From Candidatus Magasanikbacteria bacterium RIFCSPHIGHO2_02_FULL_48_18 (GTDB lineage: Bacteria > Patescibacteriota > Patescibacteriia > Magasanikbacterales > UBA922), in NCBI GenBank assembly GCA_001784285.1, contig MFQC01000003.1, positions 84,151 through 142,158 on the forward strand: a stretch of DNA of 58,008 nucleotides, written 5' to 3'. The first letter of the stretch is position 1. Each line of letters begins with the position of its first letter. Made by a program: the position numbers and the translations under genes. Of the stretch, positions 1 through 58,008 are shown piece by piece. Under the pieces are notes generated by a model. The model worked only from the letters and a program-made list of their open reading frames with translations. It was not told where the DNA came from and did not search any database.

Positions 1-225
1 GTTTTGATTATGCTTGATTGTTGCTCGCACAGCCGCAAGCGCCGCATTGCCTGATGAAGAAACCGCAAAGGACGCGTACCCCTGTTTTGCGTATTCTTTG
101 ATCATAAGGGGAATTGAGCGTCCTTTGTGCGAACCATACTTATGCAGATCTTCGCGTTTGAGATACAGTTCGGGCACACCGACTGCCTTGGCCAATTTTG
201 GGTAGGATTGTTGCGGAGTTTTCAT
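1..225 (-). CDS. PLP-dependent enzyme, fold-type II (threonine-synthase/Trp-synthase-beta-like), N-terminal part; continues beyond the window
   Basis: Own minus-strand translation from ATG at 225: MKTPQQSYPKLAKAVGVPELYLKREDLHKYGSHKGRSIPLMIKEYAKQGYASFAVSSSGNAALA. 'GSHKGR' resembles the PLP-lysine block GSFKDR and is followed by an SSGN block. Absent from the ORF track because there is no stop in the window. Confidence 0.5.
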   Translation of the reverse strand, partial: MKTPQQSYPKLAKAVGVPELYLKREDLHKYGSHKGRSIPLMIKEYAKQGYASFAVSSSGNAALAAVRATIKHNQN

Positions 226-299
226 AAAACCTGGCTTGCGTGAAAGATAAAATCTTGCTAGTATAAACACAGCGGCTATTCTATCTTATTTTTGTTTTT

Positions 300-464
300 A
301 TGCAACTCGTTTGTCCGGAGTGTAAAAATGATGTTGATTTGTCTCGGTATGCCGATCTTCAAAAAGACCATATTATTGAGTGCCAAATGTGCGGGATGAC
401 GCTTCTTGTTACTGCCATTGAAAATGAGGTTGTCGAAGTGGAAATTGTTGACGAGGGAAAGTAG
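300..464 (+). CDS. Small zinc-ribbon protein, LysW/ArgW-like (54 aa)
   Basis: Own translation: MQLVCPECKNDVDLSRYADLQKDHIIECQMCGMTLLVTAIENEVVEVEIVDEGK. It has two CxxC pairs with LysW-like spacing and an acidic C-terminus. It is below the ORF-track size cutoff. Confidence 0.5.
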   Translation: MQLVCPECKNDVDLSRYADLQKDHIIECQMCGMTLLVTAIENEVVEVEIVDEGK

Positions 465-471
465 CACATGT

Positions 472-1035
472 TTATGTGTTGGTTGGAAAGATTTTTTTCT
501 TGAATGTTGATAGAAAGGTTTTGGATTGGTTTATTTCTCCAAATACATGGAGTGTTAATTCTTTTGCGGGGAGTTTTGTTGATTGAATGGCGCGAAGAAA
601 TTGGCTGAAGGAAATCTTTTTTATTGTAATTTTTTCTCCAGGGTCCAGTTGCTGGGCCTGTTTTTTTTGACAATTTCGTGCGATAAAAGTATATATTTTC
701 CATTCCATTTTTATATATGGGTCAGTGGCCATATACAATTCCCAATCGTTTGAAATATATCCTGTTTCTTCAAGAAGTTCTCTTTTTGCGCATTGGAGTG
801 GTGTTTCTCCCTCGTCTTGCCGGCCGCCAATGAGGGATACATGCCGTTTCAATCGAGGTTGTTCTTCATTGAGTACCAAAATTCGGTTTCCTTCCGTTGC
901 AATAATTTGGACCGTATTGGGCCGTTTGAGCATTTCAAATGTTTCATATGATCCATCAAACATTTTTTGTTTCCACTGGTAGGTGTCAAAAATAATACCT
1001 TTGTGGACCAGCTTTGCATTTTTTGGAAGTTTCAT
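472..1035 (-). CDS. Nudix hydrolase
   Basis: Nudix box GGRQDEGETPLQCAKRELLEETG (GX5EX7REUXEEXGU). Its start overlaps the upstream gene's stop (ATGA at 1032-1035). Confidence 0.85.
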   Translation of the reverse strand: MKLPKNAKLVHKGIIFDTYQWKQKMFDGSYETFEMLKRPNTVQIIATEGNRILVLNEEQPRLKRHVSLIGGRQDEGETPLQCAKRELLEETGYISNDWELYMATDPYIKMEWKIYTFIARNCQKKQAQQLDPGEKITIKKISFSQFLRAIQSTKLPAKELTLHVFGEINQSKTFLSTFKKKIFPTNT

Positions 1036-2486
1036 AAAGATAGATTTAGAACGAGTTCTTCTATCATCCCTCGAAAACCGTGAGAGCCGAGGAACACCAC
1101 AACATCGCCGGCGTTTGTTTCTTTGTTTACCATTTCAAGGAGCGCGGCGTCATCATTGATAGCAACAACATTTCCGTGCGTCTGGGAAATGATATGCTGA
1201 AGGTCGTGCGCCTCAAATGGCTGAGGTAATTTTGGATTTTTTTTGACCGGAGAAAAACGGGGGAGAATGACCATGTCGGCGTTGTCAAACGCGTGAGTGT
1301 ACCCTGGCGCCGCGTCGGGTTGCCGATTACCGATGTTTGGCTCAAAAATTGCGATAATTTTTCCATCATATAATGCACGCAGACTATTGAGCACTGCTTC
1401 TGCTTTTTTAGGCGAGTGTGCAATGTCGTCGAAGATTGTAATTTTTCCTTCATATTTTTTTTCCAATCTTCGCTTAATATTTTGAAACGTGCCAATTGCG
1501 GACACAATCGTTTCTGGGGCAATTCCCGCTTGGTGTGCCGTGGCAAAACAGCCGGTAAAATTGTCTGCCATGTAGTCTCCTAAAAGTGGTGTTGCTACGT
1601 GATACGTGGTTCCATCGTGGATAATATCAAATGTAATGCCGCTTGTGGAAGTCGCGATATTGGTATATTGATACGTATTTTTTTTCTCTTTACCATACGT
1701 CACCACAGGACAAGCGACGTTTTCTAAAAAATGAGGGTAATCCATCCGCACTTTTTCAGAAACCGTGAATAATCCGTCTTTGGGTAATTGCGCAACCAGA
1801 TTGGAGAATGCTTCCTTGTAAGAAGACGCGTTTGGGTACACGTCGGCGTGATCCCACACGATTGATGTAAGAAGAAGATGAGTTGGGTTGTAGTGAAAGA
1901 ACTTTGCTTTTTCATCCCATCCAGAACTTTTATATTCATCACCTTCAAGAATGGACCATTCGGTATCACCTAATGTTGCGGCCGGAACGTTATTATTACT
2001 GACCCCGCCAAACATGTACGAAGGGCTGATTCCCGCGTGTTGAAAGATCCAGACCAAGGCGGCGGTACTCGTGGATTTGCCGTAGGTCCCCGCGCATACC
2101 AATGAATGTTCTTTCACAAAATATTGGGCGATCACTTCCGGGTACGACGCGTATGGAATATCATTTTTTTGCACGAAAAGCCATTCCGGGTTGTTTGACC
2201 CGGCGACATTGCCGACAACCACAAGGTCTGGAATTCCGTTTTCCGTCATCTTTTCCGGATGCCAGCCGGGATAAAAAGAAACGCCGGCATCTTTCAGATG
2301 AGTTGAAACCGGTGGATAAAAGCCTTTGTCGCTTCCGGTCACGCGCCAGCCCTTATCTTTGAATGCCAAGGCAAGCGCGCTCATAGCAACGCCGCAAATG
2401 CCGATGAAGTGGATGTGTTGGTTGCGATATGGTTGCGATAAATGGCGATTAATTGCGATATGGGGCGATACATTGTTGTTTGTCAT
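1032..2486 (-). CDS. mpl: Mur ligase, Mpl/MurC type (UDP-N-acetylmuramate-peptide/alanine ligase)
   Basis: N-terminus IHFIGICGVAMSALALAFKDKGWRVTGSDKGFYPPVST, P-loop GTYGKSTST, and EGDEYKSS...KFFHY...DHADVY, which is closer to Mpl than to MurC. The true substrate is not resolvable by eye. Confidence 0.75.
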   Translation of the reverse strand: MTNNNVSPHIAINRHLSQPYRNQHIHFIGICGVAMSALALAFKDKGWRVTGSDKGFYPPVSTHLKDAGVSFYPGWHPEKMTENGIPDLVVVGNVAGSNNPEWLFVQKNDIPYASYPEVIAQYFVKEHSLVCAGTYGKSTSTAALVWIFQHAGISPSYMFGGVSNNNVPAATLGDTEWSILEGDEYKSSGWDEKAKFFHYNPTHLLLTSIVWDHADVYPNASSYKEAFSNLVAQLPKDGLFTVSEKVRMDYPHFLENVACPVVTYGKEKKNTYQYTNIATSTSGITFDIIHDGTTYHVATPLLGDYMADNFTGCFATAHQAGIAPETIVSAIGTFQNIKRRLEKKYEGKITIFDDIAHSPKKAEAVLNSLRALYDGKIIAIFEPNIGNRQPDAAPGYTHAFDNADMVILPRFSPVKKNPKLPQPFEAHDLQHIISQTHGNVVAINDDAALLEMVNKETNAGDVVVFLGSHGFRGMIEELVLNLSL

Positions 2487-2496
2487 AATTAGGAGC

Positions 2497-2883
2497 TCAG
2501 TTTTCTTTGTTTTTTCTTTCTCTTAAATCAGAAATGTAATTATTGATGCGCACTTTGAGTGATTCATACTTTTGGGTAAGACGCTCGGAGTCATTTTGAG
2601 AAATATACAGACGACTTTCAGCAACCATCAGGTGGCTTTGGGTTTCTTCAATTTCACCTCTTACAGTATATAATACCCGAATTTTGTCTGCATAATAATA
2701 ACGTCCGTGTGATTCAGCTATATTCGCTGGAATTGAATTGCATGAATTATGTAGTTGAGAAATAAGTCCGTACAATTCTCCTTTTGGGAATTTTTGAGTT
2801 AGGAGGAATATTTCTTTTTGCAATCCGAATGCTTCTTTCCAGATGTCCATCTCATAAAATTTTTGGTATGCCCTCCTTTGCAT
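2497..2883 (-). CDS. Four-helix-bundle protein (23S rRNA intervening-sequence protein family)
   Basis: Family-typical blocks: W..A..L...I..LT..FPK.E.YGL.SQL..S..SI.ANIAE and RGE..ET..HL. Confidence 0.8.
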   Translation of the reverse strand: MQRRAYQKFYEMDIWKEAFGLQKEIFLLTQKFPKGELYGLISQLHNSCNSIPANIAESHGRYYYADKIRVLYTVRGEIEETQSHLMVAESRLYISQNDSERLTQKYESLKVRINNYISDLRERKNKEN

Positions 2884-2923
2884 AACGTTTTATTTAAAAG
2901 CAATGTCTTACCGCCACGTATCG

Positions 2924-3634
2924 CTATCTATCGTCATCTATTATCAACTTTTGTGCGACATTATTGAGTGTGTTGCTTAGAGTGTCCTTTAGTGTATCAA
3001 TGTCTGTTTGCCACCCCTCTCCATCAAACCATTCTAAGCCCTTAAATTGCAGTTTATAGACATCCCCAGGTCGCTGAAAAGAACCTAAGTAAACATATTT
3101 CTTCCCTTGTTCTTTCGCCCAGAGAATCGCTTTGAGCATCATACCTATACCAACATTTGACAATTTACTATTAACTATTAACAATTGATAAAATGGGTAA
3201 CAGTAATGAAGGACGCTGTTATTTTCATAACAAATGGCGTAACCAATTGGTTCTGTGGCATTGAAATGATTGTAAACGAGAAAAATATTAAAGTTGGTTT
3301 TTGTTTCATCAGTCAACAATTCCTTTGCCTTGTTTGCGCTCAATGTGCCTGATCCAAATTTTTCAGTATAAAAATCTTTGGCTAGTTTGCCAATTTTCCA
3401 ATCGTAGTTGGGGAGAGGGAGGAGTTCAGTCTTCAATTCTAAACTCTCCGTTTTGCGGAGAATTCGTCGGTTTTCGCTTGTTAGATTAAATTTTTCTAGA
3501 TCAATTCGTAAACTTCGCGTTTGATTCATCACCCCTTTGTCTATGCGAGTAAAAACATAGCCCTCGTTGTAGAGGGTGGTGATTGTATCGGCGGAGAAAT
3601 CGGTAATTATTTTTTTGTTCCAAGAGAGGTACAT
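2924..3634 (-). CDS. Aminoacyl-tRNA-protein transferase-like (ATE_C / Bpt family)
   Basis: The C-terminal block GYAICYENNSVLHYCYPFY...GIGMMLKAILWAKEQGKKYVYLGSF....YKLQFKGLEWFDGEGW matches the Bpt/Ate1 core pattern (YLGY...YK..F.P.E). Start reassigned to ATG 3634 (MYLSWNKK) so that it no longer overlaps mraY. Confidence 0.65.
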   Translation of the reverse strand: MYLSWNKKIITDFSADTITTLYNEGYVFTRIDKGVMNQTRSLRIDLEKFNLTSENRRILRKTESLELKTELLPLPNYDWKIGKLAKDFYTEKFGSGTLSANKAKELLTDETKTNFNIFLVYNHFNATEPIGYAICYENNSVLHYCYPFYQLLIVNSKLSNVGIGMMLKAILWAKEQGKKYVYLGSFQRPGDVYKLQFKGLEWFDGEGWQTDIDTLKDTLSNTLNNVAQKLIIDDDR

Positions 3635-3648
3635 ACAGGCCTTCCTTT

Positions 3649-4779
3649 TTACAACAACGCAATCCAGATACCCAGAAGCACGGCTCCGCCGTGGATTACC
3701 CAAAAACGCATCACGGTTTTTTCTTCACTCCATCCGCGAAGCTCAAAATGATGATGAAGCGGCGCCATTTTGAAGATGCGGCGGCCGAGGAGGTGTCTTC
3801 CGAGGACTTGGATAATAACGCTTGTGAGTTCGATGTAAAAAATAAATCCTAAAAAAGGCAAGAGGAGCATTTTGTTGATGACGATTGCATTGATGGCAAG
3901 AAGCGATCCGAGGCCGAGCGAGCCCACATCTCCCATTTGAAACCGAGCCGGTTTGATATTGAAGTAGGTGTATGTAATGAGAGAACCAGCGGCGGTTGCG
4001 TTCAGAAAAGAAATTTCATGAAATCCCTCGAGCCAGCTCAAAACAGTTAAAGCGGAAAAAGTAATAATGAGCGAACCGCCCGCGAGTCCGTCCATCCCAT
4101 CGGCCACATTGACCGCGTTTGCGGTAAACATGACAAAAAATATAATAAGCGGAATAATCCACCAGCCGATGTACAGATACCCATCGAACGGAATAAAAAT
4201 TTCTCGCCAGCTGGTTCCGAGTTTGGAATAAATCCACCATGCAGTAATGGCGCCGGCAATGAATTGGAGGATAATTTTTTCATGGACATGAACGCTTTTG
4301 CCCGGGTGAGAACCAAGCCACAGAGACATGCGTTTAAATATGGACCATGGCAGTGTGAGGGCAAGCCAGATGCGTTGTTTCCAGTCTCGGTGGATTTTTA
4401 TAAGTCGGAGCACATGTCTGAGTTTGCGGATGCGGCGTTTATGCCCATACACGTGCATAACATCGTCAATGCCGCCGAGCATTGCCGAAAAAAGCATGAC
4501 CCCAATAGGGACCCATGTGAATTTTCTTTCCCAATTGAAAAGCATGGTAATAATGGCAACCACCAGAATCATCAGGAGTCCGCCCATGATAGGGACGCCT
4601 TGTTTGCTTTGTCTGGTCCCCATGCTTAACGTGGCATCGTATTCTCCTCGTCTGGTGAGTTTGTATGTATAGAGAAATTTGGTTAAGAGCGGCGCCAAAA
4701 AAAATGAAAAAATAGCCGAAAAAAGGCCATAGGAAATGGTTGTTTTAAGGAGAGAAAGCGATTCTTCCGGAATAATCAT
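3649..4779 (-). CDS. mraY: Phospho-N-acetylmuramoyl-pentapeptide transferase
   Basis: NAVNVADGMDGLAGG, MGDVGSLGLG and PLHHHFELRGWSEEKTV motifs, with multiple TM segments. Confidence 0.92.
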   Translation of the reverse strand: MIIPEESLSLLKTTISYGLFSAIFSFFLAPLLTKFLYTYKLTRRGEYDATLSMGTRQSKQGVPIMGGLLMILVVAIITMLFNWERKFTWVPIGVMLFSAMLGGIDDVMHVYGHKRRIRKLRHVLRLIKIHRDWKQRIWLALTLPWSIFKRMSLWLGSHPGKSVHVHEKIILQFIAGAITAWWIYSKLGTSWREIFIPFDGYLYIGWWIIPLIIFFVMFTANAVNVADGMDGLAGGSLIITFSALTVLSWLEGFHEISFLNATAAGSLITYTYFNIKPARFQMGDVGSLGLGSLLAINAIVINKMLLLPFLGFIFYIELTSVIIQVLGRHLLGRRIFKMAPLHHHFELRGWSEEKTVMRFWVIHGGAVLLGIWIALL

Positions 4780-4885
4780 GGAAATATCTTAACAAATATA
4801 GAATACTGGAAATAGGTTTTTTTTTCAATACAAGGTGCGGTTTATGCCTAAGAACCTATTTGTAGGGTTTTTTATAGGGTTTCTA

Positions 4886-4914
4886 TTGACAATTGTACCC
4901 ACATCTTCTATAAT
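4886..4914 (+). promoter_or_regulatory. Consensus sigma70-type promoter upstream of rpmG
   Basis: TTGACA (4886-4891), 17-nt spacer, TATAAT (4909-4914). Confidence 0.55.
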
Positions 4915-4967
4915 TGTTGCACATCTGATATTTTAGATATTAGACATTAGATATTGAGATTTTTCCT

Positions 4968-5123
4968 ATGTCCCAAGACAACATGGTGAAGCTTGAGTGC
5001 ACCGAGTGCAAGCGAGTAAACCACTACTCAAAAAAAAATAAGAAAATTCATAAAAGTCGCCTGGAATTGAATAAATTGTGCAATTGGTGCGGCCACCATA
5101 TCTTGCATAAAGAGACCAAATAA
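4968..5123 (+). CDS. rpmG: 50S ribosomal protein L33 (zinc-binding type, 51 aa)
   Basis: Own translation: MSQDNMVKLECTECKRVNHYSKKNKKIHKSRLELNKLCNWCGHHILHKETK. Shows the L33 pattern C.EC..NY..KN...RLEL.K.C..C..H..HKE.K. Confidence 0.85.
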   Translation: MSQDNMVKLECTECKRVNHYSKKNKKIHKSRLELNKLCNWCGHHILHKETK

Positions 5124-5180
5124 CCTATACTCAATCCCGGTTTATCACATAAAATATACGCGGTTTACACGGGATTGTGT

Positions 5181-5993
5181 ATGTCTTTTTTTTCTTCCAT
5201 TTACCACAGCATTTTCGATATTGCGTGGTTGAAAAAACAAAAAGATAAAAAAAAGGAAGGATGGAGCCAATTTCTTCCATTTATTTTTTTGATTGCCGTT
5301 CTTACCGTTCTTCCCGCCTTTTGGACATTTCCAACGACAGTAAAAAATGCTCAAAAAATTTTTGAGACCCGTATACCCGATTTTTCCGCTGAGATAAAAA
5401 ACGGAACGCTTTTTGTATCTCGTTTGGAACAACCGTATCTTTTTGAAGAAACGCACGGAGAAGAAACACTCAAAATTATTGTCGACACGCAGAGCACTTC
5501 CACAAAACCGCTTGACGAATGGATTGACGTTGGTAAAGAAAACGGATTTTTGGTTGTCAAAGACCGGATTACGTTTTATGACCGTGATCTCAAACAAACC
5601 GAATCCCGAACTTTTGCCGACATGCCCGACTTTTCTTTTAACAAGGAGTCACTTGTTCGGATAGTCGATCGCCTTTCCGGGCCGGTTTCCTATTTTCTTC
5701 CTTTGGTTTTTGCGTTTTTTTATTTTGTGGTGTTATTGGTTGGGCGGCTCTTGTCCATAGCATTCGTGAGCCTATTGATTTTTCTTATTGCGCGTCTCCG
5801 AAAAGAGCAGTGGACGTATAGTTCGCTCTTTACCATTGGGCTTTTTGCCGCCACCGGTCCTTTGCTCTTCGACTTTTTGTTGTGGTCTTTTCACAGGCCA
5901 ATTCCCTTGTTATCAACCGTTTTTTTCTTTTTTCTTTTATTGGCTGTTGTTTTTTCAAATAAACAAGAAGGTGGAGAAAATGTCAAAAAGTAG
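5181..5993 (+). CDS. Hypothetical multi-pass membrane protein (possibly DUF1189-like)
   Basis: First ATG of the 5175 ORF. Has an N-terminal TM segment, a soluble middle part and three or more C-terminal hydrophobic segments. Family assignment is tentative. Confidence 0.5.
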   Translation: MSFFSSIYHSIFDIAWLKKQKDKKKEGWSQFLPFIFLIAVLTVLPAFWTFPTTVKNAQKIFETRIPDFSAEIKNGTLFVSRLEQPYLFEETHGEETLKIIVDTQSTSTKPLDEWIDVGKENGFLVVKDRITFYDRDLKQTESRTFADMPDFSFNKESLVRIVDRLSGPVSYFLPLVFAFFYFVVLLVGRLLSIAFVSLLIFLIARLRKEQWTYSSLFTIGLFAATGPLLFDFLLWSFHRPIPLLSTVFFFFLLLAVVFSNKQEGGENVKK

Positions 5994-6060
5994 TTTTTGA
6001 TATCGATATTGATTTTTGAAGTTGCAAAGGGTATTATCTGTTGGTTCCTGTGATAGAAAT

Positions 6061-6146
6061 GGGCGCGTCATACCTGCCTGCCGGCAGGCAGGTAATGGTA
6101 GTACTACGGTCTCCAACCCGGCCTTTAGGCCGGGCGATTCCTACCG
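6061..6146 (+). pseudogene. Degenerate tRNA-Trp-like copy disrupted by GC-rich palindromes
   Basis: Shares GGGCGCGTC, TAATGGTAGTACTACGGTCTCCAA and CGATTCCTACCG with the intact tRNA at 6224. It has a 20-nt insertion in the D-loop, its anticodon-3'/variable/T-stem-5' segment is replaced by a hairpin, and the acceptor 3' strand is missing. Confidence 0.7.
6071..6094. repeat. Perfect 24-nt palindrome TACCTGCCTGCC/GGCAGGCAGGTA
   Basis: Read directly from the sequence. Relative to the intact tRNA it is a clean insertion of CCTGCCTGCCGGCAGGCAGG between TA and TA. A second hairpin, CCCGGCC-TTTA-GGCCGGG, lies at 6117-6134. Confidence 0.9.
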
Positions 6147-6223
6147 AATCATATGTTTTATGTTTACATTCTTCTGAGTAAGAAAGATAAAAAATTCTAG
6201 ATGAAACTTTTAGAGAATTATAT

Positions 6224-6297
6224 GGGCGCGTCGTATAATGGTAGTACTACGGTCTCCAAAACCGTATGCGTAGGTTCGATTCCTACCGCGCCTGCCA
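6224..6297 (+). tRNA. tRNA-Trp (anticodon CCA), 3' CCA encoded
   Basis: Cloverleaf folded by hand: acceptor GGGCGCG/CGCGCCT, D arm GTAT..GTAC region, anticodon arm ACGGT-CTCCAAA-ACCGT, T arm GTAGG-TTCGATT-CCTAC, then GCCA. Confidence 0.9.
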
Positions 6298-7887
6298 CCG
6301 TGTAATGACAGAGGTCAAAGCCTCTGTTTTTACTTTTGTTGAGGCAAATTTGATTGGTTCTAACATTTTATATTCATCCTCCAGCGTTTTATATCCGTTT
6401 ATTATCGGCAACAGCCATTTGTGTACTGAAATATCCAGTTTTTGGTCTTTCAATAAAAAGTTCGAACCTAAACCAGTCAGTACATCTTTTCGCTCTTCAA
6501 TGCTTCCATTTTCAAAATGGTCTTGAGCATATCTGGCAAAGTGAAATACCTGCTCAGTGAGTTCCAGCCATTCTTCTGCTCGCTGTTCGGTTTCACGGAG
6601 CTCTTGCTGTAGTTTCTTGATCTGCCCCTGCAATACATCTCGCTCTTTTATGAACATATTATCGTCAATCAGCTCTCGGTAGCGCATTTTGGTGAGATTA
6701 TCCAGTTCCTTTTGTGCTTGTGTGATTGATTTGTGTTGCATTTCATAGACTTTGGAACGATCCACTATCTCTTTGTCATTGTCTTGATTCAAAGCCTCCA
6801 TCGCCCAGTCAAAAAACTCTGGGAGAATAGCCAATTTATCTATCCGTTCAAATATCAGGTTTTCTAAGGTTTTCTCATCTATGGATTTTCTTTGCGTACA
6901 CACTACATCTGTTTTTCTTCTGGTGCAGTGGTAATACGTGTAGTATCTGATTTCTCCTGTCTTTTTGATAAACTTCTTTTTCTTCTCGGCTGTAATTTGG
7001 CAACCACACTCACCACAACGGATCATCCCAGTGAACGCAAACGTATATTTCTTTGGTCTTGGTTTTCCTTTTCTTCCCAAAATTTCCTGTACTCGATCAT
7101 ACTCCTCGAGTGCAACCATTTTTTTGTGTTTGCCGACATATTCCACTCCATCGTATACGAGCACACCAGCATAAAAGATATTGGTGAAAGTACGATACAT
7201 CCCACTCACTGACATTGGTTTTCCTCCTGTTCGTTTTCTTTTTTTTGAACGAAATCCCCACTCATCGTTGAGCTTTGTGAGGACTTGGGGAACGGTATAG
7301 TTGCCCGTAAGCATGTAATCCCACGCTCTACGAATAAGATCAAAGCGTTCAGGATCGGGGATGATGGTATGGTTTTCGAGCTCATTCAAATAGCCAAGAG
7401 CCGCCATCCCAGGTCTCCAGCCATTTTTCACTTTGCAAAGGTTTCCTCGTTTTACATTCTTGCTCAAATCGAGGATAAACTGGTTTGCCATACCACTTTC
7501 AACGTTGAACAAAAGTACGTTATCTTCGGGCTTATATTCACGATCTATTGTTTGAATTGATTTTAGCCCACCTTGTTGTAGAAGCCATTGTACTTGTGCG
7601 CTGTCTATAGGATTTCTTGAAAGTCGATTGATCTGCCAGCAAAGTATGCCATTTGCTTCTCCCGCTTCAATTTTTTTCATCATCTCGTCAAAGACTGGAC
7701 GGTTGTTTGGTTTTTTTGCAGTCTTTGCTTCAGTATAAATATGTTTAATTTTTATATCCAAAGTCTTTGCGAGTTCTTTCAGTCGCCCCACTTGATCATC
7801 AATGGATTGCACCTGCCGATCTTCACTCTCCGATGACTTTCTGGAATAAAGGAAGTAGGTATATTTTTTATTGTCATTGTAATTCAT
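6283..7887 (-). CDS. Large serine recombinase (integrase)
   Basis: N-terminal resolvase domain (YLYSRKSSESEDRQVQSIDDQ, INRLSRN), a recombinase domain, the zinc ribbon CGECGCQ...YYHCTRRK..VC, and a C-terminal coiled coil. The last 5 codons plus the stop overlap the tRNA-Trp acceptor 3' strand. Confidence 0.9.
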   Translation of the reverse strand: MNYNDNKKYTYFLYSRKSSESEDRQVQSIDDQVGRLKELAKTLDIKIKHIYTEAKTAKKPNNRPVFDEMMKKIEAGEANGILCWQINRLSRNPIDSAQVQWLLQQGGLKSIQTIDREYKPEDNVLLFNVESGMANQFILDLSKNVKRGNLCKVKNGWRPGMAALGYLNELENHTIIPDPERFDLIRRAWDYMLTGNYTVPQVLTKLNDEWGFRSKKRKRTGGKPMSVSGMYRTFTNIFYAGVLVYDGVEYVGKHKKMVALEEYDRVQEILGRKGKPRPKKYTFAFTGMIRCGECGCQITAEKKKKFIKKTGEIRYYTYYHCTRRKTDVVCTQRKSIDEKTLENLIFERIDKLAILPEFFDWAMEALNQDNDKEIVDRSKVYEMQHKSITQAQKELDNLTKMRYRELIDDNMFIKERDVLQGQIKKLQQELRETEQRAEEWLELTEQVFHFARYAQDHFENGSIEERKDVLTGLGSNFLLKDQKLDISVHKWLLPIINGYKTLEDEYKMLEPIKFASTKVKTEALTSVITRWQAR

Positions 7888-8030
7888 ATATTTTTGTTAC
7901 AAAAAGGGACAGCCCTTGCTTACCCAACGCACATGCCAAAAGACATATTTGTTGGAGGACTGCCCCTTATTGGCAACAAACAAAAAATCTCTTGGCAAAA
8001 TATGTAGGTTGGGTAAGCGCATGTAGTATA

Positions 8031-8690
8031 TCATGATCCAAGTCTCTTTTCCATCTCTGCCACCGCTGCTTCAAAATCAAAGCCATAGTATTGTTTTTTC
8101 AGTGCTATGAGCCGTCGGTACTTATTGGTTGGTTTGCCCCTATAGAATTTCGTTGAAATCTTTGACTCCAAATTCTCAATTTTTTGCTCAAGGTCTAGGA
8201 TTTTTCCATACTCAAACAATTTGAATCTTCTATTTTCATTTTTGCTTGCGTAACTTAAATTACAACAATGACGACATGCGAAATAGTCCCCTGCTTTATA
8301 CAAAACTCCGACGCGTCGTCCACAATACACGCCATTTCTATACCATGGACATTGAAACCAGTACCTCTTGCCACCCAGATTACACGAGGTGGAAGTAAAG
8401 GGTATTCCATAATTGAAATCGGTTTTCTCTCCCGTTGTCCGATCTGTTTGAGTATAGGTCAGGCGTGCGTTGGGCTTCTCATCATCCATAAAAGTTTGTA
8501 AGCCAACACTACTTTTGTTTCCGCTACTCAGGTATGTCCATGTAACCGTGCCACTTCGAAAAGAGCCGCCGAGATAGCCCCACTGTTTGAGTACGCCTAT
8601 AGACATTTTCAAGAGGTGGTCTGCTTCTTCTTTTTTATTCCGACAATAATGCCTCATAGATTGTATTTGTTTATATCTTACCGAAATCAT
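8031..8690 (-). CDS. Cys-rich hypothetical protein (putative zinc ribbon)
   Basis: CNLGGKRYWFQCPWYRNGVYCGRRVGVLYKAGDYFACRHCCNLSY, followed by a coiled-coil tail. No family is recognised with certainty. Confidence 0.5.
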   Translation of the reverse strand: MISVRYKQIQSMRHYCRNKKEEADHLLKMSIGVLKQWGYLGGSFRSGTVTWTYLSSGNKSSVGLQTFMDDEKPNARLTYTQTDRTTGEKTDFNYGIPFTSTSCNLGGKRYWFQCPWYRNGVYCGRRVGVLYKAGDYFACRHCCNLSYASKNENRRFKLFEYGKILDLEQKIENLESKISTKFYRGKPTNKYRRLIALKKQYYGFDFEAAVAEMEKRLGS

Positions 8691-8757
8691 TAGAGAATTC
8701 TTTGATATTATTTTTTTGATTAACCATCATTTTTCTCCAAAATAGGCAAAAAATAAA

Positions 8758-10926
8758 TTACCCTCCACCCTCACTCACTATATCTTTTTCAGAGGAAACA
8801 GTGAGTTGATCTGTAGGGGTAATGAGTAGCTGTCTTTTGTCATCAGGGTCTGCATCCTGCGAGATAAGACCAGCAGTCTCAAGCATCGGAATTATTTGCT
8901 GTCTCATCTGCCAATCTGGCAACATACGTCCGTACACTTGGTAATGCTTTTTCAATATCTCTTTACGTGTAATACCTGCCTTTTCCTCGGCAAGGCCATA
9001 TAGGTTTTTTTCTTCATACGCTGGCACAATAACATCTTTGTATAGATCATAGACATACGGCGGAAGATTGTACTCTTGACTTTCAGATATTTTATCCCAT
9101 AATTTCAATGCTTCCGCAAAGTCTTCCTGCGTTGCGACAATTGTCGATCCCTCTCGTTCACGAAACCAAACATTCAGAAGCGCAAAGATTTTTGTGAGTC
9201 CCATAAGTCTACCAATGTCTCGCTGATGGCGTGGTTTGAGCTTGGATCGTTTTGAGAAAAATTCCTGCTCAATGATTTCTGGATTTTCAATCCGTATTTC
9301 ATCTATTGCTTCGTCTTTGATTGCCTCGATTCTTTTTTTCAAGAGTATTCGTTCGGGGTCTGCATTGAGGTTTTTTGCGTATGCTTCATTATCAGAATCT
9401 TTTTTGATTTTTTCCTGTATGGCAAAGCGGAGTTTTTCTTGGCTCGTTTGTGGTGAGAGAAGAATAAATCGAGTACTTTCTTGTTCATCAATCTCCAATC
9501 CTGCACTACAGAAGATTACAGCGGGATACCCACGGAGAATCACGGTCTTGGTTGCATTTCCACCTTTTTGATTTTTATCCGTTATCTTTGAAATCATTTC
9601 CTTTTGATCATGCGACAAGAGCGAACGTAAGCGTTCCAGTAAGCTATTGTGTGGTTGATCCAAAAAAATGAGTATCTTCCGTGAGAGGTCAACGAGCATA
9701 GTATTTGTTTCTTTGTCATAGTCGCCTTGTTCGTGAAAAAAGGCTTTTGGTGAACAATCACCGAGTTTCATCACGTCTTCATTTGGAAACAGGGTTGATA
9801 CTTCCATAGGAATAAAACTTTTTCCTGTGGAAGATGGTGCGTTGAAGCTCAAATTGAATTGAGATTGTTCGGTATATGCGGAAAGCGCACAAAGAAACGT
9901 AATGAGTTTGTTTTCTTCGTCTTTTTTTATCGTAAGCCCCAGTACACGGATAATATCTTCGGAAGTCAGGAGTTTGAATTGTGATGTATCAATGGGAAAT
10001 TTACCTGCTACTTGTTTTGAACATTGGTACATGAGCTCGTCTGGATTGCCATTGTATTTGGTTATGTAGTCCGTGATGTCCTTTCCATCTGTCATGCGTT
10101 CGGGCAAGGTGATTTTGTATATGGCTTTTTTGGGTAATTGGGTATCAAGTGAAGCAATAAGTTTTTCTGCTCCTTTTTCACCAGCGTCATCTTTGTCGAA
10201 GCATATATGAATCTTTTTCAAGTTTTTCAAGTGTGCGATCCATTCTTCTTTGAATGTACCAGCTCCTGCCGTGGAAGTAATTGCGGGTATGCCGATACTG
10301 GAGAGAAGCATGCTATCAAATTCACCCTCACATATCACGATCTCACCGTTTCCTTTGAGCATGTCCCAGCCAAAGAGTGTGGCTGTACTCCCTGCGGGGT
10401 AAAAACGGTATTTGTCTGTTTCTTTGGGTTTATTTGGGTCTAGGCGGAGCTTGAAGAACGCAAAATCACCATCTTGGTTTTTGATGGGTATGGTAATCCA
10501 GTTCATGCCATAGAATTGCCCCCAGCCGAGTTTGTAATGGGCTATGAGAGCGTCTGTAAGGCCTCTGGCGTGCAAATATGTCCGTATGTGGTCTGGTAGT
10601 GCCTCGTGGCATTGTTCCACCAGATCAACCGAAATCCTACCTTTTCCTACCTTTTTTGGTTTCGTGGTTTTTCGTGGAGAAATAGATATATCATCTATCG
10701 TATCTCCAAGGTGTTTGGCAAGCGTAACGATATTGCCAGTCTCACCGCATTTTTTGCAATTGTATTGTCCTGTTTCGGCGTGAAAATACAAGTGTGCTTC
10801 GTTTGGTCTGCTGTCTTTGTCGCAATCATTGAATACGCATTTGGCAACAAGCTCTCCGTTTCGTTCGGTAAATGCTATGCCTTTTTGCGTTAGATATTCT
10901 GTGATTGCAATTGTTTGAAATTCCAT
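8758..10926 (-). CDS. Primase-helicase-like replication protein (zinc finger + Toprim + P-loop NTPase)
   Basis: Zinc finger C..C...HLYFH..GQYNCKKCG. Toprim motifs VICEGEFDS and CFDKDDAGEKGA. Walker A FNAPSSTGKSF in the C-terminal half. Confidence 0.8.
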   Translation of the reverse strand: MEFQTIAITEYLTQKGIAFTERNGELVAKCVFNDCDKDSRPNEAHLYFHAETGQYNCKKCGETGNIVTLAKHLGDTIDDISISPRKTTKPKKVGKGRISVDLVEQCHEALPDHIRTYLHARGLTDALIAHYKLGWGQFYGMNWITIPIKNQDGDFAFFKLRLDPNKPKETDKYRFYPAGSTATLFGWDMLKGNGEIVICEGEFDSMLLSSIGIPAITSTAGAGTFKEEWIAHLKNLKKIHICFDKDDAGEKGAEKLIASLDTQLPKKAIYKITLPERMTDGKDITDYITKYNGNPDELMYQCSKQVAGKFPIDTSQFKLLTSEDIIRVLGLTIKKDEENKLITFLCALSAYTEQSQFNLSFNAPSSTGKSFIPMEVSTLFPNEDVMKLGDCSPKAFFHEQGDYDKETNTMLVDLSRKILIFLDQPHNSLLERLRSLLSHDQKEMISKITDKNQKGGNATKTVILRGYPAVIFCSAGLEIDEQESTRFILLSPQTSQEKLRFAIQEKIKKDSDNEAYAKNLNADPERILLKKRIEAIKDEAIDEIRIENPEIIEQEFFSKRSKLKPRHQRDIGRLMGLTKIFALLNVWFREREGSTIVATQEDFAEALKLWDKISESQEYNLPPYVYDLYKDVIVPAYEEKNLYGLAEEKAGITRKEILKKHYQVYGRMLPDWQMRQQIIPMLETAGLISQDADPDDKRQLLITPTDQLTVSSEKDIVSEGGG

Positions 10927-11004
10927 AAAATTTGGGTAATATTAATCGTCATGGCAAATATGTATCTGCCTGTCGTATACGTCTGTGAGAGGGCAAAAAT
11001 GCCC

Positions 11005-11232
11005 TCATTCTGTACCGTCCTCGGTGCTCTTTGTGAGAGACTCCAAGTGTTTGAGTAGCTGTGCTTTGTCGCTTTTGCAATAGTCGTTTTTGTCCACCAG
11101 TTTATTGAACCAGTGCTGTATCGCACGTCGGCTAAAGTGTTGTCCTGTTACCGCCTTTGCAAAACAGATGTAGGAGCCCCAGCCTGTATATTTTTGAGCG
11201 ATGTTTTTGTAGCGTCTTTCAAGTGATTTCAT
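11005..11232 (-). CDS. Small hypothetical protein (75 aa)
   Basis: ORF in the same orientation and tightly packed with the element genes. No motif recognised. Confidence 0.4.
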   Translation of the reverse strand: MKSLERRYKNIAQKYTGWGSYICFAKAVTGQHFSRRAIQHWFNKLVDKNDYCKSDKAQLLKHLESLTKSTEDGTE

Positions 11233-11249
11233 AATGATAATGATAATGA

Positions 11250-11414
11250 TTATTGAGTAATTACTTTTTCTCCCTTTGGGAGTGGTCGATAGATGACTTT
11301 CATCATATTCAAGAGAGCTATGCCTTGCGCCAGTGCTTCTTCTTTTGAGATGTCCTCGCCAAACCGTGCTCGGTACAGCTCTCTGAATTTTTCAACCATT
11401 TCGTCTGAGAGCAT
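11250..11414 (-). CDS. Small hypothetical protein (54 aa)
   Basis: Own translation: MLSDEMVEKFRELYRARFGEDISKEEALAQGIALLNMMKVIYRPLPKGEKVITQ. It starts 2 nt after the stop of the upstream gene and is below the ORF-track cutoff. Confidence 0.35.
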   Translation of the reverse strand: MLSDEMVEKFRELYRARFGEDISKEEALAQGIALLNMMKVIYRPLPKGEKVITQ

Positions 11415-11415
11415 A

Positions 11416-11691
11416 TTACTGTTGGGAGTAAAGCTGGTTTTTTATGTTTTTGAGTGCATTGAAGTATGCGAGTGCGTCTACCTGTAATTCTCCCCGCCAG
11501 TACATCTGTGCGGATTCAATGATTTCGTCGCTATTCTCAAAGAGGAATAACGCCTTTGCTCCATGGCCTTTGTCTATGCCGAGCAATTTATATCCTGCAC
11601 ATACCAAGCCCGCGCATGCGCCGAGATCGTATGTCGAAAACGGATTTGGATAGTCTGCAAGAAAGGGAACATGTGAGGGTTCTTTTTTCAT
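11416..11691 (-). CDS. Small phage-type protein (DUF5659-like, tentative)
   Basis: The pattern LGACAGLVCAGYKLLGID...ALFLFENSDEIIESAQMYWRGELQVDALAYFNALKNIKN resembles the DUF5659 architecture. ATG 11691 is preferred over GTG 11736. Confidence 0.45.
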   Translation of the reverse strand: MKKEPSHVPFLADYPNPFSTYDLGACAGLVCAGYKLLGIDKGHGAKALFLFENSDEIIESAQMYWRGELQVDALAYFNALKNIKNQLYSQQ

Positions 11692-11857
11692 ATTCGTGTA
11701 ATTGCTAGAGTGATTTGCCGTACCTTTATTGTGCACAAAAAAAGTAAGCTAATATAAGCTTACTTTCTGTACGCATCCCACGAATAGACCCGACTTAGGT
11801 ACTACTTGGGTATAGCTAGGGTGTGGTTTGGTATTCTATTTTTGATACTGATAGAGA

Positions 11858-12595
11858 TCAACGCAAAGTTACATTTCCCCGATTCAATACAAATTCATGG
11901 TGACTAAGTCCCGTCTTCTTTCTTATCTTTTTTACTACCTCATTTATTTTTGCCGTACTAGTTGTCTCTTTTGCTGTTTGTTTCCTCGTTTTACCCGCTT
12001 TACTGTTAGACAATATTTGTTGGACATCTGGCACTTCTGTATCTCGGGCTATATCTAATATATTCTCAACATCTTTTCTCGCGATCCTCTTACCTCTATT
12101 TTTATAACATTCGTTGAATAATTTGTACTCATAACCACCATCTGTGAGCTTAAATTTTTTTTCATCATTGTTTCCGGCCCCTGATTCTGAATCATAACAC
12201 AATCTGTTTATTGCTCGATCGTTTCTTGTTTTCTCGATTCCTGTCTTCTTTCCCATATGTCCTTCCTTTTGGAAGTCATTTCTTAGAATATTTCTTATTG
12301 CGTTTAAAGAACTTAGAGATGGAGAAAAAAATTTGATTCCCTCATTAAATAAAATAGAAAGCGAAGTTAAAGACTCAAGCGGAGGTATGGCAATTGGAAA
12401 AAAAATAGGAAACTTCCGAGACAATCCATATAAAATTCTATGTACCTCCTCAGAGCTCATGCCATCGATACTGCCCAAGTAAAATTCTAACCTTCCACCT
12501 TCTGGCACGAGATGAGTTTGGTCTATTAACTCATCAAGAACTAACAGGACTTTCCGTGAATATTGCATAGTAATTTTCATATTAATTTCTCCCAT
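11858..12595 (-). CDS. Hypothetical protein (245 aa), candidate element regulator
   Basis: Sits divergently from the operator-bearing promoter region at 12608-12642 and has a basic C-terminal half. No family recognised. Confidence 0.5.
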   Translation of the reverse strand: MGEINMKITMQYSRKVLLVLDELIDQTHLVPEGGRLEFYLGSIDGMSSEEVHRILYGLSRKFPIFFPIAIPPLESLTSLSILFNEGIKFFSPSLSSLNAIRNILRNDFQKEGHMGKKTGIEKTRNDRAINRLCYDSESGAGNNDEKKFKLTDGGYEYKLFNECYKNRGKRIARKDVENILDIARDTEVPDVQQILSNSKAGKTRKQTAKETTSTAKINEVVKKIRKKTGLSHHEFVLNRGNVTLR

Positions 12596-12607
12596 TTTAG
12601 CAAAAAC

Positions 12608-12636
12608 TTGAAAAAAAACAAGAGATAAGATACTAT
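12608..12636 (+). promoter_or_regulatory. Sigma70-type promoter
   Basis: TTGAAA (12608-12613), 17-nt spacer, TACTAT (12631-12636). Confidence 0.5.
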
Positions 12637-12642
12637 CTTATC
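12624..12642. promoter_or_regulatory. Perfect 9-1-9 dyad operator overlapping the -10 element
   Basis: GATAAGATA-C-TATCTTATC read directly. It is centred on the TACTAT -10 hexamer. Confidence 0.6.
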
Positions 12643-12793
12643 AGACAATTCACGCCTAAACTCTATAGTTCGCTATACGGCATGGCACTCATATCCGTGC
12701 AAGGTAGTAAGCTCTCCGCTTAGTTGCCTTGCACGGTCGTATCTGGAAACAGATACGGGTGGCCGTAAGGCCATCACAAGCGGGGAGCTTTTT
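12643..12793 (+). ncRNA. Candidate structured small RNA of unknown class (~150 nt)
   Basis: Helix A is 12695-12704/12727-12736 (10 bp, perfect). Hairpin C is 12738-12757 (8 bp, GAAA loop). Hairpin D is 12758-12775 (7 bp, GTAA loop). Helix B is 12709-12721/12778-12790 (13 bp, one G-U) followed by TTTTT. The G-U pairs and GNRA loops are valid only on the + strand, and there is no ORF. Confidence 0.5.
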
Positions 12794-12844
12794 GTTGTAT
12801 ATGCTAAAAAACCCTAAACAAAGCAATATTTTGTTGGTTTGCTA

Positions 12845-12873
12845 TTGACAAAATGGATTTAATATGATAGATT
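12845..12873 (+). promoter_or_regulatory. Sigma70-type promoter for the secreted-protein genes
   Basis: TTGACA (12845-12850), 17-nt spacer, TAGATT (12868-12873). Confidence 0.5.
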
Positions 12874-12892
12874 GGTTTGTTTACTTTTCACT

Positions 12893-13711
12893 ATGAAATA
12901 TCTCTTAATTCTAAGTACAATTTTATTCTTAGGAGTTGGGTGCAATCAGACAGCCCCATCTTCAGATGCGGCCATAAAGGAACAAACGATCAAAGAGCTC
13001 ACAAAGCAGGTTGAAGAACTGAAAACATTGGTTGTGACTTCAACACCAGAAGCAGTGACAAGTACGGTAGAGGTGGTCAAGCCTACCAAGATTGAGCCGA
13101 TATTGCCGGTGGTGGCTCCAGTAAAACCCGTAACAAAGCCTGTGGTTCTACCGATCGTGAAACCGATCGCACAGCCGATAGTGCAACCAGAGCAGAAGAT
13201 TGAGGAACCAAAAGATGATTCGCTTGAAAAGATTGCTGAATTGGAAAAACAACTTGCAGCGCAAAAGGCAGAAAAAACAGCGTTAGAAAAACAAAAACAG
13301 TTAAAAGCAGAACAAGATGCTGCATTTTTGAAAGCATTAAATGATATAACCGAATATACGAATGAAAAAGCTAAATCTGATTTGGAAAAAATGTACCAAG
13401 AAGCGGGAATTGACCCATATTTTCAATACGGCGGACAACCTATAAATAATCAGCCAATAAGTCTACCGAAAAGCAATCTTGATTATTTCATCAAACAACA
13501 AGAAGAACAATTCAAATACGACTCACTACAAAAACAAGTTAATCAACTTAAATGGGATCAAGAAATGGATGAAATGGACTCCTACCTAGATAATATAAAA
13601 CAAAACAATAATTCGTGGAATACTGATTACTCATGGAAACCAAAACTGCTCCCAAGCATAAATAATAACGATTATTTCAATTCTCCAGGTGGAATTGGTG
13701 CTCTTTGGTGA
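12893..13711 (+). CDS. Lipoprotein with proline-rich KP(V/I) repeats and a coiled coil
   Basis: Lipobox LFLGVGC after MKYLLILSTI. The repeat region is VKPTKIEPILPVVAPVKPVTKPVVLPIVKPIAQPIVQP. The coiled-coil segment LEKIAELEKQLAAQKAEKTALEKQKQLKAEQ is heptad-like. Confidence 0.65.
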   Translation: MKYLLILSTILFLGVGCNQTAPSSDAAIKEQTIKELTKQVEELKTLVVTSTPEAVTSTVEVVKPTKIEPILPVVAPVKPVTKPVVLPIVKPIAQPIVQPEQKIEEPKDDSLEKIAELEKQLAAQKAEKTALEKQKQLKAEQDAAFLKALNDITEYTNEKAKSDLEKMYQEAGIDPYFQYGGQPINNQPISLPKSNLDYFIKQQEEQFKYDSLQKQVNQLKWDQEMDEMDSYLDNIKQNNNSWNTDYSWKPKLLPSINNNDYFNSPGGIGALW

Positions 13712-13760
13712 AAATCTTAATTAAACTGAAATTTATGTTATGGACCATAGTATTCGCTAT

Positions 13761-14468
13761 ATGAAAAAAATCACCATTGGTTTTCTTGTCGGCATCTGTA
13801 TTGCCATCGCAGGTTCAACCTTCGCGTCATCTGTTTCTTCGTTTTCATTATCAGAGACGCCGTCATATATCCACAAAAGTATTATGGAGTTGCAAAACCA
13901 AGTTAAAGCATTGCAAGATGCTGTTTCAAATTTTTCGCTGATTCCTGGACCAAAGGGTGACAAAGGAGATCAGGGAATTCCTGGTATCCCAGGGAAGTCT
14001 TTATGGGTGATAGATGCAAATGAGGTTAAGGTGGGTATTTTAACAGACTATATTAACCACAATAATGACGCTGGCCAACCAATACAGCTTTACATCCCCG
14101 AACAAAAGAAGATGGTCTCAATAAATTTGATGACTGGGAAGTATATTATTTGTAATGGTTGTCAAGACCTAACAATACAAGAATTTACCTATCGTTTTTA
14201 TAAATCAAGTGATTGTACAGGCCAAGCATACAGTAACTTAGGACTATCACCTGAAAAGGTTATTGCTATCAAAGGAGCTAGTCCACAATTTTTTACACCC
14301 AATGGGCCAATAGAACAGAACGTAGTATTTAATAGTGCTCTAAATATTCAAAGCGGCCAACCATTTTGTAGCAAACCTGGCAGTAGTCCCGAAGACTTCG
14401 TCGTCCCAATCGAACCAATCACCCTCCCCACCTTTACAGGCCCACTTCATTTGCAATATAGTGAGTAG
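13761..14468 (+). CDS. Secreted protein with a short collagen-like triple-helix segment
   Basis: Signal peptide MKKITIGFLVGICIAIAGSTFASS and six G-X-Y triplets (GPKGDKGDQGIPGIPGKS), then a Cys-containing globular C-terminal domain. An alternative start lies at 13740. Confidence 0.65.
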   Translation: MKKITIGFLVGICIAIAGSTFASSVSSFSLSETPSYIHKSIMELQNQVKALQDAVSNFSLIPGPKGDKGDQGIPGIPGKSLWVIDANEVKVGILTDYINHNNDAGQPIQLYIPEQKKMVSINLMTGKYIICNGCQDLTIQEFTYRFYKSSDCTGQAYSNLGLSPEKVIAIKGASPQFFTPNGPIEQNVVFNSALNIQSGQPFCSKPGSSPEDFVVPIEPITLPTFTGPLHLQYSE

Positions 14469-14560
14469 AGGTGGGTGGTAAACGTCTTTTTAAGAAAAGT
14501 GGTTGGTAATCCACTGGTGGTTATCGTACAGTGTCTTGTTGTGCAACGTCCTCGAGGCGA

Positions 14561-14985
14561 TTACGCAAGGCTGGCGGTAAAACTTGGGATATAGACGTAT
14601 CCCTTTTCCTTCTGTAAAATAGTTCCAACATCCTCCACGATGTTCTGCTCCAAGGGAAACTGCTTGAACTTGCGATAGTGTTCAAACGGTTCCTTCGCTA
14701 CAACGTGCAGTTTTTTCTCCCTCAAAGAGAGGTTCGATGAGACGGTGACAATGACACGGCGCCTCGTGGCATCGTCCCCATTTGCAAACGAGCATTTCGC
14801 TTCAGTTGCGAACAAAAGAGACTGCCGTAAGGGTTCGAGAAGTCGTTCGGTATTACCGAGCGATTTTCGCTTTTCTTCAATCAGAAGGAGCTGCCTTTCG
14901 AACCTTTCCCGCTCAGCTTCATACTCATCCGTCGTGAGCACACCATCAATGCAGAGGTCGCGGACTCGGCAAGGGCAACATGCCA
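14561..14985 (-). pseudogene. C-terminal remnant of a second large serine recombinase (frameshifted/truncated)
   Basis: RDLCIDGVLTTDEYEAERERFERQLLLIEE...EPLRQSLLFATEAKCSFANGDDATRRRVIVTVSSNLSLREKKLHV parallels RELIDDNMFIKERDVLQGQIKKLQQELRE...ELTEQVFHFARYAQDHFENGSIEERKDVLTGLGSNFLLKDQKLDI of the 6283-7887 recombinase. The upstream part is in another frame and there is no catalytic domain. Confidence 0.6.
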
Positions 14986-15208
14986 GCCAGGAACTTCACT
15001 GCGCGGAAGAGCCCGTCCGCTACCCGCAACGAGAATCATTCGTCGTTTCCTATAGTTGGGGATCATACCATTGAATCGTATCCCGTACCCGCAACCTGTC
15101 CTCTTCCTCCTGCGATCCTGTCTCCAACGCGGCCGCCGTCGGCCGCTTGCGACTGCGGTGAGCGAAAAATTTCGTTGGGTTCTGAGGGAACCTGCCCAAA
15201 ACGTGAAG

Positions 15209-15238
15209 AAGCCACGCATCGGGTAATGCGTGGCTTTT
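15209..15238. terminator. Strong hairpin terminator (11-bp stem, A-tract/T-tract flanks)
   Basis: AAGCCACGCAT-CGGGTA-ATGCGTGGCTT followed by TT on the + strand. The T-run is better on +. Confidence 0.6.
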
Positions 15239-15601
15239 GAGGGTGGTCGGGCAGGGTGGTGTTGACAGACACCAGTCCTGACGGACGCAACGAAGGTGAA
15301 TAGGGCACCCGCGACGCGATCCTCCCGACCCCACGAGTCCTTCCGGAACCGTGGGCTTGAGAGCATCTCCCCGGGTTCTCCGCCTGTCTTACCAATGCCG
15401 CCATAGATAGCGCGGGACGATGTGAGGCCTCCATCCCACCCCGCCTGGTCGGTCAGCGCGTCGCGCGCTGAACCAGGGTTCGAACTCGGCAGTATCCCAC
15501 ATTATTGGCATATCTGTCAAGACCGGGATGTGGATGGCTGAATTCTATCCGTACTGCCCCACCCTTGAGAAAGAAGCATGGTTTGGCTACACTGAGCGAC
15601 T

Positions 15602-15884
15602 ATGCGAAGACTTACATACTTTGAAAGGCAAATAATTGAAAGTGGCATGCGGGTGGGCAAGGCAGTCCGAGCGGTAGCTCGGTGTCTTGGTCGGGATCAC
15701 CGAGTGATCCAAAGGGAGGTGGATCGGAATACTTGTGGAGGAAGAATGTATGAAGCAAGGATAGCCGAAAGGTTAGCGGAAAAAAGAGAAAAAAAGAGAC
15801 ATATACCAAAGTTAGAACGGTCAGAGAATGAAATTTTGAGAGAGTTTGTGATTGAAAAATTGAAGGAAGATTTGAGTCTACAAA
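15602..15884 (+). mobile_element. IS30-family transposase N-terminal HTH fragment (truncated, no catalytic domain)
   Basis: MRRLTYFERQIIESGMRVGKAVRAVARCLGRDHRVIQREVDRN...Y.A..AE matches the IS30 HTH_38 N-terminus. The reading frame then degenerates at about 15885. Confidence 0.65.
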
Positions 15885-15926
15885 TATGGTTATTCGGCAT
15901 TCAGGTATGGTTATTCGGCATTCAGG
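15885..15926. repeat. Perfect tandem duplication of a 21-bp unit
   Basis: TATGGTTATTCGGCATTCAGG occurs twice, at 15885-15905 and 15906-15926, at the junction of the IS30 and NYN fragments. Confidence 0.95.
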
Positions 15927-16106
15927 GTATTGCTCGCAAAGCTCTCTCTGGACGGCTTCGAGCACGGTGAGGCTCGGTCCACACTGGTTCCCGAGGTGAG
16001 CAATGTTACTTCCATCAATAATAAAATAGCTCAGCAGTCCAGCCTCCATTCGCGTAAAATCCTTATACGATGGTTTACCGCCTGAATGTATTTGCCAAGA
16101 ATCCAT
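15885..16106 (-). pseudogene. N-terminal fragment of a NYN/PIN-like ribonuclease
   Basis: YFIIDGSNIAHLGN....PSLTVLEAVQRELCEQYPECRITIFVD resembles the NYN pattern (vIDGsNVa....g.eV.vfvD). The remainder of the 164-aa ORF is antisense to the IS30 fragment and looks nonsensical. Confidence 0.45.
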
Positions 16107-16231
16107 CGTATGGTATTATTGGAACACCAAGAGTCAAGCTAATCCTTAATTACCACTATATGCAACGAGAGCGGGGACCCAAGCAAGTCCTTTCGTCCAA
16201 TTATAGCGAACAGTCCAGGGGCGTTGAGCCG

Positions 16232-16474
16232 ATGGCTCGTGATACTGCGGCAGATATCTTGCGAGAGGTGGCCCGTGTTGGAGAATTTGGCGGTGACATG
16301 ACGCCTAGGCCACACGCAATTGGTCGAGCACTCTTTCGAATTCTCAGTAACAATGGTGCTCCAGATGAGTATAATCTCGCTGAACTCACACGAGGTTTCC
16401 TTCACCAGCCTTCCGAACTGCTTGTGGAAGATCCACCGTCACACGATGGCGAGGAAGACGATGACGATGACTAG
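16232..16474 (+). CDS. Hypothetical GC-rich ORF with a poly-acidic tail (uncertain)
   Basis: MARDTAADILREVARVGEF...DGEEDDDDD. It lies in GC-rich DNA where long ORFs arise by chance. Confidence 0.3.
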   Translation: MARDTAADILREVARVGEFGGDMTPRPHAIGRALFRILSNNGAPDEYNLAELTRGFLHQPSELLVEDPPSHDGEEDDDDD

Positions 16475-16966
16475 CGTAAAGAGGATTGATAGACGATTGA
16501 TAGATCTGGTTTACTATCGGCCGATGTGCAATTGCTGAACAATCCTTCTAACGTGTCGCCGGACTGCCCAGAGTGCGAAACCAGTTGCCATCGATGTTGT
16601 GTTGCACATCCAATCTCGTGGACCCGGTATCTCGTTGTAGCAAGTGTGTCAGGATCGGTGGGTTCCTTCTCTCTGAACCCGTACTTCAGCTCATCCAGTC
16701 TGCCGTCCCAGAGGACGGCGGTGAGGGCGACACGGATTTTCCAAGGGTGGTCAATTGGGTCTCAACCCATTCCCACCACCTCCAGTTGAAAGGAATCTGG
16801 TTTTCAAGGCCGCGTGGAGCATGACTACCAGTTGGGTTCTAACGCCATTCCAATCGGCCTGCACAGTAATAAATCGGCCGTTTTTGGCCATGAGCCGGCA
16901 TCCTCGCCGTCGAATTCGATCCGAATTTTTCGTAAAACGATTACAAGAAGATTTTTGTTAGATTGT

Positions 16967-18016
16967 ATGGATGAAAAAGGTGCAAGAGAATTAGTTGTCC
17001 CAAGAGACATAACAATAAATTTGCGAAATGTTGCTATTTCTCTTTCTATCTCGGTTGGCCGTGGTGAAAAAACAGATCTGTCCATTCTTGTGAATGATAC
17101 AACGAGCAAAGAACAGATTGCTGAAAATGCAGGAAAAGCAATACATGACCAATACTGGTACGCAGATGAAGTATGGGAACAGGAAGACTTGAAAGAGCGT
17201 TTTTGTATAGATCTTGAAGAACACAAAATAGATGTTTTCGTATTTGGAGATGATATAAAAACAGAACAACGAGATCTTATTGTGCAATCGATTGAGCGCG
17301 TCTATAATTTGCTTGGTGGTCAAGACAGAGAGGCATGGGATCTTGAGTCAATTCAAATCTTAGCAAGGGAAAACAAAAATTTAAAAAATAATCAACTGAT
17401 GCGAGGAGGGGAATATCCTGTCCAAAAGCGTTTTGAACTTTTTACTCCAGGTATAGCGTTGGCTCCGTACAGAGAAGGGGAATTACCCTGTTCTGAGCTT
17501 GAGGGGACATTGATTCATGAGTTGACACATATGGTTCTTGAGAACCGACTTGCACAACTGTGGGAAGGGACAGACCTTGGTTGGAGAAGTGTGGAACCAG
17601 ACGAACTCATTGAACTCCCAGGGGGTGCTCATACATCTTTTTATAATGAGCGTCCTCAAGAATGCCCAACAAGCTATGCCTGTTTGCAGGGAGATGATGA
17701 TCGTGCCGAAAGCGTTATTGCCTATATTTTTTCTCCTGATACACTAGACCCAAAGCGAAAAAAAATCCTTGATCAAGTGTTCACCCAGTCATCCCCCAAC
17801 ACAAAAGCCGTTTTGACACATATGCCGGTTACTCTTCCTGAGCTTCCTTCTCAAATGAGTGTCTCTGTTGCTGAAGCAAAAAGTGTGTTTGCGCCAAGCA
17901 AAAAGACAGCAGGAGCACAAGAACCAAAACCCAAATCCAAAAAGATTATTTCATTGGGGGAATATCGACAGCAGAAATGCATTGCGGAACCTATATTTTT
18001 GAAGCCTTATGCATAA
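16967..18016 (+). CDS. Putative zinc metallopeptidase (HEXXH)
   Basis: LIHELTHMVLEN (HEXXH) with downstream acidic candidates (DDDRAESVIAY). Start moved to ATG 16967, where the base composition returns to AT-rich. Confidence 0.5.
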   Translation: MDEKGARELVVPRDITINLRNVAISLSISVGRGEKTDLSILVNDTTSKEQIAENAGKAIHDQYWYADEVWEQEDLKERFCIDLEEHKIDVFVFGDDIKTEQRDLIVQSIERVYNLLGGQDREAWDLESIQILARENKNLKNNQLMRGGEYPVQKRFELFTPGIALAPYREGELPCSELEGTLIHELTHMVLENRLAQLWEGTDLGWRSVEPDELIELPGGAHTSFYNERPQECPTSYACLQGDDDRAESVIAYIFSPDTLDPKRKKILDQVFTQSSPNTKAVLTHMPVTLPELPSQMSVSVAEAKSVFAPSKKTAGAQEPKPKSKKIISLGEYRQQKCIAEPIFLKPYA

Positions 18017-18099
18017 AGGATATGACTATTACGGTTTACTTTGTTTTTGAAGTCAAATTCGTTGGAGTATTCTGTGCTTAATTTCTTTGGTCATATAAT

Positions 18100-18921
18100 A
18101 TGAGCGTGGTACAATCGGAAACCGAAGCAATTGATTGGTACGAAGGCCAGGAACGCTTTCTCACCAAACAGTATATTGACACCATTCCGTGGAACGATGT
18201 CGGCCGGCATCCTTTTGACGAAGCATTTCTTCCCGTGCTTGTGTATATGCGCGATGTTGAAAAATTCACGGAAATTTATTATCAAGAACTCATGAAGACG
18301 CCCACAGGAAATGACCCGATAATCCGCCGTTTTATGGACAAATGGGCGACCGAGGAGGCGGTCCATGGAGATTTGCTAAATCGTTTTTTGGAAGAAGCAA
18401 ACTATCCAACGGATGAAAAATGGTTTGAAAAAGCAAAAGCGCGAATTCCAAAATTTCAGCGTGTGTCGAGCGCGTTTTCCACCGCCACCGCGCGTTTGAC
18501 GGGAAAACATTTTTCCGCGGTACACATGACGTGGGGAGCGATCAATGAATTTTCCACCCTTACCGGTTATCGGACACTGTGGGAAAAAGCGAACCATCCC
18601 GTTTTGACATATCTTTTAAAGGCAATCGCGCGCGAAGAGGCGGTCCATTCTTTTTTTTACTGGACCATTGCTCGCCTTAAATTGCAGACGTCTCAATTTC
18701 GTCAGCGCATGACCCGCTATATCATTCAAAAATTTTGGACGCCGGTTGGACAGGGGCTCAAGCGGGAGCACGAAACAAACTATGTCATTCGCGCGCTTTT
18801 TTCCGGCGAAGAAGGCGTGGCTGTCATGCGTGATTTTGTCAACAGCAAAGTGGAACAATTGCCCGGGCTTGAGGGCATCCATACCGTTACGGAACGCATC
18901 CGAAAGGTTGTGTTGACATAA
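18100..18921 (+). CDS. Ferritin-like di-iron carboxylate protein (acyl-ACP-desaturase-like)
   Basis: Two EExxH motifs (WATEEAVHG and IAREEAVHS) about 100 residues apart. Confidence 0.65.
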   Translation: MSVVQSETEAIDWYEGQERFLTKQYIDTIPWNDVGRHPFDEAFLPVLVYMRDVEKFTEIYYQELMKTPTGNDPIIRRFMDKWATEEAVHGDLLNRFLEEANYPTDEKWFEKAKARIPKFQRVSSAFSTATARLTGKHFSAVHMTWGAINEFSTLTGYRTLWEKANHPVLTYLLKAIAREEAVHSFFYWTIARLKLQTSQFRQRMTRYIIQKFWTPVGQGLKREHETNYVIRALFSGEEGVAVMRDFVNSKVEQLPGLEGIHTVTERIRKVVLT

Positions 18922-18939
18922 AAATTATTCATTAAACGT

Positions 18940-19812
18940 TTGAACTTACCACATGTGCGCCCGTATCTCTTTGTATTCCTTGGGGCTTCTCTTGGGGGAT
19001 TCTCTGGAATATTTGTCAAATTGCTAGGCATATCATCCGGGAGCATTGCATTTTTCCGCTTTGCGGTCCCTACAGTCCTTTTTGGGCTTTTTTTTCTTTT
19101 CAAAAAACATTGGCCGTTTCATGGAAATTACGGATGGATGCTTTTTGCCTCCCTGCTCAATGCGCTAAAAATTTTGTTTTTTGTTTTTGGATTTTTATTG
19201 ACGCAGATAGGGAATGCTCAGATTTTATTTTTTACGTGGCCGTTGTTTGTTGCGCTGTTTGAAGTGGTATTGTTGCGCCAAAAAATAAAAAAACATATTC
19301 TTGTATTATTTGCTCTGGCTTCTCTTGGTATTTTTATTATTTTTAGTACGAAAGATTTTTCTCTTTCCGATTATAATTTTTTTGGCATGGCCGCGATTCT
19401 TTTTTCTGCCATTCTTACCGGACTTATGACGGTTATTATGAAAAAAGAAATTCATGAGTATTCGAATGTGGAAGCGATATTTTTTCAATGTCTTGTGGGG
19501 GCTTGTATTTTTTTGCCGTTTTTTGTCTTTTCTTTCCCTTTTTTTGAAATCAAAACCATTGGACTGGGAGTTTTCTATGGGTTGCTCATTGGGGTATTTT
19601 TGTGGCTCTTTTATTTTGCCGGCCTCCGGCGATTGAAAGCGTCTCATTTTTCACTGCTCACCTATTGGGAAGTGCCGGCCGCATTAGTCTATGCAGTGCT
19701 ATTCCTTGGGGAAACCATATCAGTGAATCAAATTGTTGGCGCGTTTTGTATTTTAGGGGCTGGCGCTTTACTGTTTTTTTTCGATAATAAAAAAGAACGT
19801 ATTTTTCTTTGA
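18940..19812 (+). CDS. DMT/EamA-family membrane transporter
   Basis: About 10 hydrophobic segments with two-fold repeat organisation. Uses a TTG/GTG start. Confidence 0.65.
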   Translation: MNLPHVRPYLFVFLGASLGGFSGIFVKLLGISSGSIAFFRFAVPTVLFGLFFLFKKHWPFHGNYGWMLFASLLNALKILFFVFGFLLTQIGNAQILFFTWPLFVALFEVVLLRQKIKKHILVLFALASLGIFIIFSTKDFSLSDYNFFGMAAILFSAILTGLMTVIMKKEIHEYSNVEAIFFQCLVGACIFLPFFVFSFPFFEIKTIGLGVFYGLLIGVFLWLFYFAGLRRLKASHFSLLTYWEVPAALVYAVLFLGETISVNQIVGAFCILGAGALLFFFDNKKERIFL

Positions 19813-19817
19813 TCCGT

Positions 19818-20951
19818 ATGTCCAATCAAAAAGGAACATTATTGGTGTGTAAGGGCATCATCATGTTTTCTTTTCTTGTAGTTTCTTTTATTTTGGCTGG
19901 TACCGGGTGTAGCACGTCGGAAGAGAATAGTTTTTTTGTTTCTTCCACTCAAGAATCTTCTGTTATCAAAAAAAGTGAAGGAGAAGAAGACAGCACAATT
20001 TCTTTGCTTGAGCGGGTTGACCTTTCTTCTGTTGATCCGCATTTTCGTTTTTCCGCGAATATTCCGGACGAATGGGACGTGGCATATGTTCCGCAAATAG
20101 AATCTTTCAGCATATATAAAAAAGACGCGGAACATGATGAAGAGCCATCTCAAATTTTTATTCGTTATTTTGAGGCAAATTCCTTTCTTACCCTTTCGAC
20201 CGTGGATATATTGGAAAAAAATAAAACGAGCGTGAACGGCCATGAGGCGGTCCAATATAAAATCATCAAAAAATCATCGGTTTCAAATTTTTCATTTCAG
20301 CCGCAATGGAGAAACGAAGAGCACCGGCTTGTGGATGTCCGGCTTTCAGGGCAGAACCCATCGTTGTTTTATGTATTTGCGCATAATCCGAGTCTCGACG
20401 AAAATATATTTCGTGCATTTCTATCATCTCTTATTTTTCATAATGACAGCAAAAGTTTTGTCTCGCCTATAGATCGGTGGAACGAGCGGACACTCAAAAA
20501 ATTATTTGGCACATTTATAACGCCGGAAAATTCGCCCGTACAGCCGGAGAAATTTTCAGGATACCACACGGGCCTTGATTTTGAAATTTTTGATGACGAA
20601 AAAGAAACTGATGTCTCCGTACGGGCCGTTTGCGGCGGCCCCATTATGGAAAAACGTCAAGCAACCGGTTATGGTGGCGTTGTTGTGCAATCCTGTCTTT
20701 TCGACAGCGACGCAATAACCGTAGTGTATGGCCACCTGAACCTGGAAACCGTGAGCGGGCAAAAAGGAGATTATCGCGCTCCGGGAGATCTTATTGGGCT
20801 TTTGGGGGCTGAGTTTACCCCTGAAACCGGCGGGGAACGGAAACATCTTCATTTAGGCATTCATAAAGGCAATACTGTTGATATTCGAGGGTATGTGGAG
20901 AATGAGGAGGCGTTGGGTGGATGGATGAATTTTTCCACAGTTGTCAAATAA
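19818..20951 (+). CDS. M23-family metallopeptidase, lipoprotein
   Basis: Lipobox ILAGTGC, plus M23 motifs GYHTGLDFE (HxxxD) and KHLHLGIH (HxH). Confidence 0.8.
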   Translation: MSNQKGTLLVCKGIIMFSFLVVSFILAGTGCSTSEENSFFVSSTQESSVIKKSEGEEDSTISLLERVDLSSVDPHFRFSANIPDEWDVAYVPQIESFSIYKKDAEHDEEPSQIFIRYFEANSFLTLSTVDILEKNKTSVNGHEAVQYKIIKKSSVSNFSFQPQWRNEEHRLVDVRLSGQNPSLFYVFAHNPSLDENIFRAFLSSLIFHNDSKSFVSPIDRWNERTLKKLFGTFITPENSPVQPEKFSGYHTGLDFEIFDDEKETDVSVRAVCGGPIMEKRQATGYGGVVVQSCLFDSDAITVVYGHLNLETVSGQKGDYRAPGDLIGLLGAEFTPETGGERKHLHLGIHKGNTVDIRGYVENEEALGGWMNFSTVVK

Positions 20952-20999
20952 ATACATATTTGGTATGATATGAGAAGTATTATTTTTTTCTTTTTCTCT

Positions 21000-21632
21000 A
21001 TGAAGAAATATCTGTATGGATTTATAGGAGTTTTGGCGATGGTGGTCTTGACCGGCACCGGATGCGCCTCTTCAAATACCGCAACACGCGTGGAGACCGG
21101 GGCCGAAGTGGATGGGCCGGTGAGTGTGACCTATGAAGGAGAGGCTGAGAATATCGAAGACGAAGAAGCTAAAAACGAAGAAGTTGTGGCTACAACGTCC
21201 GAAAAAACACCGACCAGCTCCGAAAGCATGGAAAAGAAAGAAGAAGGCATAGCAATAAAGTTAGAGGAAAAATCGGGAGCAACGGATGACACGTCAAATC
21301 AGAACGGTGTTATGCTAAAAGGAGACACCAAGGTAGATGTGGAAGTGAAAGCGGGAGCCGAAGTGGCAATAAACATCGGCGCGAAAAATTTTGAATTTTC
21401 TCAAGAAGAAATTAAAGTAAAAAAAGGCGATACGGTAAAAATTACCCTCACGAGCACGCAAGGATTCCATGATTGGAAGCTGGATGAATTCAAGGCAGCA
21501 ACAAAACAAGTTAATACCGGAGAAACCGCGACCGTGGAATTTGTCGCGGACAAAGCCGGAACATTTGAATATTATTGTTCGATCGGTAGCCATCGCCAAA
21601 TGGGCATGGTTGGAAAGCTGATTGTGGAGTAA
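21000..21632 (+). CDS. Cupredoxin (type-1 blue copper) lipoprotein
   Basis: Lipobox LTGTGC. Copper ligand pattern H(DW)...YYCSIGSHRQMGM (His, Cys, His, Met). Confidence 0.8.
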   Translation: MKKYLYGFIGVLAMVVLTGTGCASSNTATRVETGAEVDGPVSVTYEGEAENIEDEEAKNEEVVATTSEKTPTSSESMEKKEEGIAIKLEEKSGATDDTSNQNGVMLKGDTKVDVEVKAGAEVAINIGAKNFEFSQEEIKVKKGDTVKITLTSTQGFHDWKLDEFKAATKQVNTGETATVEFVADKAGTFEYYCSIGSHRQMGMVGKLIVE

Positions 21633-21679
21633 AACGTAAAACATAAAAACAAAGGAACAATGCCAAAAAAATAATAAAA

Positions 21680-21702
21680 AGACGGCCGCGGAACGGTCGT
21701 CT
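21680..21702 (+). terminator. Hairpin downstream of the cupredoxin gene (weak T-run)
   Basis: AGACGGCC-GCGGAAC-GGTCGTCT followed by TT. Confidence 0.4.
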
Positions 21703-21711
21703 TTGGGTATA

Positions 21712-21740
21712 TTGAATATTTGGTACTAAAATAGTATACT
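21712..21740 (+). promoter_or_regulatory. Sigma70-type promoter
   Basis: TTGAAT (21712-21717), 17-nt spacer, TATACT (21735-21740). Confidence 0.55.
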
Positions 21741-21761
21741 GCCCCGTATAAATTATATGGT

Positions 21762-23084
21762 ATGAAACGTCCCTTTCTTTTGTTTTTTACTTTTGTCTGC
21801 CTTGGCATTATTGGCTTTTTTTGGTGGCGAAATTCCGGTGTTCTTCTTTTGGATGCTGGAGCGAGGGCCGATGGCATGGGTTTCATTGTTTTTGGCAGAC
21901 TTTTTGGTCTTTTGGCTGTTTTTTGTATTCTCGTACAGCTTTTATTGATTGGCCGTATCAAATGGATAGAAAATACTATTGGATTTGATAAACTTGCGCA
22001 TCTGCATCATCTCAATGGTTTTTTAGCCCTATTTTTTATTCTCCTCCACCCATTTTTTATTATTTTCGGATACAAAGGGCTTTCCGATTCTTCTTTTGTC
22101 CATCAATTTTTTACACTGCTGTCGCTTGATGACGTTCTTGGCGCGGTGATCGGGTTTGTATTGTTTGCCTTGGTCGTCACATTTTCTATTGTGGCTGTTG
22201 CAAAACGACTACGCTACGAAGTATGGTATGGCATTCATGTGTCTGTCTATGCCGCAATTCTTTTTTCGTATGGGCATCAGTTGGAATTGGGAGGGGATTT
22301 TCTGTCTCAGCCTTTTTTTGTGCTTTTTTGGTACGCGCTCTACGCGTTTGTATTTACCAATTTTGTCGTTTTTCGATTTATAATGCCGGTATGGCGATAC
22401 GCCAAGCACCGCTTTGTGGTGGATCTAATTGTAAAAGAAGCCGATGGCGCGCATTCGGTGTATATCACTGCCAAACATCTTGACGCGTGGAAAGCAAAAC
22501 CCGGGCAATTTATTATTGTCCGATTTTTTCAAAAAGGATTTTGGTGGGAAGCACATCCGTTTTCGCTCTCTTCTCCGGTGAAAGGATCCATTCGGATTAC
22601 CGCCAAAGCATTGGGCGACTTTACCAAAAAAATTCCATCGCTTTCGTCCGGAACCAAAGTGCTTATTGACGGCCCGCATGGCGGCTTTACGCCAAATGAA
22701 AAAACAAAAAAGAAGGTTTTGCTTGTCGCGGGCGGCATTGGAGTTACGCCGCTTCGAACCATTTCGGAAGAATTATTGCAGAAGGGGTATGACGTGGCGT
22801 TTGTGTATTCCACCAAAGTAAAAGAAGAATCCGTGTTCAATCAAGAATTTATAAAACTCCAAGAACAATTTACCCAACAATTTCATTTTGTTCCGGTCTA
22901 TACGCGCGGAGAGCCGGCACAAAAAATTGATGAAACATTTTTCATGAATTTTGTGGATGATCTGAAAGAACGGGAAGCCTTTATTTGTGGTCCAAAACCG
23001 ATGATTGAGAGTATTGCGCTCATGTTAGAGCGTCTTGGATTATCAAAAAAGGATATTCATTTTGAAAAGTTTTCGTTTTCGTAA
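21762..23084 (+). CDS. Ferric-reductase-like transmembrane domain fused to an FNR-type FAD/NAD(P)H-binding module (NOX-like)
   Basis: Six TM segments with conserved His residues. FNR-type motifs include PGQFIIVRF, HPFSLSS and VLLVAGGIGVTPL. Confidence 0.8.
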   Translation: MKRPFLLFFTFVCLGIIGFFWWRNSGVLLLDAGARADGMGFIVFGRLFGLLAVFCILVQLLLIGRIKWIENTIGFDKLAHLHHLNGFLALFFILLHPFFIIFGYKGLSDSSFVHQFFTLLSLDDVLGAVIGFVLFALVVTFSIVAVAKRLRYEVWYGIHVSVYAAILFSYGHQLELGGDFLSQPFFVLFWYALYAFVFTNFVVFRFIMPVWRYAKHRFVVDLIVKEADGAHSVYITAKHLDAWKAKPGQFIIVRFFQKGFWWEAHPFSLSSPVKGSIRITAKALGDFTKKIPSLSSGTKVLIDGPHGGFTPNEKTKKKVLLVAGGIGVTPLRTISEELLQKGYDVAFVYSTKVKEESVFNQEFIKLQEQFTQQFHFVPVYTRGEPAQKIDETFFMNFVDDLKEREAFICGPKPMIESIALMLERLGLSKKDIHFEKFSFS

Positions 23085-23208
23085 TTTAAAGTACTTACTC
23101 AGTAAACTCAGTCTGCTCTGTTGAAGATACTTTTTTCAAACTATATTCAATCGAGCCCTCCTTTCCTCCTTGTGTTTTGGGCTCGGGTTATTGCTCGAGG
23201 TGGCCCGC

Positions 23209-24015
23209 CTACCGAAGCGAGCCGATGAACCTCCCGACTACCTCGTTGAACCGATTTGCCTCCTCGAGGAATGGGCAGTGGTTTGAATTGCCAAAAAGCT
23301 CAAGGCGCGCGTTCGGCATCTGCCGGACGATGTACTCTCCGATGGCCGTCGGCACGAGCTTGGGCTCGGCTGCGCCGAAGCACACGAGAGTCGGGATGTT
23401 CACCGCCGGCAAGACGCCACGGCAGTCGAGCACCGTCTGGTCGAAGAAGATCGCCGCGGCGATCGACGCCGGAGGCTTGCAGGCCTCAGCGACCATCCAG
23501 GCCGACTCTTCCTCAGTCGGCCCGCGGTGGAACATGCTGAGAAAGAAACCACGCACCACCCCCTCTTGGTTGTCTTGCAGCCCGGACATGATCTCCCGGA
23601 GGATTTTCATGTCCACACCCCCATGCTGCCAACCGGGGGCAGCATACTCGTAGGGGGACTGCTCGACGATAACTGTGCCTTGCACGTTGGCAGTTCCGAA
23701 CTGCCGAAGGTACTCCCAAATGACAAGTGCCCCCATTGACCAGCCCACGAGCACGGGGCGCGAGAGGCCAAGGGCCTCGATGAAGCCCCCAAGGTCGCGG
23801 GCGTACTGGAATACGGTGTTTCCGGTTTGTGTCTTCTCGGAGCATCCGTGGCTCCGGAGGTCGAGGGCGATCGCCCGGTGTTGTTGTCCAAAGTGCGTCA
23901 GTTGTTTTTCGAAGAACCGGCCGCTCATCCACACCCCGTGGATGAAGATAACCGGCTGTCCGCTGCCACTCTCATCGTAAAAGAACCCAGTGCCATTGAA
24001 GTTTACGGTCGGCAT
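23209..24015 (-). CDS. Alpha/beta hydrolase (GC-rich island)
   Basis: FIHGVWMSG (HG oxyanion block) and nucleophile elbow GWSMGA. Markedly GC-rich codon usage. Confidence 0.8.
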   Translation of the reverse strand: MPTVNFNGTGFFYDESGSGQPVIFIHGVWMSGRFFEKQLTHFGQQHRAIALDLRSHGCSEKTQTGNTVFQYARDLGGFIEALGLSRPVLVGWSMGALVIWEYLRQFGTANVQGTVIVEQSPYEYAAPGWQHGGVDMKILREIMSGLQDNQEGVVRGFFLSMFHRGPTEEESAWMVAEACKPPASIAAAIFFDQTVLDCRGVLPAVNIPTLVCFGAAEPKLVPTAIGEYIVRQMPNARLELFGNSNHCPFLEEANRFNEVVGRFIGSLR

Positions 24016-24054
24016 TTCTGTCTCCTCGGTCGAAGTCCTTCCCCCCGAACGTTC

Positions 24055-25173
24055 CTACTCCCTGCAGTATCGGTACGCGGCGGTGGATGCGAAGTTCATG
24101 CCGTTGCTTTGGAAGACCTCACGAATCGTCTCGGCGTTCCTCTTCCACCGGTCTCCACCACGTGGGTGTTCGTCACCACCCATTGCATCGGTGAAGAAGC
24201 AGTGGGGCGTTGTATCTTCGAGCCGGTACAGTCCGGCCGTGACGCCCTGGCGCAGAAGCCACTTGTGATACTCTACAAGGGCACGCGCCGGAAGGATCAG
24301 GTCTCCTGGGGTGTAGATGATGTCCGTCTTGCCCCGCCAACAGCCGTCCTTGTCCATCGCCTTCTTCAGGGGGCTCGGCCCACCGAAGAATCGGTAGATA
24401 AAAAGGAAGAAGGCAAAGACCATGACGCTGTCCGCTTTCAGCCCCTTGTGATATTCACGGAAGGCCTCCCCTGGCATGTCGTGTCTCGCCCCTCCGAGGG
24501 CATGAACGTACGGGTTTTTTCCATCCTTGACCCACGGCCTCCAGTACCCGGTAAAAAGCCACCTGGCTCCCCACCTCGGGAGGACATAGAGAATCCTCCT
24601 TGAGAAGAGGCCCCCCACCAAGGTCAGCATGCCCCAAAGGAACCCCAAGAGTCCCCCGTATGCCCAGAACCTCCAGTTGAGGAGGATCACGCCCCACCTC
24701 TCGGGGACGGGCGTGAATTGGATGAGGGGGGTGGAGCCGTGTTGCAGTACTGATTCGCACGCTCCGCCGCTATGAACCAGCCTGTTCAGGACCTCCCGCA
24801 AGATCGCCGCGCCCGCCGAGTGACCAAAAAGACAAATCTTGTTGGTCGTCGGCACGATCGGGTTTATCTGCCGGATGTCGTTGAGGTGGCGAACGATCTG
24901 CCAGACCTCGTCGACCTGCTTAGTGAAGGTCTGCCACGGGCTGCACTCGCTGCCCCTCCGGCAGATCACCACGATCTGGTCAGTGGTGTCCTGGATGCAT
25001 CCCTCGATGAGGGGCTTGACCAGTCCCCCCTCTTCCTGGTTGTAGCCAGCCAGACCGATCCAGGTCTGTTTTGTCGTTCCGTGGCGCGACCAGACAGTGC
25101 GGGTCACGGACTTCCCATTAACATTTACCACGATCTGATGCTCCACGAACCCCATCATCTCGAGCGTCTTCAT
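24055..25173 (-). CDS. Alpha/beta-hydrolase-like protein with a hydrophobic segment (GC-rich island)
   Basis: GHSAGA nucleophile-elbow-like motif and the central hydrophobic stretch WGVILLNWRFWAYGGLLGFLWGMLTLVGGLF. Confidence 0.5.
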   Translation of the reverse strand: MKTLEMMGFVEHQIVVNVNGKSVTRTVWSRHGTTKQTWIGLAGYNQEEGGLVKPLIEGCIQDTTDQIVVICRRGSECSPWQTFTKQVDEVWQIVRHLNDIRQINPIVPTTNKICLFGHSAGAAILREVLNRLVHSGGACESVLQHGSTPLIQFTPVPERWGVILLNWRFWAYGGLLGFLWGMLTLVGGLFSRRILYVLPRWGARWLFTGYWRPWVKDGKNPYVHALGGARHDMPGEAFREYHKGLKADSVMVFAFFLFIYRFFGGPSPLKKAMDKDGCWRGKTDIIYTPGDLILPARALVEYHKWLLRQGVTAGLYRLEDTTPHCFFTDAMGGDEHPRGGDRWKRNAETIREVFQSNGMNFASTAAYRYCRE

Positions 25174-25292
25174 TGTTGTTCTCCTGTTTTTTGGGCTTTC
25201 GCCCTGTTGCGTTGTGTGCGTTGGATACCATATTTTGGGGGGAATGTCAAGAGAAAAAATAATATGTTATACTACTCCCACAGAAAAATGCT

Positions 25293-26663
25293 ATGCCAAA
25301 AAAAACAAAAACAACGTGTAAAATCAATGGCGCGTACGTCGTAACGGTTGACATGGGATATGGCCACCAGCGCGCCGTGTATCCGCTCAAAGATATTGCC
25401 GCGTGCCCGCCGGGCATGATTGGGACCGATATTATCAGCGCCAATACGTATGCGGGTATTCCAAAGAGTGACAGACGGGCATGGGAAGGGAGCAGGAGAC
25501 TTTATGAAACTATTTCTCGTCTCAAAAATCTTCCTCTTGTCGGCCAAAAGATTTTTGATCTCATGGATTATTTTCAGCGGATAGAACCGTTTTATCCCCG
25601 CAGGGATCTTTCTCACCCCATCATGCAGCTCAAACAAATTTATCGCATGATTGGAAAGGGGTGGGGGAGACATTTGGTAGAAACACTCAACCAAGATCCA
25701 AAACCGCTCATTACATCTTTTTTCGCGACCGCGTTTTTTGCCGAAGAGCATGGATATAAAAGCGATATTTATTGTATTTGCACGGATACGGATATTAGCC
25801 GCGCGTGGGCGCCCCTCTCCCCACAAAAAAGCCGTATTCATTATTTCGCGCCAAACAACCGCGTGAAACAGCGATTGTTAAGTTATGGCGTGAAAGAAAA
25901 AAATATCTTTGTGACCGGGTTTCCTTTACCAAAAGAAAATATCGGCGGACCGGATTTGGATGTTTTGAAAAAAAGTCTGGGCTGCCGCATTGGCATGCTT
26001 GACCCAACCGGAAGATACCAGAAAAAATACCAGCACACCTTGGAGTATTATCTTGGCGCGAAATATTGCGGTATCAAAGCCAAGCGCCCAATCACGCTCA
26101 CCTTTGCTGTTGGAGGAGCTGGTGCGCAAAAAGATGTCGGCGCGGCAATTCTTGAAAGTCTTCACACCCATATTGATAGGGGCGACTTACAGCTCAATCT
26201 TATTGCCGGATCGCGCAATGATGTGTTTCGTTATTATGAAGATGTGGTGAACCGCTTGCACATACAAAAAAAACACCGAGGCAATGTATCGATTATTTAT
26301 CACGAAGATAAATTGGCGTATTTTCATCTTTTTAACAAAACATTGCTGACCACGGATATTTTGTGGACCAAGCCAAGCGAATTGTCATTTTATACTGGCC
26401 TTGGACTGCCGATTATTATGGCTCCTACCATTGGGTCGCAAGAAGAATTCAATCGCTCATGGCTCCATTCGGTTGGCGCCGGATTTGAACAGGAAAATCC
26501 TCGCTACACGCATGAGTGGCTGTTTGACTGGCTCCAAACCGGCTGGCTTGCCGAAGCGGCCATGAAAGGATTTATGGACGCCCCGCGGAATGGCGCGTAT
26601 CATATTGAAGATATCGTTCTCCACCATAAACAAAGTGAGATTGAGGATATGCATTTGTTGTAA
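25293..26663 (+). CDS. GT-B glycosyltransferase (GT28 / MGDG-synthase-like)
   Basis: N-terminal DMGYGHQRA. The C-terminal pattern FAVGGAGAQ...TKPSELSFYTGLGLPIIMAPTIGSQEEFN resembles the MurG/MGDG-synthase C-domain. Confidence 0.55.
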   Translation: MPKKTKTTCKINGAYVVTVDMGYGHQRAVYPLKDIAACPPGMIGTDIISANTYAGIPKSDRRAWEGSRRLYETISRLKNLPLVGQKIFDLMDYFQRIEPFYPRRDLSHPIMQLKQIYRMIGKGWGRHLVETLNQDPKPLITSFFATAFFAEEHGYKSDIYCICTDTDISRAWAPLSPQKSRIHYFAPNNRVKQRLLSYGVKEKNIFVTGFPLPKENIGGPDLDVLKKSLGCRIGMLDPTGRYQKKYQHTLEYYLGAKYCGIKAKRPITLTFAVGGAGAQKDVGAAILESLHTHIDRGDLQLNLIAGSRNDVFRYYEDVVNRLHIQKKHRGNVSIIYHEDKLAYFHLFNKTLLTTDILWTKPSELSFYTGLGLPIIMAPTIGSQEEFNRSWLHSVGAGFEQENPRYTHEWLFDWLQTGWLAEAAMKGFMDAPRNGAYHIEDIVLHHKQSEIEDMHLL

Positions 26664-26664
26664 T

Positions 26665-27588
26665 ATGTCCTGGCTTTTTATTGCCATTCTTGGTTATTTT
26701 CTTCTGGCGCTTGTCTTTATCCTCGATAAGTTGATTTTGACAAAGTCTGTCGGAAAGCCTGCGGTATATACCTTTTATTCGACCATTTTTTTATTTGGAG
26801 CTGTTTTTATTTTTCCGCTGGTGGGTTTTGAGGCGCTTCGCGGTATTGACTGGCTCTGGGCTTTTGTCTCCGGTATTGCGTTTGGATTGGCGCTTTGGAC
26901 CCTGTTTATCGCGGTAAAAAAAGGTGAGGCATCCCATATCAACCCGTTTAATGGCGCCGCAATTACGGTTGGTATTTATCTTCTGGCGTCTTTTTTTCTT
27001 GGCGAGCAGTTGACAGCCCTCCAGCAGTTTGGTTTGGTCGTCTTGGTTCTCGCGTCGCTCATATTGTCTTTTGGCGAAAAAACAAAAAATCACAACGGCA
27101 TGCATATCGGATTTTTGTGGGCGCTGATTTCCGGTTTGTTGTTTGCGGTTTCGCACGTCTCGGCAAAATATCTGTATGCGCTCTATCCATTTTGGACCGG
27201 ATTTCTTTGGACGAGAGCCACGACCGGTTTTGTGGGATTATTTCTTCTTTTGTTGCCATCGGTTCGGCGTGTTGTCTTTTCACATAATGAGAAAAAAAAT
27301 AAAAAATCAAAAACAAACGGCAAAAAATATGCCGCTGTTTTGGTGGTCTGTGATAAAATACTCAGCGTTGCATCGGCTGTGTTGATTCAATTAGCCGCGG
27401 CCATTGGAAGCGTAACGATTGTTGGCGCCATGGGCGGCTTGCAGTACGCGCTACTCTTTGTGTTTATTTATATACTCACCAAAACGCACCCGCATATTTT
27501 TAAAGAATATTTTACAAAAAAAGAAATAACGCTTGAAATTATTGCGATTGCCCTTATTATTCTTGGTTCGGCGATGTTTGTGTTATAA
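26665..27588 (+). CDS. DMT/EamA-like integral membrane protein
   Basis: About 9-10 TM segments. ATG at 26665 lies directly after the upstream stop. Confidence 0.55.
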   Translation: MSWLFIAILGYFLLALVFILDKLILTKSVGKPAVYTFYSTIFLFGAVFIFPLVGFEALRGIDWLWAFVSGIAFGLALWTLFIAVKKGEASHINPFNGAAITVGIYLLASFFLGEQLTALQQFGLVVLVLASLILSFGEKTKNHNGMHIGFLWALISGLLFAVSHVSAKYLYALYPFWTGFLWTRATTGFVGLFLLLLPSVRRVVFSHNEKKNKKSKTNGKKYAAVLVVCDKILSVASAVLIQLAAAIGSVTIVGAMGGLQYALLFVFIYILTKTHPHIFKEYFTKKEITLEIIAIALIILGSAMFVL

Positions 27589-27608
27589 CATTGACGCGGG
27601 GAGCGAGT

Positions 27609-28622
27609 ATGCCCAAATTTTTCTTTATCACAGGAGCTGTTCTCCTTTTTCTTTTCACAGTATGGCTGTTTTTGGCGTTTGCGAGCACAAAAACATATCC
27701 GGTGAATTTTGGTATCAGTTTTAATCAAAATCACGCGGCGAGCCTTGGACTCAATTGGAAAGACACCTATCTTGCCCTGCTCGAAGATCTTCATCCTCAA
27801 TATATTCGTATCGCGGCCATGTGGAGCGAGGTAGAAAAGGAAGATGGGATATTTGATTACAGCGATGTTGATTGGATGATGAATGAAGCACAAAAGAATG
27901 GCGCGAAAGTCCTTTTGGTGGTGGGGCAAAAAGCGCCGCGATGGCCGGAGTGCCATGTGCCTTCTTGGGTTCATGACAAAAATTCAGAAAGAGCGGCGTA
28001 TGTGTTTCGTTATATACAGACAACGGTTCTCCGCTATGCCAATCATCCTGCGCTTGAATTTTGGCAAGTGGAAAATGAGCCTTTTATTCGGTTTGCGTTC
28101 GGCGACTGCGCTGGCTATGACAACACCATATTTGGAGAAGAAGTGGAGCTGGTCCGACAGACTGATCCCATTCACGAAATTATCGTGACTGACAGCGGTG
28201 AGCTCAGCACCTGGCGAAGAGCCAGTAGAGCAGGGGATATTTTTGGGAGTACCCTGTACAGGGTTGTGCGAACGCCGAGAGGATTTATTTTTTCATACAA
28301 CTGGCTTCCGGCAAGTTTTTATCGCTTCAAATCAATGTTCTGGGGACGCCGGTATGAAAATTTTTTTATTGTCGAACTTCAGGCCGAGCCATGGTTTACA
28401 GACACGACGCCGCTCGATACTCCTATTCATGTACAGGAAGAAACCATGGACCCAATTCGAATGAAAAAACATATCGCGTATGCCCGGCATGTCGGCGCGT
28501 CGCGCGCGTATTTTTGGGGGGTGGAGTGGTGGTATTTTATGAAAGAAAAAAATGGGGACGCGCGGTATTGGGACATTGCGAAAGAGACACTTTTATCTCC
28601 CAAACAAAAAACAGGCGAATAA
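27609..28622 (+). CDS. Membrane-anchored glycoside hydrolase (clan GH-A TIM barrel)
   Basis: N-terminal TM segment. Also has YIRIAAMWSEVE and the acid/base motif WQVENEP. Confidence 0.6.
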   Translation: MPKFFFITGAVLLFLFTVWLFLAFASTKTYPVNFGISFNQNHAASLGLNWKDTYLALLEDLHPQYIRIAAMWSEVEKEDGIFDYSDVDWMMNEAQKNGAKVLLVVGQKAPRWPECHVPSWVHDKNSERAAYVFRYIQTTVLRYANHPALEFWQVENEPFIRFAFGDCAGYDNTIFGEEVELVRQTDPIHEIIVTDSGELSTWRRASRAGDIFGSTLYRVVRTPRGFIFSYNWLPASFYRFKSMFWGRRYENFFIVELQAEPWFTDTTPLDTPIHVQEETMDPIRMKKHIAYARHVGASRAYFWGVEWWYFMKEKNGDARYWDIAKETLLSPKQKTGE

Positions 28623-28640
28623 TCACCTGGTTTTCTCAAC

Positions 28641-28677
28641 AAAAAATATTCAATATTAAAATATTGAATATTTTTTT
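28641..28677. repeat. 17-bp AT-only perfect inverted repeat (possible bidirectional terminator)
   Basis: AAAAAATATTCAATATT-AA-AATATTGAATATTTTTT lies between the GH gene and tRNA-Val. Confidence 0.4.
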
Positions 28678-28679
28678 CG

Positions 28680-28753
28680 TGCGCATCAAGAGATTCGAAC
28701 TCCTGACCCCCTCAGTGTAAATGAGGTGCTCTAACCAACTGAGCTAGATGCGC
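28680..28753 (-). tRNA. tRNA-Val (anticodon TAC), CCA not encoded
   Basis: Reverse complement GCGCATC-TA-GCTC-AGTTGGTTA-GAGC-A-CCTCA-TTTACAC-TGAGG-GGGTC-AGGAG-TTCGAAT-CTCTT-GATGCGC-A folds as a cloverleaf. Confidence 0.9.
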
Positions 28754-28818
28754 TTAAAACAAAAAAATTATAGCAAAAATACTCAAAAAGTCAATGATAT
28801 GTTATACTTTTTTTCTAT

Positions 28819-30012
28819 ATGCACCATCTGACTACATATCAGCGCATAAAAAATGGAAAAATTTTTTTTCATCATGGACGTTTTCGCCGCGAGCTTTCTC
28901 TTTGGGAAGGCGTCATTCTTATTGTAAGCGGCACCATTGGAGCCGGAGTATTGGGTATTCCGTACGCAATAGCACAGTCCGGAGTCCTCATTGGCGTCCT
29001 CTCTATTTTTGGGATTGGCCTTTTTATGATGGGGCTCAATCTTTTGATTGGCGAAGTGGCATTGCGAACAGGAAAAACGCTTCAGTTGCCCGGACTCGCA
29101 AAAAAATATCTTGGAAATTTTTGGGGGTCTTTTATGACCCTTATGGTATACCTCATTCTTTTTGGCGTTTTGGTCGTGTATATTATTGGCGAAGGGGCGA
29201 CGCTTGCCGCGCTTTTTGGCGGGCCGCACGTATTGTGGAGCACGCTCTTTTTTATTGTTGGGGCCATACTCGTCGCCTCGGGACTCCGAACCATTGAAAA
29301 AATAGATTTTATTTTGCTGTTTGGCATTTTATCCATTGTTATTTTTATTGCCGCCTTGAGCTTGCGCCATGTGGATGTGTCATATATGAAACATATCAAT
29401 ATCGCGCAGGTGCTTTTTCCTTATGGCGTTATTTTATTTGCGTTTCACAGCACCACAGCCATTCCGGAAGCCTATTCTCTTCTAAAAAATAAAGGCCAGA
29501 CATTCCGCCGCGCCATTATTTATGCGAGCGTTATTACCATAGTAGTGTACGCGGTATTTTCTCTTGTCGTGGTTGGGGTGACCGGAGAACAGACAACCGA
29601 AATTGCCACGATTGGTCTTGGCAAAAAAATTGGCGCGGTTATGTTTTTGCTGGGAAATTTATTCGCTTTTTTTGCCATGGGGACGAGTTATCTTATGGCA
29701 TCCGTTGCGGTAAAAGATTCTCTCACGTGGGATTACAAGGTTCCACAGTGGGCGTCTCTTGCAATGGTTATAGGGATTCCGTATATTGTATTTTTGGCGG
29801 GTATTCGGGGTTTTATTTCAGCGCTCGATATTATTGGAGGCGTGTTTGGAAGCATTGAAATGATACTTATTGTCTTTATTTATTGGAAAGCGCGGCAAAT
29901 GGGGCATCTCAATAAAAATGGCTATCGGCTTCACCACGCGCTTTTGCTGAGTATTGTTCTTCTGACAGCCCTCAGTATCGGGGCGGCATACAGTGTTATC
30001 AAGTTATTTTAA
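28819..30012 (+). CDS. Amino-acid permease (aromatic/hydroxy amino-acid permease-like, APC superfamily)
   Basis: [20 protein letters not shown]-terminal motif and about 11 TM segments. Confidence 0.7.
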
Positions 30013-30032
30013 AGTTTGTAACCATTGTCAAC

Positions 30033-30061
30033 TTGAATGTTTTTGCCCGCTTCGCTATACT
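30033..30061 (+). promoter_or_regulatory. Sigma70-type promoter of metK
   Basis: TTGAAT (30033-30038), 17-nt spacer, TATACT (30056-30061). Confidence 0.55.
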
Positions 30062-30223
30062 GCTTTTGTCCTTAAAATAAGAAGGGTTTTATTCACCCGT
30101 TCAAATGATGGTGTTCGTTGTGGGATGGTTTTATTCCGCCGCATGGCGGGATTACTATTCCGCAACGTCCAAATTCCGTCGATCGGCGGGGTGTCTATCT
30201 TTTTGAACGCGAATTTTTTTGGT
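30062..30223 (+). promoter_or_regulatory. Long metK 5' leader with alternative-pairing repeats (candidate riboswitch/attenuator, class not recognised)
   Basis: ATTCCG(C/T) occurs three times (30133, 30157, 30173). GGCGGG(A/G)T occurs twice (30145, 30185) and both copies are complementary to ATTCCGCC. T-runs lie at 30200-30204 and 30214-30220. Confidence 0.3.
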
Positions 30224-31387
30224 ATGCCAGAAAAAATACTTTTTACATCAGAGTCCGTGACTGAGGGTCATCCAGATAAAATTTGTGACCAAATTTCCGA
30301 CGCGGTGCTTGACGCGGTTTTGAAAGACGACCCCGACGGCGCGTGTTGTTGCGAAGTCTTTACGACCACCGGATTGGTGGTAGTCGGGGGAGAAATCAGC
30401 ACAAAAACGTACGTGGATATTCCTTCAATTGTTCGCGGCGTACTCAAAGACATTGGGTATACAAATCCGGATTTTGGCATTGATTATAAAAGTTGTGGCG
30501 TTATTGTGGCAGTGGATGAACAAAGCCCCAATATCGCCCAAGGAGAAAAGGAAGTGGAAGGGCATCCACACAAAGCGCAGGGGGCGGGGGACCAGGGAAT
30601 GATGTTTGGATTTGCATGCAAAGAAACGCCCGAACTCATGCCGCTTCCCATTATGCTCGCGCACGGTCTCACAAAAAAATTGTCCCACGTCCGAAAAAAA
30701 GGCGTCTTGCCCTATTTGCGGCCGGATGGAAAAAGCCAGGTAACCGTGGAGTATGTTGACGGCAAGCCCAAGCGCATTGACGCGGTGGTCATTGCGGCTC
30801 AGCACGATCCGGATGTGACACTTGCACAACTGAGAGATGACATTATCCGCGAAATCATCAAACCCGTGTGCGGCGAATATATTGACAATGAAACACGATA
30901 TTATATCAACGAAACCGGGGCGTTTATTATTGGCGGGCCCCAGGGAGACACCGGAGTCACGGGCCGGAAAATTATTGTGGATACATACGGCGGCATGGGA
31001 CGCCATGGCGGAGGCGCGTTTTCCGGAAAAGTGCCGAATAAACAAGATCGTTCAGGCGCTTATATGGCCCGCTATATCGCCAAAAACATCGTTGCCGCGG
31101 ATTTGGCGGATAAATGCGAAGTACAGCTCTCATACGCCATTGGCTACCCGGAACCGATTAGCGTTTTGGTGGAAACATTCGGCACCGGCAAAGTGAACAA
31201 TGAAAAATTGGTTTCGGCTGTCCGTGACGTTTTTGATTTAACGCCGGCCGGAACCATTCGCCAGCTTGATCTGAAGCGCCCCATCTATCGCGACACTGCC
31301 GCCTACGGGCATTTTGGACGCGAGGAATTTCCGTGGGAAAAAAAAGACAAAGTTGACGAGTTGAAAGCCAAGTGCCATACTACCTAA
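30224..31387 (+). CDS. metK: S-adenosylmethionine synthetase
   Basis: [32 protein letters not shown] and GGGAFSGK motifs. Start at [10 protein letters not shown]; the upstream extension in the ORF track is rejected. Confidence 0.95.
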
Positions 31388-31411
31388 ACCTTATTTTTAA
31401 CTGTATATTGT

Positions 31412-31729
31412 ATGGAGGGAAAAAACACCATGACCGTGTATGATCTGTTCTTGTTTCTCCAAGAACACATGGTCACAAAGGGCGAACTCAAAGAAGAATT
31501 GGGAAAGGTAAAGAACGAACTGAGGACTGAAATGCACACGACATTTGCCACAAAGGAAGAAATGTCATTTCGATTCTCAGAAGTGATGACTCGCTTTGAT
31601 GGTGTTGATAAAGAAATAGTGGAAATAAAAGACTGGATACGGAGAGTGGACATACGCACGCAAGAAGACGTAGACGCGATTGCCAGAGATGTGTTATTTT
31701 TGCGGAAATATATTATGCGAGTTGTATAA
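31412..31729 (+). CDS. Small coiled-coil hypothetical protein
   Basis: 105-aa ORF followed by a clean terminator. No family recognised. Confidence 0.5.
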   Translation: MEGKNTMTVYDLFLFLQEHMVTKGELKEELGKVKNELRTEMHTTFATKEEMSFRFSEVMTRFDGVDKEIVEIKDWIRRVDIRTQEDVDAIARDVLFLRKYIMRVV

Positions 31730-31732
31730 GAC

Positions 31733-31763
31733 AAAAAAACCGCTTTTGACTAGCGGTTTTTTT
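31733..31763 (+). terminator. Rho-independent terminator
   Basis: AAAAAAACCGCT-TTTGACT-AGCGGTTTTTTT. Confidence 0.8.
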
Positions 31764-31827
31764 AAAAATGGAGTAGGCGCAATTTTTTTGATTTTTACGC
31801 AAAAAAAGCGTACACTATCTGCCGACT

Positions 31828-32676
31828 ATGTCCATTTTCCACGCCCTCACTTTAGGAATTATTCAAGGTCTTACCGAATTTTTGCCGGTTTCTTCATCCG
31901 GGCATCTTATTTTTTTGCCAAAATTGTTCGGCTGGGCAGATCAAGGACTTTCATTTGATGTGGTGGTTCATCTGGGGACACTTGTCGCCGTTATTTTTTA
32001 TTTTCGCAAAAAATTGTGGCGCATCCTGAAGAGTTTTTTTGTTATGGACAAAGGATTGCGCGTGGAGTTTTCGTTGGGAAACGAAAAAAGTACCAGTCCG
32101 CACGCATACAGAAAAATTGGTTTTTTTCTCATCCTCTCCATTATTCCGGCAGGACTCGTTGGTTTTTTTTTCAATGATTGGGTGGAACAGAATCTCCGCC
32201 AGACATGGATTATTGGCGCGAGCCTCATTGGGTGGGGGCTTTTTTTGGGCCTTGCGGATTTTGTGAGCCGTTCTCGCATACGACAGGGAAATCTTCTTTC
32301 GCATATGACGTCGAAAGATGCCCTTTTTATCGGTTGTGCCCAGGCCATTGCGCTTATCCCCGGGACCAGCCGTTCCGGTATTACCATGACTGCGGGTCTT
32401 TTTGCGAAATTGGACCGGCAGTCCGCGGCAGAGTTTTCTTTTTTGATGAGCGTTCCCATTATCGCGCTTGCCGGCGGTTTAAAACTTTTTGAGCTCGCGC
32501 AAACCGGTTTGGGTGATGCCGCGTTCTTTCCTTTGTTGGTTGGTTTTTGCGCTGCCGCTGTGAGCGGTTTTTGCGGCATTTGGGTATTGATGCGCGTTAT
32601 TAAATGGTGGAGTTTTTTGCCGTTTGTGGTGTATCGCGTTCTTTTGGGACTGGGAATTCTTTTATTTTTTCGTTGA
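31828..32676 (+). CDS. uppP: Undecaprenyl-diphosphatase
   Basis: GIIQGLTEFLPVSSSGHL and PGTSRSGITM motifs. Confidence 0.9.
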   Translation: MSIFHALTLGIIQGLTEFLPVSSSGHLIFLPKLFGWADQGLSFDVVVHLGTLVAVIFYFRKKLWRILKSFFVMDKGLRVEFSLGNEKSTSPHAYRKIGFFLILSIIPAGLVGFFFNDWVEQNLRQTWIIGASLIGWGLFLGLADFVSRSRIRQGNLLSHMTSKDALFIGCAQAIALIPGTSRSGITMTAGLFAKLDRQSAAEFSFLMSVPIIALAGGLKLFELAQTGLGDAAFFPLLVGFCAAAVSGFCGIWVLMRVIKWWSFLPFVVYRVLLGLGILLFFR

Positions 32677-32740
32677 TTGTAAACAGAAAATTTTTGTAAA
32701 GAAGACAGCTAAGAGTACCAAAAAAAACGTATAAAAATGA

Positions 32741-32814
32741 CGAAGCCTCGGTACACGTTTCGTTCGCAGGCGCACACTCGCGGTGCCGCCGGCGGACAAC
32801 AGTGTCCGAGGCTT
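32741..32814 (-). terminator. Long GC-rich hairpin downstream of the OPT gene
   Basis: On the minus strand, GAAGCCTCGGACAC pairs with GTGTACCGAGGCTTC (1-nt bulge), followed by the T-rich tract gtcatttttatacgtttttttt. The large loop contains the palindrome CCGCCGGCGG. Confidence 0.4.
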
Positions 32815-32845
32815 CTCCTTTCTCCTTTGGGGCATGTGGCCGCCC

Positions 32846-34555
32846 CTAGCCGTTTGGCAGTAGCCCGACGATCTTGAGCCCTGCCTGCAGGATCCCCCCG
32901 ATCCCTTCGCCGACGATGCATGCGATCGCGAGCGTATTCAAGCTCACCTCCTTGACCTTCAGGTACCGGCCAAGGACGTAGAACATCATGACCCCGCCGG
33001 CGAAGAACCCGAAGTCGTAGAAGACCGGCAGAATCAGGGCGAGGCCGAAGCCGATCGAACTCGGCAGGAAGCGGCGAATCTTGGACCGGCTCTCGAGGAG
33101 CGCCCAGACAACGCCGGCAATCCCGCCGATCCACATGCTCTCGACCGCAAACGGGGGGAGGTTGATGGCACTCTCGGGGTCGAACAACAACCCCATGATC
33201 GCCCAGATCTTCGCTACCGGCGCGGCCAGTCCGCCCTCCGCGTCGAGGCTGAGCACGAAGTTGGCGTTTATGAGCGAGAAGGCCACCGCGGCCACAAGCG
33301 CACAACCGAGAACCGTCGATGTTTGCGTCCAGAACTGCCACGACGACTTGACCCGGTACCAAAACCCATAGGCCATGTCGTTTGTGAGATTGCCGCCCTG
33401 GGCACCGCTCCCGGCCACGAATCCGGCGCCCGTCAGGCTCTGGTTGACATTCGACGCCCCGACCAGGGCGTTGATCCCCATGAGGAGGATGCCCATGACG
33501 CGCGCCGGGTTGAAGTACGTCTGGGCCGCGACCCGTGTCGCTATCAGATTCAACAGAAGCCCACCGACCACCATCATCGTCACGATGATGGTCAAGCCAA
33601 GCTTGAAGTTGAAGTACATGAATCCTGTCGTCAGGAGGACACCACCGACCGTAAAGGCCAGCATCGTCCTCTTCGACATGATAGGGTCATCGTCGTGTCC
33701 GCCTTTGACGTCAAAGAGCGAAGCAATGGCCGAGCCGATGACCCGCCAGTTGACCGCGAGCGCCGTGAGGCCCGCGGTGGTCAGGAACATGACGCCGGGC
33801 CACACGTAGGTGTGTGGCGCGGCCGGCCTTGGCAGGTAGGGCGCCATGATGAGGAGTGCGATCCCGCCGACCAGGAACCCCACGCAGGTGCGGAACCCCA
33901 TGAGGTACGCGCCGCCCCAGACGAACGGGGAGAACGCGATCCCCGCGCTGTAGGCCGAGAGCCCCCCGAGCGTTATCATCCCTACCTCCGGGAACCAGCC
34001 AACGCCGGAGGAGTTGAAAATAACATACAGAATGGCCACGCTGAGAAACACGACCAGATAGCGGGGCTGGAGCGACCCAGCGCTGTGCTCGAGCAGGGGA
34101 TCGATCATCCCTTTGACGGCCTTGGCACCCACCCACGGGAGTCGTTCATCCTCGGGGAGTTCCGCGTCCTTTATGATGAGGATCTGCCGGAGGAGAATGA
34201 CCGAAATCAGGCCGATGATGCTCGTCACCGTTGCGAAGATGGTCATATCCCAGATGGTATAGGGCGTTGCGCCCGTCTTCGCCGCGATCATGGCCTGCGC
34301 GGCAAAGAAGTTGGAGATGAAGCCGAGGCTTCCGCCCGCACTGCCCATGGTGGCCACGATGACCATCTCACTCGTCGTGATTTTCTTCGCCGATCGGACG
34401 AACATGGCGAAGAAGAACAACGCCGCGATGGCGGGTCCCTCTTCCATGATTCCGAACGACAGCGTCAGGTAGCTATTCACCGCGCACATGACGAGCGCGA
34501 GAATGTACCCGACGACGAAACTGCGCGTCGTCAGCCTGTGTTCCACGCGTTCCAC
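32846..34555 (-). CDS. OPT-family oligopeptide transporter (GC-rich island)
   Basis: 569 aa with about 14-16 TM segments. The N-terminus LTTRSFVVGYILALVMCAVNSYLTLSFGIMEEGPAIAA resembles the OPT N-terminal block. Confidence 0.75.
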   Translation of the reverse strand: MERVEHRLTTRSFVVGYILALVMCAVNSYLTLSFGIMEEGPAIAALFFFAMFVRSAKKITTSEMVIVATMGSAGGSLGFISNFFAAQAMIAAKTGATPYTIWDMTIFATVTSIIGLISVILLRQILIIKDAELPEDERLPWVGAKAVKGMIDPLLEHSAGSLQPRYLVVFLSVAILYVIFNSSGVGWFPEVGMITLGGLSAYSAGIAFSPFVWGGAYLMGFRTCVGFLVGGIALLIMAPYLPRPAAPHTYVWPGVMFLTTAGLTALAVNWRVIGSAIASLFDVKGGHDDDPIMSKRTMLAFTVGGVLLTTGFMYFNFKLGLTIIVTMMVVGGLLLNLIATRVAAQTYFNPARVMGILLMGINALVGASNVNQSLTGAGFVAGSGAQGGNLTNDMAYGFWYRVKSSWQFWTQTSTVLGCALVAAVAFSLINANFVLSLDAEGGLAAPVAKIWAIMGLLFDPESAINLPPFAVESMWIGGIAGVVWALLESRSKIRRFLPSSIGFGLALILPVFYDFGFFAGGVMMFYVLGRYLKVKEVSLNTLAIACIVGEGIGGILQAGLKIVGLLPNG

Positions 34556-34702
34556 GTTTCACCTCTCTTGTTGTGGAACAAAAAAAGAGCGACCCCAACA
34601 TGGGGCCCTCCTTCGTTGCACAAGTCTTTCATGCCTTGGATATTTTGTCAATAATTTGCTTTTTTAGCTAAAATCGCTATACTCAGACCATTATTTCTCT
34701 CT

Positions 34703-36175
34703 ATGGACCTCCAAACCGTCTGTAAAACCATTCTCACCGTCTCCAAAAAGACCGGCGTGCAGGCCTATCTTGTTGGCGGCGTTGTTCGGGACGTGTTATT
34801 GGAGAAATCATTGACGAAAGATATTGATATCGTGGTTTTGGGATCGGGTGTCGCGTTTGGAAAAGCATTCGCCGAAGAAGCGGGGGAAGAAAAAGGGACG
34901 TTTGTTCCGTTTGACGATTTTGATACGTCTCGTTTTGTGTACACCGAAGAAATCGAAGGAGAGAGAGAAATAGCGCTTTTGGAATTGGAATTTGCCGGCG
35001 CGCGTAGTGAATCATATCATATCGAATCAAGAAAACCGGCGGTAGAGCCGGCAACATTGGAACAAGATTTGTCCCGCAGGGATTTTACGATCAATGCCAT
35101 GGCCGTTCCCATTGAAGCGTGCGTCAAAAAAACATTCACCGCGGCGGATATTAAAAAATATATTGTAGATCCGTTTGGCGGACAGACCGATCTCAAAAAT
35201 AATATCCTCAAAACGCCGCTTGATCCGGACGAAACATTTTGCGACGATCCTCTGCGTATGTTTCGCGCCGCGCGGTTTGCCGCGCAACTCAATTTTTCCA
35301 TTGAAGAAAAAACAGTGGACGCAATGCTCCGCAATAAAAAGCGTATTCATATTGTTTCTCCGGAAAGAATTCAAGAAGAACTTATGAAATTGCTTGCAAC
35401 AGAGAGGCCGTCGGTGGGACTCTTTTTGCTGTATGGCACAAAACTCCTGGACGAGTGCATTCCGGAAATTGCCGAACTTGCCGGTGTTGAGGAAGTGAAA
35501 GGATACAAACATAAAGATAATTTGTCGCACACATTCGCTGTTGTTGACAATATAGCGGAACATTCACCAAAGCCCCTTCTTCGCTTTGCCGGCCTTATGC
35601 ACGATATTGCCAAGCCACGGGTAAAAAAATTTATCCGAGGCAGAGGATGGACGTTTGACATGCACGAGCATTTGGGAAAGAAAATGGCCTGGGAAATTGG
35701 AAAGAGGCTCCGCATGAGTACCAATGACATCCGCTATGTGGCGCGGCTGGTGCGATGGCACCTTCAGCCGATTGCGCTTATGGACGAAGGCGTTACTGAC
35801 AGTCCGGTCCGCCGGCTGATTGTCAATCTCAAAGATGATCTTTCAGATCTTCTTGTGTTGTGCCGCGCCGATGTCACGACCGGAAACCAAAAAAAGAAAG
35901 AACGCCGGCTGAAAAATTATGATTACCTGGAAAAAAGAATTGCGGAAGTGATTGAAAAAGATAAACTTCGCGCGTTTCAGTCTCCCCTTCGGGGAGAAGA
36001 AATTATGGAGCTCTGCGGCCTCAAGCCAGGACCGACCGTGGGAAAAATAAAGACCGCTCTTGAAGAAGCTATTCTTGATGGTGTTATCCCCAATGAATAC
36101 GAAGCGACAAAAAAATATTTTGGAGAGATAAAAGAAGGCTATCTTGCGGACGCGGAAGAATGGGAGAGAAAATAA
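34703..36175 (+). CDS. cca: CCA-adding enzyme / tRNA nucleotidyltransferase with HD domain
   Basis: YLVGGVVRDVLL, DIDIVV, RDFTINAMA and the HD region HDIAKP. Confidence 0.85.
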   Translation: MDLQTVCKTILTVSKKTGVQAYLVGGVVRDVLLEKSLTKDIDIVVLGSGVAFGKAFAEEAGEEKGTFVPFDDFDTSRFVYTEEIEGEREIALLELEFAGARSESYHIESRKPAVEPATLEQDLSRRDFTINAMAVPIEACVKKTFTAADIKKYIVDPFGGQTDLKNNILKTPLDPDETFCDDPLRMFRAARFAAQLNFSIEEKTVDAMLRNKKRIHIVSPERIQEELMKLLATERPSVGLFLLYGTKLLDECIPEIAELAGVEEVKGYKHKDNLSHTFAVVDNIAEHSPKPLLRFAGLMHDIAKPRVKKFIRGRGWTFDMHEHLGKKMAWEIGKRLRMSTNDIRYVARLVRWHLQPIALMDEGVTDSPVRRLIVNLKDDLSDLLVLCRADVTTGNQKKKERRLKNYDYLEKRIAEVIEKDKLRAFQSPLRGEEIMELCGLKPGPTVGKIKTALEEAILDGVIPNEYEATKKYFGEIKEGYLADAEEWERK

Positions 36176-36193
36176 AATGGCAGAAGACTCTTG

Positions 36194-37144
36194 TTACACC
36201 TCGTTTGGAATGCATGCGGCGCAAGAACCGCAGGGGCCTTCCTTATTTGCTCCGTTGATCGTGATCCCCAATTTTTCTTCAACCGATCGGGCAGTTGCGG
36301 TAACGGCAAGCCCTCCCAAAGAAGTTTCCCGCAATTTGGGAGAAATCAACCGTCCGATATGTTCCATTGCCTCAAGCACTTGATCAAACGGAATAAAACT
36401 TTCAATCCCCGCAATCGCCAAATCCGATGCCGCGAGCGTATACACCGCGGCAAGGGCGCTTCGTTTGACGCATGGCACTTCCACCATGCCGCCAACCGGA
36501 TCGCAGGTGAGGCCGAGCATATTTTTGAGCGCAAGCGCCGCGGCATGCAAGCATTGTTCCGGAGAGCCTCCTCGCATTTCGCTTACTGCCGCGGCGGCCA
36601 TGGCAGTGGCACTACCCACTTCGGCCTGGCATCCGCCTTCCGCTCCGGATAGTGTCGCATTTTCAGCGATAATAAGTCCGATACCGGAAGCAGTAAAGAG
36701 AGCATTGAGCAACTGGTCGTCGGACGCCATATATTTTTCTTGCGCGGCAAACAGAACACCGGGGATAATTCCGGATGAGCCGGCAGTAGGGAATGCGGTG
36801 ATACATCCCATGGATGCGTTATTCTCCGCTGTCGCAAGGGCATACAGCATGGCCCGAAGACCTGTTTCTCCAACGGCGGCGTCATGAGGGTGATGGCGAA
36901 GAAACGCATCAATTTTTTCTGTTGCTTTTCCCGACATGCCGCTTACGGAAATTTTTGGATATTCTCTCATTTGGAGAATTCCATCTTTCATGACACCCAT
37001 TCTTTTTTTCATTCGCTCTCGCACTTGTTCTTCCGTCATGTGGGAAAAATCCATTTCGTGCCTCAGCACCACTTCGTGTATGGGCATGGCATATTTTTTT
37101 GTCAGCGTCAGAAGTTCTTCTGCGGTATGAAATTGGTAATTCAT
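36194..37144 (-). CDS. sdaAA: L-serine dehydratase, alpha subunit
   Basis: GGCQAEVGSATAMAAA and GLTCDPVGGMVEVPC motifs. Confidence 0.9.
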   Translation of the reverse strand: MNYQFHTAEELLTLTKKYAMPIHEVVLRHEMDFSHMTEEQVRERMKKRMGVMKDGILQMREYPKISVSGMSGKATEKIDAFLRHHPHDAAVGETGLRAMLYALATAENNASMGCITAFPTAGSSGIIPGVLFAAQEKYMASDDQLLNALFTASGIGLIIAENATLSGAEGGCQAEVGSATAMAAAAVSEMRGGSPEQCLHAAALALKNMLGLTCDPVGGMVEVPCVKRSALAAVYTLAASDLAIAGIESFIPFDQVLEAMEHIGRLISPKLRETSLGGLAVTATARSVEEKLGITINGANKEGPCGSCAACIPNEV

Positions 37145-37151
37145 AAAAGTT

Positions 37152-37838
37152 TTACGAGTCTATGCTTGTCAGCGACCGCACAAAATACATATCATCATTT
37201 TTTTCAAATGCAAGAATATCGGCAAGAGCAATGGGGGAGTCGAGACAGACAATGGTCAGCGCTTTTCCTCCTTTGGAGAGGCGGGAATTTTGCAAATTTG
37301 CGATATTTGCGCCCTTGTCTGCTATCGCTTTGGTAATAAGCGCGAGCATGCCGGGTTTGTCTTTGTGACAAAAAATCAATGTAAAATATCTTCCAGCGGC
37401 TCCGCGAAAATCCACGTCAAACTCGTCAATTTTTTTGACTTCAATATTTCCTCCGCCAATCGAGGAGCCAACCACCTCCATGGGGGGGATCCCTTCTTTT
37501 TCTAAAGTGATTTTTACGGTATTCGGATGATATGCGATGCCCAGATCTCCGGTTTGAAATTCGTATGCCAGGCCTTGTTCTTTTGCGATGGCAAACGCCT
37601 CTTTGATACGGGGGTCCTTCGTTTGAAATTTCATAACCCCCGCAAGAAGCGCTTTGTCCGTCGCATGTCCTTTGTATACGGTTGCGAATGATCCATGGAG
37701 AAGAAAGGTTGCTTTTTCCGGTGTCGCATCAAATAAGGCTCGGGCCATTTGGCCAAGCTTGACCGCTCCTGCCGTGTGAGAACTGGACGGGCCAATCATA
37801 ATCGGCCCCGCAATGTCAAAAATGGAATATGAGCCCAT
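37152..37838 (-). CDS. sdaAB: L-serine dehydratase, beta subunit
   Basis: FDIAGPIMIGPSSSHTAGA N-terminus and a C-terminal ACT-like domain. Confidence 0.9.
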   Translation of the reverse strand: MGSYSIFDIAGPIMIGPSSSHTAGAVKLGQMARALFDATPEKATFLLHGSFATVYKGHATDKALLAGVMKFQTKDPRIKEAFAIAKEQGLAYEFQTGDLGIAYHPNTVKITLEKEGIPPMEVVGSSIGGGNIEVKKIDEFDVDFRGAAGRYFTLIFCHKDKPGMLALITKAIADKGANIANLQNSRLSKGGKALTIVCLDSPIALADILAFEKNDDMYFVRSLTSIDS

Positions 37839-37964
37839 AGTGGTGTATACCCACGATCATAGCACGTGAAAAATTTTTCGTAAATACAGCCGGGAAGATA
37901 TTCTTTGGGTGGATAAGTGCAACGTGCTAAAAGCATCTTTTTCTGGTATGATACCTGAAACTCT

Positions 37965-38669
37965 ATGGAATTTTTTTGGCATACCTTTCTCTATCAGCCG
38001 GTATTCAACGGGCTCATCTGGATTTATAACAACTGGACTGATCAAAATCTCGGCTGGGCTGTTGTCTATCTTACCCTTGTTTTGCGTGTCGCTTTGTTGC
38101 CCATTACACTCATCAATGAACGAAACAAGGTGCAAAATGAAGAGGAATTTCTTGAAGAAATCAAACGCATTGACAAAGAATTTGCAAAAGACGAAGTGCT
38201 CAAAAAAGAAGAAATCCGGCGTATCTTGCGGAAACGAAGAATTTCTCCCTGGGCAAAATCCTCGGTTCTCGCGGTGCAGGCGCTGGTGTTAGTCTTACTC
38301 TATCAAGTGTTTGTCCGAGGTATTACGGGAGAAAAAATTCTCCAGATTCTTTATCCGTGGATTGATTTTCCCGGCGTTATCAATACAAACTTTTTTGGAT
38401 TTGAATTGGGCCAAAGTCACGATATTATCTGGCCCGGCATTGTTACTATTTGGCTTTTTCTCGAAATTTATTTTGATTATAGAAAACAGCATATCCCTCT
38501 TCAGAAGGCAGACCTTCTGTATTTCATCTTTTTTCCGTCTTTTGTCTTTGTCGCATTATGGATTTTGCCTATGGTCAAGTCGCTCTTTATCTTGACATCT
38601 ATGATTTTTTCTGTTATTATTGCCGAGTTGAGTCGGATATTCTTTCGACCTAAAAAAAAGGCTCATTAA
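37965..38669 (+). CDS. yidC: YidC/Oxa1-family membrane insertase (short form)
   Basis: YQPVFNGLIWIYN....NLGWAVVYLTLVLRVALLPIT is followed by an amphipathic basic loop and further TM segments. Confidence 0.8.
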   Translation: MEFFWHTFLYQPVFNGLIWIYNNWTDQNLGWAVVYLTLVLRVALLPITLINERNKVQNEEEFLEEIKRIDKEFAKDEVLKKEEIRRILRKRRISPWAKSSVLAVQALVLVLLYQVFVRGITGEKILQILYPWIDFPGVINTNFFGFELGQSHDIIWPGIVTIWLFLEIYFDYRKQHIPLQKADLLYFIFFPSFVFVALWILPMVKSLFILTSMIFSVIIAELSRIFFRPKKKAH

Positions 38670-38728
38670 AGCGTTTATTTCTGTAAAGAGCCTGCCCGAA
38701 GGCGGTCGGGAAACTAACAATTTCTACT

Positions 38729-39325
38729 ATGTCTTCAGGACAATCACTCGATAAATTGATGTACTCGTTTGTCATGGAGGACGTCCTCAAGGGCTTTTTT
38801 ATCTACGTGCCGCCGGGATACGTGGCTTGTGTGTACGATCTTGGACGAGGAGTATTAAAAAAAGTTCTCACGCCGGGGTTGCATTTTAAAATTCCGTTCT
38901 GGCAAAAGGCAAAGCTGTTCAACACGCAAACATTGGAATACAGCATTTCCCGAGAATTCAATCCGCAAAATGAAAAAGCCATGGGAGATATTCCTACTGG
39001 CGCGGTTACCGAAGACGGCAAACGCATTGGCGTTGAAGGAACTATTTTGCTTCGTCTTGATATTCATCAAATTCCGGCTATTTGGCAAACCATTGGAGAA
39101 GATTTTGTGGCAAAAATTATTCGGCCCACGGTCCGAAGCCGCATCCGCATGGTGATGAGCCGGTTTGAATTTCACGACATTGTGGGCCAAAAACGCGATT
39201 CGGTTGAAACAGAATTGAAAAATGAACTCGAGCGCATTTTTTACTCCCGCGGTATTTATGTGGAAAATGTATTATTGAGCGAGGTCGCATCTGTCGAAGA
39301 ATACAAACGGACAGCGGCAGAGTGA
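38729..39325 (+). CDS. SPFH/Band-7 (prohibitin/HflC-like) domain protein
   Basis: PGLHFKIPFWQKAKLFNTQTLEYS and a downstream SPFH-like pattern. Confidence 0.7.
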   Translation: MSSGQSLDKLMYSFVMEDVLKGFFIYVPPGYVACVYDLGRGVLKKVLTPGLHFKIPFWQKAKLFNTQTLEYSISREFNPQNEKAMGDIPTGAVTEDGKRIGVEGTILLRLDIHQIPAIWQTIGEDFVAKIIRPTVRSRIRMVMSRFEFHDIVGQKRDSVETELKNELERIFYSRGIYVENVLLSEVASVEEYKRTAAE

Positions 39326-39340
39326 TTATTGTTTGCTTCA

Positions 39341-39371
39341 AAAAAATCATCCTTTGATAGGATGATTTTTA
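39341..39371 (+). terminator. Rho-independent terminator
   Basis: AAAAAATCATCCT-TTGAT-AGGATGATTTTT. Confidence 0.8.
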
Positions 39372-39392
39372 TTTGGTTCATGGATACCAAAT

Positions 39393-39421
39393 TTGACAAC
39401 GGTTTCGCCTGGTGTTATATT
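39393..39421 (+). promoter_or_regulatory. Consensus-like promoter of the hrcA operon
   Basis: TTGACA (39393-39398), 17-nt spacer, TATATT (39416-39421). Confidence 0.6.
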
Positions 39422-39446
39422 ATCACTCAAAGGCGAAGAGTGATAA
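39420..39446. promoter_or_regulatory. CIRCE-like HrcA operator (variant)
   Basis: TTATCACTC-N9-GAGTGATAA versus the canonical TTAGCACTC-N9-GAGTGCTAA. It has a symmetric G-to-T / C-to-A change and overlaps the -10 element. Confidence 0.75.
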
Positions 39447-39462
39447 TTCCAGACACAAATGT

Positions 39463-40143
39463 ATGGAAGAAAGAAAAGAAAAATTGCTCCGGCTCGTGAT
39501 AGAAACCTACGTTAAAACGGCTGAACCAATCGGGTCACAGTTTTTGATTGAAACAGCTGTTATGGATGTGAGCGGAGCAACTGTAAGAAACGAAATGCGA
39601 GAATTGGAAGAAGAAGGACTCTTAACGCACCCACACACGTCCGCCGGACGAATTCCAACAGAACGTGGATATATCTATTACATGGAACACCTCTTGCGGC
39701 CCGTATCCATACCCCTGCATGCCCGGGCAGAATTGAAAAAAATTGAAGAAATAGCCAATACTAAAAAACAAAAAACCAGATCCATTGCAAAGGTTGTCGC
39801 GAGCTATACCAATAGTGCGGTTATCGTTGCTTTTGGAGACGACGTCGTGTATTATACGGGCATTGGAAATCTATTTTCACAGCCAGAGTTTCAAAATTTT
39901 ACGCTTACTGTTGATGTTTCCGCCATGTTTGATGAATGCGAAAAACACATCGAAACATTACTTGAACGGATGTCAGAAAAAGAGGTAACGTCACTTATTG
40001 GATCGCAAAATCCTTTGGGCGCTGAGTGCAGTGTTGTTGGTTTTAAAAATCAACATATGACGCTTTTTTCCATTTTTGGCCCCATAAGAATGAATTACGC
40101 AAAAAATATGTCCTGTCTGTCTTATATTCAACACATGATATAA
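39463..40143 (+). CDS. hrcA: Heat-inducible transcription repressor HrcA (short, 226 aa)
   Basis: LLRLVIETYVKTAEPIGSQFL......VSGATVRNEMRELEEEGLLTHPHTSAGRIPTERGY. Confidence 0.85.
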   Translation: MEERKEKLLRLVIETYVKTAEPIGSQFLIETAVMDVSGATVRNEMRELEEEGLLTHPHTSAGRIPTERGYIYYMEHLLRPVSIPLHARAELKKIEEIANTKKQKTRSIAKVVASYTNSAVIVAFGDDVVYYTGIGNLFSQPEFQNFTLTVDVSAMFDECEKHIETLLERMSEKEVTSLIGSQNPLGAECSVVGFKNQHMTLFSIFGPIRMNYAKNMSCLSYIQHMI

Positions 40144-40150
40144 AAACTGT

Positions 40151-41023
40151 ATGTCCGAAACAGTGCCAAAAAAAGAGCGAGATATTTCCGTCATAGTTGG
40201 CCTCGTTCTTCAAAATGAAAAAGGGGAAATATGGTTTGGCCGAATGCCAAAGTGGGGGGGGCTATGGGCGATCCCGGGGGGACATGTGGAAAGAAATGAA
40301 TTGATTGAAGAGGCCGCCAGGCGAGAGATACAAGAAGAAGTCGGGCTTGATCTACAAGAATTGGAGTATCTCGGACATGCCGAATATATTGAACCAAAAG
40401 AATATCATATCCCAAAGCACTTTGTTTCGTTTGAATATCGTGCACGCGTAGACGGATGGCCGACGTGCAAAACCAATGAAGAATTTACAGAAACCCGTTG
40501 GATGACTATTGACGAAGCCCTGAAACAGCCCGACGTATGCCCCCCCACGCGGCATCTCCTCAACCAGATGCAACAAGACAAGACCTGCGTGTCATGTGAG
40601 GGACACAAAACCAAATGGCTTCGGGCGCAGGCCGATTACCAGAATTTAAAAAAAGAAATAGAAAAAATGAGAGGGGAGTGGGCGGCCATGAGCGAACTCC
40701 ACATTTTGGAAGAGTTTATTCCGGTGTATGACAATTTTAAAAAAGCTTTTGTGCATGATGTGTCGGAAGGGGATGTGACACGGTGGGAAAATTGGAAAAA
40801 AGGCATCGCGTATATTCAGAAACAATTTGGAGATATTTTACGAGCACATCAAATTGAAGAAATAAAAACCACAGGAGAACCATTTGATCCCGAACGCCAT
40901 GAAGCAGTGGGCGAAGAAAAAAAAGATGACACACCGTCCGGAATAATTCTCAAAGAAATTGATGGCGGATATATGTTGAATGGAAAGGTTGTGAAGGTGG
41001 CAAAAGTAATTATTGCAGAATAA
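40151..41023 (+). CDS. grpE: Nudix hydrolase domain fused to nucleotide-exchange factor GrpE
   Basis: Residues ~10-135 carry the Nudix box GGHVERNELIEEAARREIQEEVG. Residues ~150-290 carry the GrpE core: RAQADYQNLKKE, IPVYDNFKKA, GEPFDPERHEAV, GGYMLNGKVVKVAKVII. Confidence 0.85.
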   Translation: MSETVPKKERDISVIVGLVLQNEKGEIWFGRMPKWGGLWAIPGGHVERNELIEEAARREIQEEVGLDLQELEYLGHAEYIEPKEYHIPKHFVSFEYRARVDGWPTCKTNEEFTETRWMTIDEALKQPDVCPPTRHLLNQMQQDKTCVSCEGHKTKWLRAQADYQNLKKEIEKMRGEWAAMSELHILEEFIPVYDNFKKAFVHDVSEGDVTRWENWKKGIAYIQKQFGDILRAHQIEEIKTTGEPFDPERHEAVGEEKKDDTPSGIILKEIDGGYMLNGKVVKVAKVIIAE

Positions 41024-41057
41024 GTAAAGTAAAGTCTTAAGATAATAACTTCGATGT

Positions 41058-43001
41058 ATGCCAAAAATTCTTGGAATTGATCTTGGAACAACCAACTCCT
41101 GCATGGCCATTATTGAAGGAGGACAGCCAAAAGTGCTGGAAAACAAAGAAGGCAACCGCACAACGCCGTCGGTGGTTGCGATGTCCAAAACAGGGGAGCG
41201 CCTTGTGGGTCAATTGGCGAAACGCCAGGCAGTGACCAATCCAAAAAATACGCTCTACTCCATCAAGCGTCTTATTGGACGAAAACCGGGCGACAAAGAA
41301 GTACAGCTCGTCAAACAACACATGCCATTTGCCATTATTGAAGACGGGGATCGCGTCAAAGTCACCATGGGGGACAAAGACTACAACCCGCCGGAAATTT
41401 CGGCCATGGTATTGCAAAAACTGAAAGCCGACGCTGAGGAAAAACTGGGAGAAAAAATTGAAGAAGCGGTCATTACCGTTCCCGCCTATTTTGACGATTC
41501 ACAGCGCCAGGCAACCAAGGCGGCTGGGGAAATCGCCGGACTCAAAGTGAGCCGCATCATCAACGAACCCACCGCCGCGGCGTTTGCATACGGTTTTGAC
41601 AAAAAAACCGATCAAAAAATTGTCGTCTACGACTTGGGCGGAGGAACGTTTGATGTGTCCGTTCTTGATATTTCTCATGATGATGGGGGGCAGTCAACCG
41701 TGGAAGTCAAAGCAACCAACGGGGACACGCATCTTGGCGGAGACGATTTTGATAAAAAAATTATTGAGTGGATTTTGGAAGAATTTAAAAAAATCGAAGG
41801 GATTGATCTCTTCAAAGATCCACTGTCACTTCAGCGCGTGAAAGACGCGGCCGAGAAAGCAAAAATTGAACTTTCAAGCACGCCGGAAAGTGAAATCAAT
41901 GAGCCCTTTATTACGTCCGGAGCGGATGGCCCAAAACATCTAAATCTCAAACTCACGCGCGCAAAACTTGAAGAGCTGGTGGGGGATTTGGTAGAAAAAA
42001 CAATGGTCCCTGTCCAAAACGCGCTCAAAGATTCCGGCTACGGAAAAGGAGACATCCAGGAAGTGATTCTGGTGGGAGGCATGACCCGCATGCCGCTCGT
42101 TCAAAAAAAAGTGGAAGAATTTTTTGGCAAAAAGCCAAATGTAAGCGTGAATCCGGATGAAGTGGTAGCGATTGGCGCGGCTATTCAGGCCGGACAGCTC
42201 CAGGGCGATCTTGGAAAAGAAATCCTCTTGCTTGATGTGACGCCACTTTCTCTTGGAATTGAAACGATGGGAGGCGTCATGACAAAACTTATTGACCGAA
42301 ATACGACCATTCCAACAAAAAAAACCCAAACGTTTTCCACCGCTCAAGACAATCAGCCCAGTGTCGAAATTCATGTGCTTCAAGGTGAACGCGAAATGGC
42401 GGCCGGCAACAAAACGCTTGGCAAATTTCATTTGGATGGCATTCCACCCGCTCCGCGCGGCGTTCCCCAGGTTGAGGTGTCGTTTGATATTGATGCAAAT
42501 GGTATTTTGAATGTGTCTGCAAAAGATAAAGCAACCGGCAAACAGCAATCCATTCGCATTGAAGCGTCAAGCGGGCTGTCGGATGAAGAAGTGGAAAAAA
42601 TGAAAAAAGATGCTGAAATTCATGCGGCGGAAGATAAAAAAAAGCGTGAATTGATTGACGTAAAAAATACAGCTGATACAATGATATATACGACAGAAAA
42701 AATGATGAAAGACGTGGAAGAAAAGAAAATCGCGATTACGGATGACGAAAAAAAGAACGTTAACGACGCGCTTGGCGCGCTGAAAGAACTGAAAGACAAA
42801 GACGATATTGAAGCAATAAAAAAAGCATCTGAATCGCTTTCCACGGCCGCGCAAGCCGTTGGCATGAAGATGTACCAGCAAGAACAGCAAAAAGGCGGCG
42901 GACCAAACCAACAAAATACAGCGCCGGACGATCAAAAGTCAAATGATCCTAAAAATGATACGGTTGAAGGGGAAGTCGTCGACGATGAAGGAAAAAAGTA
43001 A
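41058..43001 (+). CDS. dnaK: Chaperone DnaK (Hsp70)
   Basis: [33 protein letters not shown] and the C-terminal lid. Confidence 0.97.
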
Positions 43002-43008
43002 AAAAATT

Positions 43009-43203
43009 ATGCTCCGTGATCATATCTTGAAGAAAAAAAGACAGCACCGGCAAATTGTTCTTATTGTTGGCCTCCTTGTTTTGTATGGATTGGCCGGCGG
43101 CACTGCGCTATTTTTTGACATGCGACGCATTGGTCTTGTCCCGCTTTTCATTATCTTTGTTTTGGTTGGATACATTTTAGACACGATACAAGAACACTCA
43201 TAA
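43009..43203 (+). CDS. Small two-TM membrane protein (64 aa; start uncertain)
   Basis: Basic N-terminus then IVLIVGLLVLYGLAGGTALFF and LVPLFIIFVLVGYIL. An alternative start at 42985 overlaps the dnaK end. Confidence 0.4.
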   Translation: MLRDHILKKKRQHRQIVLIVGLLVLYGLAGGTALFFDMRRIGLVPLFIIFVLVGYILDTIQEHS

Positions 43204-43206
43204 ATT

Positions 43207-43734
43207 ATGAAATCAGCCCTCTTTCTTCTCGCCGTTATTGTTGTTGGCGCACTCGGGTATTTGGCTGGCGCCGGAAAAATTGATTACAAAAAAATGACGG
43301 GGGAGATCAATCCATTCGTCCAAAAAACCGTTGACAAAGCGGGAGAGGAACTGAAAAAGGCAGGAGATTCGATCAAAGAAAAGCAAATGGACAAACTCAA
43401 AGAAGGAATTGCAGAAAGCATAAATGAAAAAGAAACGACAGACAAAAAAGAGAACGGGACGATAGCTAAATTAGACATTACCGGAAGCTGGTCTGTGGAA
43501 AAGGGACCCTACCAAAAAATTATTATTTTTGAAGATGGATCCTACAGTGCTTTTTTGAATGACAAACCGCTTATTGAGGGCAATTGGTATTTTATTGACG
43601 GCGTCTTCGCTCTTGTCGCAAAACAGAATCCGGAATTAAGCGAAGGTTTTTCTGCCATCACGAAGAACGGCGATACACTCACACTCCAAACAAACGAAGG
43701 AACTCTTACCTGGAAAAAAATTGAACAAGAATAA
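43207..43734 (+). CDS. Membrane-anchored hypothetical protein
   Basis: N-terminal TM segment ALFLLAVIVVGALGYLAGA, a charged linker, and a beta-rich C-terminal domain. Confidence 0.5.
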   Translation: MKSALFLLAVIVVGALGYLAGAGKIDYKKMTGEINPFVQKTVDKAGEELKKAGDSIKEKQMDKLKEGIAESINEKETTDKKENGTIAKLDITGSWSVEKGPYQKIIIFEDGSYSAFLNDKPLIEGNWYFIDGVFALVAKQNPELSEGFSAITKNGDTLTLQTNEGTLTWKKIEQE

Positions 43735-43745
43735 ATACGCGTACC

Positions 43746-44843
43746 ATGGCAAAAGATTATTATGATATTCTCGGCGTAAGCAAAGACTCGTCGGACGACG
43801 ACATAAAAAAAGCGTTTCGGAAACTCGCCCACAAATATCATCCGGACAAAAAAGGCGGCGACGAAACAAAATTTAAAGAAGTCAATGAAGCTTATCAAGT
43901 CTTGGGCAATCCGGAAAAAAGAAAACAATTCGACCAATATGGTGCCACCTTTGACCAACAAGGCGGTTTTGGGGGTGGCGCGACATGGGAAGACTTTATG
44001 CGGGCGGCCAGAAGCGGCCAGGGCGGGGGATCCCAGTTTGATTTTGGCGGCATGGATTTTGGCGACCTCTTTGGAGATATGTTTGGCTTCGGCGGTGGCA
44101 GAAGAGTGCGAAGAGACAGCCGCGGACGCGATATTCAGGTGGATATCGAACTTTCATTTCGCGAGGCGGCCTTTGGAACGGAAAAAGAAATCCGCCTTAC
44201 CAAAAATAATTCCTGCGACGTGTGCGGGGGTTCCGGCGCGGAACCCGGTTCTTCTCTCAAAACATGCGACACCTGCCACGGACGCGGCCAAGTAGCGCAA
44301 ATGCAACGCACCATTCTTGGCGCCATGCAAACCGTCACCGCGTGTCCGACATGCAGGGGACAAGGGCAAAAGGCTGAAAAAATGTGCCAGCATTGCGGAG
44401 GAGACGGAACGGTTCGAAGTGAATCCGTGTATCGCACAAAAATTCCTGCAGGCATTAACGACGGAGAATCCATCCGGCTGAGCGGCAAAGGCGAGGCGGC
44501 CGGGATCAGAGGAACGGCAGGCGACCTGTATATTCAAGTGCATGTTCATGAGGAAAAAGGATTTGAGCGCGATGGCGCAGATGTTTTTACAGAAACGACG
44601 ATTTCATATCCGCAAGCGGTATTGGGCGATACCGTGGACATTCATACGCTTGATGGCATCAAAAAACTTGTCATTCCTGCCGGAACCCAGCCGGGACAGC
44701 AATTTCGTCTCAAAGGACTCGGCATTCCGTATCTGCACGGCGGGGGACGGGGGAGCCAGTTTGTAAAGGTCTTGGTGAGTGTGCCAAAAAAAATAAGCCG
44801 AAAAGGAAAAAAATTGTTGGAAGAATTGCAGGGAGAATTATAA
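43746..44843 (+). CDS. dnaJ: Chaperone DnaJ (type I)
   Basis: J domain with HPD (KYHPDK), a G/F-rich region, and four CxxCxGxG repeats (CDVCGGSG, CDTCHGRG, CPTCRGQG, CQHCGGDG). Confidence 0.95.
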   Translation: MAKDYYDILGVSKDSSDDDIKKAFRKLAHKYHPDKKGGDETKFKEVNEAYQVLGNPEKRKQFDQYGATFDQQGGFGGGATWEDFMRAARSGQGGGSQFDFGGMDFGDLFGDMFGFGGGRRVRRDSRGRDIQVDIELSFREAAFGTEKEIRLTKNNSCDVCGGSGAEPGSSLKTCDTCHGRGQVAQMQRTILGAMQTVTACPTCRGQGQKAEKMCQHCGGDGTVRSESVYRTKIPAGINDGESIRLSGKGEAAGIRGTAGDLYIQVHVHEEKGFERDGADVFTETTISYPQAVLGDTVDIHTLDGIKKLVIPAGTQPGQQFRLKGLGIPYLHGGGRGSQFVKVLVSVPKKISRKGKKLLEELQGEL

Positions 44844-44849
44844 TATAAT

Positions 44850-45383
44850 ATGCTTCCTTCTCTGCCACATCCCTTCTCCCCCGATATTATTTTTTTTGAT
44901 ACCGAATTTAGCGATCTCGACACTCGAACGGGGTCGCTTTTGTCTTTGGGAATGGTAAAACCAAACGGAAAAGAACTGTATATTGAATTTGAACATGATG
45001 GGCAGGTCCATCCATGGGTAGAAAAACATGTGCTACCCACGCTGACACAACAAAAAATAAGCCATGAAACCGCGCAAGGAATGATTCGCCGCTTTATTGG
45101 CACGAACAAAAAGAAAAAACCATACCTCATGGCCTATGTCAATCAGTTCGATGCAATATTTTGGTATCAGCTCTTTGGGTCTCCTCAACATCATCCCGCA
45201 TTTTGGATACCGATTGATTTTGCGTCTATTCTCTTCGCGCACGGCATTGACCCAAACTCAATGGGGAAGCAAAGGTTTTTTGATTGGCTTGGTGTTGACA
45301 AAAAAGGCTTTACACTCCACAATGCGCTTGACGACGCAAGACTTTTGAAGGTGACATATGAAAAATTTTGGGAACGAATTTAA
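44850..45383 (+). CDS. DEDDh 3'-5' exonuclease domain protein (DnaQ/RNase-T-like)
   Basis: IIFFDTEFS (Exo I DxE) and HNALDDARLL (Exo III H-x4-D). Confidence 0.7.
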   Translation: MLPSLPHPFSPDIIFFDTEFSDLDTRTGSLLSLGMVKPNGKELYIEFEHDGQVHPWVEKHVLPTLTQQKISHETAQGMIRRFIGTNKKKKPYLMAYVNQFDAIFWYQLFGSPQHHPAFWIPIDFASILFAHGIDPNSMGKQRFFDWLGVDKKGFTLHNALDDARLLKVTYEKFWERI

Positions 45384-45458
45384 AATATATATGTCGTATA
45401 ATATACATTGTGCGACGCTATTCATATTTCAAAATAACACCCATGCGTACTCCCCGGA

Positions 45459-46517
45459 CTATTGCCAATATACCCTCCCCTCATAGCGAACATCTATATA
45501 CTGGAATGATTGTTCTTGAATTTTTTCTTTTAAAACAATTTGAAAATCTCGAAATTGATCATCTGCAGAGCGAGTCAAATCAACAAAAATTTTCCATCCG
45601 TGATCCGTCTGTATTTCAGCAGACCCCATTTCATCCTTGAGCGCGACATACTCCAGCCGAATATCCGTATACTCCTGAAGAAGGCGAAACCAGGCAATGC
45701 TCCGCTCTACCCATTCCTGCTTCAGGACATGTTCTGGAATAGGTATTTCCTTTTGCCTCATGTCATAGATAATTGGATAATCCCCAAAATCTTGATGAAG
45801 ATTGTCGGCAGGAGGAATGTGCGTGCGTTCAATAACAATTTTTTCTTCTTGGATATTTCCTTCAGCGTCTGTTGACGTGACCATCTGCGTTTTCTCTCGC
45901 CATTCGTCCTCCCCCACCATCCGCAGGCGTTCAACAATTTTTCCGTCAAGTCCAACATACGCATATTCTTGGCCGTTGTCATAAATAAGCGTTGAAATTT
46001 TTTCTTTTATTGCGAGAGACAGCGTATTTGGGAATTCCTTTGCCACAACCACCTCTGATATGGGAAAACGTTCTCTCAGAATTGATTCAATATCAGAGGG
46101 ATCAACAAGAATATATGCGCTTCCAGAAAAAAAGAACCCTTTTTTGGTATGTAATACTCCCGTTATCACATCAAGAAATTCCTGTTCTTCGATACGTTGG
46201 AGACCATCAACGTCTATAGTGCGTATTTGAAATACCGGATGAAAGAGCCACAAAGCTATAACTGTCACGCTTATACAAAAACAGATACAAAGCAGACGTG
46301 TCGTCTTTGATATTCCTTTTTTTGTTTCTTTTCGATATGGATTATAGGATTGATGCGTGCCAAGCCGAGCCCGTTGGCGCGGAAGCGCCATGTCAAAAAG
46401 ATGGCGGAACGTCCTTTTTTGGTGGTTCCACCGTCGTTTTATTTTATGATGATTAAAAATTTTTTTTCGAAACACAAATTTTTGATTTAAGAAAATCCCC
46501 GTTTCTTTTTCCGGCAT
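45459..46517 (-). CDS. ftsQ: FtsQ/DivIB-like cell-division protein (POTRA domain)
   Basis: Basic N-terminus, a single TM segment (LLCICFCISVTVIALWLF), then the POTRA-like FQIRTIDVDGLQRIEEQEFLDVI. Start uncertain (46517 or 46391). Confidence 0.6.
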   Translation of the reverse strand: MPEKETGIFLNQKFVFRKKIFNHHKIKRRWNHQKRTFRHLFDMALPRQRARLGTHQSYNPYRKETKKGISKTTRLLCICFCISVTVIALWLFHPVFQIRTIDVDGLQRIEEQEFLDVITGVLHTKKGFFFSGSAYILVDPSDIESILRERFPISEVVVAKEFPNTLSLAIKEKISTLIYDNGQEYAYVGLDGKIVERLRMVGEDEWREKTQMVTSTDAEGNIQEEKIVIERTHIPPADNLHQDFGDYPIIYDMRQKEIPIPEHVLKQEWVERSIAWFRLLQEYTDIRLEYVALKDEMGSAEIQTDHGWKIFVDLTRSADDQFRDFQIVLKEKIQEQSFQYIDVRYEGRVYWQ

Positions 46518-47524
46518 GTCTCAATAACCCAATTGAGCCAATATCTTGGCGAGAGCGGCAAATCTTGGCACGGAATGAGGTCCTTTTGTTCTCCGCCAAA
46601 TCCTTTTTTAAAATGCGTGATGCCAAAAAACGGATGACGGGCGGACGCGCCGCTTGGCGCGATACCCCAAAAATTGTACCACGCCATCCCCCGGCGCTGT
46701 GCTTCTTGAATCACATGCCATTGCACCAGATACGGCGTTGGCAGACGTTTGTCCTGTTGAAGCGAGGCGCTGTGGCGGTAGCACGCCATATTCCCAAAAA
46801 AAAGAACGATTGCCGATGAATCCACTCTTCCGTCAGGAAGGCGAGCTTCAAAAATGACCGCCTCATTGTCTGTGGCGAACGTGAAAAATTCCGTATCAAT
46901 GAATTGGCGCGAAAAACGATGAAATTTATGACGTTTTTCAATAACATCGGTCATATCGTTCAGCCGCTCGAGAGCCGCGCTCGCCTGTGTCTCTTCCACA
47001 CGAACGCCTTCTTTTTCACAGCGATGAATAAGATTGCGGTGATTTTTTTTCATTTGTGAAAAAAGAATCTCGGGTGGAGGAGATATGTCCAATATCCATG
47101 TATGTTCCGCGAGAATATGCATGGGTGCGGGATGAAATCCAAAAATTTGAAATAAAGAAAGCATGGAGTCATGCCGTTCAAAAAAAGGACTGACGCGGAT
47201 AAAATCATAGTGTTCCTTTTTTGCGAATTGCTCGAGCGCCTGAAAAAAAACTTTAAAAATAATCTTTTTTTCCTTATGTCCGCTGATGATCGGCCCGTAC
47301 GGAAGAAAAAGAAAATTTCCTCTTTTCGCGTGGACCGAGATAACCAAACTCCCCGCAACCAGCTCTCCCCCATCGGCATATACGCCGAATACCCAAAAAT
47401 TTTCTCCCAACGCGCGGTGAAACTCCCCATTCTTCCATGATTGAATAAAAAGAGAGAATGGCTGTTTCAGTAAAAAGTCATCCCACTCCCCTCCTGTATG
47501 AATTTGTCGGACAGAATAGGTCAT
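46487..47524 (-). CDS. FemAB-family peptidoglycan interpeptide-bridge aminoacyltransferase
   Basis: Typical length and typical blocks (FLQSW.W..F, LFLPYGP, YRHSAS, YNFWGI). Confidence 0.75.
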   Translation of the reverse strand: MTYSVRQIHTGGEWDDFLLKQPFSLFIQSWKNGEFHRALGENFWVFGVYADGGELVAGSLVISVHAKRGNFLFLPYGPIISGHKEKKIIFKVFFQALEQFAKKEHYDFIRVSPFFERHDSMLSLFQIFGFHPAPMHILAEHTWILDISPPPEILFSQMKKNHRNLIHRCEKEGVRVEETQASAALERLNDMTDVIEKRHKFHRFSRQFIDTEFFTFATDNEAVIFEARLPDGRVDSSAIVLFFGNMACYRHSASLQQDKRLPTPYLVQWHVIQEAQRRGMAWYNFWGIAPSGASARHPFFGITHFKKGFGGEQKDLIPCQDLPLSPRYWLNWVIETCRKKKRGFS

Positions 47525-48783
47525 ACGGGATGGTCCGTGTAGGCATTCATCATCTCGACAACGCGCGCGATGTCTTTTTCCGTCATGTGTCTTTCTGTGG
47601 GTAAATTCACCGATTCCTCAGCTATTCTCTCGGCGAGAGGACATTCTCCTTGCGTATACCCAAACGTCGACAGATCACACGTCTGCGGGGCGATAACCTG
47701 TGAATACCAATCCCCGAGAATGATGGAATACGTTTTGGCAAATGCTCTGAGACGCTCAGGATTTTTTGTGCGAACGGTATAACGCAATGGGACAAAGGAT
47801 ACATCGTCCACGGGATGCTGAACGGAGGAATTACAAATTTTTGCGCGATATATGAACGAAATTTTTTTTCGTTTTTCATTTACCGTATTAATGGTGTTGA
47901 GCTCTCCTTTCAGGAGATCGGCAAGCGCGTTGGGAAATTGTCTGGGGTAAAACGGCACCGGCTTACCCCGCTTTTCCGGTTTATACATAATTCGATTGGT
48001 CATGTGAAAAAATTTTGCCAAAAAAAGAAGCGCTTTTCCAAAACCAAAAAAGCCATACGTTGCCTTGCCAACAAAAAAAACAGGGACATGAATAAGATGC
48101 TGTATTATTTTAACCCATGAGGACGGACGAAGCCCACGCTCCATCTCCTCCAATTTTTTTGCAAGCGCGGCATCACGGACTATGACAGCGCCACCGCGAA
48201 CGCAGGACATGCTTTTGTCACTCCCAAAACTAAAAAGTCCCACATCGCCAAAGGTTCCTGTGTACTGGCCCCTGTACGACACCCCGAACGAATGCGCGCA
48301 ATCTTCAATAATGGAGAGACGGTGTTCTTTCGCAATCATGCACAACGCATCCAATGCCGCTGGCTGGCCAAAGGTATGCTGGATAATAAGCGTTTTCGCT
48401 TTTTGGTTGATTTTTTGTTTGAGATCGTTCGGATCCATCGTATAATCGTCGCGAATGTCAACAAACACCGGTTCGGCGCCGACCCACCGAATGGCGTTTA
48501 TAACAACGACACAGGTATAGGCCTGCACCAAAACCCTATCCCCCTCTCCCACGCCAAGCGCTTTGAGCGCAAAAAACAATGCCGAACGGCCGCTATCAAA
48601 GAGGACAGCGTGCGGGGTGGAAAAATAATCAAGAATTTTTTGTTTCGTTTCTTCCAGCGCCTCGCCTTTTCGCAATGAAAACCATTTCCATGGCAAAAAA
48701 AGATATGATAGCGCAATTTTTACGTGTGTTCCCGTACTATTTGGACTGAATCCTGTAAAAATAGTCCTTTGTAAGAGAGACAT
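47521..48783 (-). CDS. DegT/DnrJ/EryC1/StrS-family PLP aminotransferase
   Basis: IIEDCAHSFG and FSFGSDKSMSCVRGG (PLP lysine). Confidence 0.85.
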   Translation of the reverse strand: MSLLQRTIFTGFSPNSTGTHVKIALSYLFLPWKWFSLRKGEALEETKQKILDYFSTPHAVLFDSGRSALFFALKALGVGEGDRVLVQAYTCVVVINAIRWVGAEPVFVDIRDDYTMDPNDLKQKINQKAKTLIIQHTFGQPAALDALCMIAKEHRLSIIEDCAHSFGVSYRGQYTGTFGDVGLFSFGSDKSMSCVRGGAVIVRDAALAKKLEEMERGLRPSSWVKIIQHLIHVPVFFVGKATYGFFGFGKALLFLAKFFHMTNRIMYKPEKRGKPVPFYPRQFPNALADLLKGELNTINTVNEKRKKISFIYRAKICNSSVQHPVDDVSFVPLRYTVRTKNPERLRAFAKTYSIILGDWYSQVIAPQTCDLSTFGYTQGECPLAERIAEESVNLPTERHMTEKDIARVVEMMNAYTDHPV

Positions 48784-48789
48784 ATATAC

Positions 48790-50391
48790 TTATAAACCAA
48801 ATACTTCCTTTTGCACCATTGCCGGAATCCGATTTTCAAAAAGAAGAACCGCTTTGCGTTTTTTAAATGTTTGAATATATGCAAGCAATGCTTCATGATT
48901 TTCTTTCAGAACCACTTTTGTCCGAGACTTTTCTCCAACGCCCCTTTTGAGGGGTTCATAAAAATCTTTGGTAATAACGACCAATTCATCGGCAATAAAA
49001 GAAATTTCTTCTCCAATTTGCTCGTGGAGGATCTCGCTTCGTTCCCCCAATTCCATCATGCCCCTTGTCACCACAATACGAGGCACAGAAGACGGAAATG
49101 AAGCAAGGCGCTCCAAAGCAACTCGGAATCCATCGGGATTTGAATTATAGGAATCATTAATTACTTCGGACATTCCATAAGGAACCACCGAAAGCGCGTG
49201 CGATGGATTGCAAATGGTCAAAAATTGTTTTTCCAATACGAAATCTGGAACGCCTAAAAATCGAGCGGCAATATAGGCGGGCGCGATATTGACCATCTGA
49301 TACTCCCCAATAATTTTGGGAAATAGAAACGACCATTTATTTCCTTTGTAAACGCCGGCCGCATGAAGGCCTTCCGCGGTTTGTTCAATGAACGAAACCA
49401 AAAAGGTCGGTTTTTCTCCTTCATCTCCGCCAAATGTTTCCACCTGAGCGGTCAGCTCATGCAAAAATTCACGACAATATGGATTATCGCTATTGGTGAT
49501 GGCAAGTCCATCTTGCGGAATTGAACGGAGCAGTTCATATTTTGCTTTTTGGATATTTCGTATGGAGCCAAATAAGGAAAGGTGCTGTTCATTGATGGCG
49601 GTAAGAATGCCAATTTTCGGCCGGACCATGCGGCATAATTGGGCGATTTCTCCTATGTTGTACGCGCCCATCTCAACCACAAACACTCGAACGCCGACAA
49701 ATGATGTTTTGAGGATAAACGCCGCAACGCCAATTTCCGTATTGACATTTCCGGGAGTGGCACAAACAGAAAAGGATGAGGAGAGGAGGTGGACAAGATG
49801 CGCCTTCACGCTGGTTTTGCCATAGCTCCCGGTGACGCCGATCACAACCATGTCTGCATATTTTGCTATTTTTTTTGTTGCGTATGTGACAAGACATCGT
49901 TTGTATATGCTTCTTGGAATATCCAGAAAAAATACCACCGCGGTGCTGACGTAAAAACGAAAAAGGAATACCACAGCAATAATCGACCAATCACGATAAA
50001 AAAACAAGAAAGAAAATTCAATACAAAGTGAAAAAACGACCGTAGCGATAGCTCGCAGGGTAAACCGAGGCCGCCGGAGTCCGTGGCGCACGGCACGGTG
50101 CGCTCCAAAAAAAACATCTGCACTCAAGAAGAGAAGAAGAATTATTTTGAGTCCAAAAACGCTATTGAGCGGCCAGAAAAATATACAGAGCGCAAACAGT
50201 GTCCGGAAAAACAATGCATAACTGGAAAAATACTGTTTTCCTTGTTTTGTTGAAAGAAAATCTTTAAATTTATCCCACCGGTATTCTTTGAGTTGCCAGA
50301 GAGAACAATGATCGGCATAATCCAAAAAAGCGCTGACAAACCACAGGAGAAAGATGCTGAGATTGAGAGGAGAAAATTCAGGAATGGTCAT
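48790..50391 (-). CDS. murF: MurF-type Mur ligase with an N-terminal polytopic membrane domain
   Basis: About 190 aa with ~5 TM segments, then VIGVTGSYGKTSVK (P-loop), the central domain and the C-terminal Mur ligase domain. Start ATG 50391 overlaps the upstream stop (ATGA). Confidence 0.8.
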   Translation of the reverse strand: MTIPEFSPLNLSIFLLWFVSAFLDYADHCSLWQLKEYRWDKFKDFLSTKQGKQYFSSYALFFRTLFALCIFFWPLNSVFGLKIILLLFLSADVFFGAHRAVRHGLRRPRFTLRAIATVVFSLCIEFSFLFFYRDWSIIAVVFLFRFYVSTAVVFFLDIPRSIYKRCLVTYATKKIAKYADMVVIGVTGSYGKTSVKAHLVHLLSSSFSVCATPGNVNTEIGVAAFILKTSFVGVRVFVVEMGAYNIGEIAQLCRMVRPKIGILTAINEQHLSLFGSIRNIQKAKYELLRSIPQDGLAITNSDNPYCREFLHELTAQVETFGGDEGEKPTFLVSFIEQTAEGLHAAGVYKGNKWSFLFPKIIGEYQMVNIAPAYIAARFLGVPDFVLEKQFLTICNPSHALSVVPYGMSEVINDSYNSNPDGFRVALERLASFPSSVPRIVVTRGMMELGERSEILHEQIGEEISFIADELVVITKDFYEPLKRGVGEKSRTKVVLKENHEALLAYIQTFKKRKAVLLFENRIPAMVQKEVFGL

Positions 50392-51107
50392 AGCCGTAAA
50401 AACTCTTCTATGGCGCGAAGCAATACGGCTTGCGTTGGGTGGTGATGCAATCCATGACGACCATTTGGTATGCATACCCATGTGGCATTTGGAAGAAGGC
50501 GTGCCATTTTTTTTCCGTGTCGAACTGGCGTGACTTTATCTTTTTTCCCCCAAACCACCAACGTCGGCATCGCAATAGAAGGCAAAAATGCACGCATGTC
50601 TTGGCGAATAACGTTTTGGTATATGTCGCGGGATATCCCTGTCGTTGTCGCATAATCTGAATGCAGAAATCGCGCATAGAAAAATTTTTTAAGACGCTCT
50701 TTCTGTTTTTGAAATGGAAAAAAAAGAAACATGATACGGGCTAATCGAGCGCCAAAACCAAAAAAAAACCGACGAATCGCATGCCGAGGCCGCACCACTG
50801 CCGCGCCGACCAAAATAAGCGCCGCGAAGCGGACAGGATACTGAGAGACAAGATACGTGGCAACCTGGCCGCCAAATGAATGCCCCAATAATACAAGCGG
50901 GAAATCGCTTCCAAAATGACGCAATCGTTCAAATGCAAATTGCGCATATTCCTCGACCCCCCACACGGTCGGCGGGCATGGTTCGTCTCCAAAACAGGGA
51001 AGGTCAACAACGGTTACTTTTGAAAACACCGCATTTGCCTTAGCAACAAACTCTTGCCAGGTTGTATGACTTCCTCCCCACCCCGGAAGAATAACCAAAT
51101 GGTACAT
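50388..51107 (-). CDS. Alpha/beta hydrolase
   Basis: LPGWGGS, nucleophile elbow GHSFGG, and C-terminal PNGRHGLH. Confidence 0.75.
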   Translation of the reverse strand: MYHLVILPGWGGSHTTWQEFVAKANAVFSKVTVVDLPCFGDEPCPPTVWGVEEYAQFAFERLRHFGSDFPLVLLGHSFGGQVATYLVSQYPVRFAALILVGAAVVRPRHAIRRFFFGFGARLARIMFLFFPFQKQKERLKKFFYARFLHSDYATTTGISRDIYQNVIRQDMRAFLPSIAMPTLVVWGKKDKVTPVRHGKKMARLLPNATWVCIPNGRHGLHHHPTQAVLLRAIEEFLRL

Positions 51108-51137
51108 ACAAAAAAAATGGAACAAACCAAGAGAGCA

Positions 51138-52373
51138 TTAGCCGATATACTCTTTGTGGAAAAATGGACGAAGTTTTTCCGGAATGCGAATGCGCCCGTC
51201 TTTCTGTTGATGTTGTTCCACAAATGCAAGGGGGAAACGGCTCAGCGCAATGGCGGTGCCGTTCAGCGTATGGACAAAGTCGGTTCCTTTTTCTGTTTTA
51301 TACCGTATGTTCAGACGGCGAGCCTGATAATCCGTACAATTACTTGTACTGGTAATTTCCCCATACCCCTGCTTCATAACCATCCATGCTTCAATATCAA
51401 ATTTTCGGTATGCGGGGTTGCCCAAATCTCCGGAGGCCACATCAATAACGCGATATGCGAGTTCCAATCCATCACAAATTTCTTTCTCTATATCCAACAA
51501 TTCGCGATGGAGAGATTCGCTCTCTTCTGGCTTGCAAAAAATGAACATTTCCAATTTGGTAAATTGATGCACCCGGTATAAGCCTTTGCTGGTCCGTCCA
51601 TACGATCCCGCTTCGGTCCGAAAACAATGTGACAGCGCGGCATAGCGAAGCGGCCCTTTGCCAAGATCAAGAACTTCATCGGCATGGTACCCAAGTGTCG
51701 TAATTTCGGCCGTGCCAATAAGGCTCAAATTTTCTTCTTCAATATTATATATCTGCTTTTCTGCGCCTCGCGGATTGAATCCGGCGCCAACAAGAATATC
51801 CTGCTTCGCCAAATCCGGTGTTTCCATAATCACAAATCCTTTCTGCGAGAGAATTTCCATGCCGTACTGGATCAATGCCTGATTAAGGCGAACAAAATCG
51901 TTTTTTACAAAATAAAATTTGCTTCCCGTGACTTTGGCTCCGCGCTCAAAATCAACCATATCCAAATTGGTCAGAAGCGCTTCGTGATCTTTGGGTTCAA
52001 AATCAAATGCCGGCGCCTCGTGCTGAATTTCCAAAACGACAAAATCTTCCTCTCCTCCGACCGGCGTATCCGGATGGGTGAGATTCGGAACTGTTTTCAG
52101 CATGGCGGCATATTGTTCGTGAGTTGATTCAAGAATACGCTCGCCTTCTCTGATTTCATCGCCCAATGCCCGCAGAGCGATAATCTGGTCTTCGGTTGGC
52201 TTGGTTTTTGACATGGCATTTCTTTTTGCCCGCAATACATCCACTTGTGCCTGTATGTTTTTTCTCTTTTCATCAAGCGCCAACAATGCGTCCACATCGA
52301 AAACGACACGGCGATTGACGCAATTCTGTTTTACCCGTTCCGGGTACGACCGTATAAAAGAGATATCAAGCAT
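51138..52373 (-). CDS. serS: Seryl-tRNA synthetase
   Basis: N-terminal coiled-coil arm and class II motifs (FRTEAGSYGRTSKGLYRVHQF, GTAIALSR). Confidence 0.95.
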   Translation of the reverse strand: MLDISFIRSYPERVKQNCVNRRVVFDVDALLALDEKRKNIQAQVDVLRAKRNAMSKTKPTEDQIIALRALGDEIREGERILESTHEQYAAMLKTVPNLTHPDTPVGGEEDFVVLEIQHEAPAFDFEPKDHEALLTNLDMVDFERGAKVTGSKFYFVKNDFVRLNQALIQYGMEILSQKGFVIMETPDLAKQDILVGAGFNPRGAEKQIYNIEEENLSLIGTAEITTLGYHADEVLDLGKGPLRYAALSHCFRTEAGSYGRTSKGLYRVHQFTKLEMFIFCKPEESESLHRELLDIEKEICDGLELAYRVIDVASGDLGNPAYRKFDIEAWMVMKQGYGEITSTSNCTDYQARRLNIRYKTEKGTDFVHTLNGTAIALSRFPLAFVEQHQQKDGRIRIPEKLRPFFHKEYIG

Positions 52374-52383
52374 AGCGTAGAGA

Positions 52384-53460
52384 TTACAATTTGTGAGTAG
52401 CAAGGCTTTTCTTCAATTCTGGCAATATATGTTTGTATAAAACGGCATTATTACCAACCAATGGATAGGAGAGAACCTCATCAAGACCAAACCATCGCTT
52501 GTCCAGCACTTCCTCGTCGCTCCCCTTTCCGTCTCCTCCAATAATTCGAGTTATATACATAAGGAGATACACTTGAAAATGCACATGTTTTTCAAATCTC
52601 TGCACTTCATCAATGCCAACATACCGGATCTGGTCAACAATTTCGATGGCATACCCCGCTTCTTCGTATACTTCTCTTTTGAGCGTTTCTTCAATGTCTT
52701 CGCCCATTTCAACGCTTCCGCCCGGAAATTCCCACCGTCCGTGAACCTCTGGCACATGCGGATCATTGCGCTGGCTCATGAGAATTTTTCCTTCTCGAAT
52801 AATCAATGCAAGCGGAACCACGATGTGTTGCCCGCCATAGGTTTGTTGAATAAAATATCGCATGGTGCTCATGGCTTTTCCCCGATGGCTGATATCATTT
52901 TTTTCTTGAACAGTCATATCGCCATATGTTTTATTGACCGGACGGCCATAGGCATCATTTTCCGTCACATAAAAAATTCGATTAAATCCATACTCCATCT
53001 TGGCAGGAGCCGCAGGAATTTCAGAAAGAATGCGTCCGTGTATTTTCCCCATAGATACAAAAAGAGAATCCTGTTGTGGATCGCACAATGCCAGCGCCAC
53101 CTGAAACGAGGCCGTTCTTTTCATATCCGGCTTTTCTGATAATTTGTTTAAAACCGTTTTGCATTTTTCGTCACTGGTATCGGCGACCCGCGCGCTTTTC
53201 ACCCCCGGCCACCCTGGCACCGCATCGAGAAATAAACCGGCGTCATCCGCAAGTGTCACCATGTTCGTTTTTTGCGCATAATACCGCGCTTTAATAATTG
53301 CATTTTCTTCTATCGTTTCGGCAGGTTCGTCCGGAGGAGGAAAAGACATGCCTAAATCCTCAAGAGTGAGCACAGATAAAAAAGGAAGATGGAGCAAACC
53401 CTGCCGCAATTCTTCTTTTTTTCCTTTATTGGTTGTCGCCAAAAGAATGGTTATATCCAT
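52384..53460 (-). CDS. rdgB: RdgB/HAM1-type non-canonical NTP pyrophosphatase fused to a Nudix (MutT-like) domain
   Basis: The N-terminal half has LATTNKGKKEEL and DDAGLFLDA..G.PGV.SAR. The C-terminal half carries the Nudix box GGSVEMGEDIEETLKREVYEEAG. Confidence 0.85.
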   Translation of the reverse strand: MDITILLATTNKGKKEELRQGLLHLPFLSVLTLEDLGMSFPPPDEPAETIEENAIIKARYYAQKTNMVTLADDAGLFLDAVPGWPGVKSARVADTSDEKCKTVLNKLSEKPDMKRTASFQVALALCDPQQDSLFVSMGKIHGRILSEIPAAPAKMEYGFNRIFYVTENDAYGRPVNKTYGDMTVQEKNDISHRGKAMSTMRYFIQQTYGGQHIVVPLALIIREGKILMSQRNDPHVPEVHGRWEFPGGSVEMGEDIEETLKREVYEEAGYAIEIVDQIRYVGIDEVQRFEKHVHFQVYLLMYITRIIGGDGKGSDEEVLDKRWFGLDEVLSYPLVGNNAVLYKHILPELKKSLATHKL

Positions 53461-53470
53461 ATGCCAATCT

Positions 53471-53890
53471 TTATGTCACCTTTTCAATATACCGTCTAAT
53501 TTTGGACGTTTTAAATTTTTCCGGTTTCCATGCCGACAATCGCACGATTCGAATTTCAAGCTTAAAATCAGAAATAGCGTGAACCAGTTTATCGACAAAT
53601 ACTTTTTGATCATACCCAAGCGCAATAATGTCTGGTTTGATATGACTGATAATTTTATACGGATCGTTTTTATCTCCTAATACGACCTCATCCGCCAATG
53701 AAATATATGTCAAAAGACCTTTCCGTTCTTTTTCAGAATGAAATGGGGCCATGCCTTTGATTTTTTCGGCATTGGCGTCTCTCGCGACAACAACAACAAG
53801 CCGATCGCCATACGCTTTTGCCTCTTCAAACATATGAATGTGCCCAAAATGAACAATATCAAATGTCCCAAAAATCATCACTGTTTTCAT
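53471..53890 (-). CDS. Cytidylyltransferase-family nucleotidyltransferase, RibL-like (possible FMN adenylyltransferase)
   Basis: GTFDIVHFGH (HxGH) and VVVARD. Length and layout match archaeal RibL. Confidence 0.65.
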   Translation of the reverse strand: MKTVMIFGTFDIVHFGHIHMFEEAKAYGDRLVVVVARDANAEKIKGMAPFHSEKERKGLLTYISLADEVVLGDKNDPYKIISHIKPDIIALGYDQKVFVDKLVHAISDFKLEIRIVRLSAWKPEKFKTSKIRRYIEKVT

Positions 53891-53911
53891 ACGCTATTCC
53901 GGATAATGATA

Positions 53912-55384
53912 TCAATCCTCTTCTTTCTCTTCTCCGCTTATTGGCTTCATCAGTGGAAACAGCTGACATTCTCGAATCGGCTTATCCACAAAAAAAGCGA
54001 AAAGCCTTTCTCCCATTCCAAATCCGCATGCCGGGGGCATCCCATGCTCCAGCATTTCCACAAATTCCCAATCCGGCATCATTGCCTCTGCGTCCCCTTT
54101 TTCAATCAATTGCTGTTGCAGTTCAAACCGTTGCCGTTGGTCCACCGGATCATTGAGTTCGGAAAATCCATTAACGACTTCAGCGCCCGCGATAATGACT
54201 TGAAAGCGTTCCGTAAGATCCGGATTTTCCGGCATGGCCTTTGAAAGCGGCGAAACCAATTTCGGGTGATGGACCAAAAAAATTGGACCGGCAATGTGTT
54301 TCCGGCAATATTTCCATAGACTATCCATGAGCCGTTCTTTATTTTTTCCTTCAAAATCGACCCCGAGTTCCTCAAGCTTTTGTGTCATCTCTTGTTCGGA
54401 TGCAGTGAGAATGTCAATACCGGTTTGTTTGAGTACTTCTTCCCGATAATCAATTCTCGGCCAATCGCCCGCGACATCATAGTCAAATCCTTTTGTATGA
54501 AATGTGGTTGTGCCAAACACTTCCTCGGCAATCGTTTGAATGAGTCTTTCCGTGAGTTTCATGCCATCCTTGTAGTCTGCATATGCCCAATAAAATTCCA
54601 CGTTCGTAAATTCTTGCAGATGTTCCGGACTGCTTCCTTCATTGCGAAAAATTCTTCCAATTTCAAACGTTTTTTCATATCCTGCGGCCAGCAGTCGTTT
54701 TTGCCATAATTCTCCCACTGAAATGCGCAAGTAGACATTCATGTCAAAATCATGATGATGTGTTTGAAACGGACGCGCTTCAGCGCCGCCGGTCGTGGTT
54801 TCCAAATATGGCGTTTCCACTTCAAAAAATCCTTCGCGAATAAGAAAATCACGAATACTTTTCCAAAATGCCGCCTTGAGACGGAAAAGCTGTTTCATTT
54901 CCGGATTGAACAAAAGATCAAGGTAGCGTTTTCTGAGACGTGTTTCCTCGTCCTGAAGCCCATGAAATTTATCAGGCAATGGAAGAAGCGATTTGGTGGC
55001 CAAAGTCCATGATTGAATGAGAATTGAGGGTTCCCCTTTGTGGGTTTGAAATCGCGTGCCATGAAACGAGACAATATCCCCGATATCTATTTTTTTCAAA
55101 AAAAATGCGTATTCGTCTTTTCCCAAATCGTCCTGTTTGCATACAACTTGGATTTTTCCGGATTCATCTTGAACGTGGCAAAAAGTCAATTTTCCCATCT
55201 CTCGCTTGCTCATAATTCGCCCGGCAATGGTCATTGTCTCGCCCTCTTCTGCCGCGAGCGCCTGGTGTATGCTCTGCATGCGAGGAACACGGGCAGGGAA
55301 AGGATTAACCCCTGCTTTTTTAAGATCCTCGAGTTTTTGCAATCGTACGTTTCGTTCATCATTGATATTCAAAAAATCACCCAT
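53912..55384 (-). CDS. lysS: Lysyl-tRNA synthetase (class II)
   Basis: OB-fold N-domain, the FRNEGSSPEHLQEFTNVEFYWAY motif and a GxGxGxxR-type C-terminal block. Confidence 0.95.
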   Translation of the reverse strand: MGDFLNINDERNVRLQKLEDLKKAGVNPFPARVPRMQSIHQALAAEEGETMTIAGRIMSKREMGKLTFCHVQDESGKIQVVCKQDDLGKDEYAFFLKKIDIGDIVSFHGTRFQTHKGEPSILIQSWTLATKSLLPLPDKFHGLQDEETRLRKRYLDLLFNPEMKQLFRLKAAFWKSIRDFLIREGFFEVETPYLETTTGGAEARPFQTHHHDFDMNVYLRISVGELWQKRLLAAGYEKTFEIGRIFRNEGSSPEHLQEFTNVEFYWAYADYKDGMKLTERLIQTIAEEVFGTTTFHTKGFDYDVAGDWPRIDYREEVLKQTGIDILTASEQEMTQKLEELGVDFEGKNKERLMDSLWKYCRKHIAGPIFLVHHPKLVSPLSKAMPENPDLTERFQVIIAGAEVVNGFSELNDPVDQRQRFELQQQLIEKGDAEAMMPDWEFVEMLEHGMPPACGFGMGERLFAFFVDKPIRECQLFPLMKPISGEEKEED

Positions 55385-55460
55385 ACAATAAGGCTAAGTG
55401 TCAAAGTCCTCATAGTGTAGCAAATTTTTTTGAATGAATCAAATAGGATTGGATAAACAA

Positions 55461-55488
55461 AAAAAAGAGGAAAAACCTCTTTTTTCCG
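55461..55488 (-). terminator. Hairpin with flanking A/T runs downstream of greA
   Basis: AAAAAAGAGG-AAAAA-CCTCTTTTTT. Confidence 0.5.
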
Positions 55489-55518
55489 CTGTTTTTATGA
55501 CCCATCATCCTTTTGACC

Positions 55519-55992
55519 TTATGATACAATATCCAAGATTGTATAGGTTTGAAGGCCTGCCGGCACAGTGAGAGAGACACGTTCTCCGACTTTTTTTCCG
55601 AGAAGCGCCTGCCCAAGGGGAGACTCATTGGAAATTTTTCCCGCAAGCGGATCCGCCTCCTGAGCGCCCACAATAGTAAATTGTTTTGTGATTTTCCCCA
55701 TCTGCAATTCCACCGTCGAACCAATGGCAACAACATGGGTGCCATGGGTTGTCGTTTTGATAAGTTCACTGTTTTGCAAAATATATTCTATCTCTTTTAC
55801 CCTGCTTTGCGTCCACGACATTTCTTCTCTCGCTTGATGGTACTCCGCATTTTCCGACAAATCGCCCATCTGTCGCGCGTCATCAATCCGTTTCGCGAGA
55901 TCAGGAAGAAGTGTCTCTTTGATGTGTTTCAATTCTTTTTTGAGTTGGTCAAACTTCTCTTGACTCAGATATTGTTTTTCTTCGTTCGCCAT
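55519..55992 (-). CDS. greA: Transcription elongation factor GreA
   Basis: Start at MANEEKQYLSQEKFDQLKKEL. Also has GDLSENAEYHQAREE and the C-terminal ISNESPLGQALLGKKVGE. Confidence 0.9.
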   Translation of the reverse strand: MANEEKQYLSQEKFDQLKKELKHIKETLLPDLAKRIDDARQMGDLSENAEYHQAREEMSWTQSRVKEIEYILQNSELIKTTTHGTHVVAIGSTVELQMGKITKQFTIVGAQEADPLAGKISNESPLGQALLGKKVGERVSLTVPAGLQTYTILDIVS

Positions 55993-56079
55993 ATCACATG
56001 CCCTTTGGGAAGAATAAATAAAACCGCCTTCATGCGGAATAAAGATAGTATAACAACCTTTCAACCAGGGTCAACAATT

Positions 56080-57945
56080 CTATCCACAGGACGAAAGGGC
56101 GCACGGTTTCGTTTCTTGTCTGTATGCGGACCACCAGGCATAAAAATCATATGCGATAGGCATAGCGGTCTTACTCCCCTCTTCGCCTTCTTCAATCAAA
56201 ATGCTTACCACAATTTCCGGATTTTCAAACGGGGCAAATGACGTAACCCACGCATGATTTTCCTTGAGCGAACTCCACTGGGCTGTTCCTGTTTTTCCGG
56301 CGATATCCAATGATAGAAGCGATAGCCGTCGGCAAGATCCATACACAACACAATCGCGCATGCCAAGGCGAACGACGTCCAAATGCGAAGAATGAACGAC
56401 CTCTTTTCGGATAGGCAAGTTTGGAATTGTTTTTTGTTCTTTCGTGTGTCCGTCAACCACGTGCGTGACCACGTGCGGTTTGACGAGCGTGCCGCCATTG
56501 GCAATAACACTGGTCATGGCCGCCACCTGAAGCGGTGTGACCAACAAATCTCCTTGGCCGATTGAGATATTATAGGTATCCCCGATATACCACCGTTCAT
56601 GCTTGGTCTGTTCTTTCCATTCTTTTGATGGTAAAAATCCGGAAGCCTCGCCCGGCAAATCAATGCCAAGGGGTGCTGAGAGGCCAAACTGCCGCAAATA
56701 TGCGGTCATGACGTCTATCCCGAGTCCTTCAAAATCTCCGTACCCTCCGCCAATATAGTAATAAAACGTATTGACCGAATTGGCAAGGGAGCGGCGCACA
56801 TCGGTCCGGCCATGGCCGCCGGCAAGCCAATCGGGAAAAAACCATGGACCGACCTGGATCCCGCCGGTACTAAGGAAAGAAGTCTGCGGGGTGATAATCC
56901 CCTCTTCAAGCGCGGCGGACGCAATAGCGGGCTTGATAATCGACCCTGAAGGGTACATTCCGGAAATGGCGCGCGGAAAGAGCGGTTTGTCCGGATTACC
57001 AATATAGGACTCATACTGTTCTTGCAAAATCCCGCCGGAAAAATCATTATTATCAAATGACGGGATACTCACGAGCGCCATGACTTCCCCGGTGTTTGGA
57101 TCCATAACAACCGCCGCCGCGCGCGTTTTTTGAAATTCGGCGAGCCGTGCTTTAATGATTTCTTCCATTTTTTTTTGCATGGTTGCATCAATTGCCAAAA
57201 TCAAATGATCTCCCGGCGTCGGCGCGCGTTCGCTCAATGTGGCTCGTTCGCGTCCGAGCGCGTTCACCTCCACGTGGCGGTCGCCATATGTTCCCCGCAT
57301 GACCGATTCATACGTATATTCCAAACCCGTCTTGCCGGTGGAGTCTGACGGAAGATATCCATCCTTATACCGCTCTTCCAATTCTTCAGGGCTCAATTTT
57401 CCTTCGTATCCCACCACATGAGACAGAGCAGCATTCTCTTGGTCAAAAAGATACAACCGCTTGCTACCCCGATGAATGAAAAGTCCCGGGAGATCTCCCG
57501 CCGCAATTTGAATGGAGAGCGCCGTCTCATACTCCAAATCTTCTTCAAGAATAATCGACTCATAACTATAATTTCCATACTCATTGAGCGTATCGCGAAT
57601 GGTTTCCGGTTTTTTCCCGGTAATTTCTGCAAGGCGCAAGACGACCTGATTGCGCTCTTCTTCATTTTTTGGAAGATCTTGTGGCGTCAGCGCAAGAGAA
57701 AAATTAGGAATATTTTTTGTCAGTTGCACACCATACCGATCATAGATCAAACCGCGTTCGGACGGGATAGGCACCGTTCTCTGCCTGTTGCCTTCCGCCA
57801 AAACTCGATACGCGGACCCATGAATAATTTGGAGAGACAAAACACGAATCACAATGCCTAAAAATACAAAGCAAAAAAAGAGAAAGAGCGCGAGCGCGCT
57901 ACGCTCGGAAAAAAACGATGCGAGATGCATCTTTGGCTTGGGCAT
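56080..57945 (-). CDS. Class B penicillin-binding protein (PBP2/FtsI-type transpeptidase)
   Basis: N-terminal TM anchor and the motifs SGSIIKP (SxxK), SVN (SxN) and GKTGTAQ (KTG). Confidence 0.9.
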   Translation of the reverse strand: MPKPKMHLASFFSERSALALFLFFCFVFLGIVIRVLSLQIIHGSAYRVLAEGNRQRTVPIPSERGLIYDRYGVQLTKNIPNFSLALTPQDLPKNEEERNQVVLRLAEITGKKPETIRDTLNEYGNYSYESIILEEDLEYETALSIQIAAGDLPGLFIHRGSKRLYLFDQENAALSHVVGYEGKLSPEELEERYKDGYLPSDSTGKTGLEYTYESVMRGTYGDRHVEVNALGRERATLSERAPTPGDHLILAIDATMQKKMEEIIKARLAEFQKTRAAAVVMDPNTGEVMALVSIPSFDNNDFSGGILQEQYESYIGNPDKPLFPRAISGMYPSGSIIKPAIASAALEEGIITPQTSFLSTGGIQVGPWFFPDWLAGGHGRTDVRRSLANSVNTFYYYIGGGYGDFEGLGIDVMTAYLRQFGLSAPLGIDLPGEASGFLPSKEWKEQTKHERWYIGDTYNISIGQGDLLVTPLQVAAMTSVIANGGTLVKPHVVTHVVDGHTKEQKTIPNLPIRKEVVHSSHLDVVRLGMRDCVVYGSCRRLSLLSLDIAGKTGTAQWSSLKENHAWVTSFAPFENPEIVVSILIEEGEEGSKTAMPIAYDFYAWWSAYRQETKPCALSSCG

Positions 57946-58008
57946 TTCTGTTTGCTTTCCAAATGAATGATCAAAAAAAACCGACTCTTCCAGAAGCGTT
58001 GATTGAGA

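Follow-up and report, generated by a model that had tools for sequence, protein, structure and literature searches.

The + strand of the window (the whole stretch of DNA that was analysed, 58,008 nt) encodes an RNA of the LOOT family, about 145-150 nt long and located at roughly 12644-12795. Positions 12653-12775 (+) were matched over the full length of the curated covariance model for Rfam family RF03000, LOOT RNA (model positions 1-121 of 121), using cmscan, with a score of 80.8 bits against a gathering threshold of 46.4 (E = 1e-13), and in the window this match was found on the + strand only. Because the match is full length and above threshold, the RNA was classified as a new LOOT member and not as a new class, which replaces the statement of the initial annotation, made from the letters alone, that no known class could be matched. 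No other Rfam family, c4 included, was detected at E <= 1 when positions 12400-13000 were scanned. The + strand folded with z = -6.6 (0/200 shuffles folded as well) and the - strand with z = -4.5; by these z-scores and the covariance match, the structure exceeds chance expectation. The structured RNA that had been proposed on the + strand was confirmed by the strand specificity of the Rfam match and by the conservation of its U-G wobbles.

The LOOT motif first came from a survey that yielded 224 candidate structured RNAs (Weinberg et al. 2017, PMC5737381), and the Rfam 14 paper (PMC7779021) presents LOOT as a metagenome-based family. It is typed in Rfam as 'Gene; sRNA', not as cis-regulatory, and has stood there for years without a known function or a named host. 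The window gives LOOT a defined setting, namely the region of divergent promoters in a small element that has a serine integrase and a primase and lies beside tRNA-Trp in a bacterial chromosome. The testable features added here are a conserved tail helix that would be the RNA's own terminator and that clashes with helix A, a strong link of LOOT to large serine recombinases, and a helix-A strand that, at some of the loci, can base-pair with the start region of the gene that follows. If these features hold, an orphan motif would turn into a regulator of the genes of mobile elements, and the experimental route to it would be clear.

Family comparisons were made with 116 LOOT homologs collected by sequence pattern, and hence with a subset of the family; the pattern left the tail of the RNA unconstrained. 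A first, looser pattern returned 238 loci, of which the first filter kept only 2 as LOOT; two more, L156 and L190, were identified afterwards. The LOOT threshold was passed by 20/20 sampled homolog loci (51-100 bits). Covariation was scored on a structure-naive MAFFT alignment and by alignment-free strand-swap tests, and ORFs at homolog loci were called crudely, as the longest ORF with any start codon. Hosts in a thin taxonomy sample were one Gottesmanbacteria genome, one Methanofastidiosum-binned contig, and two unclassified MAGs. The window sequence itself was present in DNA metagenomes only and was absent from metatranscriptomes of the same studies; no RNA runs were listed for homolog loci L292 and L283, and no match was obtained by blastn against the sequenced phages of INPHARED.

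The 5' domain, P1 (12653-12687, +; located by cmscan and folding), consists of an outer helix (12654-12656 with 12684-12686) and an inner hairpin (12661-12680), and contains a conserved internal loop within CCUAAAC / GCAUGG. The two strands of this motif are GCCUAAAC at 12654-12661 and GGCAUGGC at 12679-12686, and the invariant P1 bases in the 116 homologs were C3, C4, T5, A6, A7, C9, and GCATGG. P1 is the most conserved domain and the 5' hairpin of the RNA, and was missing from the initial annotation; the helices that had been listed there were all present at the positions given for them. The P3 hairpin (12738-12757, +) is formed by 8 bp (CGTATCTG/CAGATACG) and a GAAA loop (12746-12749) that was invariant in the homolog alignment, in which 98.9% of cells were paired and 8/8 pairs had changed on both sides. 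The P4 hairpin (12758-12775, +) follows with 7 bp (12758-12764 with 12769-12775) and a GUAA loop of the GNRA type (12765-12768). Compensatory changes among homologs, which had been named as a check on the structure, were abundant and were found in every helix.

A linker leads from P1 to the P2 domain (12695-12736, +; detected as an inverted repeat and by cmscan). Helix A closes P2 around a 22-nt apical region (12705-12726), and pairs CCGTGCAAGG (12695-12704) with CCTTGCACGG (12727-12736) in a perfect 10-bp helix. It is hypervariable across the family (106 distinct 5' strands in 116 sequences) and practically all Watson-Crick, with almost no G-U pairs, and the family mean duplex energy was -15.8 kcal/mol for own strands versus -3.3 kcal/mol for swapped strands. 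At the P2 tip, which is 8 bp long in the Rfam model, the window forms only 5 bp and cmscan flags three non-standard pairs. Across the family, this local tip hairpin had a mean energy of -5.5 kcal/mol with 67% paired, and is much weaker than the helix with which it competes.

That competing helix, helix B, belongs to a conserved 3' tail that extends past the end of the Rfam model. It pairs AAGCTCTCCGCTT (12709-12721) with AAGCGGGGAGCTT (12778-12790) in 13 bp, one of them U-G, and TTTTTG comes next. Its 5' strand (12709-12721, +; AAGCUCUCCGCUU) lies in the P2 apical region at alignment columns 80-98 and also makes a weak local hairpin (UAAGC/GCUUA), as the Rfam model draws. Its 3' strand (12778-12790, +; AAGCGGGGAGCUU) lies outside that model, and straight after the helix comes a U-tract (12789-12797, +; UUUUUGUUG), where the 3' end of the RNA is presumed to lie. 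The helix B duplex in the window had an energy of -22.4 kcal/mol. Across the 116 homologs, 92.3% of cells were paired and 13/14 pairs had changed on both sides, with a covariation score of 0.544 versus 0.254 in shuffles (0/500 reached the observed value; slid controls gave 0.05-0.19). Family mean energies of the apical/tail duplexes were -25.2 kcal/mol for own strands, -15.1 kcal/mol for swapped strands, and -11.7 kcal/mol for shuffled strands, and helix B was predicted unprompted by RNAalifold from the homolog alignment.

A T-run of 3 or more followed helix B in 109/116 homologs. The intrinsic-terminator feature of the window copy is a G+C-rich helix B that runs directly into UUUUUG; a compact short-loop terminator hairpin was not found here, the helix B strands being 56 nt apart with the A3' strand, P3, and P4 between them. 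Helix B was not called by the built-in terminator scan because its 'loop' is 56 nt. From the helix and its U-run we infer an intrinsic terminator, at which transcription would stop and the 3' end would form. Trans-antisense targets of either helix-B strand elsewhere in its own locus were not enriched relative to swapped controls (p about 0.2). In the primase gene, a near-copy of 17 nt (10849-10865) was considered as a helix-B target and was found to be within chance.

The strands of the two helices follow the order 12695-12704, 12709-12721, 12727-12736, 12778-12790 (S1-S2-S1'-S2'), which is that of an H-type pseudoknot. Helices A and B had been described as a pseudoknot or as alternatives, and both proved to be real in that both covary across the family. 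LOOT resembles a classical H-type pseudoknot in its A5'-B5'-A3'-B3' order and in a hairpin loop that pairs with a downstream strand, but by a geometric argument a 0-3 nt linker is too short to cross a helix B of 13-17 bp. In most sequences, the linkers measured 0-3 nt from A5' to B5' and 0-4 nt from B5' to A3'. With A-B linkers of only 0-3 nt, full A and full B could therefore hardly be present at once, and on the same geometry only about 7-8 bp of B could form beside an intact A. Under nested folding, the B-state was below the A-state in energy in 107/116 sequences (mean gap 4.8 kcal/mol); the window copy was reversed, with the A-state more stable (-60.3 vs -56.0 kcal/mol).

The RNA is encoded in an intergenic gap that runs from 12596 to about 12892 and thus measures about 300 nt, in place of the ~150 nt given in the initial annotation. 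To the left lies a divergent 245-aa gene (11858-12595, -; ORF call), the first of a leftward block that ends at the integrase, whose product had no Pfam or PHROG match. To the right lie two genes (12893-13711 and 13740-14468; 12893-14468, +) with signal-peptide-like N-termini, and these predicted secreted proteins had no family match in Pfam or PHROG. The promoter proposed for the RNA was recovered as a motif at 12608-12636 (+) with 9/12 matches (-35 TTGAAA at 12608-12613, 17-nt spacer, -10 TACTAT at 12631-12636), but it is weak evidence on its own because the AT-rich region gives 6 promoter-like sites versus 2.1 in shuffles. It would set the start of the RNA near 12643-12645. The -10 hexamer ends 17 nt before P1, within the zone of 14-30 nt upstream of P1 in which -10-like hexamers are enriched in the family; this enrichment is broad, and a promoter at a fixed distance was not found across the family. 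A perfect 9+1+9 palindrome, GATAAGATA-C-TATCTTATC, covers the -10 hexamer (12624-12642; inverted-repeat scan), is unique in the window with 0 expected in shuffles, and may be an operator common to both divergent promoters. Operator-type palindromes upstream of other LOOT genes were only mildly enriched. A stronger promoter-like site, TTGACA-17-TAGATT with TG (12845-12873, +; 10/12 matches), lies between LOOT and the downstream gene.

The surroundings are those of a mobile element, and the earlier placement of the RNA in a switch region of the element was supported, this being a divergent-promoter region of an integrase/primase element. A large serine recombinase (integrase) is encoded at 6283-7887 (-; Resolvase, Recombinase, and Zn_ribbon_recom; phrog_95, E = 1e-65), abutting a tRNA-Trp at 6224-6297, and a Toprim-type DNA primase is encoded at 8758-10926 (-; Toprim_2; phrog_47, E = 1.5e-31). 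The small element beside tRNA-Trp is made up of the serine integrase, the primase, small unknown genes, and the two predicted secreted-protein genes; a direct repeat of the tRNA-Trp 3' end marking its presumed right end (near 14.5 kb) was not found. Large serine recombinases were present at 46/116 LOOT loci overall and, within 6 kb, at 25/32 of those flanked by 2.5 kb or more on each side; their distance from LOOT ranged from 35 nt to 5 kb. The downstream gene was on the same strand as LOOT in 78/100 loci, often 0-60 nt past the U-tract, and the upstream gene was divergent in 69/108. Downstream products included methylases, restriction enzymes, peptidases, secreted proteins, and unknowns; 100 downstream proteins fell into 50 Pfam families, none with more than 2 members, and BLAST clusters held at most 3 members. 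Two convergent LOOT copies were observed at one locus, L119.

At 15/106 loci, versus about 1 expected, the start region of the gene that follows was complementary to the 3' strand of helix A (A3'), and both the reciprocal and the upstream controls were negative. At 13/15 of these loci, the adjacent ATG opened a substantial ORF. This complementarity was limited to about 14% of loci. In the window, a start-region site complementary to A3' was not found, and the best A3'/downstream duplex reached only -4.1 kcal/mol. The helix-A strands were also considered as copies of an att site or of another DNA site; the only recurrent copies were those at the start of the next gene.

We regard it as probable, with some reserve, that LOOT gates the element's rightward transcription, as a regulatory leader or small RNA that terminates itself. 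Helix B and the U-tract would act as the RNA's own intrinsic terminator, nucleating on the presented P2 loop, and termination would yield a discrete RNA with its 3' end locked into the fold. The all-Watson-Crick helix A and the longer, wobble-carrying helix B would together make a tuned two-state switch, between a stop at the U-tract and read-through to the right. In part of the family, opening of helix A could free A3' for the start region of the next gene, which would add a translational layer of control like that of c4. The window copy would have the terminator layer only, its downstream gene having its own promoter. Since the window locus has no start-region site and a separate downstream promoter, gating may matter little there.

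The c4 antisense RNA of phages P1 and P7 (immunity region ImmI) is encoded upstream of its target and in the same direction; a short variable segment of it is the complement of the ribosome-binding region of the gene that follows, and also pairs, within the RNA or close to it, with a second copy of that target sequence. LOOT is similar in the triad of A5', A3', and start region at 15/106 loci. It differs in having no sequence or structure similarity to c4 (no match to the Rfam c4 family at E <= 1), in apparently ending at a terminator of its own, where c4 is excised by RNase P, and in that the window LOOT is without a complementary start-region site. The parallel is best taken as a resemblance in how part of the LOOT family may work and not as membership. 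The CI RNA of satellite phage P4 is likewise a small RNA derived from an operon leader, in an element of the integrase/primase type; its seqB pairs with seqA and seqC and so has complements on both its upstream and its downstream side, and its action is linked to premature termination. In LOOT, the upstream partner of B3' is B5'; a third element lies immediately beyond the U-tract, its complementarity to B3' being weak though statistically detectable (-12.5 vs -11.0 kcal/mol). The two RNAs are not homologous, and P4 CI controls a replication operon whereas the window LOOT points away from the primase/integrase block.

A smaller but tangible possibility is that LOOT is a stable trans-acting RNA or a part of a ribonucleoprotein, in which the P1 loop and the GNRA hairpins bind a factor of the host or element and no neighbouring gene is regulated; helix B would then be a structural pseudoknot only, doubling as an ordinary terminator. 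The Rfam type 'Gene; sRNA' agrees with this, as do the concentration of the highest conservation in loops and junctions (CCUAAAC, GCAUGG, GAAA), as in protein- and ligand-binding RNAs, the great diversity of LOOT neighbour genes, the separate promoter of the window's downstream gene, and the two convergent copies in L119. Against it, the same-strand downstream gene is often too near the U-tract to have its own promoter, and at 15/106 loci the next gene's start region is matched by A3'. Moreover, no protein family recurs next to LOOT at the frequency expected of a dedicated partner, and complementary targets elsewhere in the loci were not found.

The gating reading could also be carried further, on a speculative footing and with some doubt: LOOT would then be the immunity/gating RNA of widespread serine-integrase elements of uncultured bacteria including CPR, in which a pseudoknot-forming helix B terminator and helix A, hypervariable and all Watson-Crick, make up a bistable switch specific to each element, with A3' as its address. 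If this were true, the 3' strand of an opened helix A would silence the start region of the element's rightward genes, and helix-A sequences would define specificity groups, as in P1/P7 heteroimmunity.

It is improbable that LOOT is a riboswitch in which P1, A, P3, and P4 fold into an aptamer that binds a small molecule or an ion, with helix B and the U-tract as terminator and helix A as anti-terminator. The layout does suit such a reading: a conserved structured domain holds the 5' strand of the terminator that comes after it, a same-strand gene lies downstream, and A and B look energetically balanced; as in riboswitch and attenuator platforms, two covarying helices constrain each other and one of them ends in a U-tract. 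LOOT differs from such platforms in that A and B share no nucleotides, their conflict being steric (0-3 nt linkers), and in having no consistent class of regulated genes. The downstream genes have no metabolic or transport theme, the setting is that of mobile elements, and the terminator is invariant across the LOOT family; riboswitch expression platforms usually vary.

Conservation at the DNA level, with the P2 palindrome serving as a protein-binding site (a recombinase att site or an origin) and not as an RNA helix, is very improbable. Its appeal lies in a helix A that is purely Watson-Crick and hypervariable and in the co-occurrence of LOOT with large serine recombinases. It is countered by the many G-U pairs in P1, P3, P4, and B, which are valid on one strand only, by the Rfam match and better fold on the + strand, by a LOOT-recombinase distance that varies from 35 nt to 5 kb, and by copies of the helix-A strands that occur elsewhere only at the start of the next gene. 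LOOT is intact inside an apparently integrated element, and is therefore not a split attP.

That a conserved small ORF, or chance, explains the region can be dismissed: ORFs of 34-45 aa do overlap the gap in the window, which had been described as ORF-free, but none is conserved, 81/116 homologs lack any stop-free frame on either strand, homolog lengths are spread over the residues modulo 3 (47, 38, 31), and compensatory changes in every helix and a covariance-model E of 1e-13 refute both.

In comparison with the family as curated in Rfam, the core of the window copy is without any difference. The conserved tail of helix B and U-tract competes with the 8-bp P2 tip that the RF03000 model draws, and the model would gain from an extension by about 25 nt. 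The source of the window copy is likewise uncultured environmental bacteria (groundwater and soil metagenomes).

The RNA at 12653-12775 (+) was identified as a new member of the known LOOT family. When the window was scanned against Rfam 15, as the initial annotation had proposed, this region matched RF03000 (LOOT RNA) over full length with a score of 80.8 bits (gathering score 46.4; E = 1e-13), and no second Rfam family was found there at E ≤ 1. The earlier reading, a structured RNA in which two helices compete or form a knot, was right; the sequence had been matched to no known class there, and the LOOT assignment now supplies one. LOOT originates from a 2017 intergenic-region survey (PMC5737381), and the Rfam 14 paper presents it as a metagenome-based family (PMC7779021); outside the survey supplement, which describes the motif, no function is given in the literature examined. 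To this family we add a conserved putative terminator helix, a mobile-element context and, in a subset of loci, complementarity to a start region.

Within the window, P1 is a 5' hairpin at 12653-12687 (+) where conservation within the family is highest (CCUAAAC and GCAUGG); it had been overlooked in the initial annotation. The elements listed there were all recovered: a perfect 10-bp helix A (12695-12704/12727-12736, +), which is the base of P2, two GNRA hairpins corresponding to P3 and P4 (GAAA loop at 12746-12749 and GUAA loop at 12765-12768, +), a 13-bp helix B (12709-12721/12778-12790) with one U-G pair followed directly by TTTTTG, and a promoter-like TTGAAA-17-TACTAT at 12608-12636. The intergenic space measured roughly 300 nt rather than the claimed ~150 nt, and the region described as ORF-free is overlapped by ORFs of 34-45 aa. 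Using dinucleotide shuffles as the reference, fold z-scores were -6.6 on the + strand versus -4.5 on the - strand.

Two loose pattern scans for homologs returned mostly noise, and tighter patterns were then built on P1 and P3, leaving helix A, the apical region (the P2 loop with the 5' strand of helix B), the tail (the 3' strand of helix B and the U-tract) and the flanks unconstrained. The tighter patterns recovered nine LOOT loci on predicted viral contigs, and a metagenome scan yielded 120 stretches, nearly all of which contained LOOT. The resulting pattern-drawn sample comprised 116 distinct RNAs with a complete tail (median pairwise identity 55%, no pair > 90%), and 20/20 re-scanned loci scored above the Rfam LOOT threshold (51-100 bits). 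One contig of an unclassified MAG (L119) carried two convergent LOOT genes, 3618-3738 (+) and 4295-4412 (-), about 560 nt apart and both above the Rfam threshold at 78 and 82 bits.

Helix B is a feature of the LOOT family that is missing from the Rfam model, which stops at the last base of P4 and leaves the 3' strand of this helix outside, as judged from a swap test, pair counts, their controls and an RNAalifold prediction. Duplexes between the apical region and its own tail had a mean energy of -25.2 kcal/mol, compared to -15.1 for swapped and -11.7 for shuffled tails; the local apical hairpin of the Rfam model averaged just -5.5 kcal/mol. Pairs were counted in a MAFFT alignment of the 116 RNAs made without structural input. 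Across the 14 pairs of helix B, standard pairing occurred in 92.3% of cells (67% for the competing local apical hairpin), and compensatory change, named in the initial annotation as a check, was found in 13/14 pairs, altered on both sides (for example CG 54/UA 45/UG 15, and GC 43/CG 38/UG 18/AU 11). The covariation score was 0.544 versus 0.254 for column shuffles, with 0/500 as high as observed, and fell to 0.05-0.19 when the partner was slid by 1-3 columns. RNAalifold recovered the same helix unprompted. Two conserved wobbles place U in the 5' strand opposite G in the tail (UG in 101/116 and 74/116), an orientation consistent with an RNA made from the + strand. A U-rich tract is almost universal, with a T-run of at least 3 after helix B in 109/116 homologs. 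A weak family-wide signal was also seen for a segment ~4-55 nt past helix B that is complementary to the 5' half of the tail strand (-12.5 versus -11.0 kcal/mol, p = 5e-5); in a subset of homologs (e.g., loci L287, L344, L351, L285 and L275) it would pair into a hairpin with the U-tract in its loop.

Helix A is conserved in form and hypervariable in sequence: it spans 9-14 bp in 113/116 RNAs with 106 distinct 5' strands, shows all four Watson-Crick pair types at most positions, and has a duplex energy of -15.8 kcal/mol with its own strands versus -3.3 with swapped ones. G-U pairs are nearly missing from it (≤ 3 of 116 per position) and are numerous in P3, P4 and helix B; its strands may have another pairing partner, or it may be selected to be as stable as possible against helix B. 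In most RNAs, A and B are separated by linkers of 0-3 nt (5' side) and 0-4 nt (3' side), and helix B spans most of the P2 loop. With linkers this short, full A and full B would probably clash on purely geometric grounds; the alternatives are a classical pseudoknot in which ~7-8 bp of B form while A stays intact, or helices that alternate. Among nested folds, B closing the P3/P4 junction was favored over A with a free tail in 107/116 RNAs, by a mean of 4.8 kcal/mol. The window copy was exceptional (-56.0 for the B-state versus -60.3 kcal/mol for the A-state).

Across the family, LOOT is linked to serine-recombinase elements and is placed ahead of same-strand genes. The downstream gene was on the LOOT strand in 78/100 loci, its ORF often beginning ≤ 60 nt past the U-tract by crude ORF calls, and the upstream gene was divergent in 69/108. 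Large serine recombinases were located ≤ 6 kb away in 46/116 loci, and in 25/32 loci with at least 2.5 kb on both sides; upstream ones were on the opposite strand (33/38) and downstream ones on the same strand (12/12). The adjoining proteins are very diverse, with upstream neighbors enriched in recombinases, Cro/C1-, MerR- and excisionase-type HTH proteins, ParB and methylases, and downstream neighbors consisting of mixed, varied cargo genes. At five loci (L174, L241, L248, L156 and L284), tRNA genes were found a few kb or less from LOOT, which fits elements that integrate at tRNA genes or encode tRNAs.

Each locus was also searched for copies of the helix A strands as a test of the att-site idea. 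Just beyond the putative terminator, the 5' strand was found again in exact copies of 10-12 nt. The A-rich linker plus this strand was repeated 8-31 nt past the U-tract in 15/106 loci (L266, L344, L301, L383, L368, L311, L302, L312, L333, L366, L327, L275, L316, L298 and L248) versus ~1 by swapped controls, with independent cases nearer 11 or 12 because some loci have identical helix A. Relative to where the copy ends, the next ATG begins from 4 nt before to 8 nt after, and the 3' strand of helix A thus complements the region in which the next gene starts. Two controls were negative: a reciprocal one, with the A 5' strand set against the sequence downstream, and an upstream one, with the A 3' strand set against the upstream flank. 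A substantial ORF begins at this ATG in 13/15 loci, and no Shine-Dalgarno sequence separates it from the copy; the "AAAA + helix-A 5' strand" copy itself takes the position usual for a Shine-Dalgarno sequence. Many products of the copy-bearing loci have an N-terminus that resembles a signal peptide or a transmembrane segment. No site of this kind is present in the window (best duplex -4.1 kcal/mol).

From these features, we infer how the RNA starts, ends and terminates. Helix B and the U-tract would form its own terminator, with the presented P2 loop as the site of nucleation. Helix A, entirely Watson-Crick, set against a longer helix B weakened by conserved wobbles, could act as a tuned switch between release of a discrete ~150-nt RNA and read-through into the rightward genes. 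Where a start-region copy is present, the freed 3' strand of A may also block translation, in cis or trans; the window locus would have the terminator layer only, with a separate promoter before the downstream gene. The closest functional parallels are the c4 RNA of P1/P7 and the P4 CI RNA; the Rfam scan gave no homology of LOOT to either.

A purely trans-acting RNA or ribonucleoprotein is a plausible alternative to this switch and agrees with the "sRNA" label in Rfam. The layout would also suit a metabolite riboswitch, a reading that the diversity of cargo genes does not fit. A site acting at the DNA level would account for the G-U-free helix A, but not for the G-U pairs in the other helices or for the intact LOOT copy inside an apparently integrated element. 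A conserved small ORF was excluded, as stops interrupt every frame of both strands in 81/116 homologs and homolog lengths show no multiple-of-three pattern.

In the window, LOOT lies in a small element between tRNA-Trp (6224-6297) and ~14.5 kb, flanked by ordinary chromosomal genes (Mur ligases, an MraY-type transferase, DnaK, MetK, CCA-adding enzyme and PBP). From left to right, the - strand genes are a large serine recombinase (6283-7887), a 219-aa gene, then a Toprim primase (8758-10926), three small genes that include DUF5659, and a 245-aa gene; LOOT and then two predicted secreted-protein genes are on the + strand. The -10 hexamer of the LOOT promoter is overlapped by a perfect palindrome of 19 bp that is unique in the window and could serve both divergent promoters, since -10-like hexamers can be read on each strand (TACTAT, TAGTAT). 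A separate strong promoter-like site lies ahead of the downstream gene at 12845-12873. Upstream of it are an imperfect palindrome (12816-12839) and, directly past the LOOT U-tract in the 12803-12839 stretch, AAAAAACCCTAAAC, which is reminiscent of the P1 motif CCUAAAC.

A degenerate second copy of tRNA-Trp was observed at 6062-6150, 143 nt upstream of the real one; the two have their 5' end and a 24-nt block (6093-6116 = 6236-6259) in common. The degenerate copy is broken by two G+C-rich hairpins, CCTGCCTGCCGGCAGGCAGG and CCCGGCCTTTAGGCCGGG, and might be left over from an earlier integration or represent a tRNA gene that was disrupted. To the right of the element, 14470-16500 has a G+C content of 54% (~42% for the window) and contains an exact tandem duplication of 21 nt (15885-15926). 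Overlapping ORFs lie on both of its strands, and searches of Pfam, PHROG and Rfam gave no match. Two further G+C-rich islands (23000-25000 and 33000-34600; 56-63% G+C) may have been horizontally acquired; the genes they carry, for an alpha/beta hydrolase and an OPT-family oligopeptide transporter, are ordinary ones.

Follow-up and report, generated by a model that had tools for sequence, protein, structure and literature searches.

Organisation of the heat-shock operon

The window, a stretch of 58,008 nucleotides from Candidatus Magasanikbacteria, contains an hrcA-grpE-dnaK-dnaJ cluster in which the grpE gene also encodes a Nudix domain. This gene, nudix::grpE (40151..41023, + strand, stop codon included), is one uninterrupted ORF of 290 aa with two Pfam domains. 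Upstream, a sigma-70-like promoter (39393..39421, +), consisting of TTGACA, a 17-nt spacer and TATATT with an extended TG, agrees with the consensus at 11 of 12 positions and is the best-scoring site within 39250-45000; a terminator-like hairpin (39342-39370) ends the preceding Band_7 gene. Directly past the -10 hexamer lies a CIRCE-like inverted repeat, TTATCACTC-N9-GAGTGATAA (39420..39446), presumably the HrcA operator, which has two mismatches to TTAGCACTC-N9-GAGTGCTAA and is the sole match in the 58 kb window, where 0.02 would be expected by chance. A short form of hrcA follows (39463..40143, +), recognised by the HrcA C-terminal domain PF01628 (E 1.4e-11). Its true start is likely to be the ATG at 39463 (MEERKEKLL...), downstream of the mechanically assigned start at 39412, which falls within the promoter/CIRCE region. 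Downstream, dnaK (41058..43001, +; PF00012, E 1.8e-249) begins 35 nt past the nudix::grpE stop, and dnaJ (43746..44843, +) encodes a J domain, a CXXCXGXG zinc finger and a DnaJ_C domain. Given that the operon opens with hrcA and has the CIRCE element beside its promoter, nudix::grpE is predicted to belong to an HrcA/CIRCE heat-shock regulon.

The synteny yidC-Band7-hrcA-grpE-dnaK-dnaJ was identical in the 15 fused and 65 unfused loci returned by a scan of GTDB genomes. At every fused locus examined this slot contains no grpE besides the fused gene, and none of the assemblies contributed two of these 80 grpE loci. Two other Nudix ORFs are present in the window, both on the - strand, one encoding a 187-aa Nudix protein (472..1035) and the other a 358-aa Ham1/ITPase-Nudix fusion (52384..53460). 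The sequence-only reading of this DNA had reported the single 290-aa ORF, its hrcA-grpE-dnaK-dnaJ setting and the two further Nudix domains, all of which proved real.

Nudix and GrpE are joined in a single chain

Pfam analysis placed both halves of the protein far above their cut-offs, with PF00293 NUDIX at aa 15-135 (E 9.5e-24, 84.4 bits against a cut-off of 21.1) and PF01025 GrpE at aa 148-290 (E 2.1e-32, 112.5 bits against 25.8), the latter match spanning profile positions 26-165 of 165. Relatives were collected as the best 120 database matches, which come from independent Candidatus Magasanikbacteria/Patescibacteria assemblies in NCBI, JGI, ENA and Logan. All 120 carry NUDIX and GrpE in one chain (265-451 aa, 40-55 % identity), and uninterrupted fused ORFs were also found in 15 GTDB species-representative genomes, with no decaying or frameshifted Nudix module among these 15 loci.

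Since both domains recur in one protein across independent assemblies, an artefact, in which a Nudix gene had been joined to grpE by a frameshift, by an overlooked stop codon or by chimeric assembly, is ruled out for practical purposes and we give it a negligible chance. The same unbroken architecture in at least 120 protein clusters and in 15 GTDB species genomes, the conserved junction motif (see below) and the identical synteny all speak against it. Nudix-GrpE is thereby confirmed as a genuine single-chain fusion in the heat-shock operon of one group of ultra-small CPR bacteria, as had been proposed, and related genomes with the same fusion exist. A literature search found no published description of a Nudix-GrpE fusion, in agreement with the earlier remark that no characterised example was known.

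The Nudix module resembles small MutT-like hydrolases

An alpha/beta/alpha sandwich fold for the Nudix half (aa 12-143; 40184..40579, +) is supported by an AlphaFold2 model (pLDDT ~95) and by Foldseek matches to small Nudix hydrolases, of which 3grn, 4dyw, 4kyx, 5gp0 and 3dku gave target-normalised TM scores of 0.72-0.85 and E values of 1e-10 to 1e-8. The Nudix box (aa 44-66, GHVERNELIEEAARREIQEEVGL; 40280..40348, +) fits GX5EX7REUXEEXGU throughout, through residues G44, E50, R58, E59, E62, E63 and G65, and is complete, as had been stated for aa 43-66. Across 42 orthologous sequences there is no variation at G44, E50, R58 or E62, and conservation at E59 and E63 is at least 90 %; the catalytic core GX5EX7REUXEE is kept in 118 of the 120 best relatives, which bears out the expectation that the catalytic Glu/Arg residues are conserved in orthologues. 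Two fused lineages, P0077 (RQIKEK) and P0088 (RKISET), have a degenerate box and keep the domain.

Purifying selection acts on the Nudix half, with an omega of 0.055 for the pair L008/L010 and ~0.12-0.23 for other pairs. Judged from this value below 1 and from residue conservation, the module looks catalytically competent and would act as a Mg2+-dependent pyrophosphohydrolase. In one pair dN was 0.43 for the Nudix half and 0.023 for the GrpE core, i.e. ~20x faster protein evolution, and in some pairs the GrpE core is 98 % identical and the Nudix half 50 %, a pattern that suggested cassette replacement by recombination. When L009 and L087 were compared at the codon level, synonymous sites proved close to saturation all along (pS 0.60-0.78) and neighbouring genes only 56-82 % identical, so extreme constraint on the GrpE core suffices to explain the 98/50 % contrast. 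Two pairs display discordance in the opposite direction, so that recombination may have taken place, but these comparisons do not demonstrate it.

The enzyme class was approached through NCBIfam, PDB sequence and profile searches and Foldseek, all of which returned generic MutT-like matches. None of the NCBIfam equivalog cut-offs was reached by the Nudix half: the MutT 8-oxo-dGTPase model (NF008044) scored 48.1 bits where 148 are required, RppH 40 against 139 and NudC 40 against 158. The top matches in the PDB profile search were NUDX1, NudI, NudJ and 4kyx, with the small MutT-like set at E 4e-20 to 1e-14, and Ap4A/Ap6A hydrolases (3i7u, 1vc8 and 1kt9 among them) were mid-ranking only, by structure as well as by profile. 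The fused domain resembles A. thaliana NUDX1 (6FL4/5GP0), NudI (3OGA/6DT3), NudJ/YmfB (3DKU), R. felis 4KYX, M. mazei MutT (3GRN) and NUDT15 in its complete box, ~140-aa size and fold, and differs from these small hydrolases in its low identity (22-31 %), in reaching no equivalog cut-off and in its covalent link to GrpE. Stand-alone proteins of ~140 aa match the fused-Nudix profile as strongly as the fused members do, and by this profile the module is a member of a large stand-alone MutT/NUDX1/NudI-like enzyme family.

The substrates proposed earlier were ADP, ADP-ribose or Ap4A. A Pro ~15-16 residues past the Nudix box reportedly marks the ADP-ribose pyrophosphatase subfamily; the fused protein has P82 at +16, and Pro occurs there in 55 of the 120 relatives. 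The best profile match, 4kyx, is named 'ADP-ribose pyrophosphatase MutT', a name that is a structural-genomics label. Ap4A/ApnA hydrolases have a conserved Tyr ~16-18 residues past the box; here the aromatic residue sits at +19, outside +16 to +18 (F in 60/120, Y in 53/120). The module carries no convincing ADP-ribose or Ap4A signature, and its closest solved relatives are small MutT/NUDX1/NudI/NudJ-type (d)NTP pyrophosphohydrolases and no clear hydrolases of ADP-ribose or Ap4A. The substrate is most plausibly an NDP-X compound or a (d)NTP that is non-canonical or damaged, a class that is drawn from characterised enzymes of 25-30 % identity.

The module takes the place of the GrpE tail

GrpE is among the best-studied co-chaperones, and whether its N-terminal tail modulates the release of substrate from DnaK is under debate. 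The GrpE core (aa 148-290; 40592..41020, +) matches PF01025 over the last ~140 residues, as expected from the sequence-only reading, and consists in the AlphaFold2 model (pLDDT 70-94) of a long helix (147-201), a second helix (209-232) and a beta domain (235-289). Its sequence could be aligned with residues 62-193 of E. coli GrpE and with the GrpE of G. kaustophilus and T. thermophilus, and Foldseek matched it to 1dkg_B and 9a81_A. In the full-length model both folds are confident and the pTM is low (0.52), which fits two modules oriented independently.

The coiled-coil helix, helix bundle and beta domain are all retained. The long helix begins near the position of E. coli residue 53, so that it is shorter by ~12 residues than its E. 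coli counterpart; the canonical disordered N-terminal tail is absent, with the Nudix fold in its position. Unfused relatives have an acidic low-complexity tail of ~25-45 residues (M[ST]DEQK...) at the place where Nudix sits. What is new here is that Nudix replaces only this short tail and leaves the helix, bundle and beta domain in place. By comparison with these relatives, the module substitutes only the acidic disordered N-terminal tail, and the proposal that it stands in for a helical thermosensor N-terminus does not hold, given that the long helix is still present.

A CxxC motif (C146-V-S-C149; 40586..40597, +) lies at the N-terminal start of the long helix. Of the Magasanikbacteria-clade GrpE loci, fused and unfused taken together, 26 of 53 have it just upstream of RAxADY, compared with none of 26 outgroup loci; among the 120 fused relatives it is found in 55. 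Compared with GrpE of E. coli (1DKG), G. kaustophilus (4ANI) and T. thermophilus (3A6M), the fused protein has the same core and the same gene position between hrcA and dnaK, and differs in having an enzyme domain for a tail, a shorter helix and the CxxC at the helix start. There is precedent for an accessory domain on GrpE in Anabaena All4144, a GrpE with an HTH domain (bioRxiv 10.1101/2025.04.14.648684), and for a cysteine-based switch on the GrpE core in the redox-regulated mitochondrial GRPEL2 (PMC6089081). Unlike in these two, the accessory part here is a Nudix-superfamily enzyme, of which we found no described case in the literature.

Distribution and origin of the fusion

Fused and unfused species are interleaved on both the DnaK and the GrpE trees. 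The sister pairs L006/L031, L013/L050 and L009/L035 differ in the module and have DnaK proteins that are 94, 92 and 89 % identical, respectively; in these pairs the module stands in for ~25-40 acidic residues. GrpE core identity is 64-77 % in the tabulated fused/unfused sister pairs. A junction motif, (K)SFFxKKCKNCEK...EEYKxGWQRAxADYxNL, is common to pairs such as L006/L031 and L008/L046 and is missing from L035 and L025. The short unfused GrpE proteins of the sister Magasanikbacteria (L031, L050, L035 and L025, for instance) are alike in core and synteny and differ in bearing the acidic tail. Because sister species have or lack it, the Nudix module looks like an add-on to GrpE and not like part of a rewired chaperone cycle.

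Origin by read-through of a neighbouring Nudix gene was considered and rejected, as hrcA directly abuts grpE in 65 of 65 unfused loci; the four stand-alone Nudix ORFs in the flanks lie elsewhere or on the opposite strand. In a neighbour-joining tree of 256 Nudix domains, internal branches measured 0.01-0.06 and terminal ones 0.4-0.6, and fused and stand-alone domains were interspersed; the fused domains may go back to one origin or to several.

A stand-alone Nudix gene lies between dnaK and dnaJ in the unfused L035, and one close stand-alone Nudix homologue lies two genes past groES-groEL. Together, these two placements hint at a recurrent Nudix-chaperone association. No consistent chaperone neighbourhood was found for the three stand-alone homologues inspected, one being near groES-groEL and the rest in unrelated contexts.

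Proposed function and alternative explanations

Combining the domain, conservation and operon analyses, we consider it somewhat more probable than the contrary that the product is a bifunctional protein, made up of a normal GrpE and an autonomous, heat-shock-co-expressed Nudix pyrophosphohydrolase. The gene would be the organism's GrpE, the DnaK nucleotide-exchange factor, expressed from the promoter-CIRCE-hrcA-grpE-dnaK-dnaJ operon, and its acidic disordered tail has been exchanged for a complete small MutT/NUDX1/NudI-like pyrophosphohydrolase. We infer that both activities have been retained and that the two halves most likely act as autonomous modules: the C-terminal 145 residues would dimerise through the retained helix and open the DnaK nucleotide-binding domain as any GrpE does, and the N-terminal 140 residues would hydrolyse a nucleoside di- or triphosphate derivative. 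The fusion would place the Nudix enzyme under heat-shock (HrcA) regulation and set it at one copy per GrpE chain. Several points weigh against this reading. The fusion persists across many lineages at 40-55 % identity, so the physical link itself could be selected; the displaced tail interacts with DnaK in E. coli (see below), which makes wholly unaffected chaperone behaviour unlikely; and the two stand-alone Nudix genes near chaperone genes hint at a recurrent association.

The sequence-only reading went further and suggested that hydrolysis is coupled to the Hsp70 cycle. Under such a mechanism the tethered Nudix might work on the nucleotides of the cycle and bias exchange towards ATP rebinding under stress, by destroying the ADP freed by GrpE, by removing damaged adenine nucleotides or by clearing Ap4A from DnaK. 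In its favour, at least 118 protein clusters have kept both the fusion to the exchange factor and an intact catalytic site. Coupling may also draw on the presence of the Nudix-type Ap4A/Ap6A hydrolases 3i7u, 1vc8 and 1kt9 among the structural and profile matches, on the Nudix gene inside the dnaK-dnaJ operon of L035, and on the statement in PMC10148737, citing Johnstone and Farr 1991, that Ap4A photo-crosslinks to E. coli DnaK, GroEL and ClpB and that apaH mutants are heat-sensitive. Against this, sisters with near-identical DnaK and GrpE cores live without the module, which comes and goes at DnaK identities of 89-94 %. A search for DnaK columns that co-vary with the fusion likewise detected none, the smallest p being 0.012 over 738 tests. 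The site of attachment argues in the same direction: in the known DnaK-GrpE structure, 1DKG, the N-terminal end of the coiled coil is directed away from the nucleotide cleft, and the module would be attached at this far-pointing helix end. The top profile matches (NUDX1, NudI, NudJ and 4kyx) are not Ap4A hydrolases, the post-box aromatic is at +19 and Pro +16 occurs in just 55 of 120 relatives; the dN of 0.43 against 0.023 in one pair is unlike an interface locked to DnaK. The module may be coupled directly to the nucleotide cycle of DnaK, but the evidence does not support this, and the coupled mechanism seems to us unlikely. Taken as a whole, the earlier interpretation is partly supported: the real fusion and the conserved catalytic residues stand, the thermosensor replacement needs correcting, and the Hsp70 coupling and the substrate guess are not supported.

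A role of the module as a folded tail substitute was also considered, in which it would tune DnaK substrate release or a coiled-coil thermal switch, as a nucleotide- or alarmone-binding sensor or as a steric or dimerisation element, with hydrolysis secondary. The module occupies the exact place of the tail that in E. coli touches the substrate-binding domain of DnaK and affects how tightly substrate is bound (PMC12915176). The shortening of the retained helix by ~12 residues relative to E. coli, the presence of a lineage-specific CxxC at the junction and the persistence of the domain in P0077 and P0088 despite their degenerate boxes point the same way. However, all catalytic residues are kept in 118 of 120 relatives, which argues for catalysis over binding alone, unfused relatives have an ordinary acidic tail at the same place, and the AlphaFold2 model (pTM 0.52) gives no sign of a fixed interdomain interface; we regard such a role as quite improbable. 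Slightly less improbable, and still well on the doubtful side, is that the module takes an active part in the chaperone machine, in which it hydrolyses a DnaK-poisoning stress nucleotide (Ap4A or damaged ADP/ATP) or senses it and thereby gates substrate release, and forms with the CxxC a nucleotide- and redox-responsive switch; the GrpE dimer would then carry two Nudix copies at its end near the substrate-binding domain. Lastly, the fusion may have arisen by accident and be neutral or slightly deleterious: a Nudix gene would have landed in frame 5' of grpE, been tolerated and been repeatedly lost without benefit. This would suit the patchy distribution among close relatives and the abundance of the Nudix family in these bacteria, where it occurs in several architectures including the Ham1-Nudix fusion of the window. 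Strong purifying selection on the module where measurable (omega 0.055), a catalytic core kept in 118 of 120 relatives over a 40-55 % identity range and the lack of a decaying or frameshifted module at any fused locus examined make it very improbable.

Should the module prove to take such an active part in the chaperone machine, no Hsp70 nucleotide-exchange factor with an enzymatic activity would have been known before this protein. Under the favoured reading of two independent modules, it would instead exemplify how streamlined genomes use domain fusion to place housekeeping enzymes under stress control. The tail has been exchanged for a folded, apparently active enzyme, and close relatives with an ordinary tail offer a ready-made comparison of tail function; the contrast between fused and unfused proteins also probes the link of nucleotide sanitation or alarmone turnover to Hsp70 function. 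As a 'Rosetta-stone' link, the fusion may connect a large uncharacterised ~140-aa Nudix family of genome-reduced CPR bacteria with the heat-shock response. This second, predicted activity is concealed where a database entry bears just the name 'nucleotide exchange factor GrpE'.

The fused gene and its distribution

The nudix::grpE gene is an open frame of 290 codons without interruption at 40151-41023 (+). Pfam analysis placed a NUDIX domain (PF00293) at aa 15-135 (E 9.5e-24, 84 bits vs gathering score 21) and a GrpE domain (PF01025) at aa 148-290 (E 2.1e-32, 112 bits vs 25.8). The flanking genes are hrcA (PF01628), dnaK (PF00012, E 1.8e-249) and dnaJ, confirming the sequence-only reading of a single Nudix-GrpE ORF inside an hrcA-grpE-dnaK-dnaJ operon. 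The Nudix box occupies aa 44-66 (GHVERNELIEEAARREIQEEVGL) and matches GX5EX7REUXEEXGU at all defined positions; every available test on sequence or model placed the predicted protein in both the GrpE family and the Nudix superfamily.

A search of 5.8 billion proteins gave 1159 matches, of which the best 120 were inspected for architecture. Both PF00293 and PF01025 are present in all 120 (40-55% identity, 265-451 aa), which stem from NCBI, JGI, ENA and Logan assemblies; the named members are entered as 'nucleotide exchange factor GrpE' and assigned to Candidatus Magasanikbacteria, Patescibacteria or Parcubacteria. The architecture is already present in automated annotations, under the name 'GrpE' only. 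The GTDB species-representative genome scan likewise recovered an uninterrupted fused ORF in 15 of 80 loci, answering the earlier suggestion to look for the same fusion in related genomes. These recurrences place the window in a Magasanikbacteria-type CPR bacterium and make the fusion a feature of its lineage; an assembly or frameshift artefact is ruled out by the same counts, its probability being negligible. Two longer relatives, P0084 (451 aa) and P0154 (449 aa), have ~150 additional residues N-terminal of the Nudix-GrpE unit, and extra Nudix-type Pfam matches in P0084 (PF13869, PF22327) suggest a tandem Nudix-Nudix-GrpE form.

Our literature search found no description of GrpE fused to an enzyme, in line with the earlier remark that no characterised example was known. 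Precedents for additions to GrpE are Anabaena All4144, with an HTH accessory domain (bioRxiv 10.1101/2025.04.14.648684), and the redox-regulated GRPEL2 (PMC6089081).

Position of the module in GrpE

The sequence-only reading had the Nudix domain standing in for the helical/unstructured thermosensor N-terminus of GrpE; alignments of sister proteins show instead that the disordered tail was replaced and the helix kept. Unfused GrpE of related genomes (~170 aa) begins with an M[ST]DEQK-type start and 25-45 acidic low-complexity residues, followed in many cases by (K)SFFxKKCKNCEK...EEYKxGWQ-RAxADYxNL. In pairwise alignments the Nudix domain sits where the unfused sister has this acidic stretch, and in L006/L031 and L008/L046 the junction motif is common to both members, with Nudix upstream of it. 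The GrpE half aligns with E. coli GrpE residues 62-193 and is modelled by AlphaFold2 as a long helix (147-201), a second helix (209-232) and a beta domain (235-289), from which the coiled-coil 'thermosensor' helix is predicted to be retained from about E. coli residue 53 onward.

A CxxC pair (C146-x-x-C149; 40586-40597 in the window) comes shortly before the RAxADY motif that opens the GrpE helix. CxxC occurs at this place in 26 of the 53 GrpE loci from the Magasanikbacteria clade, fused and unfused alike, and in none of 26 outgroup loci; the spacing is exactly 15 residues ahead of R in 23 of the 26, and 8 in the window. Paired in a GrpE dimer, the motifs could bind Zn between the subunits or make a redox-sensitive disulphide of the kind known from GRPEL2 (PMC6089081).

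Gain and loss of the module

The main new result is the presence or absence of the module between close sisters. Fused and unfused species are intermixed on neighbour-joining trees of both DnaK (605 columns) and the GrpE core, with identical sister pairs in the two trees. DnaK is 94% identical between fused L006 and unfused L031, 92% between L013 and L050, 89% between L009 and L035 and 86% between L003 and L025 (fused member first). The module has therefore changed state on many occasions at shallow depth, by gain, by loss or by both. Stand-alone Nudix proteins of ~140 aa fit the fused-domain profile (E 1e-40 to 1e-48) as well as fused members do, and the deep branches of the Nudix tree lack resolution.

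Similarity of the two halves is weakly correlated (r = 0.36): in 33 pairs the GrpE core is at least 80% identical and the Nudix half below 60%, the reverse holding in 2. A codon comparison of L009 (5920-6837) with L087 (7285-8178) gave 98% amino acid identity, dN 0.023 and pS 0.60 for the GrpE core, and 50%, 0.43 and 0.78 for the Nudix half. Since the neighbouring genes of this pair are themselves 61% (hrcA), 56% (yidC) and 82% (Band_7) identical with synonymous sites saturated, extreme constraint on the GrpE core appears to explain most of the discordance, and recombination by cassette exchange, though possible, would not be needed. The GrpE-core pS lies below that of the flanking genes (0.70-0.78), which could be a sign of unusually strong constraint or codon selection, or of the 3' half having been exchanged more recently.

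Predicted activity of the Nudix half

G44, E50, R58 and E62 are invariant in 42 aligned fused proteins, and E59 and E63, as well as H90, E111 and W117 outside the box, are conserved in at least 90%. The core GX5EX7REUXEE is retained in 118 of the 120 best matches, so that the catalytic Glu residues, whose conservation the sequence-only reading had left to be checked, are kept. In the other two, P0077 and P0088, REUXEE is replaced by RQIKEK and RKISET in a Nudix domain that is still present; these may represent a catalytically dead sub-lineage. The dN/dS of the Nudix half is 0.055 in the close pair L008/L010 and ~0.12-0.23 in more distant pairs, where dS is near saturation. An AlphaFold2 model built from the alignment of fused proteins reached pLDDT ~95 over aa 12-143, and its whole-protein pTM of 0.52 fits two modules whose mutual orientation is not fixed. 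From box conservation, dN/dS and pLDDT, the Nudix half is a conserved fold under selection and looks catalytically competent.

A PDB sequence search, Foldseek and a profile of fused and stand-alone domains all led to one generic group of small enzymes with a single domain (22-31% identity): R. felis 4KYX, plant NUDX1, NudI, NudJ/YmfB, GDP-mannose mannosyl hydrolase, MutT of M. mazei and B. pseudomallei, and NUDT15, with Ap4A/Ap6A hydrolases at lower ranks. NCBIfam equivalog cut-offs were far from reached (MutT 48 bits vs 148, RppH 40 vs 139, NudC 40 vs 158). Two Nudix subfamilies are marked by a residue at a set distance after the box: a proline at about +15 to +16 in ADP-ribose pyrophosphatases and a tyrosine at about +16 to +18 in Ap4A/ApnA hydrolases. 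Among the best 120 matches, proline is found at +16 in 55 and a conserved aromatic residue at +19, and the markers are not cleanly present. The best description we can give is a 'MutT/NUDX1/NudI-like (d)NTP or NDP-X pyrophosphohydrolase', apparently outside every characterised Nudix equivalog family and within the Nudix superfamily. Of the substrates put forward earlier, neither ADP-ribose nor Ap4A has a clear signature in the domain.

Operon and putative heat-shock control

The order yidC-like, Band_7, hrcA, grpE (with or without Nudix), variable inserts, dnaK, dnaJ is the same in 80 of 80 loci, which makes the fused gene orthologous to ordinary grpE. Among these 80 loci, a set of loci rather than of whole genomes, no assembly contributed a second. 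Many of the records from TPA metagenome-assembled genomes, L004, L006, L011 and L012 included, are titled 'uncultured Gammaproteobacteria bacterium' despite a Patescibacteria-type operon, which appears to be a labelling error.

A terminator-like hairpin (39342-39370) closing the Band_7 gene, a sigma-70-like promoter (39393-39421; 11/12) and, directly 3' of it, a CIRCE-like inverted repeat (TTATCACTC-N9-GAGTGATAA; 39420-39446; 2 mismatches, 0.02 expected by chance) follow one another within 39342-39463. Because promoter and operator precede it, the ATG at 39463 is probably the true hrcA start; the mechanical start, GTG at 39412, would read through the operator. By analogy with the known system, the fusion protein should be under HrcA/CIRCE heat-shock control.

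The grpE-dnaK gap is 35 nt in the window, and many relatives hold 0.5-4 kb of variable cargo there, such as an HSP20 small heat-shock protein and two GNAT acetyltransferases in L087. The dnaK-dnaJ interval of the window contains an 86-aa ORF (42943-43203, +), markedly hydrophobic in its C-terminal half, and a 175-aa ORF (43207-43734, +), both without a Pfam match. These are probably real operon members, since homologues recur in the same interval of six relatives (L001, L003, L004, L008, L010 and L033).

Relation of the module to the DnaK cycle

We give somewhat better than even chances to a bifunctional protein with autonomous halves, in which an ordinary GrpE exchange factor would be joined to a Nudix pyrophosphohydrolase of the predicted house-cleaning type; the fusion would place the Nudix enzyme under heat-shock regulation and fix a one-to-one Nudix:GrpE ratio. 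The sequence-only reading had suggested a coupling of Nudix hydrolysis to the Hsp70 cycle. Such coupling, which we consider unlikely, would agree with the long-known crosslinking of Ap4A to DnaK (PMC10148737), with a stand-alone Nudix gene in the dnaK-dnaJ interval of unfused L035 (8557-9015, +) and with P0125, a stand-alone protein closely homologous to the fused domain and encoded near groES-groEL, in another CPR genome whose genes run groES-groEL-CxxCxxCC-Nudix-Nudix (L081, 5387-6426, +); the Nudix-chaperone neighbourhood could be recurrent or a coincidence. However, two further stand-alone homologues have unrelated neighbourhoods, sister species dispense with the module, and no DnaK column tracks the fusion state (smallest p 0.012 over 738 tests vs Bonferroni limit 7e-5). 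From the 1DKG architecture we infer that the module hangs at the coiled-coil end facing away from the nucleotide cleft, which, together with its absence from sisters and the lack of co-variation in DnaK, makes it unlikely that nucleotide exchange requires the module.

In E. coli the GrpE tail touches the substrate-binding domain of DnaK and tunes its affinity for substrate (PMC12915176), and a 2025 review treats the role of the tail as unsettled, with no mention of enzymatic fusions (PMC12987570). That the Nudix domain is a regulatory or structural replacement of this tail seems quite improbable to us, and a tolerated accident, set beside a Nudix half that is conserved and under selection, about equally so. 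The finding would be weightier if a coupled or sensor reading were true.

Other Nudix proteins in the window

Both further Nudix ORFs listed in the sequence-only reading are real. The 187-aa stand-alone Nudix protein at 472-1035 (-) (PF00293, E 1e-13) is encoded directly downstream of a 484-aa ORF (1032-2486). The 358-aa product of 52384-53460 (-) has a Ham1/ITPase domain (PF01725, E 2e-40) at its N-terminus and a NUDIX domain (E 2e-18) at its C-terminus, predicting two nucleotide-sanitising activities in a single chain; relatives of the GrpE-fused domain include proteins of this kind (340-515 aa, Nudix C-terminal). The window thus carries three Nudix domains in 58 kb.
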